NCBI GenBank assembly: GCA_964388235.1
Contig: CAYLXN010000001.1
Coordinates: 15,655-79,654 of the forward strand
Direction: 5' to 3'
Length of the DNA: 64,000 nt
Source of the DNA: an uncultured Candidatus Saccharibacteria bacterium
Lineage (GTDB): Bacteria > Patescibacteriota > Saccharimonadia > Saccharimonadales > Saccharimonadaceae
The notes beneath the pieces are model-generated. The model had not been told where the DNA came from, ran no database searches, and saw nothing but the letters and a program-made list of their open reading frames with translations. The translations under genes and the position numbers were made by a program. This document shows, in pieces, positions 1-64,000 of this stretch; position 1 is the stretch's first letter, and every line of letters starts with the position of its first letter.

Positions 1-734
1 ATCTCCTCTTCGTCGGAACCGCCTAAGCCAGCTTTAGTTAATTGATTAAAATTAGCATTAGTTTGCCAGACGCCGTCCGAAAAAGACAAGTAGCGACTAG
101 CGACTGCTCGATTTAAGGCCAGCATTAGATCTGGATCGCTTTGAGAAGCGGTCAATAATTTATCGCCAGACAAGTCGTCGTATTTTTTGTATTTAAATTT
201 AGTTAATCGATGATTATCGTCAGTTTCAACTTCAAAACCCTGATCTTTAAAGCTTTGTTTTAGTTTGTCGCTGACCGAGTAATAATCTTCGACGACTTGG
301 TATTTTGATGGTGGCGACTGAGCGTGATTGATTTTGTTTTGGACGGCAATTTTTGAGCGGTTATTAATACTTGGTTCTTGGTAATTGAGGTTGTCGACCA
401 GGGTCTGAGACCAGTGAACTATCAATAGCGGAAATGGCGCGAAGGCGGCGACTAGAAATAAAATTAAACCAACTATAGCAATAAAAGCCATCGCTGGTGA
501 TGATTTTTTAGCAATACTTATTCCCCTGCTGGAGCGGATATTTTGAGTAAAAGTAGTTTTTCTAGAAGTGGGATTGGGTGTTAATTCTTGTTTTCGGTAA
601 TTAACAGCCGAGGGAGCTGATTTTTTCTTGTTGTCAGTGCGTAGATTGGGGTTAAACTCTAAATTAGCCAATCTATTTTTGGTAGATTTTAATTTTGGCG
701 CTTGATTCTTATCCTGATCATCATCCCTGTTCAT
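1..734 (-). CDS. Partial CDS (runs off left edge): hypothetical N-terminally membrane-anchored protein, downstream of the VirB6-like genes on the same strand
   Basis: Hand translation from ATG at 734-732 (minus) gives MNRDDDQDKNQAPKLK... It has one hydrophobic helix (AMAFIAIVGLILFLVAAFAPFPLLIV) followed by a soluble region. The frame stays open to position 1. It is absent from the ORF track because it is truncated. Confidence 0.5.
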   Translation of the reverse strand, partial: MNRDDDQDKNQAPKLKSTKNRLANLEFNPNLRTDNKKKSAPSAVNYRKQELTPNPTSRKTTFTQNIRSSRGISIAKKSSPAMAFIAIVGLILFLVAAFAPFPLLIVHWSQTLVDNLNYQEPSINNRSKIAVQNKINHAQSPPSKYQVVEDYYSVSDKLKQSFKDQGFEVETDDNHRLTKFKYKKYDDLSGDKLLTASQSDPDLMLALNRAVASRYLSFSDGVWQTNANFNQLTKAGLGGSDEEE

Positions 735-792
735 TAGTCATATTTTAATATAAAATACAACTTATAGCAACTATATTATTTAAAATTGAAGT

Positions 793-3700
793 TTAGCTAA
801 AATCATCAATTCGATCAAGGACGTATTTTTTGCCATCAGGCATAGTGGTCGTTGAGCGAACTCTGGCTTCGACTTGATTACGGAAAGTTGGATTGGTTCT
901 CAGTAAGTCTTCAAATTGCTGCTGTTCAATTCGCATATTTTTCTGCTTGTAAAGTAGATCAGCTCTTTTTTCAGCTGACAGGCTGGAGCCAGCCAAGTCA
1001 CGACTGATTTTTCTCAGTTCTCCATTGTAATCTTTTTGCTTAGCGTATGAAGGCTTAACTTGATAAGTTGGCAAACCAGAGAAGTATTCTCTGACAGCTT
1101 GCTCTTTTTGAGAATCTTGAGAGGTATCAGTAGGATCGCTAGTCCAAGTAAAGCCACCTGGATCTTTGCCTGCCTCAAGGTAATTGCCTTTGTTGCCTTG
1201 GTGATTTAATTTATACATGATCATCGCCGCTTCAGTGTGGCTACCCTCGGCTGATAATTTTCTAGCTACTTCCAAGGCGAAATTATTGATAAACTCTTGA
1301 CTGTAACCATTCTTTTCAGCGATTTGCAGACTGATAGTTAACTGCTGCTCGGTCAGAGCTCCTCCGTCAGCGGCAGTCAAGGCATTTTCCAAGATGGTTC
1401 TAACTTCAGTTGGATTAACGTGATTAATAATTGATTCACTAGATTTATTGCTAGTTGGAGTAATATTCGAAATCACAAAATTTTTGGCGTAATCTTTGTC
1501 GATTCTTTCGCTTTGTTCGGAAATTTCAGACATATCTTTTTTGACAGATTCAGTGTCAGGTAAATTAGCTAGGCTAGGTATTCTTGAAACAACTTCTTTT
1601 TCGGTTCGACCAGTAACTCCACTAATGCCAGTTTTAATTTTACCTCTGACATTTTCGACATTTTTCCTTCGTTGCTGGTAATCAGCTTGCTGTATCGATT
1701 GGCCGAGATCGGATCTTTTGAAACTGCTAGCGGCTTTGTCGCCAAGTTTGCCAAGGTTTCTAATTGAGCCACTGACCAGCGGCATTTTGCTAATTAGCTG
1801 GATGATTAATTTAGGAGCGATTAATAAAGGAATGAAAGCAAAAGAGATTGAAATTAATTTTCTGAAGCCGCTGGCTTTAGTTGACCAAGTTATTTTGTAA
1901 GCTAAATCACCGAAACCGAATAAGAAGGCGATAATTGGGTAGATTGCTAACATGGTGATGAATAACTTCAGCCATCGGCTAGATAAGTTTTTAGTGTTCG
2001 GTAATGCCATCAGGGCGATCGCTAGTGGTGATAGGAAGATGAGAATTACAATCGCGATGTGTCGGGCGGCAATGGCGGCTAAAGCAGCAACTGCGGTTAC
2101 TAGAGCTCCAATTAGTAATGGTAAGACTAGACTTAGGGCACCGAAAAAGCTAGCCGCCACGGTGACAGCCACTGCCCCGCCAGCTAATATAAAGAATTTT
2201 CCCTTGAGTGCTAGGTCAACAATATCGGCCAGTGGAGACTTTGAAGCAAAAGCTTCGTCGGCTAAATTGCTGAACATTATACTGATGTTGTCGCCAATAA
2301 TATTAGCAATATTAACCGCTAATGAGCATAAGAAAAATGAGATGTTGATCAAAATAGCGGTGATGATGAATTGCGGAATTATTTGCGATAGTCGCTGTTG
2401 TGAACCTATTGACGCCATTTGCATGACAATCAGGATTAAGCCGATGATTATCAATAGGCTGTTGGCGTAAGTGCGACTGATCATCCAGGCTTGGTTTAGA
2501 GAACTATCTGGCTCGAGCGCATCTTCGGGAAAAGCTAAAGCTAGTCGCAAAAGAGAGAAGGTTTTGTCGGCCGTTTTGCCAGCGAAACGAGTTAGAGGAC
2601 AGGTAACCATGGCATGGAAACCAGTTTGAGCACAAGCCGATTCGGCATCTTCAAGCTCCTCTTCTAATTTTTTGCGCATCTCTTCGTAATCCATGTCGTT
2701 TGAATATCGACTATCGGGTAGGTCTTTATAATAGCCTGCCGCATCTTTTTCGTTTTCAGTCATACACAACCAATCGGGATTGTTGTTTTTGTAATGGTCG
2801 TAGAGTTTTTGGACAGCGTCAATATCAGTCATTTGTTGGACTAAACGAGTTAATGACGAGCAATCCATCGGTTGGAGCCAAGCACCAGTTACTTGAATAG
2901 CTTCAATTTCACATTTACTATCAAACATGTCTAGGCAATTTTGCTTGAGTTCTTCAGTTAAAGATTCATTTCCTCCCTCATGTAGTACTTTCTTACAAAC
3001 TTCATCACGCCCAGATTCTTTAAGGCAGTCGTTCTTTATATCATCAGTAGTTATAGTTTGTTTTTGTTGCTGATCTTGGTTGAAAAAATTCAATCGTGGG
3101 TAGCCCTTTGATTCTTTCAGGCCGTTAGTGTTGCAGTCCCTAAAGCCACTATCTATTGCGGTGATGAATGAATCGTCTACTGCTTGATTAGGGAAACTAA
3201 AATCGGCACTGTCGTAGCGATTGAAGTAAAGGAAAGGTAAATCTTCATGAAAAACTGAGTCTTCTGGGGTTGGATTTGTGTGAGAATTGAAGCGTTCTTT
3301 AAAATATTTTAGGGTTGATGTTATTGGTGTTATGTTACTTACAACCGCCCACCGACTTTTTAGGTTTGTTTGATATTTAGCTAACTGTTTTTCATAGTCT
3401 TTTACTAATTTATCGTGTTCTTTTTTTACATCCTCAGTTATATTGGTTGGGATTGATTTTGGGTCGAAATCGGTGAATTTTAACAGATCTACGGCGCCTT
3501 TATCGATAGAAGCGTTTAAGCCCATCATGTAATTTAGTCGTTGCCATTCTTCATAAGTTACGTCTTGACATGGTTGATTGTCTTTGTTGAAGTTTGGATC
3601 TTTACCGTCGGTGCAATTTTCCATTTTATCTAAAATTCGATTGGCAGTGACGACTATTTCTCGGACAATATCTTCACAAGGGTCGGATTCAGTGGGGGTA

Positions 3701-3885
3701 GCTTGGGAAGGGTTTTGACTAGTGTTGCTACTTGTAGTGGTTGATGGTTGACTGCCAGAAGCGTAAGAATTTAGTGAAATGCCATAAAAATAGACAATCG
3801 TTAAGGCTAGTAAGATAGTGCCAATTGCTAAAAAATTAAGTGACTTGTTTTTAATAATTAGAGTAGATGGTTGTTTCTTAGGCAT
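793..3885 (-). CDS. VirB6/TrbL-like polytopic membrane protein, paralog 1 of 5 (1030 aa)
   Basis: It has an N-terminal anchor helix, an S/T-rich linker and a Cys-containing ectodomain. A multi-helix hydrophobic core follows (CAQTGFHAMVTCP..., IIPQFIITAILINISFF, NIIGDN, LALPNTKNL, AIYPIIA) that shares motifs with the four upstream paralogs. It ends in a roughly 330-aa non-hydrophobic tail. The family call is by topology and motif, not by search. Confidence 0.55.
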   Translation of the reverse strand: MPKKQPSTLIIKNKSLNFLAIGTILLALTIVYFYGISLNSYASGSQPSTTTSSNTSQNPSQATPTESDPCEDIVREIVVTANRILDKMENCTDGKDPNFNKDNQPCQDVTYEEWQRLNYMMGLNASIDKGAVDLLKFTDFDPKSIPTNITEDVKKEHDKLVKDYEKQLAKYQTNLKSRWAVVSNITPITSTLKYFKERFNSHTNPTPEDSVFHEDLPFLYFNRYDSADFSFPNQAVDDSFITAIDSGFRDCNTNGLKESKGYPRLNFFNQDQQQKQTITTDDIKNDCLKESGRDEVCKKVLHEGGNESLTEELKQNCLDMFDSKCEIEAIQVTGAWLQPMDCSSLTRLVQQMTDIDAVQKLYDHYKNNNPDWLCMTENEKDAAGYYKDLPDSRYSNDMDYEEMRKKLEEELEDAESACAQTGFHAMVTCPLTRFAGKTADKTFSLLRLALAFPEDALEPDSSLNQAWMISRTYANSLLIIIGLILIVMQMASIGSQQRLSQIIPQFIITAILINISFFLCSLAVNIANIIGDNISIMFSNLADEAFASKSPLADIVDLALKGKFFILAGGAVAVTVAASFFGALSLVLPLLIGALVTAVAALAAIAARHIAIVILIFLSPLAIALMALPNTKNLSSRWLKLFITMLAIYPIIAFLFGFGDLAYKITWSTKASGFRKLISISFAFIPLLIAPKLIIQLISKMPLVSGSIRNLGKLGDKAASSFKRSDLGQSIQQADYQQRRKNVENVRGKIKTGISGVTGRTEKEVVSRIPSLANLPDTESVKKDMSEISEQSERIDKDYAKNFVISNITPTSNKSSESIINHVNPTEVRTILENALTAADGGALTEQQLTISLQIAEKNGYSQEFINNFALEVARKLSAEGSHTEAAMIMYKLNHQGNKGNYLEAGKDPGGFTWTSDPTDTSQDSQKEQAVREYFSGLPTYQVKPSYAKQKDYNGELRKISRDLAGSSLSAEKRADLLYKQKNMRIEQQQFEDLLRTNPTFRNQVEARVRSTTTMPDGKKYVLDRIDDFS

Positions 3886-3891
3886 AGTGAA

Positions 3892-5910
3892 CTAGAGCGG
3901 ATGACCAGAATTAGTTAGGGCGCTATTGTAATTGTTGGCTGAAGCAATATTCATACCAGCGTTGTTTCGAGAATCACGGATTAATTGTGCTAGCTGGTTG
4001 TTGCCTCGTAAGTTTTGCTCAAGAGCTTGTCGATCAAGTCCGTTTGCAAAGGCAAAACCAGAAGTGCCAGCTATTTCAGTTGAGCTCTTTTGGCTGATAA
4101 TCCTACCGACATTATTAGCATATTGAGCGTCAGTGATGGAATTAAAGCTAGCGCCAGTTTCACGGCGAATATTAGCCATGGCTTCGAGGTCGTAGCGTCC
4201 ATTTTGTCGGGCCGATTCAATTACATTTTCATTTATTCTATCTATTTGATCAGCCGACATGCCATCTTTTTCTAATTTAGCCATTAATTCTCGATATTTT
4301 TCGCCGCCAAAATACTGGTTATCCTTGCGAGCGAAATTAACAGCGGCTGAGCCAACGCCAGCCCTGTCGGTTATTCTGCCGTCTTTGTCGATCATGCCGT
4401 TAGTTCTTAGCATAGCTAGATCCATTTCATTCATATTATTAGTGTCAATATTACGGTTATTGGTGTAGGCGTCTAGTAATTCTTGAGAGCCATTCATACT
4501 TAAGGCGCTGCTAACTTGGTCGGCGCGACTATTAAGCGTGTCTCGAGCTTCCTGAGCTTTGAGAATTGATCCAGAGAATCGTCTGGTTCTTTTGCCCAGT
4601 TTATTCATGACTTTGCCAGCTGGGTTTTTAGTTTCTAATTGGCCTAAAGTAGCTTTTGCGTTACGAACTTCGGCTTTCCTCTTTGAGATTCGGGCTGGAG
4701 CTGATCTGTCAGCTAAACTCTTAGCGCCACTAATGGCTTTATCACCCATGCTTCGCAGTTTTCCACCAATCATTGGCATGGCGGCCATTGAATTTTTAAT
4801 CAAAGTAGGCGCATAAATAATCGGTAAAACTTGAACTGCTTTAGCCATCAATAATAGTAATACACTACCTCCAGCAACAGCAGTAATTGTACTGCTAGCA
4901 AAACTTGATCCGCCAAATAAAGCCGCCACTACGGGGTAAGTCATCAGTGATGTTGACAAGAATTTTGACCAAAGCCGATAAAATGATTCGGTGTTGGGTA
5001 AGACGTTACTAACGAAAGCAATTGGCGAAATAGCGATCACGATAATTACAATGATGTCGCGAAGTGCTAGTAAAGCAATTACGACAATGATCGTCATGGC
5101 GATGCCGGCTAAAAGAACTAATCCGATAGCTAAAAGTGGCAATTTAAAAGAAGCGTAACTGGCGGCACTTACGGCGGTAGCCACACCAGCTGTTCCCACT
5201 GCAGCGCCCAATAAAATTTGACCGAAGATAGAGGTGATATCTTCGCCTTGATTTGGCGCTTGAAAAGCGGCGGCTGAGGCGGTTTTGAATAAACCATAGA
5301 GATTACTACCAATAATATTACTAATTTCAACTAAAGCAATAGTGATGTAATACGAGACATTAACCAAGAAAATAGCTACTAAAAATCTTGGTAATAAGCG
5401 CTTGGTATTATAGGCTGAGATGAAATTGCCAGTCATGTAGGAAATTAGTAAGATTAAGGCGAAAACGACAAATAGGCCATTAGCAATACCTCGAAACACT
5501 GACCAGATACTCTTCACGCCAGCGTCACTGACGAAGGCTTCGTCAATACTCATAAATGACATTGCATTTCCAGCTACGGTTTCTTCAAGTAGAGTAAATA
5601 AATAGTCGGTTGCTGAGGCCGCAGCTTCAGCGACAGGACATAAAATATTAGCGAGGATGTTATCAACTTTACAGTGTGAAAAGCCATTGTCGGTGGTCTG
5701 TGGTGGTTGTGTAGGAGTATTAGTTGTGTTATTGGTAGTGTTACTGGTTTGGGCTTGAACTGATGGGCTAAAAAATAAGCAATTTGAAAATATGACCGTC
5801 AGCAACAAACCGATGGAGAATAATTTAACTATTTTTTGCCCCGAAAACATCTTATAATGATTATGCTTGAAAAAAATAGATTTTGCAATTGTTTGTTTAA
5901 AATCCATCAA
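3892..5910 (-). CDS. VirB6/TrbL-like polytopic membrane protein, paralog 2 of 5 (672 aa, shortest ectodomain)
   Basis: It has a signal/anchor helix, a T/N-rich linker, and HCKVDNILANILCP just before the core. Core motifs are WSVFRGIANGLF, LLISYMTGN, LPRFLV, NVSYY, NIIGSN, LPNTESF and TYPVVA. The tail is about 280 aa. There is a 6-nt gap to paralog 1. Confidence 0.55.
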   Translation of the reverse strand: MMDFKQTIAKSIFFKHNHYKMFSGQKIVKLFSIGLLLTVIFSNCLFFSPSVQAQTSNTTNNTTNTPTQPPQTTDNGFSHCKVDNILANILCPVAEAAASATDYLFTLLEETVAGNAMSFMSIDEAFVSDAGVKSIWSVFRGIANGLFVVFALILLISYMTGNFISAYNTKRLLPRFLVAIFLVNVSYYITIALVEISNIIGSNLYGLFKTASAAAFQAPNQGEDITSIFGQILLGAAVGTAGVATAVSAASYASFKLPLLAIGLVLLAGIAMTIIVVIALLALRDIIVIIVIAISPIAFVSNVLPNTESFYRLWSKFLSTSLMTYPVVAALFGGSSFASSTITAVAGGSVLLLLMAKAVQVLPIIYAPTLIKNSMAAMPMIGGKLRSMGDKAISGAKSLADRSAPARISKRKAEVRNAKATLGQLETKNPAGKVMNKLGKRTRRFSGSILKAQEARDTLNSRADQVSSALSMNGSQELLDAYTNNRNIDTNNMNEMDLAMLRTNGMIDKDGRITDRAGVGSAAVNFARKDNQYFGGEKYRELMAKLEKDGMSADQIDRINENVIESARQNGRYDLEAMANIRRETGASFNSITDAQYANNVGRIISQKSSTEIAGTSGFAFANGLDRQALEQNLRGNNQLAQLIRDSRNNAGMNIASANNYNSALTNSGHPL

Positions 5911-8575
5911 TAATTCTCCTCGTGTTCATATCAAGACTGTTTTTATGAAAATCGATTGTCGATTTTAATTCGGGTGAACTGTTGTATAGCTCTCTTATAG
6001 CATCATGCCCGACGGGGTTTTCGATCGGGTCAATTGAACTGGTTTGCAGGCGAAGGTTGAAGGTATTTGGTTTGTTTTGGTCTTGAACGATTGGTTTAGT
6101 TAGGAATTCGCGTTGGAGGTTTTTCTTGTAAATTTGATCATAACGAGCCGCTTCGCTAGTGTTGGTGCGAATTGGTCGCCCCTTGCTAAAATCGCCATTG
6201 TTAAACTCTAAATTGGTTTTTATCGAGGCAATAGTATTGATATTGGTGGTGTTGTCAAGATTGTCGAGCATGTTACCGACGATAATATTCAGATCGGTAG
6301 CTGAGGCTCCTTGCTGGCTAGTCGTGGCGAGTACTAAATCAATTGTTTCGTCATCTTGAGTGGTTAATTGACGTGATTCTTTTTTGGCGGCGGCAACTAG
6401 ACCAGCTATTGTTGCTAGCTTCAGGCTAGTGTTGTCGGCGGTGTTGTGCTTGAACTGATTATAGACCGCTCGTTGATTGTCATTTAAGGTATTAATCGAT
6501 GAATCGCCAGCAGCAACTCTTGAGACTTGCTGCATGTCGTGGAAGCTGACACCTTCAGCCATTTTCTCGTAGTCTTTAGCTAGTTTTTGCTGAGCGTTGT
6601 ACGCTTGATTGGCCACACCTTTTGATACACGTCTCAAGGCGCTTTGAGCTCGACCAGTAACAGCAGCTGAAGGACTAGTTAACCAGTGGCTAAATTTATT
6701 ACCATACTCCCCTGTAACGGCTTTTTCGGCAGCTTTTTCGCGTTTTTGCTTGCGGGCGCGATGAAAGGCAGATTTTTCGTACTGTTTCTTGCCAAATCTA
6801 GACGCCATACTACTTGCCATGCCAATAAAACCACCAGCAACAGCCACTTTGCCGAGTGATTTAAAGATAACTATAGGCGTAATTAACATCGGAATAATTA
6901 ACGCTGACCACGGAATAAGAACTGAGAATACTTTCATCATATCAGCACCCGAAAGGATGTTGCCACTTAATATCGAATAGGCTAATAATCCACCACCAGA
7001 AAATAAAGCCACGGTCGGGTAAATCATTAGGCAAGCGATGAAAGCGTTAAACCACATACTGAAATATTTTTTAGTATTTGGTAAAGCATAAAGAGCAAAA
7101 GCTACTGGCGCTAAGGGTAATAAGACGATCAAAAGCGCATTACGGGCGGTTAGTAAAATCATCGTAATTGCAAAGGCAATAATCCATAATACTGCAACGA
7201 TAATTAATAATAGGATGAAAATTAACAATAAGAAAGCATCACCCCAACCGTAACTAGCTCGTAAATTACCACTGATATCAAAGTTGGCGCTGTTTGTCAC
7301 CCAGTCTGACCATTGAACTAATAAACTAAAAATCGACTCGCCGAAGATGTTTGACAAGTCAACAATTGCTTTAGCAAAGTAGGCTGAGGCATTGACTAAC
7401 AAGGCGGCAATTAGCCATTTGGGCAAAGTTTGCTTGATAGTGTAATTTGACAAACCAATACCACTTCCGATATAGTCGCCTGCTAAGTAGGAAATAAGCA
7501 TGATTATAGCTGCTACCACCAAGATTGAATTAGCGGTTACTTGGAAGATTCGCCAACTGTTAGTTAGTGCTGGTTGGTTAAAAACTGAGTCATCGTTTCT
7601 TAAAAACGGTTCGAGAATGTCGAAACTACTAGTTGATGCGTCAGCAAGTAACTCCCCTAGCCTGCAAAATAACCAGCTCATGCCACCAGCGGCGTAGCAA
7701 TATTTAACACCGTTATCAGCCTTGTCTTGGTCTAATTTGGCGCCAGCTTGACTGGCATCTAGTGCATCAAGGGCGTCTCTTAATTCTTTTTCTTTATTAA
7801 TGTAATTTTCGATCATAGTTTTGGTATCTAAATCAGGTGTAGGCCAGTTGGGTGTTAAGCCAGCGCTAATGGTGTTGCTATAGAGATGTTGTAAGATAGT
7901 CGGGCTAAGTCGACCAGCACCAAAGAGTGACTGACCGTCTTGATCAATGACCGCTAAACATTTTTCCCGGCTAAATTTAGGGTCTTTTCGATTACAAATC
8001 GCGATGATGTCGTTGGTGACTTGGTTTGAGTCAGGGGTGTTCGTTGATAAAGTCGCACCCTTGCCGTTGTCGGTACAAATTTTATTAGCTGGTTTGCCTG
8101 CAGGGTTAGATGAACCAGTGTCTCTTCCTTCAGCAATACTAGGGGTAGCAATCTCTAATGATGAATAATAAGTACAGTAAAAAACTTTTTTGTTTACTGT
8201 TTGATTATTGCCAGAGTTTTCTACAGTACCAGTTGTTTTAATTGGATTACCATCTTTGTCGTAGACATCATCCCACCTTATTGAGGCTCTACCTACACCA
8301 CCCGATCCAGATTCGGTTTTTTGATCTGGATTAAAGCTACCATTAACATTTAAGCTGACAAAAAAGTTAAGCATTCGTCGATCGTTGGCAGATAACGGAT
8401 CTTCTCCAGTCGCGGCGTTGCTGATTAATTTCATTTTTAAATACTCACTAGTGATCATGATTTCGTCATAATCAAGTATTTGGGCGTTAGCCGAAGCGCT
8501 ATTTAGTGAAAATAGTAAACTAAAAACGACAAACAGTAGAATTGGCATTTTTCTAGTTTTAAAATTAAAAATCAT
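5897..8575 (-). CDS. VirB6/TrbL-like polytopic membrane protein, paralog 3 of 5 (892 aa)
   Basis: It has a signal peptide and an ectodomain of about 290 aa. Core motifs are YCYAAGGMSWLFCR, WRIFQVTANS, MLISYLAG, LPKWLI, NASAY, NIFGES, ALPNTKKY and IYPTVA. A long tail follows. It overlaps paralog 2 by 14 nt. Confidence 0.55.
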   Translation of the reverse strand: MIFNFKTRKMPILLFVVFSLLFSLNSASANAQILDYDEIMITSEYLKMKLISNAATGEDPLSANDRRMLNFFVSLNVNGSFNPDQKTESGSGGVGRASIRWDDVYDKDGNPIKTTGTVENSGNNQTVNKKVFYCTYYSSLEIATPSIAEGRDTGSSNPAGKPANKICTDNGKGATLSTNTPDSNQVTNDIIAICNRKDPKFSREKCLAVIDQDGQSLFGAGRLSPTILQHLYSNTISAGLTPNWPTPDLDTKTMIENYINKEKELRDALDALDASQAGAKLDQDKADNGVKYCYAAGGMSWLFCRLGELLADASTSSFDILEPFLRNDDSVFNQPALTNSWRIFQVTANSILVVAAIIMLISYLAGDYIGSGIGLSNYTIKQTLPKWLIAALLVNASAYFAKAIVDLSNIFGESIFSLLVQWSDWVTNSANFDISGNLRASYGWGDAFLLLIFILLLIIVAVLWIIAFAITMILLTARNALLIVLLPLAPVAFALYALPNTKKYFSMWFNAFIACLMIYPTVALFSGGGLLAYSILSGNILSGADMMKVFSVLIPWSALIIPMLITPIVIFKSLGKVAVAGGFIGMASSMASRFGKKQYEKSAFHRARKQKREKAAEKAVTGEYGNKFSHWLTSPSAAVTGRAQSALRRVSKGVANQAYNAQQKLAKDYEKMAEGVSFHDMQQVSRVAAGDSSINTLNDNQRAVYNQFKHNTADNTSLKLATIAGLVAAAKKESRQLTTQDDETIDLVLATTSQQGASATDLNIIVGNMLDNLDNTTNINTIASIKTNLEFNNGDFSKGRPIRTNTSEAARYDQIYKKNLQREFLTKPIVQDQNKPNTFNLRLQTSSIDPIENPVGHDAIRELYNSSPELKSTIDFHKNSLDMNTRRIIDGF

Positions 8576-11500
8576 AGAACTATCCTGTCAGGTGTGATGC
8601 CGTTAGCAACAATAACTTCTCGAGTGTCATCTGGATTAAACTGGGTAATACCAAGACTAGTAAAGGCTTCATTGACTGAACCAAAAGCAGTGTTATTGCC
8701 CAAAGCTTTGGAGTAAGCATTCATGGAATCGAGAAGAGTTTGATTGATGGCGTTTTTCTCATTGTTTGTCAATAAATCGTGGCCATGAGCCGAGGCAAAA
8801 AATGGTTGCTCTTCGAGTGGCAGCAAAGTGCCGGTAACTGGGTCGACAGCTGGCGGTTGTTTAATTTCGTTTTTTATGGTCGTAAAGCTGGTACCGTTAT
8901 GGGTGTGCATGTGGTGCTGGCTTTTGTAGAGTAGTTTGGCGGCTTCCAAAATAGATTCATCTAAATTAGCGATAACGACAGGATCAAGGTGGTCATAGCT
9001 TTTCAGGACATCATAAAGATTAGTCTGTCTAATCCTTTGCGGATCTTCAGGTAAATCTCTGATCATACTTTTGACGATATCGGTTGTTGAGGTGGCGATA
9101 TCACTGCCAGACGAATATAATTCTGCGGCTAATTTTTCCTTGGCTGTTCTCAGGTCTTGCTGATTATTAGCCGCTGGTCCGCGTTGCAAATATTGATTTG
9201 AGTTGATACTCAATATGCCGAAACCTTTAGCTGCATCTTTGGCTTTGGCGTTTAATATGTTTTGATCAATTTTAATATCTTTAACCAGTAGCGGTTTGAA
9301 ATTATAACCATCATTGTCAGCTAGTGACCAATCATTATCCTGTATATTTTTCTTTTTGGCGGTGGCTTTTTTAATAACCTCCATGAAGCTATTTTCTTGA
9401 GTAATATCACCAATCGTGTTTTGATCGAAGAAAAGGATTTTTAGGTCAGGATGAGAATCGTCTGACGGGTCGATAACAAATTCTTTATCGCCGTTGGCCA
9501 ACCGTTCTTGGTTGATGTATTTGGAGATAAGAGCCATTTTTTTCTGATCAAGGTTTTGAAGAGACGCTAGGCCTTTGCGTATTTGAATCATGTTATTATT
9601 CTGAGTATTAGTTATGGCATTCACTCCTCCGTTACCAATTCCAACATTGATGGTAGTTGCGGTTAAGACATTAACTAATGAATTTACATCCATATCGTTA
9701 TAGCCAGTACTTAGTTTAGTTAAACGACTTTTTAGATCGGCCGTCGCTTGATTGATAATGCTATTTTTCTCACTATCAGTTAGTGACATGGTATTGGAGC
9801 CCGTTAGGACGTCATTTCTTATCTGTTGGATAGCTTCGTTTTCGATGGCAGAGAAATCGAGTTTGGTGTTTGAATTATTGTTGAAATTGTTAATTACCTC
9901 TCTAGAAATAACTTGATCAATATTTAAAGTCACGGTTTTATCTGGACCAACTGAGTAAGCTTGACTTGAGCCAATACTGGAGCGTATAGCTTGAACGTTT
10001 TTGGGTGGCGTGTAAGCTTCATAACCAATAATCGATTCAATGATAGCTACTTGCTGAACTTGACCATTTTTTAGCGCGGTAATACGAGCTTTTTTGAGTT
10101 CATTTTCAATTACACTCAAATCTGCGCCCTGCTCGTAAGCTTTTTTGTAGACATCAATGTAAAATTGTGGGTTGCTGACGCCATTTATAATAGCGGCATT
10201 AGCTGCCGAGAATTGGAAAATTTGAGAATTTTTGCCGTATCGAGCGGTAATAGCGTCGTAAACTGCTCGGTCTTCGGTGTTTAAGCCTTCGCTTGATCCC
10301 ATATGAATAGCTCGGATCAAAGCTGGACTGTGTTTGATCGAATCGGTGATATCATTAGCCATTTTGCTTTGAGTATAATTAACTTTGTTGGTGCTTTTGG
10401 CAACAATACCGCCAGTCAAGCGATTAAAATAGCTATTTCGGCCGAGTTTAGACATTATTCGACCAGATTTTTTTGATAAATTAGCTTTCAAGCCATCGCC
10501 AGGTACGGCTCCGTAGAGAAACTGCTTGTTTTTTAGAGATTGTTGATCTCTGATAGCTTGAGAAGCTGGTAGGTTTTTGCCAAAATTCCAACCAGCACCA
10601 GTTAATTTCTCAAAAGATTGGCTGAGTTTTGCGCCAGCTATTGGCACACCTCTCATTAATTCAATGATGATTTTCGGCACCAGTAGTATTGACAAGGCAG
10701 GTAAAGCAAAGGCTGCTAATTGAAATAAAATATTACCCGAGGCGTTAGTTAAGATTTTAGAAGTTAATTTACTGAGACTTAAAATCAAGACAGTTATTGG
10801 ATAAACACTGACGCAAGCTATAAACATTTTTAGCCATTTATTAAAGACATTGTCAAGATTTGGGATTGACATTGTGGCGATAGCGAGAGGTGCTAAAATT
10901 ACCAAGAGGATGATGGCGGCATAGCGAAATGATAATAGGAAAACGGCAAAAGTTAAGCCGATAAACACAGCTGGTAAGATTACCAATAGAAAGAATAATC
11001 CACCTAGTAAGATTACACTGCCAGCAACTGCGGCGACAGTTAAGATACTACCGGTTACGATGGCAGCTATTTTTAACTGAGGACCAGGGATGGCTTTAGT
11101 CACGCCATCAATTAACCCACCGATGTTATCACCCAAAATATCAGCCACAGTTATGATCAATCGGCTGAGATATAGAGAAATGGTTACCAATAGGACGCTA
11201 ATTAACAGCTTGGGCAGCATGATTTTGATCTGGTAATTTGATAGGCCGTTGTTGGTAATATATGAAATCAACAACACCAAGAAGCCAATGACGATAATCG
11301 AAAAGGCAATGTTGCGCACTACTCCCCAGATTGATTCGACTCTCTGATCAATAATATTTGGATTGACAGAAATTAGGCTGTCGAGTAAGCTAGATGATTT
11401 ATCGGCCGCCGAAACAGAGGTGGTGGCTAGCGGGCAGACGATCCATTTGGCAGTAATAAGATCAGTATCAAGAGCTGCACAAATATCACCGCCATTGTTG

Positions 11501-12813
11501 GGTTCAGAGATGGAATTGGCGACACAGTTATTAGCAAATACCTTACAATCAACTCGTTTTTTAGTGTTGGTAGTGTGGGTTTCTTCGCACATTTTCAAGA
11601 TCGCATTTGGAGCTCGGGAGTTGATATCTTTTTCTTCCTCGTTTTCGCTGTATTGAGGATTGTAATTGATTTGATTGGATTTATCCAAGAAGCGAGCATC
11701 AATAGCGCTACAGTCCTCGCTAGTGGCCAAGTCAGCCATTATTTCTGAGAGTGATTTATCACATTCTTTTTCGAGGGCGTCAATTAATTTTTCATTTTGG
11801 CAATCTTTGCTGCAATATTCTGGCAGGGCTTGTTTGACGACTTCATTGTCGGTTTCGGGGCAATTGGAGCTACATAAATCCCTAATTTTAGTTACCTTGC
11901 CAGCTCGTACACCGCCAGCGCATTCGTTGGCTTCAAAATCTTGGCCAAGAAAAGAATTGACACCTCTAGCTACAGAAATCTTTTTTCCAATCATCGGAAT
12001 GAATATCTCATTGGCAGCGGCTTCTAGTGATTGAGCGTCATTGCAGTTTTTAAAAATAAATTGATTATCTTTGCCTGGATTTTTTGTATTAAAAAATCCT
12101 TCTAATACCCTAGAAAAAGGAGCCGCATTTTTACATGGATTGTGTTTGCTTCCATCGCCGCTATGCATGATAACTTGTTTGGTGCCTCCATTATATATTG
12201 ATTGGCAAATTAAATTGGGATCATTTGGGTCTTGACGAGTTGAGGCTAAGATTTTACCACTGCCTGATACTGGGTCGATATCTACAATCAGCCCAAACTT
12301 GTCAGCTGCAGTGATGTTCTTGGTTTGTGAGGTTTTATTGGCTTCTGTATAGAGCGCTTGCAAAAAATCTGACGTATAATATTCGCCAACTGATAAATTA
12401 GCGTTAGCTTTAGTGAAAGTAACCGAACCCTCTTGAGCGTCGTATATTGCCCCGCTAGCATTGGTTTCACTGAGTTTCTTGGCAATCTCTTTCCAAATAC
12501 CACCTTTCATGACAATTTGACCGTTTTCGTAAGTGGCGGTTGTCGAGGTGATCACTTCACAGTTTGGGTCACCACCACTAGCGGGTTTGCAGTAGCAAGG
12601 CTCACCTGAGTCAGCACACCAAAAACTACCCGCCCGACAATTGCCATCGGCACTGGCTTTGGTTTTGTCTTTAAAACTAATCGTCCCTCCAGAACTGACT
12701 GAACTTTGGGCCAGAGCGTGATTAGTGGAGACACCACTAATGTAAGTTAAACCTAAGCAAAAAATCGCCAGCAAACCGATTATTTTGGCTAAACTCCACC
12801 TATTCGTAGACAT
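8572..12813 (-). CDS. VirB6/TrbL-like polytopic membrane protein, paralog 4 of 5 (1413 aa, Cys-rich ectodomain, about 700-aa tail)
   Basis: It has a signal peptide and an ectodomain of about 470 aa with roughly twenty Cys by my count. Core motifs are CAALDTDLITAKWIVCP, WGVVRNIAFS, LLISYITNN, LPKLLI, ILGDN, SIPNLDN and VYPITV. It overlaps paralog 3 with a 4-nt ATGA overlap. A TATAAT at 12826-12821 (minus) lies 7 nt before its ATG. Confidence 0.55.
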   Translation of the reverse strand: MSTNRWSLAKIIGLLAIFCLGLTYISGVSTNHALAQSSVSSGGTISFKDKTKASADGNCRAGSFWCADSGEPCYCKPASGGDPNCEVITSTTATYENGQIVMKGGIWKEIAKKLSETNASGAIYDAQEGSVTFTKANANLSVGEYYTSDFLQALYTEANKTSQTKNITAADKFGLIVDIDPVSGSGKILASTRQDPNDPNLICQSIYNGGTKQVIMHSGDGSKHNPCKNAAPFSRVLEGFFNTKNPGKDNQFIFKNCNDAQSLEAAANEIFIPMIGKKISVARGVNSFLGQDFEANECAGGVRAGKVTKIRDLCSSNCPETDNEVVKQALPEYCSKDCQNEKLIDALEKECDKSLSEIMADLATSEDCSAIDARFLDKSNQINYNPQYSENEEEKDINSRAPNAILKMCEETHTTNTKKRVDCKVFANNCVANSISEPNNGGDICAALDTDLITAKWIVCPLATTSVSAADKSSSLLDSLISVNPNIIDQRVESIWGVVRNIAFSIIVIGFLVLLISYITNNGLSNYQIKIMLPKLLISVLLVTISLYLSRLIITVADILGDNIGGLIDGVTKAIPGPQLKIAAIVTGSILTVAAVAGSVILLGGLFFLLVILPAVFIGLTFAVFLLSFRYAAIILLVILAPLAIATMSIPNLDNVFNKWLKMFIACVSVYPITVLILSLSKLTSKILTNASGNILFQLAAFALPALSILLVPKIIIELMRGVPIAGAKLSQSFEKLTGAGWNFGKNLPASQAIRDQQSLKNKQFLYGAVPGDGLKANLSKKSGRIMSKLGRNSYFNRLTGGIVAKSTNKVNYTQSKMANDITDSIKHSPALIRAIHMGSSEGLNTEDRAVYDAITARYGKNSQIFQFSAANAAIINGVSNPQFYIDVYKKAYEQGADLSVIENELKKARITALKNGQVQQVAIIESIIGYEAYTPPKNVQAIRSSIGSSQAYSVGPDKTVTLNIDQVISREVINNFNNNSNTKLDFSAIENEAIQQIRNDVLTGSNTMSLTDSEKNSIINQATADLKSRLTKLSTGYNDMDVNSLVNVLTATTINVGIGNGGVNAITNTQNNNMIQIRKGLASLQNLDQKKMALISKYINQERLANGDKEFVIDPSDDSHPDLKILFFDQNTIGDITQENSFMEVIKKATAKKKNIQDNDWSLADNDGYNFKPLLVKDIKIDQNILNAKAKDAAKGFGILSINSNQYLQRGPAANNQQDLRTAKEKLAAELYSSGSDIATSTTDIVKSMIRDLPEDPQRIRQTNLYDVLKSYDHLDPVVIANLDESILEAAKLLYKSQHHMHTHNGTSFTTIKNEIKQPPAVDPVTGTLLPLEEQPFFASAHGHDLLTNNEKNAINQTLLDSMNAYSKALGNNTAFGSVNEAFTSLGITQFNPDDTREVIVANGITPDRIVL

Positions 12814-12880
12814 AAGCTTTATTATACACGAAAAGCCAAAAATGATTAAGCAAGTTTAAATGATTATACGGGTGGAGAGA

Positions 12881-15580
12881 TTAATTATTTAGAAAATTAT
12901 CCAAGCCGTTTTTTAGTTCTTCAAGCTGAGCCCTAGCTGCTGGCTTGAGGGTTTTAGCCAATTCTTCGGAATTTAATACACTGTTGGCGTTGTCTAGAGT
13001 GCGCCGCATCATATCTCTTGATTCTGGTTTGGTTTTTAAGGCGGCTAAATAATCACCAACCGTTGTTGTAATGGTTTGATTGCCGTCTTTGTATTTAAAA
13101 CTATAGCTTGGGTCTTTAAAAACTGAAGCATATTTTTCCAAACCTTTTGGATCTTCTTTTGATAATCCATCAATTGACAACGACCCTTTGGACATATTGT
13201 CCAAAGCCGCTTTGACGAGTAAATCAGGATCGAATTTACCGTGAGCGATCTGCTCAGGTATGTTTCCGCCATAAACAGAAACCTTATCTGGAATACCATT
13301 AGGATACATACTAGAGCCAACTACTTCGGCCAGAACATGAGCGCTGCCGCCTTCTTTAGTGGCAGCAATAATCTTATCTACATTGGGGGCAAAGGCTATT
13401 TTCATTTGGTTAATAGCGGCTGTTTCTCTAACTAATAAATCATTAACATCAAAGGTTTTATGGGAAACCACCTTATTACCGTTGGCATCATAATCAACAT
13501 GAGAAGCGGTGATAGATCTGTTACCTAAAATTAAGTCCATCTCATCTTCACCTTTTAGGCCATAATGTTCAAACAATTTAGCCATATTTTCAACATTTTC
13601 AGAGTGTTCTTTGCGTTGAGCTGCAATGGCTTTCGATAGAACTCGGTTTTTACCAGCGGTAGTGCCTCTCTCAACACCGGCTGCATCCATCAAGAAGGTC
13701 GTTCTAGGAGCAACACCAAAACTAACTGGCACTTCCATATCCTTGGCTAGTAAGTCATTATAGGTTTGGGCTTTGACTGATTCAGCCACACTAGTGGCGC
13801 TTTCATCGAGTCTTCGCTGTAGGCTGGCTTTGGCGATTTCAACTTCCCAGTTATTATCCAAACTAGACCAATTAACTTCGAATTTCTTAGTGGCTTCATT
13901 ATAGGTAGGTTTCACCTTTCGCAAGGTTTCAGCGCGCAATTCTTGCTCTTTGCGCTCAAGGTGCTGTTTTGAAGCTTCGAGTGAATCGTTGGCGTAGGTA
14001 TTTAATAAACTAGTTTTAAAGGCACGATCGTTGACATTAGCCATGTCTTTTTTAATCTGGGCTTCTCTTATATTGCCGTAAGCTTCGGTTCGTTGAGTGC
14101 TCAGACGTTTTTGCTTGTCAGCAAATTGAGCAATCTTTTGAGTGAAGCCGCGGGCTCGATTTTCATCCGAAATATAGCGAGCCTTGGCTTCGTCCTTCTT
14201 TGAATCAGAGTAATTTTTGACTTGATTTTGGAAGCGATCCAGAAAACCTTTGGATTTATCGTTAACCAAGCCAACTAGTCGATCGCCCGCTTTGACTAAC
14301 ACAGGAGCAACAATCAGTGGCGCTACCCGAACCAATAAGCCTAAAATAACCATCGGAAAACCATCGGCTGTGTGAATAATTACATCGCCAGCTAGTTGTG
14401 AGGCGCCAAATAACAGTGAAAATAAAGGAAACACGGCTAACATATTGATAAATGTTTGGCGCCATTTATCAAATAAATCCTCAGTATTTGGTAAAAGCAT
14501 AGCTACACAAGCGATTGGGGCGATCGCCACTAAAGCTATGATGATCGCTTGTCGGGCTGCCAGGGTAATGATAGCCACAATGACCGCGATAGTGGCGCCA
14601 ACCAAGCTTGGTAATACTAAAAAGAATGATGCAACTACCCCACCCGCTGAGGCAATGGCGAAATTAATACCTGCGATAGCGGTGGCTCCAGACAAGATGG
14701 CGGCAGTGAGGTCTTTCCAATTAAGATCAGCGCTACTTTGACTGCCACTCAACGATTGAACCCGGATATTTTCAAAAAAATCATAAGTATTGTAGCCAAT
14801 GATATTAAAAACATCGATAGTTAATGAGCAGAGATAATAAGACAAATTAACCAAAGCCGCAGCTACAATTAACTTTGGTAGAAGTTTTTTGACTTCATAA
14901 ACCGAAAAGGCGTTGTTGGTCATATAAGAATAAATCAACAGTAAGCCAGCCACTACAAATAGTGAATTGGCAATGCCTCGCATGATGCCCCAAACTTTAA
15001 ACAAAACGGTATTGTTTCCAGTTGGTAATGGTTGAATTTCGACGAACTTGACCACCACATCAAATAGATAATCCATACCTTCGGCTAAGAAGTTACTAAT
15101 TGGACATACCAGCCAGCCAAGAGTTGGGATGTTGCAGGTTTTGGCATAGTCTGATTTGTTTTCATAAGGAGTTAAGTTTTGAGTATTTGAGGGGTTGGTC
15201 GGCCTACCGGTTTGTGGGTCAAGCTTGTAGGTTTGATAATTATAAGCGGTTGAATTTTTTGGATCTTGTTCATCGCTAGGAGCGATCGCTTCCATAGTGC
15301 CATTGTTTTCGTAAGACCAGTACTTTGTACCAGGAGCAAAACTCGTGCCGTCATCTCGGGCTGAAGTTTTCGGTCCAGAAAAGGTTTTGCCCTGATATTC
15401 GATCGAATCGCCCTGCCACTTAATGTCACTCGCTTCGATTGCTAAAGAATTATGATTCAGATAGAACAGATTAAATAAGGTCGCAACAAAAACAATTGCG
15501 ACTCCAATTATAAGTGACCTAATTCTAGTTGAATTAGGAAGCGGTAATTTTGCCTCCAACATACCATGCAATAATATCAT
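12881..15580 (-). CDS. VirB6/TrbL-like polytopic membrane protein, paralog 5 of 5 (899 aa), first gene of the operon
   Basis: It has an anchor helix and an ectodomain of about 130 aa. Core motifs are TCNIPTLGWLVCP, WGIMRGIANSLF, LLIYSYMTNN, LPKLIV, NLSYY, NIIGYN, LLPNTEDL and VFPLFS. The tail is about 430 aa and predicted coiled/charged. The true start may be the Met 6 codons downstream (15562). Confidence 0.55.
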   Translation of the reverse strand: MILLHGMLEAKLPLPNSTRIRSLIIGVAIVFVATLFNLFYLNHNSLAIEASDIKWQGDSIEYQGKTFSGPKTSARDDGTSFAPGTKYWSYENNGTMEAIAPSDEQDPKNSTAYNYQTYKLDPQTGRPTNPSNTQNLTPYENKSDYAKTCNIPTLGWLVCPISNFLAEGMDYLFDVVVKFVEIQPLPTGNNTVLFKVWGIMRGIANSLFVVAGLLLIYSYMTNNAFSVYEVKKLLPKLIVAAALVNLSYYLCSLTIDVFNIIGYNTYDFFENIRVQSLSGSQSSADLNWKDLTAAILSGATAIAGINFAIASAGGVVASFFLVLPSLVGATIAVIVAIITLAARQAIIIALVAIAPIACVAMLLPNTEDLFDKWRQTFINMLAVFPLFSLLFGASQLAGDVIIHTADGFPMVILGLLVRVAPLIVAPVLVKAGDRLVGLVNDKSKGFLDRFQNQVKNYSDSKKDEAKARYISDENRARGFTQKIAQFADKQKRLSTQRTEAYGNIREAQIKKDMANVNDRAFKTSLLNTYANDSLEASKQHLERKEQELRAETLRKVKPTYNEATKKFEVNWSSLDNNWEVEIAKASLQRRLDESATSVAESVKAQTYNDLLAKDMEVPVSFGVAPRTTFLMDAAGVERGTTAGKNRVLSKAIAAQRKEHSENVENMAKLFEHYGLKGEDEMDLILGNRSITASHVDYDANGNKVVSHKTFDVNDLLVRETAAINQMKIAFAPNVDKIIAATKEGGSAHVLAEVVGSSMYPNGIPDKVSVYGGNIPEQIAHGKFDPDLLVKAALDNMSKGSLSIDGLSKEDPKGLEKYASVFKDPSYSFKYKDGNQTITTTVGDYLAALKTKPESRDMMRRTLDNANSVLNSEELAKTLKPAARAQLEELKNGLDNFLNN

Positions 15581-15661
15581 CTACTAGGATAAAAGTCAAT
15601 CAATATAACCCTAATTTGCTAAAAGTAAAAGTTTATGTTTATAATTTAACAATTTAAAATC

Positions 15662-15690
15662 TTGCAAGCTGGTTAATAATTAGTTATAAT
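15662..15690 (+). promoter_or_regulatory. Sigma70-type promoter for the pilin-like array (TTGCAA-17 nt-TATAAT)
   Basis: TTGCAA at 15662-15667, a 17-nt spacer, and TATAAT at 15685-15690. The ATG at 15701 lies 10 nt downstream with no obvious SD. It sits in the 120-bp divergent intergenic region. Confidence 0.5.
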
Positions 15691-15700
15691 CAAATCAATT

Positions 15701-16219
15701 ATGAAGAAAATTTCAACAAAAAAAATAAAAAAAGCCACTAAAATATTTGTAGTCAGTGCGTTTAGTTTTGGGTTATTAATATTATCAGTAGCAAACACCT
15801 CTTCTGTGATTGCGAACAATCAATACTATCCTGGAGCTAGTGTAAATAATCCTGGTAGTTCTAGCTCATCCGGAGGAGCTCCAGGCTCAACAGGTACCGG
15901 TACTGGAAATAGCAGCAACAACAGTAGCAATAGTAATAGCGGCGGCAGCGGCTCAACTGGGATTGATCAATGTAAGGGTCGAACTGATGGTAGCGGCATT
16001 AACTGTTTAGTCGAATTAGTAGTTAATATTTTAAGTATGGCGGTTGGCGGCGTGGCGCTGCTGATGATGGTTGTGGGGGCTGTAATGTATGCTTCGGCTG
16101 GTGATGATTCTGGTCGAGTGGCGGCTGCAAAAGGAATTATTACTAAAACTGTCATCGGAGTAATCGTTTATGTCTTTTTGTACGCAATTCTCAACTTTGT
16201 TATTCCAGGTGGTATTTAG
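15701..16219 (+). CDS. T4SS pilin-like (VirB2/TrbC-type topology) protein 1, with long S/G/N-rich linker
   Basis: 172 aa with a signal peptide and a low-complexity stretch (GSSSSSGGAPGSTGTGTGNSSNNSSNSNSGGSGSTG). One Cys (C91, in QCKGR) follows the linker and a second (C102) lies in the NCLVELVV helix start. Then come two hydrophobic helices flanking an ASAGDDSGRVAAAKG loop, the same layout as the downstream paralogs. Confidence 0.55.
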   Translation: MKKISTKKIKKATKIFVVSAFSFGLLILSVANTSSVIANNQYYPGASVNNPGSSSSSGGAPGSTGTGTGNSSNNSSNSNSGGSGSTGIDQCKGRTDGSGINCLVELVVNILSMAVGGVALLMMVVGAVMYASAGDDSGRVAAAKGIITKTVIGVIVYVFLYAILNFVIPGGI

Positions 16220-16887
16220 TGATGAAACAAAAAATGAATTTAATTATATTGACGCTTATTGCTAGTCTTGGTTTTTGCTTAATAATCCCCTCCTCATCTG
16301 TATTAGCTTCGTGTAGTGGTGGTCAGAAAATCTTAACTTTTCCATTTTGGTATGACGGCGCTTTAGACGCTAATTGTAATCCTACTGGCAGTGAAAGTCA
16401 GATGGTTAATAGGATCATTCTGAACGTTGCCGATATTATTTTTCAATCGGTAGCTTATATATCAGTGGTGTTTGTGATAATTGGTGGTTTCAAATATATG
16501 ACAGCCATGGGTGATCAAGGGATGATGGCGAGCGCTAAAAAGACAATTGTCAATGCCGTGACTGGGTTGGTAATTGGGGCTTTATCATCAGCAATAATTA
16601 ATCTCGTCTTTAAGACTTTCATGGGTAGTAGTTCGTCGAGTGGTGGTTTACCAGAAGTTAATCTTGATAATACTGCTATTAAAAATGGACTCAACACTGC
16701 CTTTGGTTGGGCGGGAGTGATTTGTGTGATAGTTATTATCGGTAGTGGCTTGCTGTATGTGACCGCCGTTGGTGATCAGGCGAAAATCACTAAAGCTAAG
16801 AAAACACTCATCGGCGCAGTGATTGGTTTGATTGTGGTGATCATGAGTTTTGCAATAGTTAACTTTGTCTTAGGATCGATTGGGTAG
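16219..16887 (+). CDS. Tandem (fused) double T4SS pilin-like protein 2
   Basis: 222 aa with a signal peptide followed by two consecutive helix-loop-helix pilin modules (..VFVIIGGFKYMTAMGDQGMMASAKKTIVNAV.. and ..VIIGSGLLYVTAVGDQAKITKAKKTLIGAV..). An ATG at 16222 is the more likely start. The GTG at 16219 overlaps the upstream stop. Confidence 0.55.
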   Translation: MMKQKMNLIILTLIASLGFCLIIPSSSVLASCSGGQKILTFPFWYDGALDANCNPTGSESQMVNRIILNVADIIFQSVAYISVVFVIIGGFKYMTAMGDQGMMASAKKTIVNAVTGLVIGALSSAIINLVFKTFMGSSSSSGGLPEVNLDNTAIKNGLNTAFGWAGVICVIVIIGSGLLYVTAVGDQAKITKAKKTLIGAVIGLIVVIMSFAIVNFVLGSIG

Positions 16888-16890
16888 GTT

Positions 16891-17250
16891 ATGAAAATAA
16901 AAACATTAATCTTAGTTGTCTTTACGACTTTAACCCTAACTGGTGGCTTAATGATGCCCAGTGTTTACGCCACTAATCCCTCGTGCTCAGCTTCTGGTAA
17001 TTCTAATGTAGTTTGTCGTAACAACCCAGACCTCAATACTGTCACTAAGAATGTTCTAAAAGGATTATTTGCCATAATTGGCGCTCTGAGTGTGATCGTA
17101 ATTATTGCCAGTGGAATTATATACGCCACCTCAGCCGGAGATCAGGGTCGGATTACTATGGCTAAACAGGCTTTATTTGGGGCGGTAATCGGTTTAATAA
17201 TTTCGATCCTCGCTTACGCAATCGTCAACTTTATTGTTGATAAATTTTAA
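16891..17250 (+). CDS. T4SS pilin-like protein 3
   Basis: 119 aa with a signal peptide and a Cys pair. The pilin module reads LFAIIGALSVIVIIASGIIYATSAGDQGRITMAKQALFGAVIGLIISILAYAIVNFIV. Confidence 0.6.
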   Translation: MKIKTLILVVFTTLTLTGGLMMPSVYATNPSCSASGNSNVVCRNNPDLNTVTKNVLKGLFAIIGALSVIVIIASGIIYATSAGDQGRITMAKQALFGAVIGLIISILAYAIVNFIVDKF

Positions 17251-17318
17251 TTTTTATTAGTAATCTGAATATGCTAAAATATTTAGCAAGTTTTAACTAA
17301 AGAAAGGAATAAAACAAT

Positions 17319-17687
17319 ATGAAACAGGCGTCAAAGCGAATCATTGCTGGCGGCTTAACCTTAGGAGCTGGTCTAAGGTCTCAATCAGCGTTGGCTATTT
17401 CGGAGCTGAAAAAAGGTATAGCCGATGTTAATCCCGGAGGACCAACCGATCTTATGGGTAGTGACGGTATCTTTAAGAAAGCCGTTAACGTTCTCCTGTT
17501 CTTGATCGGTGCAGTGAGTGTGATTATGATTATCTACGGTGGCATTCGTTATGTGACTTCTGGCGGCAATCAAAACCAAGTTACCGCTGCTAAAAATACC
17601 ATTCTCTACGCTGTAGTCGGCTTGGTAATTGCGATTTTAGCTTACGCCGCAGTTAACTTTATCGTTTCTTCATTCACAACTCCATAA
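17319..17687 (+). CDS. T4SS pilin-like protein 4
   Basis: 122 aa with the module LLFLIGAVSVIMIIYGGIRYVTSGGNQNQVTAAKNTILYAVVGLVIAILAYAAVNFIV. It has its own upstream -10-like box (TGCTAAAAT) and an AAAGGA SD. Confidence 0.6.
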   Translation: MKQASKRIIAGGLTLGAGLRSQSALAISELKKGIADVNPGGPTDLMGSDGIFKKAVNVLLFLIGAVSVIMIIYGGIRYVTSGGNQNQVTAAKNTILYAVVGLVIAILAYAAVNFIVSSFTTP

Positions 17688-17758
17688 TTTGGTTTACAAA
17701 TAATAACGGTTGTGCTATAAATAATAAAGAATAATATAAATTAATAAAGGAAAAGAGT

Positions 17759-18163
17759 ATGAAACAAAATATAAAAACTTTAATCATGATGTCACTGCTG
17801 GTGCTAGGTTTTTCGGCGGCAGTAACTGGCGTGTTTAATTACGGAGCCGTTATGGCTTCATCAGGAAGTTTTACTTTGAAAGATGGTATTGATTCAGCTA
17901 AACCTGCTGAAGCTCCAGAGGATTTATTTGGTAATGCTGGTATTTTTCAGACAGTAGTTAATGTCCTGCTGTTTTTGATCGGTGCAGTTAGTGTGATTAT
18001 GATTATCTACGGTGGTATTCGTTATGTGACTTCTGGCGGCGACCAAGGGGCAATTACTTCAGCTAAAAATACAATCTTGTTTGCGGTGGTTGGCTTAATT
18101 GTAGCTATCCTGGCTTACGCAATTATTAGGTTTGTTGTCAGTTCATTCGGTATTAGTATTTAA
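17759..18163 (+). CDS. T4SS pilin-like protein 5
   Basis: 134 aa with the module LLFLIGAVSVIMIIYGGIRYVTSGGDQGAITSAKNTILFAVVGLIVAILAYAIIRFVV. It has its own -10-like box and an AAAGGAAAAG SD. Confidence 0.6.
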   Translation: MKQNIKTLIMMSLLVLGFSAAVTGVFNYGAVMASSGSFTLKDGIDSAKPAEAPEDLFGNAGIFQTVVNVLLFLIGAVSVIMIIYGGIRYVTSGGDQGAITSAKNTILFAVVGLIVAILAYAIIRFVVSSFGISI

Positions 18164-18182
18164 AGAAAATTACACTTATAGA

Positions 18183-18215
18183 ATAGCAGCCCTTAACTAG
18201 AGCTGCTATTTTTTA
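18183..18215 (+). terminator. Intrinsic terminator after the pilin array
   Basis: Hairpin ATAGCAGC (18183-18190) / GCTGCTAT (18202-18209) followed by a T-run. Confidence 0.6.
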
Positions 18216-18231
18216 TTTGTTAAATTATTAT

Positions 18232-18267
18232 AATAAAAATAGACTAATGATAATTCACTAGTCTATT
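18232..18267 (-). terminator. Intrinsic terminator after hsp20-family gene
   Basis: 9-bp stem AATAGACTA (18238-18246) / TAGTCTATT (18259-18267). A T-run follows on the minus strand. Confidence 0.45.
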
Positions 18268-18284
18268 TCTCGGTAATTCTTTAT

Positions 18285-18788
18285 TTATAGGTCAGACACG
18301 ACAGGTATCTTAACTGGAATTTGTTGTTGAATCTTCTCAAAGCTGATAGTCAATACTCCATCCTTGAGTACTGCCTCGACTTCATCTTCCTTGACAGGAA
18401 TTGGTAAGGCTAAGGTCCGGGTGAACTCTCCCCAGTAGCACTCCATAATGTGATAAGCCGAAACATCTTCTTCGTCACCGCTCGATAAAGTACCACTAAT
18501 GGTCAGAATCCCTTCTGAGATGCTGACATCAAGTTCTTTTTTATCAACCCCAGCTGTTCTAGCTTTGATTATTAGCTTTTCTGGTGTTTCGAAAACGTCA
18601 ACCGCTAGCTGTCCAGGAAAATCTTCTTCATCTTCCCAGGTTGTCTCTTCTTGGTCTTCTGGTTCGGGTGTGGTGTCTTCTTGAGGTTCGGTTTCTGTTG
18701 GTTCGTCGACTAACTCGCTATCGTCGCCCAAGAATCCCGACACTAAGTCGTCATCTATTAAAAGGTCATTTTCGTTTTTTTGAGCCAT
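18285..18788 (-). CDS. Hsp20/alpha-crystallin family small heat-shock protein with acidic N-terminal extension
   Basis: The alpha-crystallin domain is recognisable (DVFETPEKLIIKARTAGVDKKELDVSISEGILTISG...GEFTRTLALPIPVKEDEVEAVLKDGVLTISFEK). A GGAGGAG SD lies upstream. Confidence 0.8.
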   Translation of the reverse strand: MAQKNENDLLIDDDLVSGFLGDDSELVDEPTETEPQEDTTPEPEDQEETTWEDEEDFPGQLAVDVFETPEKLIIKARTAGVDKKELDVSISEGILTISGTLSSGDEEDVSAYHIMECYWGEFTRTLALPIPVKEDEVEAVLKDGVLTISFEKIQQQIPVKIPVVSDL

Positions 18789-18904
18789 TCTACTCCTCCG
18801 CTTTTTTATGCAATTATTTGCATCATTGGTAAATATTCTCGTTTATTATAACGCTAAAAGATGATATAATCAATATAACTAATGGTTAAAATGTAAAAAT
18901 TACA

Positions 18905-19606
18905 ATGTTTGATAAAGCCCTCAGTCTACTAGCCCCTCACCACTGTAAAAGCTGCCAAAAAATAGGCAAAAGTTTATGTGATAGTTGTAAAAATAACATC
19001 AAAGATCAACATCCAGCTAGAATAGAAAAGTGTATTATTTGTCAAAAAACCAGCTCGGCTGGGCTTTGCTGGCATCGAGGGTTTAATTTTAATCAAGTTT
19101 ATTACCTTAATTATCGACAGGGGATTTTAAAGGATCTAATTAATAGTTATAAATTTGATTTACAGCGTGATCTAGCGACACCACTAGCGGAAATTATGGC
19201 GCCGATTCTGCCTGATCAGCAAGGACTTTGTTTGGTACCGATGCCAACGATCAAGACACATCAGCGCCAACGCGGCTTTGATCATATGGAATTATTAGCC
19301 AAGCAAATTGCCAAGCTTAAAAATTACCACTACTGCCCTGTCCTGCGTCGGCAGACTAATCAATCACAACAGGGCTTGTCTCGATCTGAGCGACTACAAA
19401 ACGCTAAAGCGGCTTTTAGTTGTCAGCAAACACTTGACTCAGAGGCGGAATATTTATTACTAGATGATATTTGGACGACGGGTGCTAGTTGTCGCTATGC
19501 GGCCAATGCTTTATTGCAAGCTGGAGCTAAAAAAGTATCAGTGGCAATTTTCTTAAGACAGCCAATGACTAAATCTGGCAAAAAGCCACAAATAATGGTA
19601 GAATAA
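18905..19606 (+). CDS. comFC: ComF-family phosphoribosyltransferase-like protein (ComFC)
   Basis: It has an N-terminal CxxC...CxxC zinc-ribbon-like motif and a C-terminal PRTase signature LLLDDIWTTGAS. Confidence 0.7.
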   Translation: MFDKALSLLAPHHCKSCQKIGKSLCDSCKNNIKDQHPARIEKCIICQKTSSAGLCWHRGFNFNQVYYLNYRQGILKDLINSYKFDLQRDLATPLAEIMAPILPDQQGLCLVPMPTIKTHQRQRGFDHMELLAKQIAKLKNYHYCPVLRRQTNQSQQGLSRSERLQNAKAAFSCQQTLDSEAEYLLLDDIWTTGASCRYAANALLQAGAKKVSVAIFLRQPMTKSGKKPQIMVE

Positions 19607-19633
19607 TTGTCTAGCGAGCTAGTTCGCTATTTT

Positions 19634-19723
19634 GGAGAGATGTCCGAGTGGTTGAAGGAGCTGGTCTTGAAAACCAGTATGCGGGGAACCGTATCGAGGG
19701 TTCGAATCCCTCTCTCTCCGCCA
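19634..19723 (+). tRNA. tRNA-Ser (anticodon UGA), CCA encoded
   Basis: Hand fold: acceptor GGAGAGA/TCTCTCC, anticodon loop CTTGAAA, long variable arm, T-loop GGTTCGAATCC. Confidence 0.85.
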
Positions 19724-19726
19724 TTT

Positions 19727-19802
19727 GGGGTATTAGCTCAGTTGGTAGAGCGCTTCGCTGGCAGCGAAGAGGTCAACGGTTCAAATCCGTTATACTCCAC
19801 CA
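19727..19802 (+). tRNA. tRNA-Ala (anticodon GGC), CCA encoded
   Basis: Hand fold: acceptor GGGGTAT/ATACTCC with the G3:U70 alanine identity pair, anticodon loop CTGGCAG, T-loop GGTTCAAATCC. Confidence 0.85.
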
Positions 19803-19860
19803 TATATTTATCAAAAGTATAGCTTGATTTTTATGGCTGAGACAGCCATAATAAGAAGCA

Positions 19861-20676
19861 ATGAAATTATTCCGCCAACGAAAAACTAAAACTAACTCCC
19901 CTGCTTGTGGGGACTTAATTTGCTTGAAGCATTTAGAGCGCTGGTTTGGCTATGGTGATGCGACGACGCGTGCGGTGCGTGAAGTCGATTTGACGATTCC
20001 GGCTGGTCAATTTGTGATGATTATGGGGCCAAGTGGCTGTGGTAAGACGACCTTGCTAAATATTCTGGGTTTACTTGATCACTCTTCGGGTGGCCAATAT
20101 TTTTTGAATGGCGTTGAGGTAAGTCGGCTTAGTCGTCGATCACGAGCTAGGATTCGCAATCAAAAAATTGGCTTTATTTTTCAGAATTATAATCTAGTAC
20201 CTCGGTTAAACGTAATCGATAATGTTGGCTTGCCGCTGCTATATTCGGGTAAAAGCAAGACTTATCGCTTGGAGCGATCGAGTCAAGTGTTGGCGGATTT
20301 TAATTTACAGAATCGCGAATATTATATGCCGTGGCAGTTGTCTGGTGGTCAGGTTCAAAGAGTGGCGATTGCTCGGGCATTGGTTAATAAACCGGAGCTG
20401 ATTTTGGCCGATGAGCCAACTGGCGCAGTCGATTCACGAGCTAGTCATATTATCATGGAGGAATTATACCGCATCAATCAACAAGGTAATACCATCGTGA
20501 TGGTAACTCACAATCCAGCTTTGACGGCTTACGCTGATCGGATTATTACCATGAGCGATGGCCAAATCGTTTCAGATGTTGACAATAACTCAGGGCAGAA
20601 AAAAGTTTATCCCAAGATCCAATTAGCTAGTAATCGATTGGCGACCAAGTCTTACTTCAGGGAGGTTAAATCATGA
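19861..20676 (+). CDS. ABC transporter ATP-binding protein (MacB/LolD-like)
   Basis: Walker A GPSGCGKTT, signature LSGGQVQR, Walker B LILADEPTGAVD. Confidence 0.85.
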   Translation: MKLFRQRKTKTNSPACGDLICLKHLERWFGYGDATTRAVREVDLTIPAGQFVMIMGPSGCGKTTLLNILGLLDHSSGGQYFLNGVEVSRLSRRSRARIRNQKIGFIFQNYNLVPRLNVIDNVGLPLLYSGKSKTYRLERSSQVLADFNLQNREYYMPWQLSGGQVQRVAIARALVNKPELILADEPTGAVDSRASHIIMEELYRINQQGNTIVMVTHNPALTAYADRIITMSDGQIVSDVDNNSGQKKVYPKIQLASNRLATKSYFREVKS

Positions 20677-21914
20677 TTAAATTTCTAGGCTTTAATCATA
20701 TCGCAACGGCTTTTAGCAGCTTTCGAGCCAATAAATTCCGAACCGCCTTGACTATTGTAGGAATTAGTGTTGGTATTGGTTTGCTGACTTTGATTGTGGC
20801 GTTACAAACGACTTTCACTAAGATGACCGATCGGCAGGTCAATGGTTTTTATCGGGATCGAGTGTTGGTCATTAAGCCCCAACAGGCAAAAACTAAATCA
20901 TTATTTAATCTTAATACTAGTAATAACGAAGGCTTTAAGGTGGTTGATTTTCTAGATGAAACTGACCTGCAGGCAATCAGTAAAGTTCCTGGTGTAAAAA
21001 CAATTGCTCCGCTTTTACATATTGAGACTAATGTTCAGGCTCGGCAAAAAAGTCATCAACATCAGACAATTATTGCTACTACACCTGATTTTCTGAAGAC
21101 AGTTAATCTTAAAATTAACAAGGGCGGCCAATTTCTTGACGATGATATTATCCCGAACGCTGCGGTTATTGGGAAGAGTTTAGCTAATCGATGGTATGAC
21201 GTTGAACAAGTTATCGGCCATACATTTCAAGTCCAAGATTATTCATTTACGATCGTGGGAGTTTTTGACGATCAGCAAACATTAGATGGGCATGGAACTG
21301 ATTTCTCTCAAGTGGCGATTGTTAATTTAGCAGCCGCTAATCAAATTAGCCGTGAATTGGGCTTGTTAAATCAGATCAACGTGGTAATTGACGATCAAAA
21401 AAATGAAGCGCAAATCAAAGCTAAAATTAATCAAGTGCTTGAAAAAAACCATTCAGTCGCTCATAGTTTCGATGTTCTCTCTCCCGCTCAGATCCAACAA
21501 CAACAGACTGATCAAATTAAACCGCTGATCGAAGTAGTTAATACTATGGCGATCATCGCTCTGGTGATCGGTGCGATTGGGGTAATGAATATTATGTTGG
21601 TTAATGTCTCAGAACGCACTCACGAAATCGGTGTACGACGGACGATTGGCGCGACTAGCCTGAATATCGTCAATCAATACTTAATTGAGTCGGTTCTGTT
21701 TTGTCTGGTTGGTGGCGTGATTGGAGTTGGTTTAGCGATTGTGGCTTGGTTCGTCATTCAAACTCAACTTGGTTTTGGCCTAGAGGTGGTATTTGATTGG
21801 ATGGTGATCGTTAAGATGTTAGTTATTGCCAGTTTAATTGGTATGGTGGCTGGTTTAATTCCTAGCCTAAGGGCAGCTAGTAAAGATCCGATTGAGTCAC
21901 TTAGAAAATTCTAA
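20673..21914 (+). CDS. ABC transporter permease (FtsX/MacB-type)
   Basis: It has an N-terminal TM helix, a large periplasmic-type domain and a C-terminal FtsX-like 3-TM bundle (ERTHEIGVRRTIGAT). It overlaps the ATPase gene with an ATGA overlap. Confidence 0.75.
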   Translation: MIKFLGFNHIATAFSSFRANKFRTALTIVGISVGIGLLTLIVALQTTFTKMTDRQVNGFYRDRVLVIKPQQAKTKSLFNLNTSNNEGFKVVDFLDETDLQAISKVPGVKTIAPLLHIETNVQARQKSHQHQTIIATTPDFLKTVNLKINKGGQFLDDDIIPNAAVIGKSLANRWYDVEQVIGHTFQVQDYSFTIVGVFDDQQTLDGHGTDFSQVAIVNLAAANQISRELGLLNQINVVIDDQKNEAQIKAKINQVLEKNHSVAHSFDVLSPAQIQQQQTDQIKPLIEVVNTMAIIALVIGAIGVMNIMLVNVSERTHEIGVRRTIGATSLNIVNQYLIESVLFCLVGGVIGVGLAIVAWFVIQTQLGFGLEVVFDWMVIVKMLVIASLIGMVAGLIPSLRAASKDPIESLRKF

Positions 21915-22857
21915 GCTCGATCTCTGAATTAATTAGCGATTGTTGATTTAAAGCGGCTAGATAAGCGGCGGTTAATTCTGCTAATACCAGTCCTGACCAA
22001 AAACTATCTAGTAGTGATGAATGTGATAATTCAATTAGCCGTGAATGCGGTATTTTACCTGACAAGACTCGGTCTTTAGCAAAAAAGTATTGATTGTCAG
22101 TTTTAGGAGTTCGGTTGGATACTAGGTCGATTACGGCAAAATTTTTCTCAATTGGATGAGACCACCAGCCTTCTTTGCCAAAGTCGGCAAATTGATCAAT
22201 TGATTCGGAGAAACAGAGGTTTTTGGCTCGTTGATTGGTGGTCATTTGCCACCAGTGAGCGACTAGCGATAATTCATTAGCGTAAATTAAGTAGCCGCTC
22301 TTGCCAACTATGAAATTAGCTAATTGTTTAGCTTGATTGGTCGAGGTGGGAAAATTAGTTGACCAGTTGTCGATATCTTTTCGAGCTTGCTGAAAACTAT
22401 TATTCAGCTGCTGACAATTTTCAGGATTAAATAAATAATTTCGATCAACAGCTTGCAATCCCCCAGTTAGCAGCTCAAGTTCTTGGTTAGTTGATTGGCA
22501 ATTAATTAACTCTAAATTAGCGCGACTGGTGATCAGTTGTTTAATAATTGGCAACTGATCAGCTTGATGCCAGCGATCATTGGTAATGAATAGAGTGTTG
22601 CTGGTTAGTAAATTATGATAATTATCTAGCTGCTCATAGTTAACAAAATCAGCTGACAAGCCCAAGCGCTTAAGGATTGCTACTAATGTTTCGAGGCCGA
22701 TATTAGATTGAAATTCTGATAAAGCCACAACTCGTTGGAGCCTAGGAGTTTGATTTGTCGCTTGATAATTACCAAAAGTGTAATTAAAAAATGAGCCTAA
22801 TTGTTGTTCGAACATTAAGACTTTGAATTGATCGAGATATTGTAAGTCATCCAACAT
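21901..22857 (-). CDS. Divergent SIS / bifunctional PGI-PMI-like protein (tentative)
   Basis: The C-terminal part (WWQMTTNQRAKNLCF...HSRLIEL...AAYLAALN) resembles the bacterial PGI/PMI C-terminal domain. The N-terminal GMGGS-type motif looks degenerate. This is a weak call. Confidence 0.3.
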   Translation of the reverse strand: MLDDLQYLDQFKVLMFEQQLGSFFNYTFGNYQATNQTPRLQRVVALSEFQSNIGLETLVAILKRLGLSADFVNYEQLDNYHNLLTSNTLFITNDRWHQADQLPIIKQLITSRANLELINCQSTNQELELLTGGLQAVDRNYLFNPENCQQLNNSFQQARKDIDNWSTNFPTSTNQAKQLANFIVGKSGYLIYANELSLVAHWWQMTTNQRAKNLCFSESIDQFADFGKEGWWSHPIEKNFAVIDLVSNRTPKTDNQYFFAKDRVLSGKIPHSRLIELSHSSLLDSFWSGLVLAELTAAYLAALNQQSLINSEIELRIF

Positions 22858-22954
22858 AATTTATGATAAAAAAGCTAGTATTTTTTAAAAGCTTATGCTA
22901 TCATAATACAATAAAAGCATAAATAAATCTATAAATTAGAAATTAAGGGGTGGC

Positions 22955-23425
22955 ATGGACAATAAACAACTACAAGATGAACAAGAATTAGCTAAGGTGT
23001 TAGCTGGAGTTAGTGACCAGATTAATATGGCAACTGCTCCTACTGACAAGAAAAAGAACGATTCGAAAAAACCTGAAGACAAGGATAAAGATAAGGCGGC
23101 TGATGTTACGGTGCCAGATTTTACTGGCCAGTTGGACCAAATTGATCAACCTAAGGCGGCTACCGAAACTAAGCCATTAGCTGAATTGGACGAGTTAAAG
23201 TTAAGTGCAATTAACGATTTGCGACCATTAGTTGACAAACTAAATCTGCCACTTGAGGAAAAGTTTGATACTTACCTGCTGTTGATTCGGTCAACTGACG
23301 ATTCGTCATTGTTGCAGCCAGCTTATGAAGTAGCTCGGCAAATTGAAGACGAAACTAAGCGCGCTGAAGCCTTGCTCAATGTAATTAAAGAAATTGATTA
23401 TTTTAACTCTCGCAATAAAAAATAA
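22955..23425 (+). CDS. Hypothetical acidic/lysine-rich protein
   Basis: 156-aa ORF with an AAGGGGTG SD. No motif recognised. Confidence 0.5.
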   Translation: MDNKQLQDEQELAKVLAGVSDQINMATAPTDKKKNDSKKPEDKDKDKAADVTVPDFTGQLDQIDQPKAATETKPLAELDELKLSAINDLRPLVDKLNLPLEEKFDTYLLLIRSTDDSSLLQPAYEVARQIEDETKRAEALLNVIKEIDYFNSRNKK

Positions 23426-23447
23426 AAACTTTTGAGTTTTAAGTTAA

Positions 23448-23480
23448 AATAACCTTCGATTAGATCGAAGGTTATTTTTG
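23448..23480. terminator. Bidirectional intrinsic terminator between convergent genes
   Basis: Perfect hairpin ATAACCTTCGAT / ATCGAAGGTTAT flanked by an A-run and a T-run. Confidence 0.65.
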
Positions 23481-23498
23481 TTTGGGCTTAGAATTGGC

Positions 23499-25139
23499 TT
23501 ACATCATGCCCATGCCAGACATATCAGGTCCAGCTGGTTGATTTTTTTCAGGTAGATCAACTACCAAAGCGCCCATGGTGATAGCAGTTGCGGCAATCGA
23601 AACCGAGCTTTGAACTGCCTCTTTGGTGACGCGAACTGGGTCAATTACACCGTCTGATTTGAGGTCAACCAGCCCTTTTTCAGGGGTAACAACATTAATA
23701 CCGTAACCAGCCTTGCCGTCCTCGACCTTAGCTAGTAGCGCATCAGCGTTTAAGCCAGCATTTTTGACGATGTGGGTGAAAGGTTGCTTGAGGGCGACTT
23801 TGACAATTTCACGTCCAGCGGCGATTGAGCCACTACCTTTGGATTTGAGTTTGTCCGCCAGATTGACTAGAGTTACTCCCCCACCAGCGACAATACCTTC
23901 GGCTAGAGCTGCTTTGGTGGCAGCCACAGCATCATCCACGCGGTATTTCTTTTCGTCAATTTCAGTTTCGCTAGCGCCGCCAACTTTTATCACGGCTACT
24001 TTACCCTGAAGACTAGCTTGGCGATTCATCATTTGTTCTTTGTCGTATTCGCTAGGAGCGTGTTCCATCCAAGCGTCTAGTTGGTTAATTCGATGCGCTA
24101 CTGCTTCTTTGGCGCCAGCGCCTTCGATGATTGTGCTTTCGTCCTTGCCAACAATCACTTTGCGGGCTGAACCAAGTACCTCCAAACCGACATTATCAAA
24201 AGTCATGCCTTTGTCGGCCGAAACGACGGTTGCACCCGTCAAGACAGCGATGTCTTCGAGGATATCTTTACGGCGGTCACCAAAAGCTGGTGCTTTAATA
24301 GCTACTGAATTAAAGACACCCTTGAGCTTGTTTAAGACTAAGATGCTCAGTACGTCGCCGTCAACCTCGTCAGCAATAATCACCAAATCTTTCATCCCAG
24401 CTTGAGCCATTTTCTCGAGGAAACCAACAAATTCTTGAGCGTTGGACATTTTCTGATCAGTGACTAAAATAGCTGGTTTTTCGTAAACTGCTTCTTGGCG
24501 GTTGGCGTCAGTGACGAAAAATGGACTGACGAAGCCTTTGTCAATTGAAAAGCCTTCGACAACTTCGCTCTCCATGGTCAATCCTTGTCCAGCTTCGACG
24601 GTAACCACACCATCTTTGCCGATCTTTTCGATCACGTTGGCAATTAATTTACCGATTTCGGTTGAACCAGCGCTGATAGTAGCGACTTCGGCGACTCGGT
24701 TGTGGTCGTTTTCGATTGATTCAGCTAACTTTGATAACTCAGCGATGATTTCAGCTCCCGCCTGTTCGATCCCCTGGCGTAATTCTTGCGGATTGTGACC
24801 AGCGGCAATCAAGCGATTAGCTTCGCGCATGATTTCATAGGTTAAAATTGTAACCGTGGTGGTGCCATCGCCAGCGATTTTGTTTAATTTGGTGGCAGCT
24901 TGTTTTATCAGATCCGCCCCAACTTTATAACCAAGGGTTTGCTCGTCGTCCTCTGGTAAATCAACACTTTCAGCTACGGTCACGCCGTCGTGGGTGATAG
25001 TTGGTGCGCCGTAAGATTTGGCGATCATCACGTTGTGGCCTTTGGGGCCAAAAGTTACCTTGACCGCGTCATAGAGCATCTTAGCTCCAGCCATGATTCG
25101 CGATCGCGCTTCATCATCATAATAAACTATTTTTGCCAT
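23499..25139 (-). CDS. groL: Chaperonin GroEL (Cpn60)
   Basis: Full-length match to the GroEL pattern (AGDGTTTVTIL, GGVTLV, C-terminal GMGMM). Confidence 0.97.
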   Translation of the reverse strand: MAKIVYYDDEARSRIMAGAKMLYDAVKVTFGPKGHNVMIAKSYGAPTITHDGVTVAESVDLPEDDEQTLGYKVGADLIKQAATKLNKIAGDGTTTVTILTYEIMREANRLIAAGHNPQELRQGIEQAGAEIIAELSKLAESIENDHNRVAEVATISAGSTEIGKLIANVIEKIGKDGVVTVEAGQGLTMESEVVEGFSIDKGFVSPFFVTDANRQEAVYEKPAILVTDQKMSNAQEFVGFLEKMAQAGMKDLVIIADEVDGDVLSILVLNKLKGVFNSVAIKAPAFGDRRKDILEDIAVLTGATVVSADKGMTFDNVGLEVLGSARKVIVGKDESTIIEGAGAKEAVAHRINQLDAWMEHAPSEYDKEQMMNRQASLQGKVAVIKVGGASETEIDEKKYRVDDAVAATKAALAEGIVAGGGVTLVNLADKLKSKGSGSIAAGREIVKVALKQPFTHIVKNAGLNADALLAKVEDGKAGYGINVVTPEKGLVDLKSDGVIDPVRVTKEAVQSSVSIAATAITMGALVVDLPEKNQPAGPDMSGMGMM

Positions 25140-25420
25140 TATTTATCTCCTTTCGTTTTGACGACTGCCAAAACATCTTCCTCTTTGACGATCAGATAAT
25201 CGGTGTCGTCGATCTTAATTTCAGTTGAAGTGTATTCTTTAAACACGATTGATTGGCCTTTAGTGATGGTTTTGACATCTGGGCCGACAGCCACTACTTC
25301 GGCTGAGTTAGATTTTTCTTGTGAATTAGTTGGTAAATATAAACCACTGGCGGTCTGAGTTTTGGCTTCGGGTTTGACGGCCACAACTCGGTCGGCAAGC
25401 GGTTGGATTGGTATAGTCAT
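25139..25420 (-). CDS. groS: Co-chaperonin GroES (Cpn10)
   Basis: 93 aa (IQPLADRVVV..GLYLP...VKEEDVLAVV). It has an AAGGAGA SD and a 1-nt TAATG overlap with groEL. Confidence 0.95.
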   Translation of the reverse strand: MTIPIQPLADRVVAVKPEAKTQTASGLYLPTNSQEKSNSAEVVAVGPDVKTITKGQSIVFKEYTSTEIKIDDTDYLIVKEEDVLAVVKTKGDK

Positions 25421-25455
25421 TGTAATCTCCTTCCCTTGTTATTGTTACTAGTTTT

Positions 25456-25497
25456 ATTATAGCAATAAAATTAGCACTTGCAAGTGTAGAGTGCTAA
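25456..25497 (-). promoter_or_regulatory. groES promoter overlapping a CIRCE (HrcA operator) inverted repeat
   Basis: CIRCE is TTAGCACTT-N9-GAGTGCTAA at 25471-25497. On the minus strand TTGCAA (25483-25478) is followed by 16 nt and TATAAT (25461-25456). Confidence 0.8.
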
Positions 25498-25529
25498 TTT
25501 ATGGCTTTACTTTAATCTAAAAAAATTGT

Positions 25530-26813
25530 TTAATTTGACTTTAATAGCTTTTCGATTTCTTGGCGGTCATTCCAGGGGATTTTCTGACCATCAACAATTC
25601 GGAATTGCTCATGCCCCATGCCGGTGATTAGAACTGTGTCGCCTGCTTCGGCTTGTTTGAGAGCGGCGGTGATAGCTTCGCGGCGATCAGCGATTTCAGT
25701 CATCTTAGCTTTTGTCTCTGTTCGATTGATACCGTCAATGATCATCTGGCGAATCTGATCAGCGTTTTCGGTGTAGTTTTCTTCATCAGTGACGTAAATC
25801 TGATCGGCTAATTTAGCGGCAATTTCCCCCATAATCGGTCGCTTAGCCTGATCACGGTCGCCGCAAGCGCCAAATACCAGATGGATTTGGCCGTCGGTTG
25901 TTTGTCGAGCATAATTAAGTAGACGCTCAAGTGCGTCAGGAGTATGGGCGTAGTCAACGATAATATCTAGATCGTGTTGATTTTTAACTCGTTCCAGTCG
26001 CCCATCAAGTTGCTTTAAGTTAGCAATTCCCTGCTGAATTTGCTTAGGTTTAATTCCCAGCACAATGGCGGCCAGACTAGCTGCCGCGATATTATAAGCG
26101 TTAAATTCGCCAGCCAAGCTAGTGGTTAATTCTAGAGTCTGATTGCCGTAGGTTAATTCTAAGTCCATCTGGGATTTATCAATCTTCAAGATTTTAATTT
26201 GCAAATCAGCGCCCTTATCTCGTCCGTAAGTCAAACTCTTGTTGGCTGGCAAATGCAAGAAATCTTCAGCGTGCGGATCGTCAAGATTTATCAAGCCAAA
26301 CTTGGGATGCATATCCCAAAGTTTCTGCTTGGCTTCCAGATATTTGGCCATTGTTTTGTGATAATCAAGGTGATCTTGAGTTAAGTTAGTAAAAATCGCC
26401 AATTCCAGATCAAAATCAGGGAACTTGTGCTGATCGAGAGCGTGCGACGTTGCCTCAATCAACACATAATCAACTTGTTTATCTTTAGCTTGTTTGAAAA
26501 ACTTTAGGAGCTGTTCGGTGGTAGGGATGGTAGCGTTGAAAGTATTAACTTGACGCTCGCCGGCCATTTCGATAGTGGCGGTACTGAACATGGCGGTGGT
26601 TAAACCAGCTTGTTTGAGAATTGAATTAAGGTAATTAACAGTGGTAGTTTTGCCGTTTGTGCCAGTGACGGCAATGATTTTTAGTCCAGTTGTTGGATGG
26701 CCATATTTCTGGTCAAGTAGTTTTAGTCGACTGCGGCGATAGATTTCCTCTAGCCAGCGAACCAACCGAGCAGGCATCAAGCGACGAACTAATTTAGTTA
26801 ATTTATTTTTCAT
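25530..26813 (-). CDS. murE: Mur ligase family protein, MurE-like, short N-terminus
   Basis: P-loop VTGTNGKTTT and the MurE-typical DYAHTPDALERLL are present. At 427 aa it is shorter than typical MurE. The DNPR position reads EENY. Confidence 0.65.
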   Translation of the reverse strand: MKNKLTKLVRRLMPARLVRWLEEIYRRSRLKLLDQKYGHPTTGLKIIAVTGTNGKTTTVNYLNSILKQAGLTTAMFSTATIEMAGERQVNTFNATIPTTEQLLKFFKQAKDKQVDYVLIEATSHALDQHKFPDFDLELAIFTNLTQDHLDYHKTMAKYLEAKQKLWDMHPKFGLINLDDPHAEDFLHLPANKSLTYGRDKGADLQIKILKIDKSQMDLELTYGNQTLELTTSLAGEFNAYNIAAASLAAIVLGIKPKQIQQGIANLKQLDGRLERVKNQHDLDIIVDYAHTPDALERLLNYARQTTDGQIHLVFGACGDRDQAKRPIMGEIAAKLADQIYVTDEENYTENADQIRQMIIDGINRTETKAKMTEIADRREAITAALKQAEAGDTVLITGMGHEQFRIVDGQKIPWNDRQEIEKLLKSN

Positions 26814-29800
26814 TAGTATCTAGCTGGTAATTCTTTCAGACTAGTGGTTTTGAAGACGTTATTACCAGAGGCAGCTGAGTAGCCAAATAAGTAGGCATCA
26901 GGTCGGAAGTTGAAGATTTCAGCTGGTAAATTAGTGTTATGAATGGTGCCATTAGCCTCTTGGATGGCGTTTTGGTTGGCAACCAGAGCTACATCCGCCC
27001 AAGCTCCATTTATATTGCGCAGTTCAGAGCCAGTATCTGAGAAGCTAGTTCGGCGAGGCTTTAGTTGGTTGGCGATTATTGGACCGTTAACTACTAATTG
27101 TTGAGCGCAGGTTTTAGCGCTTAAGTTACCGCCTTGGTTGCAGGTATTGATTAAAGCATTGCCATTATTATTGTCAGCGACTAACCAAGCGTCAACTTTA
27201 GTTACACCTGGGTCGATGGTAATTAGCCGGTCAGAAATTAAGATTAATTGAGGAATGTCAGCGATTGATCCGATGCCATTTTGTGCATAATTAATATTGT
27301 GTTTAACTTCAATCCCTTCTTTAGCTAGGATAACCACTCGCCTACCTTTAGGAATGTTTAGTGGTTCGGTGATGGTGATCGCACGGTCGGCTTTGATGAT
27401 GAAGAATTTATCATTGAGTGGCTTAGGACCGAGGTTGTTCAGATAAGCATTGTTGAGTCGGAAAGACACGGTCTCTCTTTTGTCTGCGTTGTTTAGGTCA
27501 CTGAAATAACCAGCTATGCTCAGATGAGAGCTGTTAGCTGACCTCAAGTGAGAGATGTTGTTACTGCTGCTGAAGCGACCTAACTTATTATTGACGTTAG
27601 CGAAAGTTAAGCTATTGAAGTAGGGACTGTTAATACCGGTTCGGCGCAAGTAGCCAGAGTTGGTGGCGAAGTTAGTGATCGGGCCGTTGGCTACGGCGTC
27701 ATATTCCGTCCAGCTTCCGTGACGACGACCGCTAATAGTGGTATTGTTGGTTGAAATAGAGCCTGTAGTTAGCACTCCCCCGCCTCGGACCTGTAATTTT
27801 GGTCGCTTATCGATGACGATACAGTTAGGCGTGCCGTGGAACCAAGAATCTCGATTGGCTTTGGTAATTTCTTGATCGTACCATGGTTTGACCGAAACTA
27901 CGAAGCAGATCTTGGTACCAACTGGGATGTTTTCAGGAATTCTGTAGCTGAGGTTATTAGCGATGGCTTTGGATTGCTCGGTGGCAGTCAAGGAAGTGTT
28001 GCCCCCAGTTAATTTATTACACTCAGTAGCTTTAGCTGGACCATTTGGATTGGTGTAAAATTCACAAGCAGCACTGCCCGAACTAAATTTTTTGCCTAAA
28101 TTAGTAGTGATTTGATTGTAATTAATGCCAGAACTTGGGATTACAAATCGATCGAGGCTCCATTGGATTGGCTTAGTTTGAGTAGCGTCTAAGTGAGGAT
28201 AACTACCGTTTTTATCTTTGTTGATAGTTGGTTGATTGATAGTAATTTGTGAACCTGGAGCCGTGCCGCCATCAATACCGACGGTGGTGTCGTTGATATT
28301 GTAATTATACGGCACGTAGGCGCAGACAATACTAGAATTGGCGGTTCCGGTTGGAGAGTAGTTGTTGATTGAATTATACTGAGATGGAGTGATTGATAAC
28401 TGACGGCAGATTCTTTTTCCAACATCCTCTGGCTTAACCTGTATCTGGAGTAGCCAAGTTTGGTTCCTAGTGTCTATGTAGAAGCGGTCCCTAGTCTGGG
28501 AGAAGGATGAATAAGGGTCTTTGATTATAGGTCTGAGTGGGTGGTTTGTGATCAGCTTTGTCTGCTGATTTAGCCGCCAAGAAAAACGAAAAGTTATGTA
28601 TTTATTATTGGCTGAAGCAACGACATCAGATGTTTGGTAGGCTCTTTGGTCGCTTCGACAGCCATCTTGTCCTCCAGATACACTAGGGTCACCGCAAGTA
28701 ACACCTGCGCCTACAATTGAGTTCCATATTTGAGGGTTGCATTGAGATGAGCCTTTAGGGTGCCAGCCTGAAGGGCATGATTCTTCGAATGAAGATGTGT
28801 TGTCCTGACCTTTTCCAGTTTGACAGCACTCGACTTTAGGCTTTGGCGGAATTTGGCAGATTGCGCTGCCAGCAGGAGCGTAATCACCTGTACATGAAGA
28901 CATTTGGTATAAAGGATTGAAGCCACTGTATTTTTTACAGCAACTAACTTTTGGGTTAGCGGGTGGATTTGTAGGATTGGTGGGGGTCGACCCAGCTTCT
29001 CTTCGAACAAAAAGACCATAAAAAGCAAAGGCATTAGCATCTGTGTGCGGGGCGGTTGGTCGTACGTAAACTTTGTCGTAAACGATCGCATCTATAGTGT
29101 TATTACCTGTTCGGAGATGGTTAGTGACGTCTATGTCTTGGCTAATACCACTGGGATTGGCCTGCGCATTTTGAGCTTTATACCAACTACTGCTATTTAC
29201 TCTTATATATGCCATATCATCCATAGCATGACGGAGAATTACTCTTCCTCCATTGGCTTTTGCTGATTCTAAAATTTGCGATGTGAGGTAAAAATTAGTT
29301 TGCAGACTAGTAGAGCCAAAAGAAGTCAGATAATAATGTCCTGCATGACTACCACCGTTGTCAGAGTATGAAGTGTAGCCGCTTATTTTATTTTGATTTT
29401 TGTCTGAAAAAAGAGTTCTATTGATGATTGGAGCCATACCGTTTTTTGATGGGGTGTTTTCGCCAAACGCAAGGTTAGCCATATTTTGACCAAGTCCACT
29501 TGCGTACATCATCGCATTAGCTCCCCTGCAAGGAGTTGCATAGTTGGCGCTAGAGCAATTGAAAAAGGCTGCAAGTTGATAAGGTGCGGCAAAGTTGGCG
29601 GTTAGACTTGTGTAGCCTTTATGACAAATGCTTTTATATCCCATCGTGCTGCTACTGAGGTATAGTTGAACCTTACCGTCTAAGTCTCTATTGCATTGTT
29701 CTAGGCCGTCATTTAAATGGGGGATGGGTGGAGATATACTAGTGCTATAGCGTTGCAGTCTAGCGTAAGTAGGGGCATATGCGCTACCTGAGCCTGTGAT

Positions 29801-29986
29801 TACTAAATCGCCATTAGAATCTTTAAACTGTGTGTATTTGTAACCCGAAGTCGCAAAAGTTGGTGTTTTGCTGAAATCTAAAAAAATCAAGCTATTAGCA
29901 ATGGCTAGTGCTAAAAAGCTACATTTGATTATTTTGCGAATAAAAGTTTTTTTAAGAGTCATGGATTTATCTTTCATTTTTATCAC
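26813..29986 (-). CDS. Large secreted Cys-containing hypothetical protein (1057 aa)
   Basis: It has a signal peptide and a possible PA14-like segment (HAMDDMAYIRVNSS). A P/T/N linker is followed by a CC-containing Cys cluster. Its stop overlaps the murE ATG (TAATG). Confidence 0.6.
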   Translation of the reverse strand: MIKMKDKSMTLKKTFIRKIIKCSFLALAIANSLIFLDFSKTPTFATSGYKYTQFKDSNGDLVITGSGSAYAPTYARLQRYSTSISPPIPHLNDGLEQCNRDLDGKVQLYLSSSTMGYKSICHKGYTSLTANFAAPYQLAAFFNCSSANYATPCRGANAMMYASGLGQNMANLAFGENTPSKNGMAPIINRTLFSDKNQNKISGYTSYSDNGGSHAGHYYLTSFGSTSLQTNFYLTSQILESAKANGGRVILRHAMDDMAYIRVNSSSWYKAQNAQANPSGISQDIDVTNHLRTGNNTIDAIVYDKVYVRPTAPHTDANAFAFYGLFVRREAGSTPTNPTNPPANPKVSCCKKYSGFNPLYQMSSCTGDYAPAGSAICQIPPKPKVECCQTGKGQDNTSSFEESCPSGWHPKGSSQCNPQIWNSIVGAGVTCGDPSVSGGQDGCRSDQRAYQTSDVVASANNKYITFRFSWRLNQQTKLITNHPLRPIIKDPYSSFSQTRDRFYIDTRNQTWLLQIQVKPEDVGKRICRQLSITPSQYNSINNYSPTGTANSSIVCAYVPYNYNINDTTVGIDGGTAPGSQITINQPTINKDKNGSYPHLDATQTKPIQWSLDRFVIPSSGINYNQITTNLGKKFSSGSAACEFYTNPNGPAKATECNKLTGGNTSLTATEQSKAIANNLSYRIPENIPVGTKICFVVSVKPWYDQEITKANRDSWFHGTPNCIVIDKRPKLQVRGGGVLTTGSISTNNTTISGRRHGSWTEYDAVANGPITNFATNSGYLRRTGINSPYFNSLTFANVNNKLGRFSSSNNISHLRSANSSHLSIAGYFSDLNNADKRETVSFRLNNAYLNNLGPKPLNDKFFIIKADRAITITEPLNIPKGRRVVILAKEGIEVKHNINYAQNGIGSIADIPQLILISDRLITIDPGVTKVDAWLVADNNNGNALINTCNQGGNLSAKTCAQQLVVNGPIIANQLKPRRTSFSDTGSELRNINGAWADVALVANQNAIQEANGTIHNTNLPAEIFNFRPDAYLFGYSAASGNNVFKTTSLKELPARY

Positions 29987-29992
29987 TATATT

Positions 29993-30541
29993 TTAATCAA
30001 CTCGATTAATAAATATTTCTTTAGCGAACATATCGTATTTAGTGTCGCTTTCGTTTAGACCGCCAAACTCCCTTGCTTTATCGGAACCGATAATCGAAAC
30101 TTGCATAGGTGTACCGCCAGAAATAGAGTCAATACTTCTATCTGGTTCAAGTTCAGTTTTATCAGTATAGTAAGCTTTGGTATGGTCTGAAGCATAGAGT
30201 GTCAAGTCGCTGTTTTTGAATTCGCTAGTACCATCTTCTTTAAAATATTCTAGAGATTGAGTAATGGTCAGTTCTTTGGTTTCTGGGTTGTAGGATTTGA
30301 AATTGCCTTCATATATAGTTCCGTCTTCGTTGCTAAGTTCGATGACCGCCTCCTGCTTCTCTTTCTCAGCTAGCTTGGCTTTGGTTTGGGTCAATTCTTC
30401 ATTTTTATTTCCATAAGGCAAGTTGGTGCCGACGAAAATTCCGATCGCCAAGCCGACGATAAATAGCACCGCCAATAAACCAATGATAATATAATTTTTG
30501 TTGTCGGTCTTTGCTTTTTTGGGGGTTGTTTTCGATGCCAT
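29993..30541 (-). CDS. Hypothetical N-terminally membrane-anchored protein (182 aa)
   Basis: It has a single TM helix (YIIIGLLAVLFIVGLAIGIFVG) followed by a soluble domain. It ends 6 nt upstream of the 1057-aa gene. Confidence 0.55.
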   Translation of the reverse strand: MASKTTPKKAKTDNKNYIIIGLLAVLFIVGLAIGIFVGTNLPYGNKNEELTQTKAKLAEKEKQEAVIELSNEDGTIYEGNFKSYNPETKELTITQSLEYFKEDGTSEFKNSDLTLYASDHTKAYYTDKTELEPDRSIDSISGGTPMQVSIIGSDKAREFGGLNESDTKYDMFAKEIFINRVD

Positions 30542-30657
30542 TTATGAGCTCCATTTATAATAATTAATAGTTTATAAAATACATAACCATTTTAGCAGTT
30601 TTAAATATAAAGTAAAGAAATATTGCTAGTCGAAGATTCATAGTATAATAATTAGCA

Positions 30658-31692
30658 ATGAGGATTTTAGGGATTGAAACTAGTTGTGATGAAACCGCAG
30701 TGGCGATCGTCGAGGATGGTCAGCGGATTTTGGCAGATGTGGTTTTTTCGCAAATTGATCTGCACGCGGCGTTCGGTGGCGTGGTGCCAGAGGTAGCGGC
30801 GCGATCGCATTTAGAAATAATCAATCCATTGGTGGAGCGGGCTTTGAATGAAGCTAAGACTAGCTGGGAGGAAATTGATGCGATCGGGGTAACTTACGCA
30901 CCTGGATTGATTGGCTCGCTGTTGATCGGCACTCTCGCCGCCCGAACTTACGCTGTGACGCACAATATTCCCCTCTATTCGATTCATCATACTCTGGCTC
31001 ATTTTTATGCTAACTATTTAGCAGTTGATTCGATTGCCTTTCCTCACCTGTCACTGGTGGTCAGTGGCGGTCACACTCAATTGGTGTTGTTTAATTCACA
31101 ACATAACTTTAAATCTTTAGGTCAGACTCAGGACGATGCGGTCGGTGAGGCTTTTGATAAGGTGGCCAAAATTATCGGTCTGCCCTACCCCGGTGGGCCA
31201 GCGATTCAAACGGCGGCTTTGCAAGGTGATCCAGACCGATTTAAATTGCCGATCAGTAAGATGCAGCGACCTTATGATGTCAGTTTTTCGGGTTTAAAAA
31301 CTGCGGTGCTGCGGCAGGCTCAGCAACTAATTGGTGAAGACTATAGTTTTCCATCTGGCGAGATTGCTAATCGGTTGTCACCTCAGGATAAGTTCGATTT
31401 GGCGGCTAGTTTTCAGCAGACGGCAGTTAAAACCTTACTAAAGGTTTGTCAGAGAGCGGTTGATAATTTTCAGCCTCAGTCGGTCTCACTGGCTGGCGGT
31501 GTGGCGGCTAATCAATTACTGCGTCAAACTTTCCAGCAAAATTTCTCCAAATTAATCGTGCCAGAACTAAAATTTACTGGCGATAATGCTGCCATGGTGG
31601 CAGTGACAACCTATTATTTGTCGCAAACCAACTCCCCTGTTGATCCGTATGATTTTGAAGTTGAGCCGAGTTTATCGCTCGATCAGTTATAA
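30658..31692 (+). CDS. tsaD: tRNA N6-adenosine threonylcarbamoyltransferase TsaD
   Basis: MRILGIETSCDETAVAIV..., HLEGH-equivalent region, and GGVAAN. Confidence 0.9.
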   Translation: MRILGIETSCDETAVAIVEDGQRILADVVFSQIDLHAAFGGVVPEVAARSHLEIINPLVERALNEAKTSWEEIDAIGVTYAPGLIGSLLIGTLAARTYAVTHNIPLYSIHHTLAHFYANYLAVDSIAFPHLSLVVSGGHTQLVLFNSQHNFKSLGQTQDDAVGEAFDKVAKIIGLPYPGGPAIQTAALQGDPDRFKLPISKMQRPYDVSFSGLKTAVLRQAQQLIGEDYSFPSGEIANRLSPQDKFDLAASFQQTAVKTLLKVCQRAVDNFQPQSVSLAGGVAANQLLRQTFQQNFSKLIVPELKFTGDNAAMVAVTTYYLSQTNSPVDPYDFEVEPSLSLDQL

Positions 31693-31695
31693 TTT

Positions 31696-32649
31696 ATGGT
31701 AAAATTTAAAGTAATGAAGAGGCATTTTTTAGCAAGTGAAGCTTGGTCTAGGTTCCAAAAAACTAAAAATTTGGAGACTATCTTCGCTGAAGGCAAAGGT
31801 TGGTTGTACGCAGCCATTGTTGAGACTGACAAAATTAACCCTCGCTTGTACTGCCCGCGCTCTCCTCAGGTTGAGTCAGTGGAGGCTTTGCAGGCGGCGT
31901 TGAAAGATCTAGAGACCAAAGCCAAGGAAAACGACGTCTGGTTTGTACGGATCGAGCCGGATGGGGCTAATATAAATTCCAAAGATTTAATTGGCTTGGG
32001 CTATCATCGGGTTAAGGATTACCAGCCGAGCCTGACTTGGCTTTTGGATCTCTCCCCTTCTGAAGATGAATTGATTGCTAACATGAAACAAGCTAACCGC
32101 AATTTGTATCGAAACTACCAAAAGAAAGGCTTGGAGTTTTGTGAAGCTGACAGTTCAGACGAAATCGAGCATTTAATCAAGCTTTTCGAAAAAATATCAC
32201 AACATAAAACTGTGAAATTTCACCCCCCAAAATACTTCAGAAATCTGGCCTCTTCTATGATAGATTCGGGTTCAGCCCACTTGTTTCATGTGAAAAAAGA
32301 TGGTAAAATAATAGCCTCAAGTTTAGTTTATGACGACAACACTACCCGCTATTACGCACATGCAGCTAGTGATCACGATCAGCGAAAATTAGGAGCTGGT
32401 TCAGTTCTATTAACTAATATGATCATCGATGCTAAGCGACGAGGTTTGAAAAGCTTTGATTTTTACGGAGTTACTGATAGTGCTAATCCCGATCACCCGT
32501 GGTACGGATTTACTAAGTTTAAGCAAAGTTTTGGTGGTGAGTATTATCGTTATCTTGGCACCTGGGAGAAACCAATCAAGGCACTCCCCTATTGGATTTA
32601 TCGACAAGTTTTAAAATTGACTCGATTACTCAAAAAAATCCGCCCATGA
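31696..32649 (+). CDS. FemAB-family peptidoglycan interpeptide-bridge aminoacyltransferase
   Basis: The C-terminal half (YYAHAASDHDQRKLGAGSVLL...FDFYGV...GFTKFKQSFGG) is typical of FemAB / lipid II aminoacyl transferases. Confidence 0.65.
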   Translation: MVKFKVMKRHFLASEAWSRFQKTKNLETIFAEGKGWLYAAIVETDKINPRLYCPRSPQVESVEALQAALKDLETKAKENDVWFVRIEPDGANINSKDLIGLGYHRVKDYQPSLTWLLDLSPSEDELIANMKQANRNLYRNYQKKGLEFCEADSSDEIEHLIKLFEKISQHKTVKFHPPKYFRNLASSMIDSGSAHLFHVKKDGKIIASSLVYDDNTTRYYAHAASDHDQRKLGAGSVLLTNMIIDAKRRGLKSFDFYGVTDSANPDHPWYGFTKFKQSFGGEYYRYLGTWEKPIKALPYWIYRQVLKLTRLLKKIRP

Positions 32650-32692
32650 TATAATTTAAGCAAACTAAATAACTGAGAAATGAGAGAAGAAA

Positions 32693-35257
32693 ATGGAATT
32701 AGCTAGCAAATATCAGCCCAGTCAATTAGAACCGACTATCTATGCGATGTGGGAAAAAAGTGGGGTATTTAACCCCAGTGGCGAAGGCGAGCCTTACTCA
32801 ATCGTGATGCCGCCACCAAACGCTAACGGTAATTTGCACATAGGTCATGCTTTGACGGTTAGCCTTCAGGATCTGTTGGCGCGTTATTACCGAATGAAAG
32901 GCCGCGATGTGGCTTATATTCCAGGGGCTGATCACGCTGGTTTCGAAACGTGGGTGGTGTTTGAAAAGCATCTTGCCAAACAGGGGAGAGGCCGGCACGA
33001 ATTTTCACGTGACCAGTTGTATCAGATGGTTTGGGATTTTGTGGCCAAAGAGCGGGGTAATATGGAGCTGCAATTGCGAGCTTTGGGTGTTAGCTGTTCT
33101 TGGAATGATTTGGTATTTACGCTGGATGAAAAAGTTATCAAGGGCGTGTATCAAACCTTCAAAAAATTATGGGATGATGGGCTGGTTTACAGAGGTGAGC
33201 GGATTGTTAATTATTCGACTAAATACCAAACTAGTTATGCTGATATTGAGGTAGACAACAAAGAAGTTGAAGGGGTGCTGTATAAGATTGCCTACCCAAT
33301 ACTTGATGAGGTTGGGGAGTTGGTAGTAGCAACCACGCGTCCTGAGACGATGTTTGGCGATGTGGCGATTGCGGTTAACCCCGAAGATGATCGCTACAAG
33401 AAATTTATTGGTAAAGAAGTGATATTGCCGCTGACCAATCGCGAAATTCCAGTGATTGCTGATGAATATGTTGATCCTGAATATGGAACAGGGGTGTTAA
33501 AAATCACTCCAGCCCACGATCCAAACGATTTTGAGTTGGGGCAAAAATATCAATTTGAGCCGATAAAAGTCATCGATTTTGATGGGACGATGATTAATGT
33601 TCCAGCTGGTTTTGTTGGGTTGACTGTCGATGAGGCGAGGAAGAAAACCATTGCTGCGCTCGAGGCTCAAGAGCTGTTGCGCGGTTCTGAGACCATAAAA
33701 CACGTGGTTGGTTTTGACTATAAATCGGGCTTGCCGATCGAGCCGATGATCAAGGATCAATGGTTCTTAAAAGTTAGGCCCTTGGCGGAGAGAGCCAAGC
33801 AGGCGTTGGTTGACGGCCAGATAAAGTTTTACCCCGAGAGTAAGAAGCGAGTTCTAATTCAATACCTGGACAATCTTCGAGATTGGAATTTATCACGCCA
33901 AATCGCTTGGGGGATTCCGATTCCAGCTTTTCAGAATAGCGAAAATTGTGATGATTGGATTTTTGACGATCGCGTTGACCAAAAAGAGCTGGAGATTAAC
34001 GGCAAGATTTATTATCGCGAAGAGGATACTTTTGACACTTGGTTCTCGAGTGGGCAGTGGCCATTTTTGACAACTGATTACTTAGAAAATGGTAAATTAG
34101 CTCGATTTTACCCTAATAATTTGATGGAAACCGGAGCTGATCTGTTGGATCGCTGGGTGGCGCGGATGATCATGTTGGGTTTGTATATGACCGATAAAGT
34201 GCCGTTTGAGGAAGTTTATATGCACGGCATGGTGCTGGACTCTAATTCGCAAAAAATGAGTAAATCCAAGGGTAATGTTGTGAATCCGATGGAAATTATC
34301 GGCGAGTATGGCTCCGATGCCTTAAGAATTGGGGTAATTAGTAATCGTTCAGCTGGGCAAAATCAAGCTTTTTCTACTTCGAGCGTGGTTGCTGGGCGCA
34401 ATTTCTGCAACAAACTTTGGAATATGGCGCGGTTTGCTCAATCGAAAATTGATGATAACTTCAAAGTGGAATATTTAGACGGTGTTACGGCGGTTTCAGA
34501 GGCTGACAATTGGATTTTAATTCGGCTTAATCAAGCCATCAAGCAAGTTGAGGATAATTTGGCTAATTATCGATTTGCTGAGGCGATGGAAACGATTTAC
34601 CACTTCTTGTGGAGTAACGTTGCGGATTGGTATGTCGAAAGTGCAAAAACCAATCTCAATCCGCAGTTATTGGCATATGTTCTCGAGTCTTGCCTCAAGC
34701 TGGCTCATCCGTTTGCGCCTTTTACAACTGAAGCGATTTGGCAATCACTACCTTGGCGTGAAGATTTGCTGATTAAGCAATCATTTCCAGAATCAAACCA
34801 AATTGTGGTTGATTCAACTAAGGCAAATGCTTTTGATGATATAATTAAAATAGTTGAAGAAACTAGATATCTCAATGCATCGCTGCCTGGATATAAAAAA
34901 TATGATTTAATTTATGTTTCTGATGAGCTAATTGCTAATAATCGAAAATTAATCAAACATTTGGCAAACCTCAAGGATGTTATTCAACAAGATAATCCAG
35001 TTGGAATTCGAATTGCCAACACAGCTCATAATTGTTGGCTAAAAGTTGATGCGGAAACTCTCTACCGTCATCAGTCTGATTTAGAAGTGCGACTGCTCGA
35101 GACTCGCGCCCAGGCGGCTAAATTAGCTCAACGCTTAGAAAATCAAGCCTATTTGGCGAAGGCGCCGGCTAAACTAGTCGATGAGTCAAGGTCGCAACTT
35201 AAACAAACTGAAGAGTTAATTGCTCGGTTAGAAAAAGAACTAGAAGTCCTCGAGTAG
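32693..35257 (+). CDS. valS: Valine--tRNA ligase
   Basis: HIGH motif (PNANGNLHIGHAL), KMSKS motif (KMSKSKGN) and a C-terminal coiled coil. Confidence 0.95.
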   Translation: MELASKYQPSQLEPTIYAMWEKSGVFNPSGEGEPYSIVMPPPNANGNLHIGHALTVSLQDLLARYYRMKGRDVAYIPGADHAGFETWVVFEKHLAKQGRGRHEFSRDQLYQMVWDFVAKERGNMELQLRALGVSCSWNDLVFTLDEKVIKGVYQTFKKLWDDGLVYRGERIVNYSTKYQTSYADIEVDNKEVEGVLYKIAYPILDEVGELVVATTRPETMFGDVAIAVNPEDDRYKKFIGKEVILPLTNREIPVIADEYVDPEYGTGVLKITPAHDPNDFELGQKYQFEPIKVIDFDGTMINVPAGFVGLTVDEARKKTIAALEAQELLRGSETIKHVVGFDYKSGLPIEPMIKDQWFLKVRPLAERAKQALVDGQIKFYPESKKRVLIQYLDNLRDWNLSRQIAWGIPIPAFQNSENCDDWIFDDRVDQKELEINGKIYYREEDTFDTWFSSGQWPFLTTDYLENGKLARFYPNNLMETGADLLDRWVARMIMLGLYMTDKVPFEEVYMHGMVLDSNSQKMSKSKGNVVNPMEIIGEYGSDALRIGVISNRSAGQNQAFSTSSVVAGRNFCNKLWNMARFAQSKIDDNFKVEYLDGVTAVSEADNWILIRLNQAIKQVEDNLANYRFAEAMETIYHFLWSNVADWYVESAKTNLNPQLLAYVLESCLKLAHPFAPFTTEAIWQSLPWREDLLIKQSFPESNQIVVDSTKANAFDDIIKIVEETRYLNASLPGYKKYDLIYVSDELIANNRKLIKHLANLKDVIQQDNPVGIRIANTAHNCWLKVDAETLYRHQSDLEVRLLETRAQAAKLAQRLENQAYLAKAPAKLVDESRSQLKQTEELIARLEKELEVLE

Positions 35258-35276
35258 ATAGTGCTTTTAGAAAAAT

Positions 35277-35306
35277 AATCAACCTTGCTGGCTAGCAGGG
35301 TTGATT
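35277..35306. terminator. Hairpin between convergent valS and rlmH
   Basis: AATCAACCTTGCT / AGCAGGGTTGATT with one G-U pair. Confidence 0.5.
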
Positions 35307-35308
35307 GG

Positions 35309-35761
35309 TTAATAGTGATGATAAGGCTGGTTGCGATTAATTGCTTGAGCTCGGTAAATTTGTTCGGTTAATAATAAGCTGACAAGCTGATGCGGAAAAA
35401 CTAATTTTGACAAACTCCAGATAAAATCCGCCCGCTGTTTGACTTCTTGATTAACTCCGTAGGCGCCACCGATAATGAAAGTTAATTTATGAGATAATTG
35501 TTGGTCGATCAATTTGGCCAGAGCGGGGGAGTCAAAGATCGAACCAGTTTCGTCGAGCAAGATTACAAATTGATCGGGTTTAACTTGGCTTAAGATTTGC
35601 GCTGATTCGTGGTTTTTAGCCGCCAGGACGTCGTTTAGACCGCTGGGACGAATCCAATTCCAGTTTATTTTATAAGCTGGTTCTAGGCGCTTAGAAAAGG
35701 TCGCAATTCCTTCCTTGATGTAGGGTTGGTGTTTCTTGCCAACGGCAATGACGGTAATCAT
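35309..35761 (-). CDS. rlmH: 23S rRNA (pseudouridine1915-N3)-methyltransferase RlmH (SPOUT)
   Basis: 150 aa (IIGGAYG...FPHQLVSLLLTEQIYRAQAI). Confidence 0.85.
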   Translation of the reverse strand: MITVIAVGKKHQPYIKEGIATFSKRLEPAYKINWNWIRPSGLNDVLAAKNHESAQILSQVKPDQFVILLDETGSIFDSPALAKLIDQQLSHKLTFIIGGAYGVNQEVKQRADFIWSLSKLVFPHQLVSLLLTEQIYRAQAINRNQPYHHY

Positions 35762-35763
35762 AG

Positions 35764-36159
35764 CTAGAGCTTGGTGGTGAATAATTTTTTGGCCATAGTT
35801 TCGAGTTCAAACTGGCTAGCTTGAGGTGCATCATGATTGAGAAACTCATCAACTTCATCAAACGGAATCAAGTGAACGTGAGCGTGTGGAACATCGGCGC
35901 CGACTACCTGAACACCGACATATTTAGTGCCGAGTTTATTTTTCAGGTGGCTGCCGAGTTGTTTGGTAGTTAGCATCAGATAACTGTAATCGTCATCAGT
36001 CATTTGCCAGATGAATTCGACTGGTTTTTTAGGGATTAGCAGAGTGTGTCCAGGTCGATTGGGAGCAATATCTAAAAACGCCAGTACTTTGTCATCCTCG
36101 TAGATTTTATGGGCTGGTATCTCGCCCGCGATAATTTTGCTAAAAATTGTATCTTCCAT
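35764..36159 (-). CDS. HIT-family (histidine triad) protein
   Basis: It carries the HAHVHLIP histidine triad and the IFSKII.GEIP N-terminus. Confidence 0.9.
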   Translation of the reverse strand: MEDTIFSKIIAGEIPAHKIYEDDKVLAFLDIAPNRPGHTLLIPKKPVEFIWQMTDDDYSYLMLTTKQLGSHLKNKLGTKYVGVQVVGADVPHAHVHLIPFDEVDEFLNHDAPQASQFELETMAKKLFTTKL

Positions 36160-36227
36160 GCAATTCCTTTCGCTTACTTCTTTGATTTTTATTATAGCAA
36201 ATGAAAAACTCTGCCAATAGGCAGAGT

Positions 36228-36467
36228 TTAGAGAAAATAGGTTATGACAACTTCCCCTTCACTGACTTCTGTACGAAGGCGCACTTTTTTGGAGCCTTCT
36301 TTAAAATATCCAGTCAGTGCGTTTTTTGACAGATCAGGATCTAAGATCCTATGTCCGTCAATAATAAGAGGCTCTCCTTTTTTATAATAGGCTTCGAGCC
36401 TATTATAAAATTCGTCTGGTGAGATTTTTAATTTTTTGTATCTCACCTTTATTTGACAATTTTTCAT
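36228..36467 (-). CDS. Hypothetical small protein (79 aa)
   Basis: ORF only, visibly AT-rich, no motif recognised. Confidence 0.4.
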   Translation of the reverse strand: MKNCQIKVRYKKLKISPDEFYNRLEAYYKKGEPLIIDGHRILDPDLSKNALTGYFKEGSKKVRLRTEVSEGEVVITYFL

Positions 36468-36559
36468 GTCAAATCCCTCCTTTCTCTTTTTTGTTTCGCT
36501 ACCGAAACGTTGGATTATTTTATCATATATTTATTAAATAGTCAATAAAATAAAGATCA

Positions 36560-38263
36560 TTAAACTGATGGGAACTTTAGTTTTGCTAGAGATTTTTCCT
36601 TTCTTTCTTCGTAAATATCTTGCAATTCTTTGTCGTTGCCTGCGGAGACAAACTCAAGATAATCAGAAAAGGTGTTAACCCAAAATAGAATCTCTTTTTT
36701 TATTGACCCCATTCTCTCCACCGAAGACATTGGCAGAAAGAGATTATTTTTAGTCTGGGTGTTTTCCATTTGGTTTTTGTCAAGGATCTCTCTTTCACTA
36801 GCCTCAGTTTCCTTTTTCGAACGCACTGGTTTAGAAGCATTGTTAGAGCTGTTGGTGTATTTAATTTTCTGGTTTTTGCTAAGTGATTTCATGTATTTTG
36901 TCATTCGGTCACGATTTTCGGTTTGGGTTTTATTAAGTAACTTTATAGCTGGCATTTCTTCGTTATAGTTTAGGAACAAGCTATTTTTATTAGGATCTAA
37001 CACAGCTCTTTCGGTCACTATTGTTTCTAATCTTTCGTTGAGCTTTATTGTTTTTTCAACTCGCAATTTAAAGTCCCCTGAGTAGATATGAGACCATAGT
37101 GGTAGGGATAGATTGTCCATTACCCTTAGCTTTTCCAAGTCCATAGAATCATAAGTCTTTAGCTTGTCTTTCTTTATTTTGTAGGCATTATCTCTTGATG
37201 ATTTGATATCGATTGGTACAATAGCTGTTTTATAATTATTATTTAGTATGTCATATTCTGAAGCAAAAACGTATTGATTATTTTTGTTAAGTTTTACTTT
37301 ACTAGCGATAAAGAAATCGACTCCTCTTGAGTCTTGTTCAGGAGTTGCATCCAAAATTGTAAATAAATCGGTTTCATCGAATGTAGTCAGAAATTCTGAA
37401 AAAGCAATTTCATGTTGCATTCCTAGGAAGACTTCCTTTAATTTTTTGATATGATACTCTATTAAGCGGTTAATCTCTTTATCCGTTCTTCCGAGCTTAT
37501 ATTGCTCTTCGCGCGTCTCCATGGCTTTAGAGTAGTAATTTTTGATACGGTCGTCAAGGTCAAAATTGCTGTTTTCGGCTTGTTTTAAGCTAGCTATGGC
37601 TTCGTAAACCTCGTTGTTGAAGGGTAATGTAAAAAGCTCTTTTATTGTATTTTTTAAACCCTGTTTATTTGCGTACTTGGCAGGTCTTGAATCATTCTCT
37701 CTTTTCCAGAGAGCTTTTTGAAAAATTTGCATTAAAACAGGCCTCTTTTGTTGTTGAAAAGTAGGTAGTCTGCGAGTATCGGCTAGTGCTTCAGCCTCTC
37801 TTTTGTCGATATATTGATGAATGTTTTCTTTATTAATTAACTGCAACAAACCACTTCCTTCGAAATAAGGAGAGATAGAATCGATTAAGATTTTTTCTTG
37901 GTAAGTTAAAAAAAGGGGGGGTGAATCTTTTTCTTGGCTAATCTCTTGAGTAGCTTCTTTGTTTGGTTCTGATTCTTCTGTTTTTTTCAGCACACCTGAA
38001 CGGTCAAGTACCTCACTAGCTAATTTGAAAGCCGCTTCATCCTTTAGATTGGAGAAAAAAGCTTCCTCTTCTTCTGTATACAATTTAATGCCTAGATCCC
38101 TGTATTTATTCATCCACTGCTCTTCGGTTAGGGAGCCAGCCGCTTTCTTTTTTTCTGCCCCCTCAAAATTAGATGATTCATCATTCTCAACGGGTGAAAT
38201 TTGATTTTCTTCAAACTTCTTTTGATCTTCTTCGTTATTATTGCCACCTTCTTTTTCCATCAA
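36560..38263 (-). CDS. Hypothetical protein (567 aa), possible PD-(D/E)xK-like nuclease core
   Basis: Long AT-rich ORF with an acidic N-terminus. The central HEIAFSEF...GVDFFIA...VPIDIKSS fits an E...D...DxK pattern. This is speculative. Confidence 0.5.
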   Translation of the reverse strand: MMEKEGGNNNEEDQKKFEENQISPVENDESSNFEGAEKKKAAGSLTEEQWMNKYRDLGIKLYTEEEEAFFSNLKDEAAFKLASEVLDRSGVLKKTEESEPNKEATQEISQEKDSPPLFLTYQEKILIDSISPYFEGSGLLQLINKENIHQYIDKREAEALADTRRLPTFQQQKRPVLMQIFQKALWKRENDSRPAKYANKQGLKNTIKELFTLPFNNEVYEAIASLKQAENSNFDLDDRIKNYYSKAMETREEQYKLGRTDKEINRLIEYHIKKLKEVFLGMQHEIAFSEFLTTFDETDLFTILDATPEQDSRGVDFFIASKVKLNKNNQYVFASEYDILNNNYKTAIVPIDIKSSRDNAYKIKKDKLKTYDSMDLEKLRVMDNLSLPLWSHIYSGDFKLRVEKTIKLNERLETIVTERAVLDPNKNSLFLNYNEEMPAIKLLNKTQTENRDRMTKYMKSLSKNQKIKYTNSSNNASKPVRSKKETEASEREILDKNQMENTQTKNNLFLPMSSVERMGSIKKEILFWVNTFSDYLEFVSAGNDKELQDIYEERKEKSLAKLKFPSV

Positions 38264-38289
38264 TACATCCTCTGTTATAATTTCTAATT

Positions 38290-38378
38290 TGGCGGAGAGA
38301 GAGGGATTCGAACCCTCGAAAGCCAGGGGCTTTACCGCTTTTCGAGAGCGGCCAGATCAACCACTCCTGCATCTCTCC
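38290..38378 (-). tRNA. tRNA-Ser (anticodon CGA), CCA encoded
   Basis: The reverse complement folds with acceptor GGAGAGA/TCTCTCC, anticodon loop CTCGAAA, a long variable arm and GGTTCGAATCC. Confidence 0.85.
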
Positions 38379-38468
38379 GTTTAGATTATTTTAACAAACT
38401 GAAGCTAAAAAGAAAAATTATTAAAACAGCCCGCTGTAGAACGGGCTGTTTGTTGTTTGAAAATAAAC

Positions 38469-38801
38469 TTAAATTTCAATTGGTGCTGCTGGGTCTTCAG
38501 CTTCAGGGAGTTTATTTAGGCTATCTTGAAAAATTCCAGGGATGACAAAGCCAGCAATTAAATAAATTAAGAACCACATGATTGTGTTGTCATCTTTCTT
38601 GACGACTTGCGAGTAGCCTTCGCAGAATTTGTAAGCCCAGTACAGGTTGGCGATAGGCAAGATCAGTAGCCAGGCGGTCGGAATTTCAGCCCCTAGCGAA
38701 TTAATTTCTTTTTTCTGTTGAACCATCCAATAGATGCCATAAATGCCAAAAGTCACAAAAGTTAGTATATACGCAGTTACAATATTACGTTTTTTGATCA
38801 T
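38469..38801 (-). CDS. Small membrane protein (DUF4234-like), 110 aa
   Basis: The start was moved to the internal Met (MIKKRNIV...) because the upstream 87 nt overlap tRNA-Arg. It has a YGIYWM motif and three hydrophobic helices. Confidence 0.5.
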   Translation of the reverse strand: MIKKRNIVTAYILTFVTFGIYGIYWMVQQKKEINSLGAEIPTAWLLILPIANLYWAYKFCEGYSQVVKKDDNTIMWFLIYLIAGFVIPGIFQDSLNKLPEAEDPAAPIEI

Positions 38802-38826
38802 ATTTTCCCTTTCTAGGATTAATTTT

Positions 38827-38903
38827 TGGTACACCCGATACGATTCGAACGTACGACCTTTGGCTCCGCAAGCCAACGCTCTATCCAACTGAGCTACGGG
38901 TGC
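38827..38903 (-). tRNA. tRNA-Arg; anticodon reads GCG in my hand fold
   Basis: The reverse complement is GCACCCGTAGCTCAGTTGGATAGAGCGTTGGCTTGCGGAGCCAAAGGTCGTACGTTCGAATCGTATCGGGTGTACCA. It resembles the bacterial tRNA-Arg(ACG) body but has G at position 34. Confidence 0.75.
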
Positions 38904-38949
38904 ATGGTTGATATTCTACTTTAAAAAATGATTTTTGGCAATCAGCAGT

Positions 38950-39477
38950 TTACAAACCGATTTTTTGGATAATTTGGTCGATTAAATTTAGCTCGATTTT
39001 TTGCATCGGCAAAATAGCGCCGATAAAATCCACGATCTCTTCGCCTAACTCATCAGGGAAATTAAGCGATAAACCTTGTCCAAAACGTTTGTGCGGGATT
39101 AAAATAATAGTGAAAGATTGGTTTAGATTTTTTTGTAGACCAAATGATTTAAATTCGTCAAATGGATAGGCCTTGGAGTCGATGTAGATATGTTCTTTGG
39201 ATAAGGCATATTTGATCGAGAAATCAGAGCGGCGCAAGTAGAAAATTAAGGCAATAATTAGCACCACTAAAACTACGGTGAATAAAATATCTTTGAGTAA
39301 AAATAGAGCTACGGCGATCATTGCCACGAAAGCTAAACCTAGAACCAAATACCAATTTTTTGAATGATGCTTTTTTTCTTCCTGATAATCCCAAGCAATG
39401 CTGATTTCGGAATCAGTTTCAGCCGATTTTTCAGGGTTGGTTGGTGTGATTTTGGGGTCTGAATCTAAATTTGCCAT
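38950..39477 (-). CDS. Hypothetical membrane protein (175 aa, two TM helices + C-terminal soluble domain)
   Basis: ORF with a hydrophobic pair (WYLVLGLAFVAMIAVALFLL / ILFTVVLVVLIIALIFY). Confidence 0.5.
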   Translation of the reverse strand: MANLDSDPKITPTNPEKSAETDSEISIAWDYQEEKKHHSKNWYLVLGLAFVAMIAVALFLLKDILFTVVLVVLIIALIFYLRRSDFSIKYALSKEHIYIDSKAYPFDEFKSFGLQKNLNQSFTIILIPHKRFGQGLSLNFPDELGEEIVDFIGAILPMQKIELNLIDQIIQKIGL

Positions 39478-39640
39478 AATTTACCTAACTTTCATTAATT
39501 GTCGATGAATTAAATTATAGCAGAATTATTTTTTGCCACAATCGAAATAAGGTTACAGCTTTCACTTGTTTCATTCGCTCCACCGACTCTCGCTTTCGCT
39601 TTGCTCATACGCGAGAGCTTGATTCTTTTCTGCTGCGAAA

Positions 39641-39670
39641 TTAAACAGAGGTCAAATGACCTCTGTTTAA
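39641..39670. terminator. Perfect hairpin abutting the 3' end of tRNA-Ser(GCU)
   Basis: TTAAACAGAGGTC-aaat-GACCTCTGTTTAA, followed by TTTGGCGGAG. Confidence 0.5.
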
Positions 39671-39672
39671 TT

Positions 39673-39765
39673 TGGCGGAGGAGGAGAGATTCGAACTCTC
39701 GCTACAGATTTCTCCGTACTAACGATTTAGCAAACCGTCCCCTTCAGCCTCTTGGGTACTCCTCC
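39673..39765 (-). tRNA. tRNA-Ser (anticodon GCU), CCA encoded
   Basis: The reverse complement folds with acceptor GGAGGAG/CTCCTCC, anticodon loop TTGCTAA, a long variable arm and AGTTCGAATCT. Confidence 0.8.
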
Positions 39766-39998
39766 GCAATTATCAGAGCTGTGTTGTTTCACGAAGCTCC
39801 TGCCTAAAACGTAACCTCCTCATTTTGGCTGAGGGGACGGCAACCGTCCAGTGGTTTACGTTTCACGCAGCAGCCTCCTATGGTACTCCTCCGCATCGAA
39901 GCTTTTGTATTTCACGAAGCTCCTGCCTAAAACGCAATATTCCTCAGCTGAGGGGACGGCAACCGTCCAGCAATTTACGTTTCACGCAGCAGCCTCCT
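39755..39998. repeat. Two tandem copies (period about 127 bp) of a tRNA-Ser(GCU)-derived structured repeat
   Basis: Both copies share these blocks: GGTACTCCTCCGCA (tRNA 5' end plus flank), TTTCACGAAGCTCCTGCCTAAAACG, CTGAGGGGACGGCAACCGTCCAG and TTTACGTTTCACGCAGCAGCCTCCT. Confidence 0.7.
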
Positions 39999-40133
39999 TG
40001 GCTTGACAACCAACCCTAACTACAGGAGGTGAATCACATTTTAGCATAGTTTCAGATAAAAGTTAATAATTAATCTAGACAAAATGAACACCATTTGCTA
40101 TAATTACAACATAATTTTGAAAGGATTAAAAGC

Positions 40134-40559
40134 ATGAAATTTATGACAAAAAACATATTTGCTAGTCTGGGACTGATTGTTGGCATGATGCTATCGTCTT
40201 TTGGCGGTGCTAATGTTTTGGCTTTGCCGCAAGCAATTGACGGGGGAGTGCCAGCAGGAGTTGAGGCAGCGCGAGGTGCTAATCAACCAAGTGAATTATT
40301 TGGTGATCAAGGTATTTTTCAGCGAATTACTAATATTTTGCTGTTTCTGATTGGCGTTTTGAGTGTGATTATGCTGATTGTTGGTGGCTTACGCTACGTC
40401 TTGTCGGGTGGCAATCAACAGGCAGTTGGGGCCGCTAAAAACACTATCCTCTATGCCATCGCTGGTTTAATTATCGCTATTTTGTCTTACGCCATCATAA
40501 ACTTCGTAATGACAACCTTTACTGGCGGCGCTGGTTACTCGGGTGGTATTGACGCATAA
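40134..40559 (+). CDS. T4SS pilin-like protein 6 (satellite copy)
   Basis: 141 aa with a signal peptide and the module LLFLIGVLSVIMLIVGGLRYVLSGGNQQAVGAAKNTILYAIAGLIIAILSYAIINFVM. Upstream are TGCTATAAT and an AAAGGA SD. Confidence 0.6.
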   Translation: MKFMTKNIFASLGLIVGMMLSSFGGANVLALPQAIDGGVPAGVEAARGANQPSELFGDQGIFQRITNILLFLIGVLSVIMLIVGGLRYVLSGGNQQAVGAAKNTILYAIAGLIIAILSYAIINFVMTTFTGGAGYSGGIDA

Positions 40560-40631
40560 ATAAACATAGCCGTTTTGGTTTAATTCTGCTATAATCTCCT
40601 TATTAACAATAATTAATAAGTAGATTTTCAG

Positions 40632-42071
40632 ATGAAAAAGAGATTTTTTGCTGGCTTGGGCGCTTTGCTCTTGGTGGCAATTGGTTGGTTGGGTATGTCT
40701 GACTCGACTCAAGCAGCGGATTTATGGAATGGTCAAAAGCATTTCTATACCGTTCAAATGCGTGACGATGGCCGGGCGATCACTTACGCGAAACTGGTTT
40801 TTATGAACGATAGCGACACTGACCAGACTGAGTTTAAATTTAAATTACCAGAGGGTGTAAACGCAGATAATCTTTCAGGTCAACAAGTGCTAGCGCCGTT
40901 GAAAGATGAGCAGCGGGTTTGTAAAACTTATGAAACTAAAGATCAGTTTTTAGTTCGGGTTCCTAGCTACAGAGACGATTCGTTTGCCGACGATGCTTAC
41001 CAAAGAATGCGCGAGTGTAAAGAATACGATCGCAGCGCTGGCGATTACGACAATGATTTTAATTTCTACGACAATACCTTGTCTAGTGACTACCGTTCAT
41101 TTAGTTATTACCAAGATTCGAAAAACAAGGAAGGCTTTCACTATGCTAAATTGGATCCGAAGCGAGAGGGTGATCAATATGTTTTCACCTTGAATCAGCC
41201 GATCAAAGCTCACAAGCAAGGGGCAATTTTGGTGACTTACACTAGTGCTGATTTTACAACTAATATTTTGGGGCGTTTTAGCTATAATTACAAAACTTTA
41301 GCCGTCGAAAGCATGGTTGACGAGGCTAATGTGTCGATCAATTTTGATGAAAGTTTGTATGCTAAAGACACCGCTAAGCAAACTCGAGAAATCTCAGGAA
41401 TATCAATATCTGAAGGGATGTCTGCTTCACTAGATAGCGGACTTAGGAGATCACAGAGTGTTATTGAAAGAAGAGAGAGTAATATTGGTCAGGGTGGCTA
41501 TATTCATAAGCAGCAAGTTGATATTTTGCCTAATGAAAGTACAAGCATCAAGGGTGTGTATGCAACGACTAAATTTATGCTAAAAATCGGTGATTACGCC
41601 AAGATGTTGCTGGTGATCATCGCTATCGCCGCTGCGATTATTCTGGTGGTGTTTTTCTACCGCCGTTATCGCCGCAAGCATCCAAAACCAGTGTCGCAAC
41701 CAGTGGTAGTTAAGGGTGAGGGTTTGGAGGTTGTTGATCAGACAGTTGTCACCAAGTCAGTCGCTCTTTTTGACTTATTTAAAATTTCGTTGGTCAGTGT
41801 AATTGGGACGGTAGCGGTTATTTTTCTGACAATTTTCTTAACAGCAGGAATTTTAGTCGCGGCTAATACAAGCTCTTCCAGCGGACATTCAGATTATATG
41901 ACTTTTGGAATGATGTTAATGATTGCTGTAGGTTACTCGGGAGTCGTCCTGCCGTTGATGTATATCCGTCGTTTTAGCCATCGTGACCAATTCATCTGGG
42001 GGTTAATCCAAGTTGGTATGTTTGTGTTTGTGGCATCAGCGTCAATGTTTTTGACTTCATTTCTTTTTTAA
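40632..42071 (+). CDS. Hypothetical membrane protein (479 aa): signal peptide, about 300-aa ectodomain, C-terminal multi-TM region
   Basis: The ORF follows the pilin-like gene. It has a TM helix plus RRYRRKHPKP stop-transfer sequence, then 3-4 further helices. Confidence 0.55.
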   Translation: MKKRFFAGLGALLLVAIGWLGMSDSTQAADLWNGQKHFYTVQMRDDGRAITYAKLVFMNDSDTDQTEFKFKLPEGVNADNLSGQQVLAPLKDEQRVCKTYETKDQFLVRVPSYRDDSFADDAYQRMRECKEYDRSAGDYDNDFNFYDNTLSSDYRSFSYYQDSKNKEGFHYAKLDPKREGDQYVFTLNQPIKAHKQGAILVTYTSADFTTNILGRFSYNYKTLAVESMVDEANVSINFDESLYAKDTAKQTREISGISISEGMSASLDSGLRRSQSVIERRESNIGQGGYIHKQQVDILPNESTSIKGVYATTKFMLKIGDYAKMLLVIIAIAAAIILVVFFYRRYRRKHPKPVSQPVVVKGEGLEVVDQTVVTKSVALFDLFKISLVSVIGTVAVIFLTIFLTAGILVAANTSSSSGHSDYMTFGMMLMIAVGYSGVVLPLMYIRRFSHRDQFIWGLIQVGMFVFVASASMFLTSFLF

Positions 42072-42092
42072 TAATTTGCTAACTATCTAAAA

Positions 42093-42122
42093 TTAAACCG
42101 AGGCTAAGCGACCTCGGTTTAA
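42093..42122. terminator. Hairpin after the 479-aa gene, abutting a tRNA-Ser 3' fragment
   Basis: TTAAACCGAGG-loop-CCTCGGTTTAA. It has the same TTAAAC/GTTTAA ends as the hairpin at 39641 but a compensatorily different middle. Confidence 0.5.
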
Positions 42123-42124
42123 TT

Positions 42125-42140
42125 TGGCGGAGAGAAGGGG
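42125..42140 (-). pseudogene. Orphan 16-nt copy of the 3' end of tRNA-Ser(GGA)
   Basis: TGGCGGAGAGAAGGGG is identical to 42304-42319 (T-stem 3' strand, acceptor 3' strand and CCA). The sequence diverges immediately afterwards. Confidence 0.6.
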
Positions 42141-42269
42141 GGTGGCGCTCGCTTTGCTCGCTATATCCGTTGGCTCATGAAAAATGTAAACGCTTTTTCA
42201 TTTTACGGCGCTTCACGAACCCTGTTTTACTCCGCAAAAACGGGGTTCTCGGTCGCCTATTTCACAGCA

Positions 42270-42303
42270 AACTAAAAAGAGATCAAAAGATCTCATTTTA
42301 GTT
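42270..42303. terminator. Hairpin abutting the 3' end of tRNA-Ser(GGA)
   Basis: AACTAAAAAGAGATC-aaaa-GATCTCATTTTAGTT with one mismatch. Confidence 0.45.
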
Positions 42304-42393
42304 TGGCGGAGAGAAGGGGATTCGAACCCCTGATACGGTTGCCCGCATACACGCTTTCCAAGCGTGCTCCTTCAGCCACTCGGACATCTCTCC
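42304..42393 (-). tRNA. tRNA-Ser (anticodon GGA), CCA encoded
   Basis: The reverse complement folds with acceptor GGAGAGA/TCTCTCC, anticodon loop TTGGAAA, a long variable arm and GGTTCGAATCC. Confidence 0.85.
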
Positions 42394-42409
42394 ATTTAGG
42401 ATAGATTTA

Positions 42410-42781
42410 TTATAGCAAATTTATTATTTTTGGGATAAAGATTAGCGAACCGACGAAGGCTGCTACGATCGCTGTGATCAGGACAGCAGCGGCGGACAAG
42501 TCTTTAATTTTGCGAATTTGCTCGCGCTTCTCGAGGCAAACAAAGTCCATAATGTTCTCGATGGCGGTGTTGAGGGTTTCGGTCGCTAACACCAAGCCGA
42601 TCATGATTGCTAGCACACAAATTTCAACTATGGGCGCTTTAAGAATAATTGCCACCGCAATTACGCCGATCGAGGCTAGTATATGAACAAAATAATTTCG
42701 CTCCTCGACAATTAACAATCTAATCCCGTCAATCGCGTGGGTGAAGCTCAACAAAAAAGCTTTCATGAATCGCCAAAACAT
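42410..42781 (-). CDS. dgkA: Diacylglycerol/undecaprenol kinase family protein (DgkA-like)
   Basis: Three TM helices with [14 protein letters not shown], typical of prokaryotic DAGK. The start was moved to the internal Met (42781) because a terminator and a TATAAT box (42794-42789, 7 nt before that ATG) lie inside the longer ORF. Met at 42766 is also possible. Confidence 0.7.
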
Positions 42782-42810
42782 GACTCTAATTATACAACTA
42801 ACAAGCCAAA

Positions 42811-42840
42811 ATAAAAACTCCACCGAATAAATCGGTGGAG
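42811..42840 (-). terminator. Intrinsic terminator ending the candidate ncRNA
   Basis: On the minus strand: CTCCACCGA-tttat-TCGGTGGAG followed by TTTTT (plus-strand A-run at 42813-42817). Confidence 0.6.
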
Positions 42841-43471
42841 GAAAACTCTATCTAATAATTTGTAACTGGTAAAACCAGCTACGCTAGGGCTTTATTTAAT
42901 TAATCTTGCGATTAACCAAATTACAAATTACTTTTTAAGGTAATTTGCTCTTTAGTCCTAGGTTCTGCTAGCATAAAATGTCTATAATCAGCATCAACTA
43001 AAGAAACTTTAATCAACAACTGTCATAAATCACTACACTAGCAGAGTCTAGAACTAAAACAGACTCTAGAGAGTTAACCTCGATAACTAATAGCCAACAA
43101 ATTTGACCAGACAAAGTCTTAAATCTAATCTGGGCCAATTAATTATAGTGATAGTCATCAGAACCAACCAGATCTAAACATTACTGTTTAAAAATGATTA
43201 ATCAGACGCAGTCAGGGGAGACTGTCGATAGATTGTAGTATTCACCAACCCTCAAATTAGCTAGTTAACTAAAGATAAAGTCAGATACAAATTGTAGCTA
43301 AAATTATCCGAATGACTAATTTCTTTGACAAAACTAGTAACTCGGTTAACTAGCTAAGTTGAAGGTTAGTAAGTCTATCAATTCATCAAGTAATCGGTGA
43401 TTAACTGGTGAATTATTACATAGGTTTAATGTTCGCGCTTTCGGGTGAGGTTTTGGTCTCATCAAAAGCGT
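42813..43471 (-). ncRNA. Candidate large non-coding RNA (about 650 nt), family unknown
   Basis: The stretch is ORF-free in all six frames apart from one spurious 66-aa ORF. It is bounded by a consensus promoter and an intrinsic terminator. It contains several perfect long-range inverted repeats, e.g. TTAGCTAGTTAAC 43257-43269 / GTTAACTAGCTAA 43345-43357. Confidence 0.4.
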
Positions 43472-43477
43472 AATTGC

Positions 43478-43506
43478 ATTATAGCATAAGCATTTTAATT
43501 TGTCAA
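43478..43506 (-). promoter_or_regulatory. Consensus sigma70-type promoter (TTGACA-17 nt-TATAAT) on the minus strand
   Basis: On the minus strand TTGACA = 43506-43501, the spacer is 17 nt, and TATAAT = 43483-43478. Confidence 0.6.
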
Positions 43507-43547
43507 TAAAAATGTTGTAATTGTAGTCAAAAATACAGCAAAACAAA

Positions 43548-43579
43548 TGAAAAAGTCCTTCTCCACAAGGGAGAAGGAC
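43548..43579 (-). terminator. Intrinsic terminator after the 134-aa gene
   Basis: GTCCTTCTCC (43555-43564) / GGAGAAGGAC (43570-43579), followed on the minus strand by TTTTT. Confidence 0.65.
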
Positions 43580-43591
43580 GAAATGAACTAG

Positions 43592-43996
43592 TTAGAAGCA
43601 GTATTTGGACAATTTGTCCAATAATTTTTCTGTTTCTTTTTTTGAGAACCCTAAATGCTTTTCCCAGAAATTATATCTTCTGGAGAAGCGGGACTCTGCT
43701 CCTCTAAGACGATCAAGAATCACTTCTTTATCGTCCAAAGACACCTCCCATAAGCCTCTGTCTTCTGGGGCGAACCACAATTCCGCCACTCTGCAGTAGA
43801 CCTGGTGGGCTTCGTTGTCGGAAAAATAGACGATTCCGTCTACTTTTTCCTCAATCACCAACGAAAGAAACACGGCTTCTTGACCAAAAGAATAATATGG
43901 TCTTTTTTTGTCGTAGTACTCAGCAAATTCCTCAGAGTACTCTTCTTCTTTAAATTTTTCCGCTGCTTCCAGCGGATTTTTAAAACAATTATCCAT
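43592..43996 (-). CDS. Hypothetical acidic protein (134 aa)
   Basis: ORF with a GGAGGAAAT SD-like sequence upstream. No motif recognised. Confidence 0.5.
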   Translation of the reverse strand: MDNCFKNPLEAAEKFKEEEYSEEFAEYYDKKRPYYSFGQEAVFLSLVIEEKVDGIVYFSDNEAHQVYCRVAELWFAPEDRGLWEVSLDDKEVILDRLRGAESRFSRRYNFWEKHLGFSKKETEKLLDKLSKYCF

Positions 43997-44152
43997 AATT
44001 TCCTCCTTATAGATAATTCTTAGTTAGACACCTCCTATTCCTTTGGCACCTAGCTTTCGACATTATAGCATAAAAACACAAAAAGTCAATAGATTAGCTG
44101 TTAAATTTGGTTGAGTTGCAGGGGGTGGAGTTTTTTTGCTATAATAAAGTCG

Positions 44153-45814
44153 ATGAAACAAATTGAGGTTTTGATCCAACAGGTGATCGCCGACTTGTGG
44201 CAGCAGTCGGTTGATTTGGAATTGACGCCGACTAAACCTGAGTTTGGCGACCTAGCGACTAATGTGGCGATGCGGCTGGCTGGTCAAATTGGCGCTCAGC
44301 CGCGGGAAGTTGCCGAGCAGATTGTGGCTAGGCTGGCTGATCAACCGTTGATTGCTGATGCCAGCGTGGCAGGGCCAGGATTTATTAATCTGCGATTATC
44401 TGATCAGGCAATTGCCGAAGCGTGGGCGAGCAAGATTGATTTAATTTATCAAGATCAGGTAGTGGTCTGTGAATTTTCTGATCCAAATCCGTTTAAAGTT
44501 TTGCACGCAGGGCATTTATATACTAGTGTGGTCGGTGAAGCGATTGCTATTTTAGTCGAAGCCACTGGTGGCAAAGTCTATCGGTTAAACTTCGGTGGTG
44601 ATGTTGGCTTGCACGTCGGTAAGACCATGTGGGCGATTCTACAAGCGTTAGGTGGTGAGCAGCCTGGCGAATTAGCCAAAGTGCCTGTCGCTGACCGCTC
44701 AGATTGGTTGGCGGCGCGCTATGTCGAAGGTTCGCAGGCGTTTGAGGACGATGCAGCGGCGGAAGCTGAGATTCGCCAGTTAAACCAACGAGTTTATCAA
44801 ATCCATCAACAGGATGATCACCAATCTAATTTAGCTCAGATTTATTGGCAGACACGAGACTGGAGTTATGATTATTTTAAAGCTTTTTATCAGCGGATTG
44901 GGGTTAAATTTGATCGTTTTTACCCTGAAAGTGCGGTGGCTGAGCGGGGACTAGCCGAAGTTCAGGCTCAAATTGGCCAAACTTTCACCGAATCAGATGG
45001 AGCAGTGGTGTTTGAGGGTGAAAAATTTGGTTTGCATACTCGAGTGTTTATCAATAAGCAAGGTTTGCCAACTTACGAAGCTAAAGATGTTGGTTTGGCG
45101 TTTACGAAGTATGACGATTATCATTATGATAAGTCGATTATTATTACGGCTGATGAGCAGAAGCAGTACATGGAAGTGGTGTTGAAGGCGCTGGAGCAGT
45201 TTGCGCCGCAAGTGTCGGAGACGACAACTCACATCACGCATGGGATGGTCAAATTAGCTGGTGGCGAGAAGATGAGCAGCCGCAAGGGGAACTTCCTGCG
45301 AGCGGTCGACGTACTAGATGTTGCTAGCCAGGCTCAGGCTGAGCAAAATAGCCAAGCTAACGAAGCTGTGTCGCTAGGGGCGGTTAAGTATTCGTTCCTC
45401 AAGGTTCGGGTTGGCGGTAATCTGATTTACGATCCCGAAGAATCAGTCAGTTTGGCTGGTAACAGCGGGCCGTATTTGCAGTATGCTCATGCTCGAGCTT
45501 GCTCGGTGTTAGCTAAGCTGAGCGAGGAGTCAGATTTGGCTGATCAGTTGAGGTTCGATCCCGATGAGCGCAATTTAGCTCTAAAATTAATCGGTTTTAA
45601 TGCGGCAATTGAGACGGCGGCTCGGGAGTTTTTGCCGCATGTAGTTTGTAATTATTTGTATGAATTAGCCCAGGAATTTAACCGTTTTTATGAACAATCG
45701 CCGATTATTGGCTCTGATCGACAAGCAATTCGGACTCAATTAGTGCGCCGTTATCGCCAGACATTGGCTGACGGTTTGAAAATATTAGGCATTAAACCAC
45801 TGGAGAAAATGTAA
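44153..45814 (+). CDS. argS: Arginine--tRNA ligase
   Basis: Class I HIGH-type motif (LHAGHLYT), KMSSRKGN in place of KMSKS, and a C-terminal DALR anticodon-binding region. The start was moved to the ATG at 44153, 7 nt after TATAAT (44140-44145). Confidence 0.9.
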   Translation: MKQIEVLIQQVIADLWQQSVDLELTPTKPEFGDLATNVAMRLAGQIGAQPREVAEQIVARLADQPLIADASVAGPGFINLRLSDQAIAEAWASKIDLIYQDQVVVCEFSDPNPFKVLHAGHLYTSVVGEAIAILVEATGGKVYRLNFGGDVGLHVGKTMWAILQALGGEQPGELAKVPVADRSDWLAARYVEGSQAFEDDAAAEAEIRQLNQRVYQIHQQDDHQSNLAQIYWQTRDWSYDYFKAFYQRIGVKFDRFYPESAVAERGLAEVQAQIGQTFTESDGAVVFEGEKFGLHTRVFINKQGLPTYEAKDVGLAFTKYDDYHYDKSIIITADEQKQYMEVVLKALEQFAPQVSETTTHITHGMVKLAGGEKMSSRKGNFLRAVDVLDVASQAQAEQNSQANEAVSLGAVKYSFLKVRVGGNLIYDPEESVSLAGNSGPYLQYAHARACSVLAKLSEESDLADQLRFDPDERNLALKLIGFNAAIETAAREFLPHVVCNYLYELAQEFNRFYEQSPIIGSDRQAIRTQLVRRYRQTLADGLKILGIKPLEKM

Positions 45815-46386
45815 TGGCAAAACCAACGATTAACCAGCAAAAAATCCTCTGGATTGATATGGAAATGACGGGGCTGGATGCCGATCGAGATCTGATTTTA
45901 GAGTTGGCGGCGATTGTGACCGATTGGCAGTTAAATGAACTGGGCACAATTGAATTAGTGTTGCAACAAGATCAAGTTGTACTGGAGCAGGCGATAGCGG
46001 CCAATCAGTTTTGGCTGACTCAGACTGAGACTCGTGATCAATTGTTGGCTCAAAATCAGCAAGGTTTGACTCGGGTAGAGTTTGTGCGGCGATTAGAAGG
46101 TTTTATTCAGCAGCAATTTGAAATCGAAGCCCCAGCGGCTGATATCGTCTTGGGTGGTAATACGATTCGGGCTGATCGGGCTTTTATTGATCAGCAATTG
46201 CCAGAAATTAGCCGCTATTTGCATTATCGAATGCTTGATGTTAGTGCTTGGAAGGTTTATTTTGAGGCGGCACTGGGTAAAATTTATCCTAAGCCTGAAA
46301 ATCACCGCGCGCTAGAGGATATTCGTGGTAGTATCGCTGAACTAAACTACTTTTTGCAATTCGTAGAGGCGAAACGTGGTCAATAA
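45814..46386 (+). CDS. orn: Oligoribonuclease
   Basis: ILWIDMEMTGLD..., GGNTIRADRAFI, YRMLDVS, HRALEDIRGSIAEL (DEDDh exonuclease). Confidence 0.9.
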   Translation: MAKPTINQQKILWIDMEMTGLDADRDLILELAAIVTDWQLNELGTIELVLQQDQVVLEQAIAANQFWLTQTETRDQLLAQNQQGLTRVEFVRRLEGFIQQQFEIEAPAADIVLGGNTIRADRAFIDQQLPEISRYLHYRMLDVSAWKVYFEAALGKIYPKPENHRALEDIRGSIAELNYFLQFVEAKRGQ

Positions 46387-46720
46387 TTATCAAACTTATC
46401 GGCAGTTTTTGTTGGAGTTGGGGGAAGTTGAAGTTGACCTCGAGCGCTTGCCGGGCTATGAAATTTATCGACGAACTGATCTTGATTTGCCGAGTGATTT
46501 GAGGATTTTCGCAATTATTAAACTAAATAGCCAGCCGTTGCTGCTGGATATTGCCTCTGATCGGCAGCTAAGCCAAAAACTACAGACCGATTACGAATCG
46601 GTATTGCCGTCAAAGATCATGGATGCCAAAAGCTGGATTCAGGTGATTGATAGCGGACAAGTGGAGACTGAACAGATCAAAGATTTCTTGCGTTTAGCTT
46701 ATCATTTGGTTGCCAATTAG
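46376..46720 (+). CDS. MmcQ/YjbR-like small protein (tentative)
   Basis: 114 aa with a GTG start. The C-terminal ...KSWIQV...LRLAYHLV resembles the YjbR family. This is a weak call. Confidence 0.4.
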   Translation: MVNNYQTYRQFLLELGEVEVDLERLPGYEIYRRTDLDLPSDLRIFAIIKLNSQPLLLDIASDRQLSQKLQTDYESVLPSKIMDAKSWIQVIDSGQVETEQIKDFLRLAYHLVAN

Positions 46721-47628
46721 TCGTAATTTAAATCGACCTCATGCATGGCTTTTTGGGTAATTTCAATATTTTCGCGATTAGTTTTTATAATTTCTTTTAA
46801 TTTTTGGTCTTGGGTTTGTTGATCGAGTCGATTCATTAATAGCAGCGTCTGGTCGACGATGTGAGAGATTTCGTTTCGGTAGTTTCTATCGAGGGTGCCA
46901 GCCAGTACAGCCTCGTCGAGCTTTTTAGTTATTTCTTCAGTCGATTCAGCGTCGACGTTGATTTTAGTCACCACTTTAGGCTTGGTTTTGGTCTCCTTGG
47001 CGGCTTCGGCAGCGGCTTTGTTAGCAATCTCAATTGAGTATTCAGTCATATCATTAGTTAAACCAGATAATGCCTGTTGAGTATTGGCGTTGGCGGTTTT
47101 TAGTTGGGAATTTCTGATCTTAGAATAATATTCGGTTGATAAGCTATTGGCGGCTTTAACTCTGGCTAACAGGGCGACGTTTAAGTCGTTGGATGAAACT
47201 TTTTGTGGGCGAGCAAAGACAAGCAGGCCAATTAGAGCCAAAATTAACAGTCCACCCAAACCAATTAAAACTAGCATCGGTTTTGTTAATTTAGGGAATT
47301 TAGTTTTTGGCTTAACGTTGGTGGTGTTTATTTTATCAAGAAATTGCTCCGCGTAACTTGATTGTGTTGTTACGGGCGTGGTTTGAGTGTAAGTTGTGGG
47401 TTGTGGTGGTTGATTTTGAGGGGTGGAAGTTTGGGTCAGAGCCGATGGTTGTTGATTTTGAGGGCTTGGCGGTAGTGGCTGTGGTTGGTTAAATTGAGGT
47501 GGTTGAGGGGTTGGCTGCGGTGGTTGTTGAGGTGGGATCGGGTTGGGTTGCGGATCTGGCTGAAAATTAATATCCATTTCGGGCTTGGGCAAGGTAGGAA
47601 TTTGATTAGGGTCGGGTTGATTATTCAT
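46717..47628 (-). CDS. Hypothetical protein with P/Q-rich N-terminus, one TM helix and helical ectodomain
   Basis: 303-aa ORF with a low-complexity PQ region followed by MLVLIGLGGLLILALIGLLVF. Confidence 0.55.
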   Translation of the reverse strand: MNNQPDPNQIPTLPKPEMDINFQPDPQPNPIPPQQPPQPTPQPPQFNQPQPLPPSPQNQQPSALTQTSTPQNQPPQPTTYTQTTPVTTQSSYAEQFLDKINTTNVKPKTKFPKLTKPMLVLIGLGGLLILALIGLLVFARPQKVSSNDLNVALLARVKAANSLSTEYYSKIRNSQLKTANANTQQALSGLTNDMTEYSIEIANKAAAEAAKETKTKPKVVTKINVDAESTEEITKKLDEAVLAGTLDRNYRNEISHIVDQTLLLMNRLDQQTQDQKLKEIIKTNRENIEITQKAMHEVDLNYD

Positions 47629-47682
47629 AGTTCTATTTAAGCATAAAAAATTAACCTAGTAAAGAGTGATATAATAAAAATA

Positions 47683-49446
47683 ATGGAAGCAAAAGAAGAG
47701 GTCCGGGAGCGACTAAATATCGAGGATGTGATCGGTGAGTACGTGGAGCTGAAGCGAGCTGGGCGTAATTTTAAGGCGCTGAGTCCGTTTACCAGCGAAA
47801 AGACACCGAGCTTTATTGTTAGTCCTGACAAGCGGATTTGGCATGATTTTTCTAGCGGTAAAGGTGGTGACGTGTTTAGTTTTATTATGGAAGTGGAGGG
47901 GGTTGAGTTTAAGGAGGCGCTTAAAATACTCGCTCGCAAGGCGGGAGTGGAGCTGAAAATGTTCTCGAGCGTTCGCAGTCAAAAAATTGCTAAGCAAAAG
48001 CAGCGACTACTGGAGGCCAATCAAGTAGCGACTAATTATTTTCGGTTTGGGCTGACAAAAAATAAATTAGCCAATGATTACGCTTTTAAAGTTCGAACGT
48101 TAGATCAATCGATAATTGATAATTTTCAGATTGGTTACGCGCCAAATTTACGCGATCAATTGGTTAAAATCCTGATTAAAAAAGGCTTTACTAAGGATGA
48201 AATCGCTCAGGCCGGCTTGACTAATCAGTACGGTGGCGATCTGTTTCGGGCCCGGTTGATGATTCCGCTGATGGACGCTAGCGGGCAAGTTGTTGGCTTT
48301 ACTGGGCGAGGTTTGTCGGCTGATGCCATTCCTAAGTACTTGAATACGCCAGCGACTCTGATTTATGACAAAAGTCGGCTGGTGTTTGGCTTGAGTCAGG
48401 CTAAGGAGGCGATTCGCAAGACTGGCCAAGCGGTGATCGTTGAGGGTAATCTTGATGTAATTAGTTCGCATCAAGTTGGGGTTTGTAATGTGGTCGCCAC
48501 TTCTGGTACGGCGATGACGCTTGAGCATCTGAAAATTATTAATCGCTACACGACCGATGTTCGGTTGGCGTTTGATGCTGATAGTGCGGGAATTAGAGCC
48601 ACTGAGCGAGCTGTAGAACTAGCTCAGCAATTGGGTTTGGATATTAAAATTGTTAGCTTACCAGCTGGGTTCAAAGATCCTGATGAACTGGTGAAGCAAG
48701 ACTGGAAATTATGGCAAAAGGCGATTGACCAAGCTCAGCCAGCCATTGATTGGCTGTTATTGGTGCTGCAAAACGAGTTTGATTTGGCGACTGCTCAGGG
48801 GAAACGTGATTATTCACGACGAATTTTGGCGGTGATTAATAAACTTAGCGATGCGGTTGAAAAGAACGATTATTATCAGCGACTGGCGGAGATAATTGAC
48901 TTGCCATTGGAGGTGATTCTCGAGCAGTCAGATGAACAGCAGAGTGCTAAGCCAGCGGTTAATCGGCGCAAAAAACCGATTAAAGACCAGTTTCAATCAG
49001 AAGTTGATCATTTGGCTTATGAAAATGATTTGTTGGCTTTAGGGATACTGTCTACTGCGGTTCGTCAATTGTTTAACACTCAGTTAATGGCTGAAATTGC
49101 AACCGATAAGCGCCAGCAAATGATGGATTTTTTGATTAACAATCCTAAAATTGACAAAAATAGCTTTGATGACTTGCCCGATTTGGCAGTTTATGCTAAA
49201 ATTTTGTCTGAAGTGGCTGTCGAGCGACATTATTTGGACATGTCGAAAGCTAAACAATTAGCCGAAGCCAAACGCTTAATTAAGCAAGTGCATAAAAATT
49301 ATCAAAATCGAAAAAAAACTGAGCTTACTCAATCTTTGAAACAGGCCGAATTAGCTGGGGACGAGGCGGAAATTGTTCGGTTGACTGAGCTGTTACAACA
49401 ACAAATTAAGCTTGCTAGCCAAGCGCAAAAACAGAGAGGTGATTAG
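47683..49446 (+). CDS. dnaG: DNA primase DnaG (zinc-ligand-less zinc-binding domain)
   Basis: EKTPSF motif and a TOPRIM region ([18 protein letters not shown]). The CHC2 ligand positions read S/T/D/S. TGATATAAT ends 7 nt before the ATG. Confidence 0.9.
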
Positions 49447-50486
49447 TGGCGAAAAAGAAAGAAACCGAATTAACTGACCAAGAGTTAGACATTATAACTA
49501 ATCCGACTCCCGAGCAACAGGAGCGGATTGATCGAGTGATCGAAAAAGCTCGCTCTAACGTCATGGATCTGGACGAGCCGGATGCTGACGATTTAGCGGA
49601 AACTGAATCGATTGACGATTTGATTATGGATACTAGTCAGTTGATCGACGACATTGCTGACGATTCAGTGCGGTTATATTTGCATGAAATTGGTAAAATT
49701 CCGCTGTTAACTACTGAGGAAGAAAATGCTATAGCTTGGCGAATTATTGATGGTGAACAAAAAGCCAAAGATGAGATGGCTGAAGCTAATATGCGTCTGG
49801 TGGTATCAATTGCCAAGCGCTATTCTGGGCGTGGTTTAGATTTTTTGGACTTGATTCAAGAAGGAAACACTGGCTTGTTACGAGCAGTTGAAAAGTTTGA
49901 TCCGAACAAAGGTTTTAAATTTTCGACCTATGCTACTTGGTGGATTCGACAAGCAATTACTCGAGCGATCGCTGATCAAGCTCGAACGATTCGGATCCCA
50001 GTTCACATGGTGGAAACGATCAATAAGTTGATGCGCACTCAGCGGCGGATGACTCAAAAACTCAACCGCGAGCCAACTATGGATGAATTATCAAAAGAGC
50101 TTGATATGGAAGTTGATAAAATTGAATATATCATGAAAATCAAGCAAGAAATTAGTTCGCTTGATGCGACGGTTGGTCGTGATGATGATGACGATTCAGT
50201 TTTGGGAGATTTTATTGGCGATGATGAAGCTAAATCGCCAGAAGAGTCGGCCACTTACAAATTACTTCAAGAGCAGATTGATTTAATTCTTAAATCTTTA
50301 TCAGAGCGAGAGCAGAAGATTCTCAAGATGCGGTTTGGTCTGGGTGGTACTAAGAGTCACACGCTCGAAGAAGTCGGTCAAGAATTTGCCGTCACACGGG
50401 AGCGAATTCGCCAAATCGAAGCCAAAGCGTTAGCGAAATTGCGCAAAAATAAAGACTCGCGCAAACTACACGATTATTTAGATTAG
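49446..50486 (+). CDS. rpoD: RNA polymerase sigma factor RpoD (sigma70 family)
   Basis: Region 2 ([31 protein letters not shown]) and region 4 ([20 protein letters not shown]). The GTG start overlaps the dnaG stop. Confidence 0.95.
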
Positions 50487-50530
50487 AAAATTGGTTAGCT
50501 AATATCAGTAATTTTAGCTATAATTAAATT

Positions 50531-53119
50531 ATGACTAGAATTGCAATTATAGATGGTAAAAGCGTGTTTTATCGGGGCTATTATGCCATGGGTAATTTGG
50601 CGTTGCCCGATGGCACGCCGACTGGCGGAGTCTACGGCTTTACTTCGATTTTGCTGGCGACCATCGAGCAACTCCGGCCAGATAATATTTATGTGGCGTG
50701 GGACATCAAAGGCACGAGTACTTCCAAGCGAACCAAGCTTTATCCACAGTATAAAGCTGGTCGCAAGGCACCGCCTGAAGATTTTTACGCTCAAATTCCT
50801 TACCTAAAAGAAGTGCTAGCAGCCTTTAACATTCCGTTTTATGAAGTTGATGATTATGAAGCTGATGATATAATTGGCACGTTATCGAGACAAGCAACTG
50901 AACAGCAAAATATCGAAACTTTTATTATTAGCAGTGATCTTGACATGTTGCAGCTGCTCGACAAACGTGTCAAGATGTACGCTCTCAAAACTGGTTTTTC
51001 AAAAATTGAACAATATACGCCTGAATATTTTGAAGCCAAGCATGGCTTAAAAGTTGAACAATTTTTGGACCATAAGGCTCTGCGTGGCGATCCGAGCGAT
51101 TCGATCCCAGGCGTGGCGGGCGTTGGCGAAAAGACGTCGGTTGAGTTACTGAAAAAGTATGGTAGTTTGGATCAGATTTATGAGTCAATTGATGAGATTA
51201 AAGCCGCTAAACCAGCGGTAGCGAAGAAATTAATCGCCGACAAAGACATGGCCTTCTTGAGCCGAGACTTAGCGCGAATTTATTGTGACGCGCCGATTAA
51301 ATTAGATTTGGCGGCGGGTAAATTAAGTGAGGCTGAAGCGAAAAATATGGCGGCAGTGCTGGAGCGATTTGCTTTTCGGTCGCTGGTGGCCAGAGTTAAT
51401 AAAATATTTAATCAGCAATTAGCGGTTGATGATCAACAAATTGGTTTGTTTAGTAGCGATGCGGCTAGTCAGCCTGAAACGATTGAACAATTGGCAATTA
51501 AGCGTGATTTAAAACAGTTTTTGAAGCTCAAATTAAACCAACCATTTCTGCTAGAAATTATATCAGATAAGATATATTTATCACCGATTGAGGCAGCTGA
51601 AATTTTTGAATTTGAATTAACAAAAAGTCAATTAGATAAGTTAAATTTAGCTGACTTGGGTGAGCTGGTGAGTTATGACTTTAAGCAAACTTTAAGCCGG
51701 CTGGATGAGGTTGAAAATTACCGTAAAATTACTGATCTTAGTTTTGCGACCAGTCAGATTTATGATTTGAACCAAGCTGAATTCTTGATCGACTCACTGA
51801 CGCCGCGGCAAAAATTAGCCGAAGTCCAATTGACTAATTTTAGTCGGCTCAAGGAGATGTACCGCCATCAGCAAGCTGAATTTGAGCAGTTAAAATCGGT
51901 TCATCGGTTGGCACACCAGATCGATTTTGCATTGATTCCGGTGTTGTTTCTGATGGAAAAACGGGGCGTGAAAATTGATCGAGTTCGTTTTTCTGAATTG
52001 TCGGAGCAATTTGCCGAGCAGCTGGCTAAATTGGAAACAGCAATCCATGATCTAGCAGACGAGCAGTTTAATATTAATTCACCGCAACAGCTAGGGCGGA
52101 TTTTGTTCGAAGTTTTGGAATTGCCAACCAAGGGTATCAAGAAAACCAAAACTGGTTTTTCGACTGGTAAAAAAGAGCTGGATAAATTGGTTGATTTGCA
52201 CCCAATTATTCGCCAAATTGGCCACTATCGTGAGGTAATGAAAATCAAGAGTACTTATATCGACGCCTTGCCGGAGCAGGCCGACGAGCATGATTTAATT
52301 CATTCGACTTTTACTCAAGATGTGACTTCGACTGGGCGTTTGTCGTCGCTCAATCCCAATTTGCAAAATATTCCGATCAAAACGAAGTTGGGGCGACTAG
52401 TTCGCAGTGGATTTGTGGCTGATACGGGCAAAATTTTACTGAGTGCTGATTATTCACAGTTTGAACTGCGGATTGCGGCGGCGATTTCTGACGATCAAGA
52501 GATGATTGAGATTTTTAACTCGGATCTGGACGTGCACACCGAGATGGCGGCGCAGATTTTTGAAACTGAATATGATCAGGTCACGCCTGAGCAGCGGCGG
52601 ATTGCCAAGACGGTTAATTTTAGCATTCTTTATGGGGCGGGGCCGCGTAACTTGTCGCAAACTACGGGCTTGAGTTATGCTGAAAGCAAGCAGTTGATTG
52701 AGCGTTATTTTGAAGTTCGGCATAAATTACGCCAGAAGATGGATCAGATTTTTAATCAAGCCAAAACTGATGGCTACGTCGAGACTTACTTCGGTAGGCG
52801 TCGACCAGCGCCAGACATCGATAGTAGTAATTTTCAAGTGCGAGAGGCGGCTAAGCGGGCGGTGGTTAATATGCCGTTTCAGGGGACGGGCGCTGACCTA
52901 ATGAAAATGGCAATGATAAAAGTTGAACAGCAATTAGCGAAATTTGACGGAGCAGAGCAGATTTTGCAGATTCATGACTCGATTTTGCTGGAAATCAAGC
53001 CAGAAGACGAAGCCGAGATTCGCCAGTTGGTCACCGAGACAATGATTAATATTTATCCACAATTAGGCGTGAAGCTAGCCGTGGAAATCAAATCTGGTCA
53101 AACTTGGCAAGAATTGTAA
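50531..53119 (+). CDS. polA: DNA polymerase I
   Basis: 5'-nuclease N-terminus, polymerase motifs (DYSQFELRI, RRIAKTVNFSILYG, QIHDS). The central 3'-5' exonuclease-like region lacks obvious DxE. Confidence 0.95.
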   Translation: MTRIAIIDGKSVFYRGYYAMGNLALPDGTPTGGVYGFTSILLATIEQLRPDNIYVAWDIKGTSTSKRTKLYPQYKAGRKAPPEDFYAQIPYLKEVLAAFNIPFYEVDDYEADDIIGTLSRQATEQQNIETFIISSDLDMLQLLDKRVKMYALKTGFSKIEQYTPEYFEAKHGLKVEQFLDHKALRGDPSDSIPGVAGVGEKTSVELLKKYGSLDQIYESIDEIKAAKPAVAKKLIADKDMAFLSRDLARIYCDAPIKLDLAAGKLSEAEAKNMAAVLERFAFRSLVARVNKIFNQQLAVDDQQIGLFSSDAASQPETIEQLAIKRDLKQFLKLKLNQPFLLEIISDKIYLSPIEAAEIFEFELTKSQLDKLNLADLGELVSYDFKQTLSRLDEVENYRKITDLSFATSQIYDLNQAEFLIDSLTPRQKLAEVQLTNFSRLKEMYRHQQAEFEQLKSVHRLAHQIDFALIPVLFLMEKRGVKIDRVRFSELSEQFAEQLAKLETAIHDLADEQFNINSPQQLGRILFEVLELPTKGIKKTKTGFSTGKKELDKLVDLHPIIRQIGHYREVMKIKSTYIDALPEQADEHDLIHSTFTQDVTSTGRLSSLNPNLQNIPIKTKLGRLVRSGFVADTGKILLSADYSQFELRIAAAISDDQEMIEIFNSDLDVHTEMAAQIFETEYDQVTPEQRRIAKTVNFSILYGAGPRNLSQTTGLSYAESKQLIERYFEVRHKLRQKMDQIFNQAKTDGYVETYFGRRRPAPDIDSSNFQVREAAKRAVVNMPFQGTGADLMKMAMIKVEQQLAKFDGAEQILQIHDSILLEIKPEDEAEIRQLVTETMINIYPQLGVKLAVEIKSGQTWQEL

Positions 53120-53172
53120 ACTTCCAGATTGTGAAAATTGACAAGATAGGATTAAGTGTTTATTATTAAGTT

Positions 53173-53784
53173 ATGAAAAAAGAGAAAATTAAGCGGATTG
53201 TACCAGTTGTTTTAATTATTGTTGTGTCACTAATCGCACTGTTTGCGATTTGGCTATTGGGGCGAGCGATTTTTAAGCCTGGCAAGAAAGAAAATACTCA
53301 GTCGCAAATTTCGGTTGCGCGAGAAGCTTTGCTGTCGGCGGAAGTTAGTCGAGGCACAACCATGACGGTGCGTGGTCCGATTACCGCTGATGAGACTTTT
53401 AAAACCTACCAACTTACTATCAAACCGAACGAGCGTCGAATGGTAACTTATGAGGGTTACTTGGGGGCAGTTATTAATAGCAAAGATTACACCAATAACA
53501 CTGCGGCTTATGAGGAATTTGTCTACGCGCTAGACAAAGCACAGATGGTGAACGCTAATCCGCTAGAAGGCGCCGACGACGACACGCGTGGGGTGTGTGC
53601 GGCTGGTAGGCTGATTGAATTTGATTTAACTAATAACGGTGCGTCTAATTATCACCTGTGGACTTCAACCTGCAAGGGTTCACCGGGGTCGTTCAGAGCT
53701 TCATCGGAGCAAATTCGCAGCTTATTCATGAAACAGATTCCTGATGCTAGCGCGCTATTAAAAGAAGCTAAGATTAATTTCTAA
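53173..53784 (+). CDS. Hypothetical N-terminally anchored protein (203 aa)
   Basis: ORF with one TM helix (VVLIIVVSLIALFAIWLLG). Confidence 0.5.
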   Translation: MKKEKIKRIVPVVLIIVVSLIALFAIWLLGRAIFKPGKKENTQSQISVAREALLSAEVSRGTTMTVRGPITADETFKTYQLTIKPNERRMVTYEGYLGAVINSKDYTNNTAAYEEFVYALDKAQMVNANPLEGADDDTRGVCAAGRLIEFDLTNNGASNYHLWTSTCKGSPGSFRASSEQIRSLFMKQIPDASALLKEAKINF

Positions 53785-54668
53785 TGCCAGAACTACCAGA
53801 GGTTGAAACTGTCAAGCGAGGCTTGGGTCAATTGATCATTGGCAAGCAATTTGCCAAAGTTAAATCTGACACAGCCAAGAGTTTTCCTAATTCAGAAACT
53901 GATGTCGAGGCGTTTTTGGTTGGGGCTAAAGTTAAGCAACTTCATCGGCGCGGCAAATCGATTATTACTAATCTGAATTCGGATTATAGTTTGGTGACGC
54001 ACTTGAAGATGACGGGCCAGTTGGTTTATCGTGATCCGACTGATTTGAGTCAGAATTATGGTGCTGGTCATCCGACTGATAGCTTGATTGGTGATTTGCC
54101 AGATCGATCAACGCGAGTGATTTTTAATTTTACTGACGGGACGAAGTTATTTTTTAATGATCAGCGTAAATTTGGTTGGATCAAATTATTGCCGACGGTG
54201 GAAGTTGATAATTTGCCATTTATCCAAAAACTGGGACCAGAGCCGCTTGAGGACGACTGGACGGCTGAACAATTTATTGCTCGAATTCGGCGGCGCGCTC
54301 GCTCTAAAATCAAACCTGCGATTCTCGATCAATCGGTGGTGGCGGGAGTAGGTAATATTTATGCTGATGAAAGTTTGTTTGTGGCGCGAATTCACCCCGA
54401 GACGTTGGTTGAGCAACTGACAGACGAGCAGTTGACAGCACTGCATGGAGCGATTAAAACTGTTTTGCAAAAAGGAATTGACGAAGGTGGGTCTTCGAGT
54501 CGGAATTATGTTGACGCCAAAGGTGAGCGCGGTGATTATTTAGATTACGCGTTTGTTTATGGTCGAACTGGTCAGCCGTGCCGAGTTTGCGGCCAGCCGA
54601 TCGCTAAAATAAAGGTGGCTGGCCGAGGCACGCATTTTTGTCCTGTTTGTCAGCCAAAAAATGACTAA
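53784..54668 (+). CDS. mutM: Formamidopyrimidine-DNA glycosylase
   Basis: MPELPEVETV N-terminus, H2TH region, and a C-terminal CxxC...CxxC zinc finger. Confidence 0.92.
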   Translation: MPELPEVETVKRGLGQLIIGKQFAKVKSDTAKSFPNSETDVEAFLVGAKVKQLHRRGKSIITNLNSDYSLVTHLKMTGQLVYRDPTDLSQNYGAGHPTDSLIGDLPDRSTRVIFNFTDGTKLFFNDQRKFGWIKLLPTVEVDNLPFIQKLGPEPLEDDWTAEQFIARIRRRARSKIKPAILDQSVVAGVGNIYADESLFVARIHPETLVEQLTDEQLTALHGAIKTVLQKGIDEGGSSSRNYVDAKGERGDYLDYAFVYGRTGQPCRVCGQPIAKIKVAGRGTHFCPVCQPKND

Positions 54669-55594
54669 TGTTGTTGGTGGTAGCTGGCGATCACGGGTTT
54701 TTAAGAGATCAAAAAATTCATGATTTGAGTCGGGAATTTAAGTTGCCAATTCAAAGACTGGCTATTGATAATTTAACTGCTGATCAATTTCGTTTAGAGC
54801 TTTCGAAGCAAGATCTGTTCGCTGAAAAAAGGCTGATTGTAATTAAAAATTTGTCGAAAAATGCTGATTTGCGTCAGGTTGGGCTCGATTTGTTTGAGCA
54901 ACTGCAAGCTGATCAAGATTTGGTGTTGATTGATGAAGAAGAAGAGATTGATATGCGGACTAAGTTTGCGAAAACAGTGAATCAGGCTGGTGTTTTAAGT
55001 CAGTTTAAATTACCAAAAGATTACGACGAAGTGGCGGCTAAAGATTTTATTATTACGCAAGCGGAGAAATTAAAACTCGAGCTGTCATCTAAGCAGGCGG
55101 GGCTGATTTGGCAGCGAGTTGGGGCTGATCCTTGGCAGCAAGTGGCAGCGGTGAAAAAGCTGGCTTGCTTGGGGCAGGCAGTGACTGACCAGCAAATTGA
55201 AACCTATATTGATCAAAAGCCAGAGGCGGTGGCGTTTAAGATTTTTGATCATTTATGGTCGGGCGATTTGTTAATTTTGGAGCGAGACCTGACCGCCTTG
55301 AGACAGTCTGGAGAAGTGGCGCCGCGATTTCTAGGTTTAATTACTAGCCAGGCAGTTAACTTGGCCGCTGTCAAAGCCGCCAACAGTCTGTCGCAGGCGC
55401 AAGCAGAATTGGGGTTACATCCGTTTGCGGTCAAGCAACTGTGGCAGCGGGCACAGCAGGTTAATTGGCGACAAGTAAAGCTTTTAATCAATAGCTTGAC
55501 AGCAATCGATCAGCAAACTAAATCACTTAAGGCTGAGCCGTGGGAATTGATTAATACGGGTTTGTGGCAGTTAGTACTGGACTTGAAAAAATAA
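54668..55594 (+). CDS. holA: DNA polymerase III delta subunit (HolA-like)
   Basis: Size, position and the N-terminal LF.EKRLIVIKN-type segment fit HolA. The match is of moderate quality. Confidence 0.55.
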   Translation: MLLVVAGDHGFLRDQKIHDLSREFKLPIQRLAIDNLTADQFRLELSKQDLFAEKRLIVIKNLSKNADLRQVGLDLFEQLQADQDLVLIDEEEEIDMRTKFAKTVNQAGVLSQFKLPKDYDEVAAKDFIITQAEKLKLELSSKQAGLIWQRVGADPWQQVAAVKKLACLGQAVTDQQIETYIDQKPEAVAFKIFDHLWSGDLLILERDLTALRQSGEVAPRFLGLITSQAVNLAAVKAANSLSQAQAELGLHPFAVKQLWQRAQQVNWRQVKLLINSLTAIDQQTKSLKAEPWELINTGLWQLVLDLKK

Positions 55595-55624
55595 AACACC
55601 CGAGTCGAGTCGGGTGTTTTTTTG
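55586..55624. terminator. Bidirectional intrinsic terminator between holA and rpsT
   Basis: AACACCCGA / TCGGGTGTT hairpin flanked by an A-run and a T-run. Confidence 0.7.
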
Positions 55625-55635
55625 ATTCTAAAATA

Positions 55636-56031
55636 TTATTTAGTAGCTTTTTTAGCTGGCGCTTTTTTGACAGCGGGTTTTTTAGCTGGAGCCTTGGTGG
55701 CAGATTTTTCAGGAGTGGCTTTTTTGGCTGGAGCTTTTTTAACTGGCTTAGTCGCAGTCGCTTTGGCTTTGGTAGCTGTGGCTAGTTTGACGTTATTAGC
55801 TTTAGCAATCTTGGATAAGCTGGCTTTTTTGCGACTAGCTGTGTTTAATTTCAATAAACCTTTCTTGACTGCCTTGTCAATTTGACTTTGAGCAGTGGCT
55901 AGGCCTTCTTGAGTGGGTTTAGTGGTGAAATTCTTAATTACAGCTCGCAACTCTCTCTTGAGTTCACGATTGTGATCGCGTCTTTTGTTGGCTTGTCGCA
56001 TGCGTTTAGTAGCTGATTTGATAATTGGCAT
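55636..56031 (-). CDS. rpsT: 30S ribosomal protein S20 with K/A/P-rich C-terminal extension
   Basis: The MPIIKSATKRMRQANKRRDHNRELKRELR core is followed by a tail of about 45 aa (KKAPAKKATPEKSATKAPAKKPAVKKAPAKKATK). Confidence 0.9.
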   Translation of the reverse strand: MPIIKSATKRMRQANKRRDHNRELKRELRAVIKNFTTKPTQEGLATAQSQIDKAVKKGLLKLNTASRKKASLSKIAKANNVKLATATKAKATATKPVKKAPAKKATPEKSATKAPAKKPAVKKAPAKKATK

Positions 56032-56228
56032 TTTTACCTTCCGTTAAAACTTTATATAATTAAATTTGACTGAAAGTAATTATACCCCAAAACTCTAAAA
56101 TGTAAAGCCCATTACTGCTTGAGGTGTAAAATTAAGCACAAGCTACTTGACAAAACAAAACTTTTTTGCTACAGTAAGATACATACCAATTTAAAAACAA
56201 AAAACAAATCTAAAAACAGGAACAAGCC

Positions 56229-58364
56229 ATGGATGAAAACGCACAACGCTCAAAATTAATTGAACAAGCCAAGCAAGCTAATAATATTTTAGTGGCGGTT
56301 AGTAGCAATCCAAGCGTCGATGAATTGTCGGCAGCTTTAGGTTTAACATTGATGTTAAACAAAAATGATCGTCGGGCAGTAGCGGTGTTTAGCGGCGAGA
56401 TTCCTGATGTATTGTCGTTTTTGAAGCCAGAAAAAACTTTTGACAAGAACGCTGATGGCTTGCGTGATTTTATCATTTCACTGGATCCGAAAAAGGCTGA
56501 CTACTTGCGCTACAAAGTAGTTGATGACATGGTGCGGATTTTTATTACTCCGAATAACACCGTGATTACCTCTAAAGATTTAGAATTTAGTCAGGGTGAT
56601 TATAATGTCGATATGGTAATTGCCGTTGGGGTGAGTAGTCAAGATCAACTAGATCAGGCTTTGCGTTCGCATGGCCGAATTTTGCATGACGCGGCGGTGT
56701 TCGCGATTAGTATTGGCAACCAAACCAGTAATCTAGGAACTGATAATTGGCACGATGCCAAGGCGGCTTCGTACGCGCAATTGATCGCGACTTTGCCAAG
56801 CTTGATTGATGCAGGTGAGGAAAATAACCAAGATTATGAATCGGCCATGGATAAGCAAGTAGCCAACGCTCTACTCACTGGTTTAGTGGCTACTACCAAT
56901 CGATTTAGTAACAATAAAACCAACGCGGAAATTATGACTTTGGCAGCTGAGCTGATGAAGGCGGGTGCTAATCAACAGTTAATCGCTAATCAATTAGCCA
57001 GTGGTGGCCGAAAGAAGAAAACTGGTTTAAGGACTGATAAACAAGGTCCGCAAAATCAGGTTAGTTTGCGATTAGATAAGAAGCAAGATCAATCATCAGA
57101 AGTCGAAGCTGATAATGACAATGCTTCGAAAAATAATAACCAAAAATCGCAAGTCGATAAGTCTAATAAGAATTCAGACAACAAATCAGTTGACAAAACG
57201 CCAGCTCCCAAAAAAGCCGAGAAGGGAGTGTTGAATATTAAGCAACAGCAGAAGTCATCGCCGAAGGAAGAAGTTAAGCAGGCTGACGCTAAATCAGAAA
57301 TTAAACCAGTTGAGGCCAAAACAACCTCAGAAGAACCCCCAAAAACTAAAGATATTGACCCAGCTAAACTAACCGAGAATGAAAAAGCTTTGGCTCGCAT
57401 GGCATCAGAAGGCAACAAGAATTTCACTGATTTGGATGAATATTCGCGAGAGTATATTGAAACGAAGCGCAACCAAACAGCTGACGATTTAGTGGCTAAA
57501 TTAAAACACCAAGAATTAAAAGTTGATCAACTTGAACCAGATTTTTCGCCGCAACCAGAAGTAGTTGAGCCAGTTCCAGCAACTCAGCCGCCAGTTCAAT
57601 CGCTGCAATCAGAGCCTGTCATGGCTCCGTTAGCACCACCAATGGCGCCTGAAATCAACCCCTTAGGGGAAATGGTGGCTAGCCAACCAGCTCCAATCGA
57701 ACAAAACATTAGTCCAGTGCCAATTGTTGCTGCTAGCGATGAAAAGATTGACCCCAATCAAGCTGCTCAAGAGCTGAATGCCCAAGCTGATCAGCTAACC
57801 GATCGGTTGCAGAAGCAGCTCGAAGCTTCAGAACAAAAATATACCACACCGGCGGCTAATCAACCAGTGGTAGAAGTGCCAAATTTTGCGGGACAACAGG
57901 CGGCGCTAGCCCCCGAAGCAATCAACCCACCAATCGACCAATTTACTCAGCCGGTCGCTAATCCACCAGCTGCTGCACCAACTGAAGTACCAATGCCGCC
58001 AATGCCACCAACATTTGATCCGAATAATCCAGCCATGCCGCCAATGCCGCCAACTTTTGATGGCTTAGAATCAGCAACTTCTCAATCTCAACCCAATCCA
58101 TTTAACCAACTGGTTGATCAAATGAATCAGCCTCCAACTGAGCAAGCTAACCAGATTGATCAGCCAGCTCTAGCAGCTCAAGCTGGGCAAACCGTCCAGC
58201 CCCAGCCCAAGCCTCAATCTGTTGACACCAATCCGTTTTTAGCTGATAGTAAGGCAGCTAGCGAAGTCTTAGGCGGTGGTCAAATGTCAAGCGGCTCAAT
58301 CGCCACACCATCAATTTATCCACAGCCTGACCCTGACAGCTCACAATTTGTTATCCCTGAATAA
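56229..58364 (+). CDS. Hypothetical protein: DHH-like N-terminal domain with degenerate catalytic motifs + long P/Q-rich tail
   Basis: ILVAVSSNPSVDELSAALGL resembles NrnA/DHH motif I but the Asp residues are substituted. No DHH triad was seen. The C-terminal 400 aa are low complexity, including PMPPMPPTFD repeated twice. Confidence 0.45.
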   Translation: MDENAQRSKLIEQAKQANNILVAVSSNPSVDELSAALGLTLMLNKNDRRAVAVFSGEIPDVLSFLKPEKTFDKNADGLRDFIISLDPKKADYLRYKVVDDMVRIFITPNNTVITSKDLEFSQGDYNVDMVIAVGVSSQDQLDQALRSHGRILHDAAVFAISIGNQTSNLGTDNWHDAKAASYAQLIATLPSLIDAGEENNQDYESAMDKQVANALLTGLVATTNRFSNNKTNAEIMTLAAELMKAGANQQLIANQLASGGRKKKTGLRTDKQGPQNQVSLRLDKKQDQSSEVEADNDNASKNNNQKSQVDKSNKNSDNKSVDKTPAPKKAEKGVLNIKQQQKSSPKEEVKQADAKSEIKPVEAKTTSEEPPKTKDIDPAKLTENEKALARMASEGNKNFTDLDEYSREYIETKRNQTADDLVAKLKHQELKVDQLEPDFSPQPEVVEPVPATQPPVQSLQSEPVMAPLAPPMAPEINPLGEMVASQPAPIEQNISPVPIVAASDEKIDPNQAAQELNAQADQLTDRLQKQLEASEQKYTTPAANQPVVEVPNFAGQQAALAPEAINPPIDQFTQPVANPPAAAPTEVPMPPMPPTFDPNNPAMPPMPPTFDGLESATSQSQPNPFNQLVDQMNQPPTEQANQIDQPALAAQAGQTVQPQPKPQSVDTNPFLADSKAASEVLGGGQMSSGSIATPSIYPQPDPDSSQFVIPE

Positions 58365-58365
58365 A

Positions 58366-59022
58366 ATGCAGTTACCTGACAATGGCCTAATTGCTGTCGA
58401 TAAACCGTCCGGCATCTCGAGTTTTGGGGTGGTGGCCAAGGTCAGGTTTCTTCTGCGCCAACAATACGATCGTAAGATAAAAGTTGGCCATACGGGTACG
58501 CTGGATCCGTTTGCTAGCGGCTTGATGCTATTGGTAGTTGGAGATTATTGTAAACAGGCTCAGCAGTACTCGAAACTTGATAAAACCTATCTAGCTAATA
58601 TCGTTTTAGGTAGCCAAACGACAACTTATGATCTTGAGGGGCGACAAAAGTTAATTGCTCGCAATCAGCCGTCGATTAAGCAAATTGAGGCGGTGATTGA
58701 GAATTTTAAGGGTAAAATTGAGCAACAACCGCCCAGTTTCAGTGCGATTAAAATTAATGGCCAGCGAGCCTATAAATTGGCTCGGGCAGGGGCGACTGTG
58801 GAAATGCCGAAACGGCAGGTTGAGATTTATCAGTTGGAAATTATTAATTATAATTACCCGAATTTGCAGCTAAAAGTCAAAGTCTCGTCAGGGACTTATA
58901 TTCGCAGTTTGGCGGTTGATTTGGGTCGTAATTTGGCTTCAGGTGGTTATCTGAGCGAATTGAGGCGGCTAGAAGTTGGCGATTTTAGGGTTGATGATAT
59001 CCAGTTATTAGTTGATTTTTAG
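58366..59022 (+). CDS. truB: tRNA pseudouridine(55) synthase TruB
   Basis: GLIAVDKPSGISSF and the catalytic HTGTLDPFASG are present. The start was moved to the ATG at 58366, since the longer ORF overlaps the upstream gene. Confidence 0.9.
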   Translation: MQLPDNGLIAVDKPSGISSFGVVAKVRFLLRQQYDRKIKVGHTGTLDPFASGLMLLVVGDYCKQAQQYSKLDKTYLANIVLGSQTTTYDLEGRQKLIARNQPSIKQIEAVIENFKGKIEQQPPSFSAIKINGQRAYKLARAGATVEMPKRQVEIYQLEIINYNYPNLQLKVKVSSGTYIRSLAVDLGRNLASGGYLSELRRLEVGDFRVDDIQLLVDF

Positions 59023-59052
59023 TTTCAGCTTGCTATAATAAGCGTAACTATT

Positions 59053-62000
59053 ATGGCATTACCACAAGAAGATTGGTCAGATGATAATTTTAGGCAACGG
59101 CCTAAATTACGGGTGGTGTCGGGGGATAATAATCCTAAGGAAGAGGTGGGAAAAAACCAGCCGCAGACTCCTAATAATGTAGTTAATCTTGATGATTATC
59201 GAGCCCGGCAAGCAGCGGCCTTGAGGCAAAAAGAAAGCCAAGCCGCCAATGATGCTCACAATCCAGGTTCGAGGCGCTACGAGAAAGATTTTGCTTTTGA
59301 CTCGAAGACGGGTAATTTTGATATTGAGGGGCGGGATTCTGAAGATGAAGCTGAGGCTGGTAACTTAGACGAGCAGGGTGATTCAACTGAAACAGCTCGC
59401 CAATTAGAAAATTCACCTCAGAAGCCTGATTCAACAGCAGTTAATTATTCTGATAAATCTCAGTCAGGCGGTGGCGGGGTGAAGGCTGCTGCTGCCAAGG
59501 GGGCGATTGATTATGCACGAGGTGGGGCAAAAAACTTTGGCCCAACTGGCATTTTGATTGCGATTCTGTTTTCGGCTTTGGGTATTGCCACGCCGGCCAC
59601 CATTACTTCAAGTGCGATTATGCAGGTAGCGGAGATCTTTGAAGAGCGGTTTAATACCCAAGCTAGTGGGATTGATAATCGTACTGGAGCCTTGAAGAGA
59701 AATAAATTTGCTTCAAAGATAAAGGAAAAAATTGAAAATTCCAAGCGTAAAAAAGAGCGTTTTGATACGATGTCGAAGGAAGATGTTGATCGCCATGGCA
59801 AGCAGTCGATTGAAGTTCAGACTACTGATGCTGGGACTGAGCTTGATCGAGCTGGCACTATTACCGATATGGAATTTACAGATCGTAACAAACAAGTAAC
59901 TAAAATTACTAATGATGTTGATTTTGACTCGAAGGTGATTAATGGTACCAATTATTCGATTAAAAATTCCAATCACAAAGCTCAAAAAGGCTGGGTCGGA
60001 GGAATGTACGACCGAATTTCGAGCAAGTTATCAACTAAGTTTAAATTAAGTCGATTAGGAATAACTCTGAATAAAAAGGCTGATCCCAATGCTAATAACA
60101 CTTCCGGCACAGGCACCAATAATCAAGGTGGACAGAACAACCAAGGTGGACAGAGTCAATCACCTGTGGATGAAGCTGTAAGTATAAGAGAGGGGATCGA
60201 CCAACAGATTGACAGTCAGGTTAATCCTGACAAATCAGGTGGTGGCTTGAAAGCTGGAAAAATTGATGGTGATACATCTCAATTAGACCCCAATCTTAAA
60301 GATGGCATTGATGCTGGGGTGAAAGATGCATCAGCTCTAGAGACTGAAATTACCGATATGGTGAAACAGGGTGATAAAACTATTGGGCCAAACCAAGGTG
60401 CTGATTTTACTGGCAAATGGGGGAAAACGCTGGATGGTCTTATGGGTGTTGGAGATAAAGTCGTGGCTCTGTGTTCAATCTATAGTACGTTCAGTACAAT
60501 AATGACCGATGCTCGTCTAGCGGTAGCGATTAAGTACGCTCGCTATGCGGCGACTTTCCTTGCTTTTACTGACACAATTAGATTAGGTACAGCCTCGGAG
60601 GAGGTGATTAGTGTTATTGGTAATAACTTAACTTTTAGTGAAGGTAAGGTTGATGCAAATGGCAGTTTAAGCTTGACTAAGAACGGTCTTGATTCTTATG
60701 GTTTTAATTATGCTCAAAAAGGCGAGGCTTCAAATATCCAAAATGATGCCTCAGCACTAAATCATGTTAATGCTCCAACGGGGGCTCCGGCTGCTTTCTT
60801 TGCTGAAGCCAAGGCTTTACTGGGGGCTAGTATGATAAACAAGCTAAACGATGCCTGTGGTTTTGTCGTTGATGTAGGCTCTAATCCTGTCATGAATTTG
60901 GTTGGTATGGGCGTTTCTGTTTTGTCTGCTGCTTCGCCTATTGCAGGGTTTGTAGCCGTTTTGGTAGATGTTGCAGTGGATAGTCTTGTTGGTCAAGCCG
61001 CTTCCGCGTTGGGTAAAAGTATGTTTGCAAAAGCAACTGGCTTGCCAGTAGGTAGCTTTACTAAGGGTGAGGACATGGGCAATGCCTTAGCCTCTGGTGC
61101 AGGCAAAGCGTTCAGTGGAATGGCACAGGCTGGCGGTAATGGTTTGATGACCAAGAAAGCCGCCGTAGCCTTTTTGATCAAGCAAGAAGAATACATTGCT
61201 GAACGAGGTAAGATGATTCGATCAGAGAAAAGTCCATTTGACCTCTCGACTCGGCACACTTTTCTTGGTAGTATTTTTAGCCAGTCGATGCCTTATTTAG
61301 GTAAGACCGCTTCATTGACGACAGCTGTTTCAGCTATTATGAATATGGGTTTTGCATCGATTGGTTCAGTTACGCCAGCTATTAAAGCTCAAGAAGCGGT
61401 GGCTTTACGAAAAAATGTCATGAATGCTTTGGAGCAGTGTCCTGACCCAGAAATGAAAGACGCGAGCGGTGAGTACCGGTTTGCGCTTGATCCGTTTTGT
61501 AATCCTGTTCAGGGCGTGCCAAATGAAGCTCTAAGCGGAGCTGCTAATTTTGATCCAAATGCAGTAGCCAACTTTATCTATACCAAAAATGGACATTATC
61601 AAGCAACTTATGATGCTGCCTCAGATCAATACAAAATTTCTAATGGTGGCAAAAAGCTCAATGGTAAGGTGGTAGATGAAACCAATATTATTAGTTCTTC
61701 GAATAGACCTTTGAAGCAAGACGGGGTTATTTATCAAGTAGCTTTGAAGGGTAGCGGCGAGCCAGCGCCTCGGTACAAGTATGTCATGCCAGTTGATTAT
61801 ACTTCGGCTGAATTTGATCCGACTTGCGATACTGCTAACGACATTCAGTGCGATCTATTGACTCGGCCTGAAGAAGTGAAAAGTGATGGTAAATCGGACA
61901 ACCCACTTTACGATTATTTGCGCAACTGTGTTGATCGGGGAGTTTACCCCTATGTTAATGGTATGAAATCAGATGATGGTGAATGGTTGGATGATGGTAG

Positions 62001-62613
62001 TAGTTGCCTTTTGGACACCGAAGAGAAGCAGAAATTTGCTTTGTATTTTGTTGATGAACGAACACAATGTCTGCTAGATGATGACAAGGAGTGCCAGCTA
62101 GAAGGTGAGGCAAGGAAATTTACTAGTGGGGCGGCTGGTGCTACTGCTGCCGCTGCCGGCTCGTCAGGCCCTGCCACTCTTGACCAAGCTCAAAATTCAG
62201 GTTGGGGTGGTTTTAGTAATGGTCAAATCCCGCCTGACAAGCTAGCACCTATACCATTTAAGACTAATCACAAGTTACATCCTGATGCCGCGGCTTCTTT
62301 AGGTTCTCTTAACGAAGCTTATAAAGCTAAGTTCGGTAAAGATATGTCCTTAACTGATAGTTATCGCAGTTACGATGCGCAAGTAGCTTGCCGCAGCGCT
62401 AAGGGCAGTATTTGTGCTGTACCAGGTACTTCAAATCATGGTTGGGGACTAGCAGTCGACTTTTCAGGTGGCATAAATAACTTTGGTACAGAACAGTATA
62501 AATGGATGAAAGACAATGCTCCGCAATACGGCTGGGTCCATCCACCGTGGGCAGAACCAGGTGGCCGTAATCCTGAAGCTTGGCACTGGGAATACGCTCG
62601 GCCAGTTCAATAG
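59053..62613 (+). CDS. Large membrane-anchored protein (1186 aa) with C-terminal M15/VanY-like zinc peptidoglycan peptidase domain
   Basis: About 165 aa of disordered N-terminus, one TM helix (GILIAILFSALGIATPATI) and a roughly 900-aa region of unknown fold. The C-terminus reads SYRSYDAQ...VPGTSNHGWGLAVDF...YGWVHP...EAWHWEY (H-x6-D...H zinc site). Confidence 0.7.
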   Translation: MALPQEDWSDDNFRQRPKLRVVSGDNNPKEEVGKNQPQTPNNVVNLDDYRARQAAALRQKESQAANDAHNPGSRRYEKDFAFDSKTGNFDIEGRDSEDEAEAGNLDEQGDSTETARQLENSPQKPDSTAVNYSDKSQSGGGGVKAAAAKGAIDYARGGAKNFGPTGILIAILFSALGIATPATITSSAIMQVAEIFEERFNTQASGIDNRTGALKRNKFASKIKEKIENSKRKKERFDTMSKEDVDRHGKQSIEVQTTDAGTELDRAGTITDMEFTDRNKQVTKITNDVDFDSKVINGTNYSIKNSNHKAQKGWVGGMYDRISSKLSTKFKLSRLGITLNKKADPNANNTSGTGTNNQGGQNNQGGQSQSPVDEAVSIREGIDQQIDSQVNPDKSGGGLKAGKIDGDTSQLDPNLKDGIDAGVKDASALETEITDMVKQGDKTIGPNQGADFTGKWGKTLDGLMGVGDKVVALCSIYSTFSTIMTDARLAVAIKYARYAATFLAFTDTIRLGTASEEVISVIGNNLTFSEGKVDANGSLSLTKNGLDSYGFNYAQKGEASNIQNDASALNHVNAPTGAPAAFFAEAKALLGASMINKLNDACGFVVDVGSNPVMNLVGMGVSVLSAASPIAGFVAVLVDVAVDSLVGQAASALGKSMFAKATGLPVGSFTKGEDMGNALASGAGKAFSGMAQAGGNGLMTKKAAVAFLIKQEEYIAERGKMIRSEKSPFDLSTRHTFLGSIFSQSMPYLGKTASLTTAVSAIMNMGFASIGSVTPAIKAQEAVALRKNVMNALEQCPDPEMKDASGEYRFALDPFCNPVQGVPNEALSGAANFDPNAVANFIYTKNGHYQATYDAASDQYKISNGGKKLNGKVVDETNIISSSNRPLKQDGVIYQVALKGSGEPAPRYKYVMPVDYTSAEFDPTCDTANDIQCDLLTRPEEVKSDGKSDNPLYDYLRNCVDRGVYPYVNGMKSDDGEWLDDGSSCLLDTEEKQKFALYFVDERTQCLLDDDKECQLEGEARKFTSGAAGATAAAAGSSGPATLDQAQNSGWGGFSNGQIPPDKLAPIPFKTNHKLHPDAAASLGSLNEAYKAKFGKDMSLTDSYRSYDAQVACRSAKGSICAVPGTSNHGWGLAVDFSGGINNFGTEQYKWMKDNAPQYGWVHPPWAEPGGRNPEAWHWEYARPVQ

Positions 62614-62649
62614 CTTGATTTTTCGGACTTGATATTGTAAGATAGACCA

Positions 62650-62916
62650 ATGATAAAGAAACAAACCAAACAACAGGTGATGGAGCAAACTCAACGTCAC
62701 AAAGACGACGTCGGCTCGCCAGAAGCTCAAGTGGCAGTTTTGACTGATCAGATCAAGACTTTGATCGATCATATCGATCAGAACCACCAAGACCAAAAAG
62801 CCCGCCGTGGGTTGATCCAAGCTGTTGGTAAGCGCAAAAAACTACTCAAATATCTTGAAAAAGTTGACTACGACGCTTACAAGCAGACGATCACCAAATT
62901 AGGTCTACGTAAATAA
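62650..62916 (+). CDS. rpsO: 30S ribosomal protein S15
   Basis: 88 aa (GSPEAQVAVLTDQIKTLIDHI...ARRGLIQAVGKRKKLLKYL). TTGATT-17-TAAGAT ends 6 nt before the ATG. Confidence 0.93.
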   Translation: MIKKQTKQQVMEQTQRHKDDVGSPEAQVAVLTDQIKTLIDHIDQNHQDQKARRGLIQAVGKRKKLLKYLEKVDYDAYKQTITKLGLRK

Positions 62917-62946
62917 GTAGCCTTATTTTCATCTCCTAATTGAGAT

Positions 62947-62975
62947 AAAAATAACACCCCTGATGGGGTGTTTTA
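62947..62975. terminator. Bidirectional terminator after rpsO
   Basis: AACACCCC-tgat-GGGGTGTT flanked by an A-run and a T-run. Confidence 0.65.
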
Positions 62976-63236
62976 GTTTATGGTTAACACGAAAAAATGA
63001 ATAATTTCATTTTTTGGTGTTTTTAAGCAGGCGTTGTACTTGCCTGCTTTGATCGACAAGGGGAGGACAAAAGTGCCATCAGCATCACTGCTGATAAAAG
63101 TGGCTACTTCTAACTTCCCTCCCTTTAAGATTCTTTCTAATTTCAACAGGAGTCTTTTAGACGACCCCAGCTCCTCGAAAGAGATGCTTCTTTCTTTGGA
63201 GGAGATGTTGACTTTAGGGTAAGCTAAGAGATTCAT
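62973..63236 (-). CDS. Hypothetical small protein (87 aa)
   Basis: AT-rich ORF with a 1-nt stop/start overlap with the upstream 125-aa ORF. Confidence 0.4.
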   Translation of the reverse strand: MNLLAYPKVNISSKERSISFEELGSSKRLLLKLERILKGGKLEVATFISSDADGTFVLPLSIKAGKYNACLKTPKNEIIHFFVLTIN

Positions 63237-63613
63237 TAGATCACCTCTTTATCTTCCGTAGGTTTGATCAGTCTTATCCTAATCTTAGCTACGGGGATGG
63301 TTGGCGGGAAGTATTCACTTCCTCTCTTTTTGGCTACAGTATAGAGGCAAACTTCATCTCCCACCTTGTAGCCATCTTCCTCAGGGAAAGAGAGGATAAA
63401 TTGATTATCTTTGTTAATCCAATAAACCCCCTTTTCTTGAGAAATACGACCATTTATTTCCCAAATGGACAAGCCTATTTTGCCAAGTGGCCCAGAAAAA
63501 GTAGAGTCACTTTTGGATAATTCGATCACCACTTTTTCATTTATTCCTGCCTTGATTTCTTTTATTTCTTTTTTTTCTCCTTCTTCTGATAGTCTGACTA
63601 TGAATTCTTTCAT
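63236..63613 (-). CDS. Hypothetical small protein (125 aa)
   Basis: AT-rich ORF with an AAGGAGGGG SD upstream. Confidence 0.5.
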   Translation of the reverse strand: MKEFIVRLSEEGEKKEIKEIKAGINEKVVIELSKSDSTFSGPLGKIGLSIWEINGRISQEKGVYWINKDNQFILSFPEEDGYKVGDEVCLYTVAKKRGSEYFPPTIPVAKIRIRLIKPTEDKEVI

Positions 63614-63823
63614 ATCAACCCCTCCTTATTTTTAAAGTACTATTTCCATACGATATCATGAAAATGAAATAAAATCAAGATAGTGCCACTGAGGCGGCTA
63701 TAATTAAAATTATTACTAAAATATGCTATAATAAAAATATTAATAATTTAAGCTAACTTAAGTGGTGGTTGAGTGATTTTAGGGGAAATTAATCATCCGT
63801 TACTTAAGTTGAAAAGGAGATGT

Positions 63824-64000
63824 ATGATTATCAACCCTCTGGGAAAAGATATTGTCGCGGTCACAACTGATTGGCTGGGGCGAGAATTAAAATTGGAAGT
63901 CAACCGAGTCGGCTTCCGAACCACTGGCAGCGTGCTAGTGACTTATGGCGACACCGTCGTTTTAGGTTCGGTGATGGTTGGCGCGGCCAATCCAAATATG
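63824..64000 (+). CDS. pnp: Polyribonucleotide nucleotidyltransferase (PNPase), 5' partial
   Basis: Hand translation gives MIINPLGKDIVAVTTDWLGRELKLEVNRVGFRTTGSVLVTYGDTVVLGSV... It has an AAAGGAGA SD, follows rpsO as in most bacteria, and runs off the right edge. Confidence 0.8.
   Translation, partial: MIINPLGKDIVAVTTDWLGRELKLEVNRVGFRTTGSVLVTYGDTVVLGSVMVGAANPNM

Follow-up and report, generated by a model that had tools for sequence, protein, structure and literature searches.

Between truB and rpsO, in the 64,000-nt stretch of Candidatus Saccharibacteria DNA analysed here (the window), lies a gene for an 1186-aa protein that we read, with a probability of roughly 55%, as an envelope-spanning carrier that would display a peptidoglycan peptidase on the outer side of the membrane and so open the wall locally. 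Its C-terminal head is an M15 zinc peptidase of VanY/LdcB type that retains every catalytic motif. In the proposed arrangement the carrier would be anchored by an N-terminal signal-anchor helix with its tail in the cytoplasm; an ectodomain of ~850 aa, mostly helical, probably disulfide-stabilised and bearing a hydrophobic region (probably a hairpin), would lead through a flexible linker to an exchangeable wall-hydrolase head, here an active-looking one of VanY/LdcB M15 type. Held by the carrier within or beyond the epibiont wall, the zinc peptidase would cleave peptidoglycan stem peptides locally, and the sacculus would be opened or trimmed around an envelope-spanning structure or at a contact site. 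The local wall-opening role is inferred, and the wall cut may be the epibiont's own or the host's.

The gene and its peptidase head

The gene and its flanks, in window coordinates, are as follows:

58366-59022, + strand: truB, upstream neighbour (Pfam PF01509, E 5e-50); likely ATG start at 58366, the listed ORF running from a GTG at 58276
59012-59039, + strand: promoter-like site TTGATT-16 nt-TGcTATAAT (extended -10), from consensus scan and sequence
59053-62613, + strand: target ORF, complete, ATG start, 1186 aa plus stop
62650-62916, + strand: rpsO, downstream neighbour (Pfam PF00312, E 6e-29)
62953-62972: terminator-like hairpin, bidirectional, 3' of rpsO
63824: start of pnp, which continues past the window edge

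The initial annotation had described an 1186-aa protein between truB and rpsO with its own promoter, and this stands: the ORF limits are exact, Pfam identifies both neighbours, and the consensus match 5' of the ORF (TTGATT-16-TGCTATAAT) is real and conserved in orthologous loci. Loci L001 and L002 keep the -10 element at the same distance from the ATG, and L003 has a TATAAT-like element. With 13 nt between the promoter-like site and the ATG, and no Shine-Dalgarno in the 5' sequence, the mRNA would be nearly leaderless.

The head comprises the following:

62200-62610, + strand: VanY/LdcB-type M15 zinc peptidase head, aa 1050-1186 (Pfam VanY, structure matches, pLDDT 89-96)
62365-62367, + strand: R1105 in YRSYDAQ
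62437-62439, + strand: H1129 in PGTSNHGWGLAVD, H1129-x6-D1136
62458-62460, + strand: D1136 of the H-x6-D motif
62575-62577, + strand: E1175 in EAWHWEY
62584-62586, + strand: H1178 in EAWHWEY

The proposed M15/VanY assignment and its zinc ligands were borne out by the family search that had been suggested as a check, in which Pfam VanY (PF02557) matches aa 1072-1182 at 48 bits against a cut-off of 25, and by the motifs, which align with those of VanY-B (5hnm, 6a6a) and YodJ/LdcB (4ox3). Foldseek with the AF2 head returned BaLdcB 4mph, VanY-B, VanXYg and LdcB at probability 1.0. With the LAS-superfamily M15B peptidases (BaLdcB 4MPH, SpLdcB 4OX5, YodJ 4OX3, VanY-B 5HNM) the head shares the fold, the zinc ligands H-x6-D...H, the E-x-x-H glutamate and the YRSY arginine; judged by its sequence, it is probably an active enzyme. 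Those peptidases are about 180-270 aa long with a signal peptide or single anchor, whereas the target head is the C-terminal 12% of 1186 aa. The closest relatives found outside its own family are Microbacteriaceae-phage endolysins (Clavibacter CN77/CN1A Lys, Curtobacterium, Microbacterium; best phage matches at 43% identity, E 2e-20) and small M15 peptidases, the closest named relatives, nearly all from Actinomycetota (50-59% identity). These are soluble proteins with wall-binding domains of their own and no carrier, and the likeness to the target is confined to the catalytic domain.

A proposed carrier family with interchangeable heads

An exhaustive profile search run with the head removed gave a family of 673 cluster representatives, 347 of them at E<=1e-10. 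The family is unnamed and unannotated, and is traced so far only to Saccharibacteria/Patescibacteria-type loci. From the N-terminus, its members have a tail in the cytoplasm, a TM anchor and then an ectodomain of ~850 aa that is conserved, rich in Cys and mostly helical; this core has no match in Pfam, NCBIfam, PDB or by Foldseek. The C-terminal head is interchangeable (M23, VanY, CHAP, C39-like, glucosaminidase, EEP or none): among 44 members, M23 was found in 17, VanY in 9, EEP in 5, CHAP and C39_2 in 2 each, and glucosaminidase in 1. The target's nearest relatives are headless, and close orthologs at one locus have swapped heads (VanY versus C39-like). The carrier part of the target divides as follows:

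59053-59547, + strand: N-terminal tail in the cytoplasm, aa 1-165, largely disordered; aa 46-80 form a helix
59548-59604, + strand: signal-anchor transmembrane helix, aa 166-184, GILIAILFSALGIATPATI, Kyte-Doolittle 19-residue mean 2.07
59605-60087, + strand: juxtamembrane helices and small alpha/beta domain, aa 185-345, a conserved core part, pLDDT 89-97
60088-60438, + strand: low-complexity G/N/Q/D-rich linkers, aa 346-462, 15% identity to the ortholog
60439-61428, + strand: helical core, aa 463-792, the family's best-conserved part, pLDDT mostly 90-97
60853-61053, + strand: conserved hydrophobic Gly/Ala-rich region, aa 601-667, Kyte-Doolittle peak 2.02 at aa 620
61429-62118, + strand: Cys-rich domain, aa 793-1022, 8 Cys, pLDDT 86-98 outside an insert
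62119-62199, + strand: flexible Ala/Gly/Ser linker, aa 1023-1049, pLDDT <50 at aa 1025-1049

In the tail, pLDDT is <50 at aa 1-39, 81-111 and 121-144, N70 (NPG), F80 and R116 are family-conserved, and hydropathy reveals no signal peptide or N-terminal hydrophobic segment in the first ~145-165 aa. The transmembrane helix has K/R on its N-side and acidic residues (E) on its C-side and falls in the very column where family-mean hydropathy peaks (occupancy 0.97), in keeping with the membrane anchoring claimed earlier. Family profile matches cover aa 185-345, which have no match in Pfam or PDB, and centre on aa 463-792, which include GEDMGNALASG...GGNG and SPFDLSTRHTFLGSI with invariant or near-invariant columns. 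Family-mean hydropathy also peaks across aa 601-667, a region that is 57-94 aa long in the family, with a central G/P turn in the examples inspected; at pLDDT 32-44 (aa 610-642), it is probably a helical hairpin, whether membrane-embedded, re-entrant or buried. The Cys-rich domain has C796, C816, C959 and C985 conserved across the family and a branch-specific insert at ~aa 851-950 (column occupancy 0.23). The Cys-containing acidic region of the initial annotation corresponds to aa 901-1000 (net charge -11, 4 Cys). What had been left there as ~900 aa of unknown fold proves, by profile search and pLDDT, to be a core shared across the family, in which a hydrophobic region is conserved too; the Foldseek check suggested for this middle part, made with the predicted structure, left the fold of the core unmatched.

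The target itself has just two strong hydrophobic peaks (aa 166 and 620), and a naive two-TM reading would leave the head in the cytoplasm. We infer instead a type-II (N-in) topology with head and core outside the membrane, for these reasons: charges at TM1 follow the positive-inside distribution; the ortholog keeps every one of the 12 Cys, 10 of which lie at aa 796-1121; the modal number of hydrophobic peaks per family member is three (anchor plus hairpin); and throughout the family the heads are hydrolases of the wall. The earlier picture of a disordered cytoplasmic N-terminus agrees with the low pLDDT and the absence of a signal peptide; its single TM helix does not survive the conserved hydrophobic aa 601-667.

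T4SS-linked members and the truB-rpsO branch

Of 45 metagenome loci, 37 have a family gene immediately after virB4 (PrgI > TraC-like > VirB4 > X, near dnaA); the 37 include many near-identical genomes. The order PrgI > TraC-like > VirB4 > family member recurs in L007, L008 and L058, and the profile detects the core in the virB4-downstream proteins P0027, P0100, P0047 and L016-L056. The canonical family members are the large 'peptidase' genes that immediately follow virB4 in Patescibacterial T4SS clusters, where the literature places essential peptidase and lysozyme homologs. At that position in Ca. Southlakia epibionticum ML1 is SEML1_0007, an unnamed protein annotated as hypothetical, of 1113 aa with a C-terminal 'Hedgehog/DD-peptidase' domain at aa 951-1105. 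It neighbours the VirB4-like SEML1_0008, and epibiotic growth requires it; where it lies, how long it is and what kind of head it has, rather than its sequence, suggest that it belongs to the family.

These virB4-downstream proteins are the nearest system to the target. They share its N-tail, TM anchor, ~850-aa core and C-terminal wall hydrolase, and the head of SEML1_0007, compared by description and not by sequence, is of the same kind. Unlike them, the target is not beside virB4, PrgI or TraC-like genes and falls in a separate clade of the core tree, and it has an N-tail of 165 aa versus about 90, plus the ~100-aa insert in its Cys-rich domain. The target's own genome also holds a copy of this type, its head 85% identical to the target's. 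The window features concerned, and a giant and Mur ligase like those beside the family gene in relatives, are:

3-737, - strand: second family member, N-terminal 245 aa, cut by the window edge (family-profile hmmsearch E 3e-30)
793-15580, - strand: five giant ORFs, paralogs of one another and VirB6/TrbL-like, lying just upstream of the second member and part of a T4SS-type locus
25530-29986, - strand: secreted Cys-rich giant (26813-29986), then Mur ligase (25530-26813)

The second member matches P0125, a protein of 931 aa, at 100% identity over 244 aa; P0125 carries the 85%-identical VanY head on a core ~30% identical to the target's. High identity to P0125 begins near aa 1038 (SGPATLDQAQNSGWGG), the boundary of the exchanged cassette. 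In this lineage the target shares its peptidase cassette with the T4SS-locus copy of its genome. The TrbL match of the giant ORF 5897-8575 is weak; by BLAST all five giants match the giant ORF that precedes PrgI/TraC-like/VirB4 in L007, and L057 has a layout like the window's (TrbL_3 giants > family member > ... > PrgI > TraC-like). The suggested partnership with a Gram-positive-type T4SS accordingly fits the relatives, including the second window member after the VirB6-like locus, and not the target itself, which is of a paralogous branch.

More distantly, the VirB1-like hydrolases of Gram-positive T4SSs (PrgK of pCF10, TraG of pIP501, TcpG, CwlT, Orf14 of Tn916) resemble the family in outline, with a cytoplasmic N-part, a TM anchor and extracellular wall-hydrolase domain(s), and in that the family too is encoded beside virB4 in monoderm-type T4SSs. 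LytM/M23, CHAP or glucosaminidase heads occur in some members, as in PrgK/TraG. The domains listed for VirB1-like hydrolases are SLT, MUR, CHAP and LytM; the target's M15/VanY head is absent from that list and its ~850-aa core has no counterpart there, nor did the target match PrgK (8S0U, within the PDB library searched) or any SLT/muramidase by sequence or fold.

Orthologs P0001 (48-51% identical) and P0002 (30% identity) share the truB-X-rpsO slot, and the former's identity in the same slot marks the target as a real gene, not a chance ORF. The slot is filled in every related Saccharibacteria locus recovered (L001-L005), and in L013 it is taken up by four genes in the order secreted giant > X > MurL > Mur ligase, so the gene cannot be called a recent insertion interrupting truB-rpsO. 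The target, a separate clade apart from the T4SS-linked branch, is a paralog from a sister branch in the truB...rpsO neighbourhood, mostly headless and often beside a secreted giant and MurL/Mur ligase; in relatives the giant and MurL > Mur ligase flank the family gene. Because this branch is mostly headless, outside the T4SS cluster and beside MurL/Mur ligase, peptidoglycan hydrolysis cannot be the main task of the core, which may have nothing to do with the T4SS.

Alternative readings

It is possible, if doubtful, that the protein is a host-directed lytic weapon, its carrier projecting the peptidase to cut actinobacterial host peptidoglycan at the attachment site, for access to the host or anchoring of the epibiont. 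The head's actinobacterial relatives and phage endolysins (that of CN77 is lytic by experiment and specific for Clavibacter) point this way, but the similarity may merely reflect a similar Gram-positive-type wall in Saccharibacteria. The VanY/C39-like swap at one locus, the essentiality of T4SS-linked paralogs for epibiotic growth and the gene's fast evolution (51.5% identity versus 76-92% for its neighbours) are also what such a weapon might predict; against them, the N-terminal anchor tethers the protein, with an ectodomain of ~1000 aa, to the epibiont membrane, orthologs without a head exist, and the ORF list of the window has no evident immunity gene adjoining the target. A housekeeping enzyme of the epibiont's own wall, either an LdcB/VanY-like LD-/DD-carboxypeptidase or a wall growth/division scaffold, with no secretion or host-contact role, we think unlikely. 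In its favour, the closest solved structures are LdcB/VanY carboxypeptidases (such enzymes typically trim stems rather than open walls, a point against the wall-opening role of the main reading); the gene has housekeeping genes around it, a conserved promoter to itself and the base composition of the surrounding genome, and sister-branch members adjoin MurL and Mur ligase. Yet a trimming enzyme is not expected to become C39-like at the same locus or to vanish in a sister clade, nor to diverge faster than its neighbours; the same family is a fixed T4SS-cluster component, and the T4SS-locus copy bears a near-identical head, which argues for a use in secretion common to both.

Phage tail and tape-measure proteins had also been named as possible kin. 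Long helices, hydrophobic segments and a C-terminal hydrolase do recall some tape-measure proteins in outline, and the head resembles phage endolysins, but PHROGs gave one weak match, to a family of unknown function, and the tape-measure rows of Foldseek have probability <=0.01. A prophage or conjugative-element remnant between truB and rpsO (a tape-measure-like protein or ICE-borne hydrolase) is very improbable, being contradicted by the slot conserved in L001-L005 and L013, by GC content and skew that run on into the flanks and by the lack of phage, integrase or relaxase genes around the target in the ORF list and Pfam results. Scarcely credible is a glycopeptide-resistance VanY D,D-carboxypeptidase: the best PDB sequence matches of the head are VanY-B entries, but no vanH/A/X or vanRS genes lie near the target, a 1000-aa carrier is foreign to VanY proteins, and the NCBIfam vanY models, which contradict this reading, reach 29 and 20 bits where their cut-offs are 400 and 425.

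Gene, flanks and peptidase head

The gene under study is real and conserved. It has an ATG start, and the ORF call agrees exactly with the coordinates and length of the initial annotation. The gene and its flanks comprise:

56229-58364 (+): 711-aa protein 5′ of truB, with a long P/Q/A-rich low-complexity C-terminal half; no match in a Pfam scan
ending at 59022 (+): truB (PF01509, E 5e-50), the 5′ neighbour; a GTG-started ORF overlapped by the end of the 711-aa ORF
59012-59039: promoter-like TTGATT-16-TGCTATAAT
59053-62613 (+): the target, 1186 aa
starting at 62650 (+): rpsO (PF00312, E 6e-29), the 3′ neighbour
62953-62972: bidirectional terminator-like hairpin 3′ of rpsO
62973-63613 (-): two small ORFs in the rpsO-pnp interval, of 87 and 125 aa, the latter without Pfam match
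beginning at 63824: pnp, which runs off the window

GC content and GC skew across the target are continuous with the flanks. The promoter proposed for the gene is a genuine consensus match ending 13 nt 5′ of the ATG, and its -10 element and spacing are kept in orthologous loci. The promoter is of the extended -10 type and a Shine-Dalgarno sequence is absent (59012-59052), so that the transcript would be nearly leaderless; the loci L001 and L002 have this arrangement too. At a position equivalent to that of the small rpsO-pnp ORFs, L001 has a 108-aa minus-strand ORF. The 711-aa protein is a homolog of the gene preceding truB in the loci L013 and L003; in Candidatus Southlakia epibionticum ML1 the same position is held by SEML1_0073, with a ‘DHH phosphoesterase’ fold.

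The C-terminal head is an M15B peptidase of VanY fold (LAS superfamily) with an intact active site, as the initial annotation had proposed from its motifs. Pfam VanY (PF02557) matches aa 1072-1182 with 48 bits against a cut-off of 25, covering profile positions 1-130 of 132. The motifs YRSYDAQ (R1105), PGTSNHGWGLAVD (H1129-x6-D1136) and EAWHWEY (E1175, H1178) align with those of VanY-B (5hnm, 6a6a) and YodJ/LdcB (4ox3, 4ox5). The zinc ligands are taken as H-x6-D and the distal H, the catalytic Glu as that of E-x-x-H, and the conserved Arg as that of YRSY. In the AF2 model the head has a pLDDT of 89-96, and Foldseek places it with probability 1.0 among BaLdcB (4mph), VanY-B, VanXYg and LdcB. 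Identity as a glycopeptide-resistance VanY was rejected: the scores for NCBIfam NF000473 and NF000472 are 29.4 and 19.9 bits, far short of their cut-offs (400 and 425). No van genes were found near the target.

Among the matches listed in a search across 5.8 billion proteins, the nearest relatives of the head are small M15 peptidases of about 150-250 aa (50-59% identity), and nearly all of those with a name belong to Actinomycetota (Cellulomonas, Blastococcus, Klenkia, Actinotalea, Microbacterium, Streptomonospora and Jiangellaceae). The best phage matches are the endolysins of Clavibacter phages CN77/CN1A (43% identity, E 2e-20), with others in Curtobacterium and Microbacterium phages. CN77 Lys is lytic in experiments and Clavibacter-specific. 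The hosts on which cultivated Saccharibacteria grow are Actinobacteria (PMC10633639).

The gene diverges faster than its neighbours. Between the window and the L001/L002 genome, identity is 51.5% for the target, 76.5% for truB, 81.8% for polA, 92% for rpsO and 100% for the first 59 aa of PNPase. Within the target, conservation is lowest in the linkers (15%) and highest in the head (72%).

The carrier core and its exchangeable heads

Word-indexed homolog searches, run with the full protein and with a 77-sequence alignment, found one close ortholog only, P0001, 48-51% identical and in the same truB-X-rpsO-...-pnp slot (X being the family member). A genome-collection scan with very narrow patterns likewise returned a single locus. 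Only an exhaustive HMMER search brought out the wider family; its query was the head-less aa 160-1045 of the target and P0001. It yielded 673 cluster representatives (E<=1e-3), of which 347 reach E<=1e-10; most are of 800-1300 aa. The head-less profile retrieved proteins encoded downstream of virB4 (P0027, E 3e-38; P0100, E 8e-26), and the ORFs encoded after virB4 in the metagenome loci matched the family profile at E of about 1e-170 to 1e-183. Conservation covers a core of ~850 aa. It starts at the TM anchor and continues through a helical region (motifs GED.GNA..SG, GGN.P(L/M)T and SPFD..(T)RHT..GSI) into a Cys-rich domain, which ends near aa 1010.

No credible match to this core was found in Pfam, NCBIfam or PHROGs, nor any match in a profile search of PDB sequences. 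Foldseek gave none against PDB at E<=10, with PrgK (8S0U) present in the library, and against the BFVD viral models only the head matched. None of the names of family cluster members is functional. The roughly 900 aa initially described as of unknown fold are the core of a conserved family. The AF2 model built on the 77-member alignment has a mean pLDDT of 72.5 and a pTM of 0.69, with 438 residues at 90 or above; a 2-sequence alignment gave a pLDDT of 29.

Segments of the target in the AF2 model
aa 1-144: disordered tail with one helix (46-80)
aa 166-184: anchor helix
aa 181-345: confident helices and a small alpha/beta domain
aa 346-462: low-complexity linkers
aa 463-792: long helices and a helical bundle
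aa 793-1022: confident Cys-rich domain with a lineage-specific insert
aa 1025-1049: Ala/Gly linker
aa 1050-1186: confident head

The target has no signal peptide. Its first TM segment (TM1) has K/R on the N-side and acidic residues after it, which indicates an N-in, C-out orientation and bears out the proposed membrane anchoring. That this is the only TM helix is less certain, since the family as a whole keeps a second hydrophobic region (aa 601-667), a Gly/Ala/Ser-rich stretch of 57-94 aa that has a central G/P turn in the examples inspected. The modal number of hydrophobic peaks per family member is three, which fits an anchor plus a hairpin with the C-terminal part staying outside; the target taken by itself shows only two strong peaks. 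P0001 keeps all 12 Cys of the target, 10 of which fall within aa 796-1121. From the TM1 charge pattern, the conserved Cys, the family-wide hydrolase heads and the three-peak mode, we infer that the target head is probably extracytoplasmic.

Heads vary among carriers. Pfam domains tallied among 44 family members were Peptidase_M23 (17 members), VanY (9), Exo_endo_phos (5), CHAP and Peptidase_C39_2 (2 each) and Glucosaminidase (1). P0002, 30% identical to the target and also in a truB-X-rpsO-pnp slot, has a C39-like head rather than VanY, and the next-nearest relatives (P0003-P0007, P0010 and P0011) are headless, stopping right after the Cys-rich domain. The Exo_endo_phos domain (EEP nuclease/phosphatase) occurs in P0047 (locus L058, 3970-7692), which also has M23, and in four others. 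It does not act on peptidoglycan, hinting at carriers that present other kinds of enzyme. Shorter VanY-headed members lie in a different context in the loci L012 (82-2772, 896 aa) and L014 (830-3619, 929 aa); L014 has pyrB- and dihydroorotase-like genes nearby, unusual for reduced Patescibacteria.

In outline the target may work like the VirB1-like hydrolases PrgK/TraG of Gram-positive T4SS, which join a membrane anchor to an extracytoplasmic hydrolase. It is, however, not a homolog of PrgK/TraG. The SLT/muramidase, CHAP and LytM domains of PrgK/TraG/TcpG/CwlT are lacking in the target, where only VanY was detected, and no PDB sequence or fold match to PrgK or SLT was found. The carrier core is without known counterpart.

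Genomic contexts and a second copy

Family members P0027, P0100 and P0047 are encoded directly 3′ of VirB4, in the order PrgI > TraC-like > VirB4 > X. Such clusters lie beside dnaN/dnaA in the loci L007 and L058, and the same order was found in 37 of 45 metagenome loci retrieved by core motifs, many of them near-identical genomes. A published counterpart is the Southlakia cluster of SEML1_0010 (PrgI), SEML1_0008 (VirB4-like), SEML1_0007 and SEML1_0006 (lysozyme-like), all essential. SEML1_0007 (1113 aa) is annotated as hypothetical and has its ‘Hedgehog/DD-peptidase’ domain at aa 951-1105; a need for epibiotic growth is known for SEML1_0007 only, by Tn-seq. A survey of Patescibacteria T4SS remarked in one sentence that peptidase and lysozyme homologs come right after virB4. 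A recent review stresses that the patescibacterial T4SS is essential. No T4SS before it had been shown to be required for the survival of its carrier bacterium.

The target itself is not in the virB4-downstream slot, and PrgI, TraC-like and VirB4 homologs are absent throughout the 64-kb window. The T4SS partnership suggested initially is supported for the core family but not for the position of this gene between truB and rpsO. Locus L013 has the order DHH-like > truB > ... > secreted giant > X > MurL > Mur ligase > rpsO > pnp, and parts of this block were found in L015, L009, L010, L011 and L006. In the window the secreted giant (26813-29986) and the Mur ligase (25530-26813) are 30 kb from the target, with X as the one gene left between truB and rpsO. 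In an NJ tree of the core, a rough guide, the target, P0001 and P0002 form the sister group of the headless Mur-linked clade, apart from the VirB4-linked clades. By its core the target belongs to the virB4-downstream family, in a paralogous, non-T4SS branch. Because this branch shares the Mur-linked and truB...rpsO contexts and groups accordingly in the tree, the gene is an old resident of the neighbourhood; the idea of a recent insertion interrupting the truB-rpsO block is not borne out.

The genes of the Mur-linked block and those near the left edge of the window are:

25530-26813 (-): Mur ligase
26813-29986 (-): secreted giant, 1057 aa, Cys-rich, with signal peptide; directly 5′ of the Mur ligase
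3-737 (-): second family member, of which the window edge leaves just the N-terminus (family profile E 3e-30)
793-15580 (-): five paralogous giant ORFs (1030, 672, 892, 1413 and 899 aa) with a common TrbL/VirB6-like domain of ~300 aa

In related genomes the secreted giant and the Mur ligase are separated by a family member and MurL; in L013 truB and rpsO enclose the entire block. No MurL was found in the window.

The second family member lies directly 3′ of the five giants, which are homologous to the TrbL/VirB6-like giants of the T4SS loci L007 and L057. Since VirB4, PrgI and TraC-like genes are absent from the window, the rest of the T4SS cluster is probably past its left edge. The 672-aa ORF (3892-5910) was tried as VirB4; it has no similarity and is one of the VirB6-like paralogs. 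A relation of the carrier core to these giants was also rejected (hhalign probability 0.4%; no Pfam TrbL match on the target).

ORF 3-737 is 100% identical over 244 aa to P0125, a 931-aa protein ending in a VanY domain. The last 148 aa of the target and P0125, from the linker SGPATLDQAQNSGWGG, are 85% identical and the cores ~30%; the target and its ortholog P0001 are 73% identical in the head and 48% in the core. Two divergent carriers with nearly the same peptidase cassette imply exchange or conversion of the head between the target and the P0125-type copy, assuming that P0125 comes from this or a near-identical genome.

Possible roles at the envelope

In the reading that we favour, the head would act locally on peptidoglycan, cutting stem peptides around an envelope-spanning structure or where the epibiont touches its host, and the wall would be opened at the epibiont's own envelope or apparatus. 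We put this, family assignment included, at about 55%. A lytic role directed at the host is a doubtful alternative; it draws on the resemblance of the head to actinobacterial enzymes and to endolysins of actinobacterial phages, which as a link to the host wall would be suggestive, not decisive. A purely housekeeping role, for a gene in a conserved housekeeping neighbourhood, seems quite improbable. The initial likening to phage tail and tape-measure proteins found no support: the one PHROGs match is weak and points to a family without known function, the tape-measure rows in BFVD stay at probability <=0.01, and the neighbours are truB and rpsO with no tail-gene neighbourhood. Prophage and vancomycin-resistance readings are contradicted, the former by synteny as well.

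A broader proposal, which we consider unlikely as it stands, makes the ~850-aa core a Patescibacteria-specific carrier of new fold that would span the envelope and present interchangeable ‘warheads’ to the host envelope, much like polymorphic effectors at the epibiont-host interface. The Gly/Ala-rich hydrophobic region would engage a membrane, and M23, M15, CHAP, C39-like, glucosaminidase and EEP nuclease/phosphatase heads would move as cassettes between carriers, two carriers of this genome, ~30% identical and with heads 85% identical, being an example. The truB-rpsO copy would be a second, T4SS-independent delivery route, possibly with the secreted giant.

Previous notice of these proteins amounts to a virB4-downstream ‘peptidase’ in a supplementary annotation and the one survey sentence. 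In the literature searchable, the core family, its missing fold match and its head repertoire appear undescribed, as do the non-T4SS branch in the truB-rpsO/Mur neighbourhood and the cassette common to two carriers. In host-dependent Saccharibacteria/Patescibacteria the large gene after virB4 has so far been just ‘hypothetical’. The analysis defines its protein family, a core of unmatched fold with exchangeable wall-hydrolase heads, and a paralogous branch outside the T4SS cluster; a single genome can equip both carriers with the same peptidase. The sequence profile could annotate hundreds of ‘hypothetical’ proteins, and the family gives constructs and mutants for asking how an epibiont passes two cell walls. 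The window also encodes a FemAB-family protein (31696-32649, +), which points to an interpeptide bridge in the organism's own peptidoglycan and bears on the substrate that its wall peptidases see.
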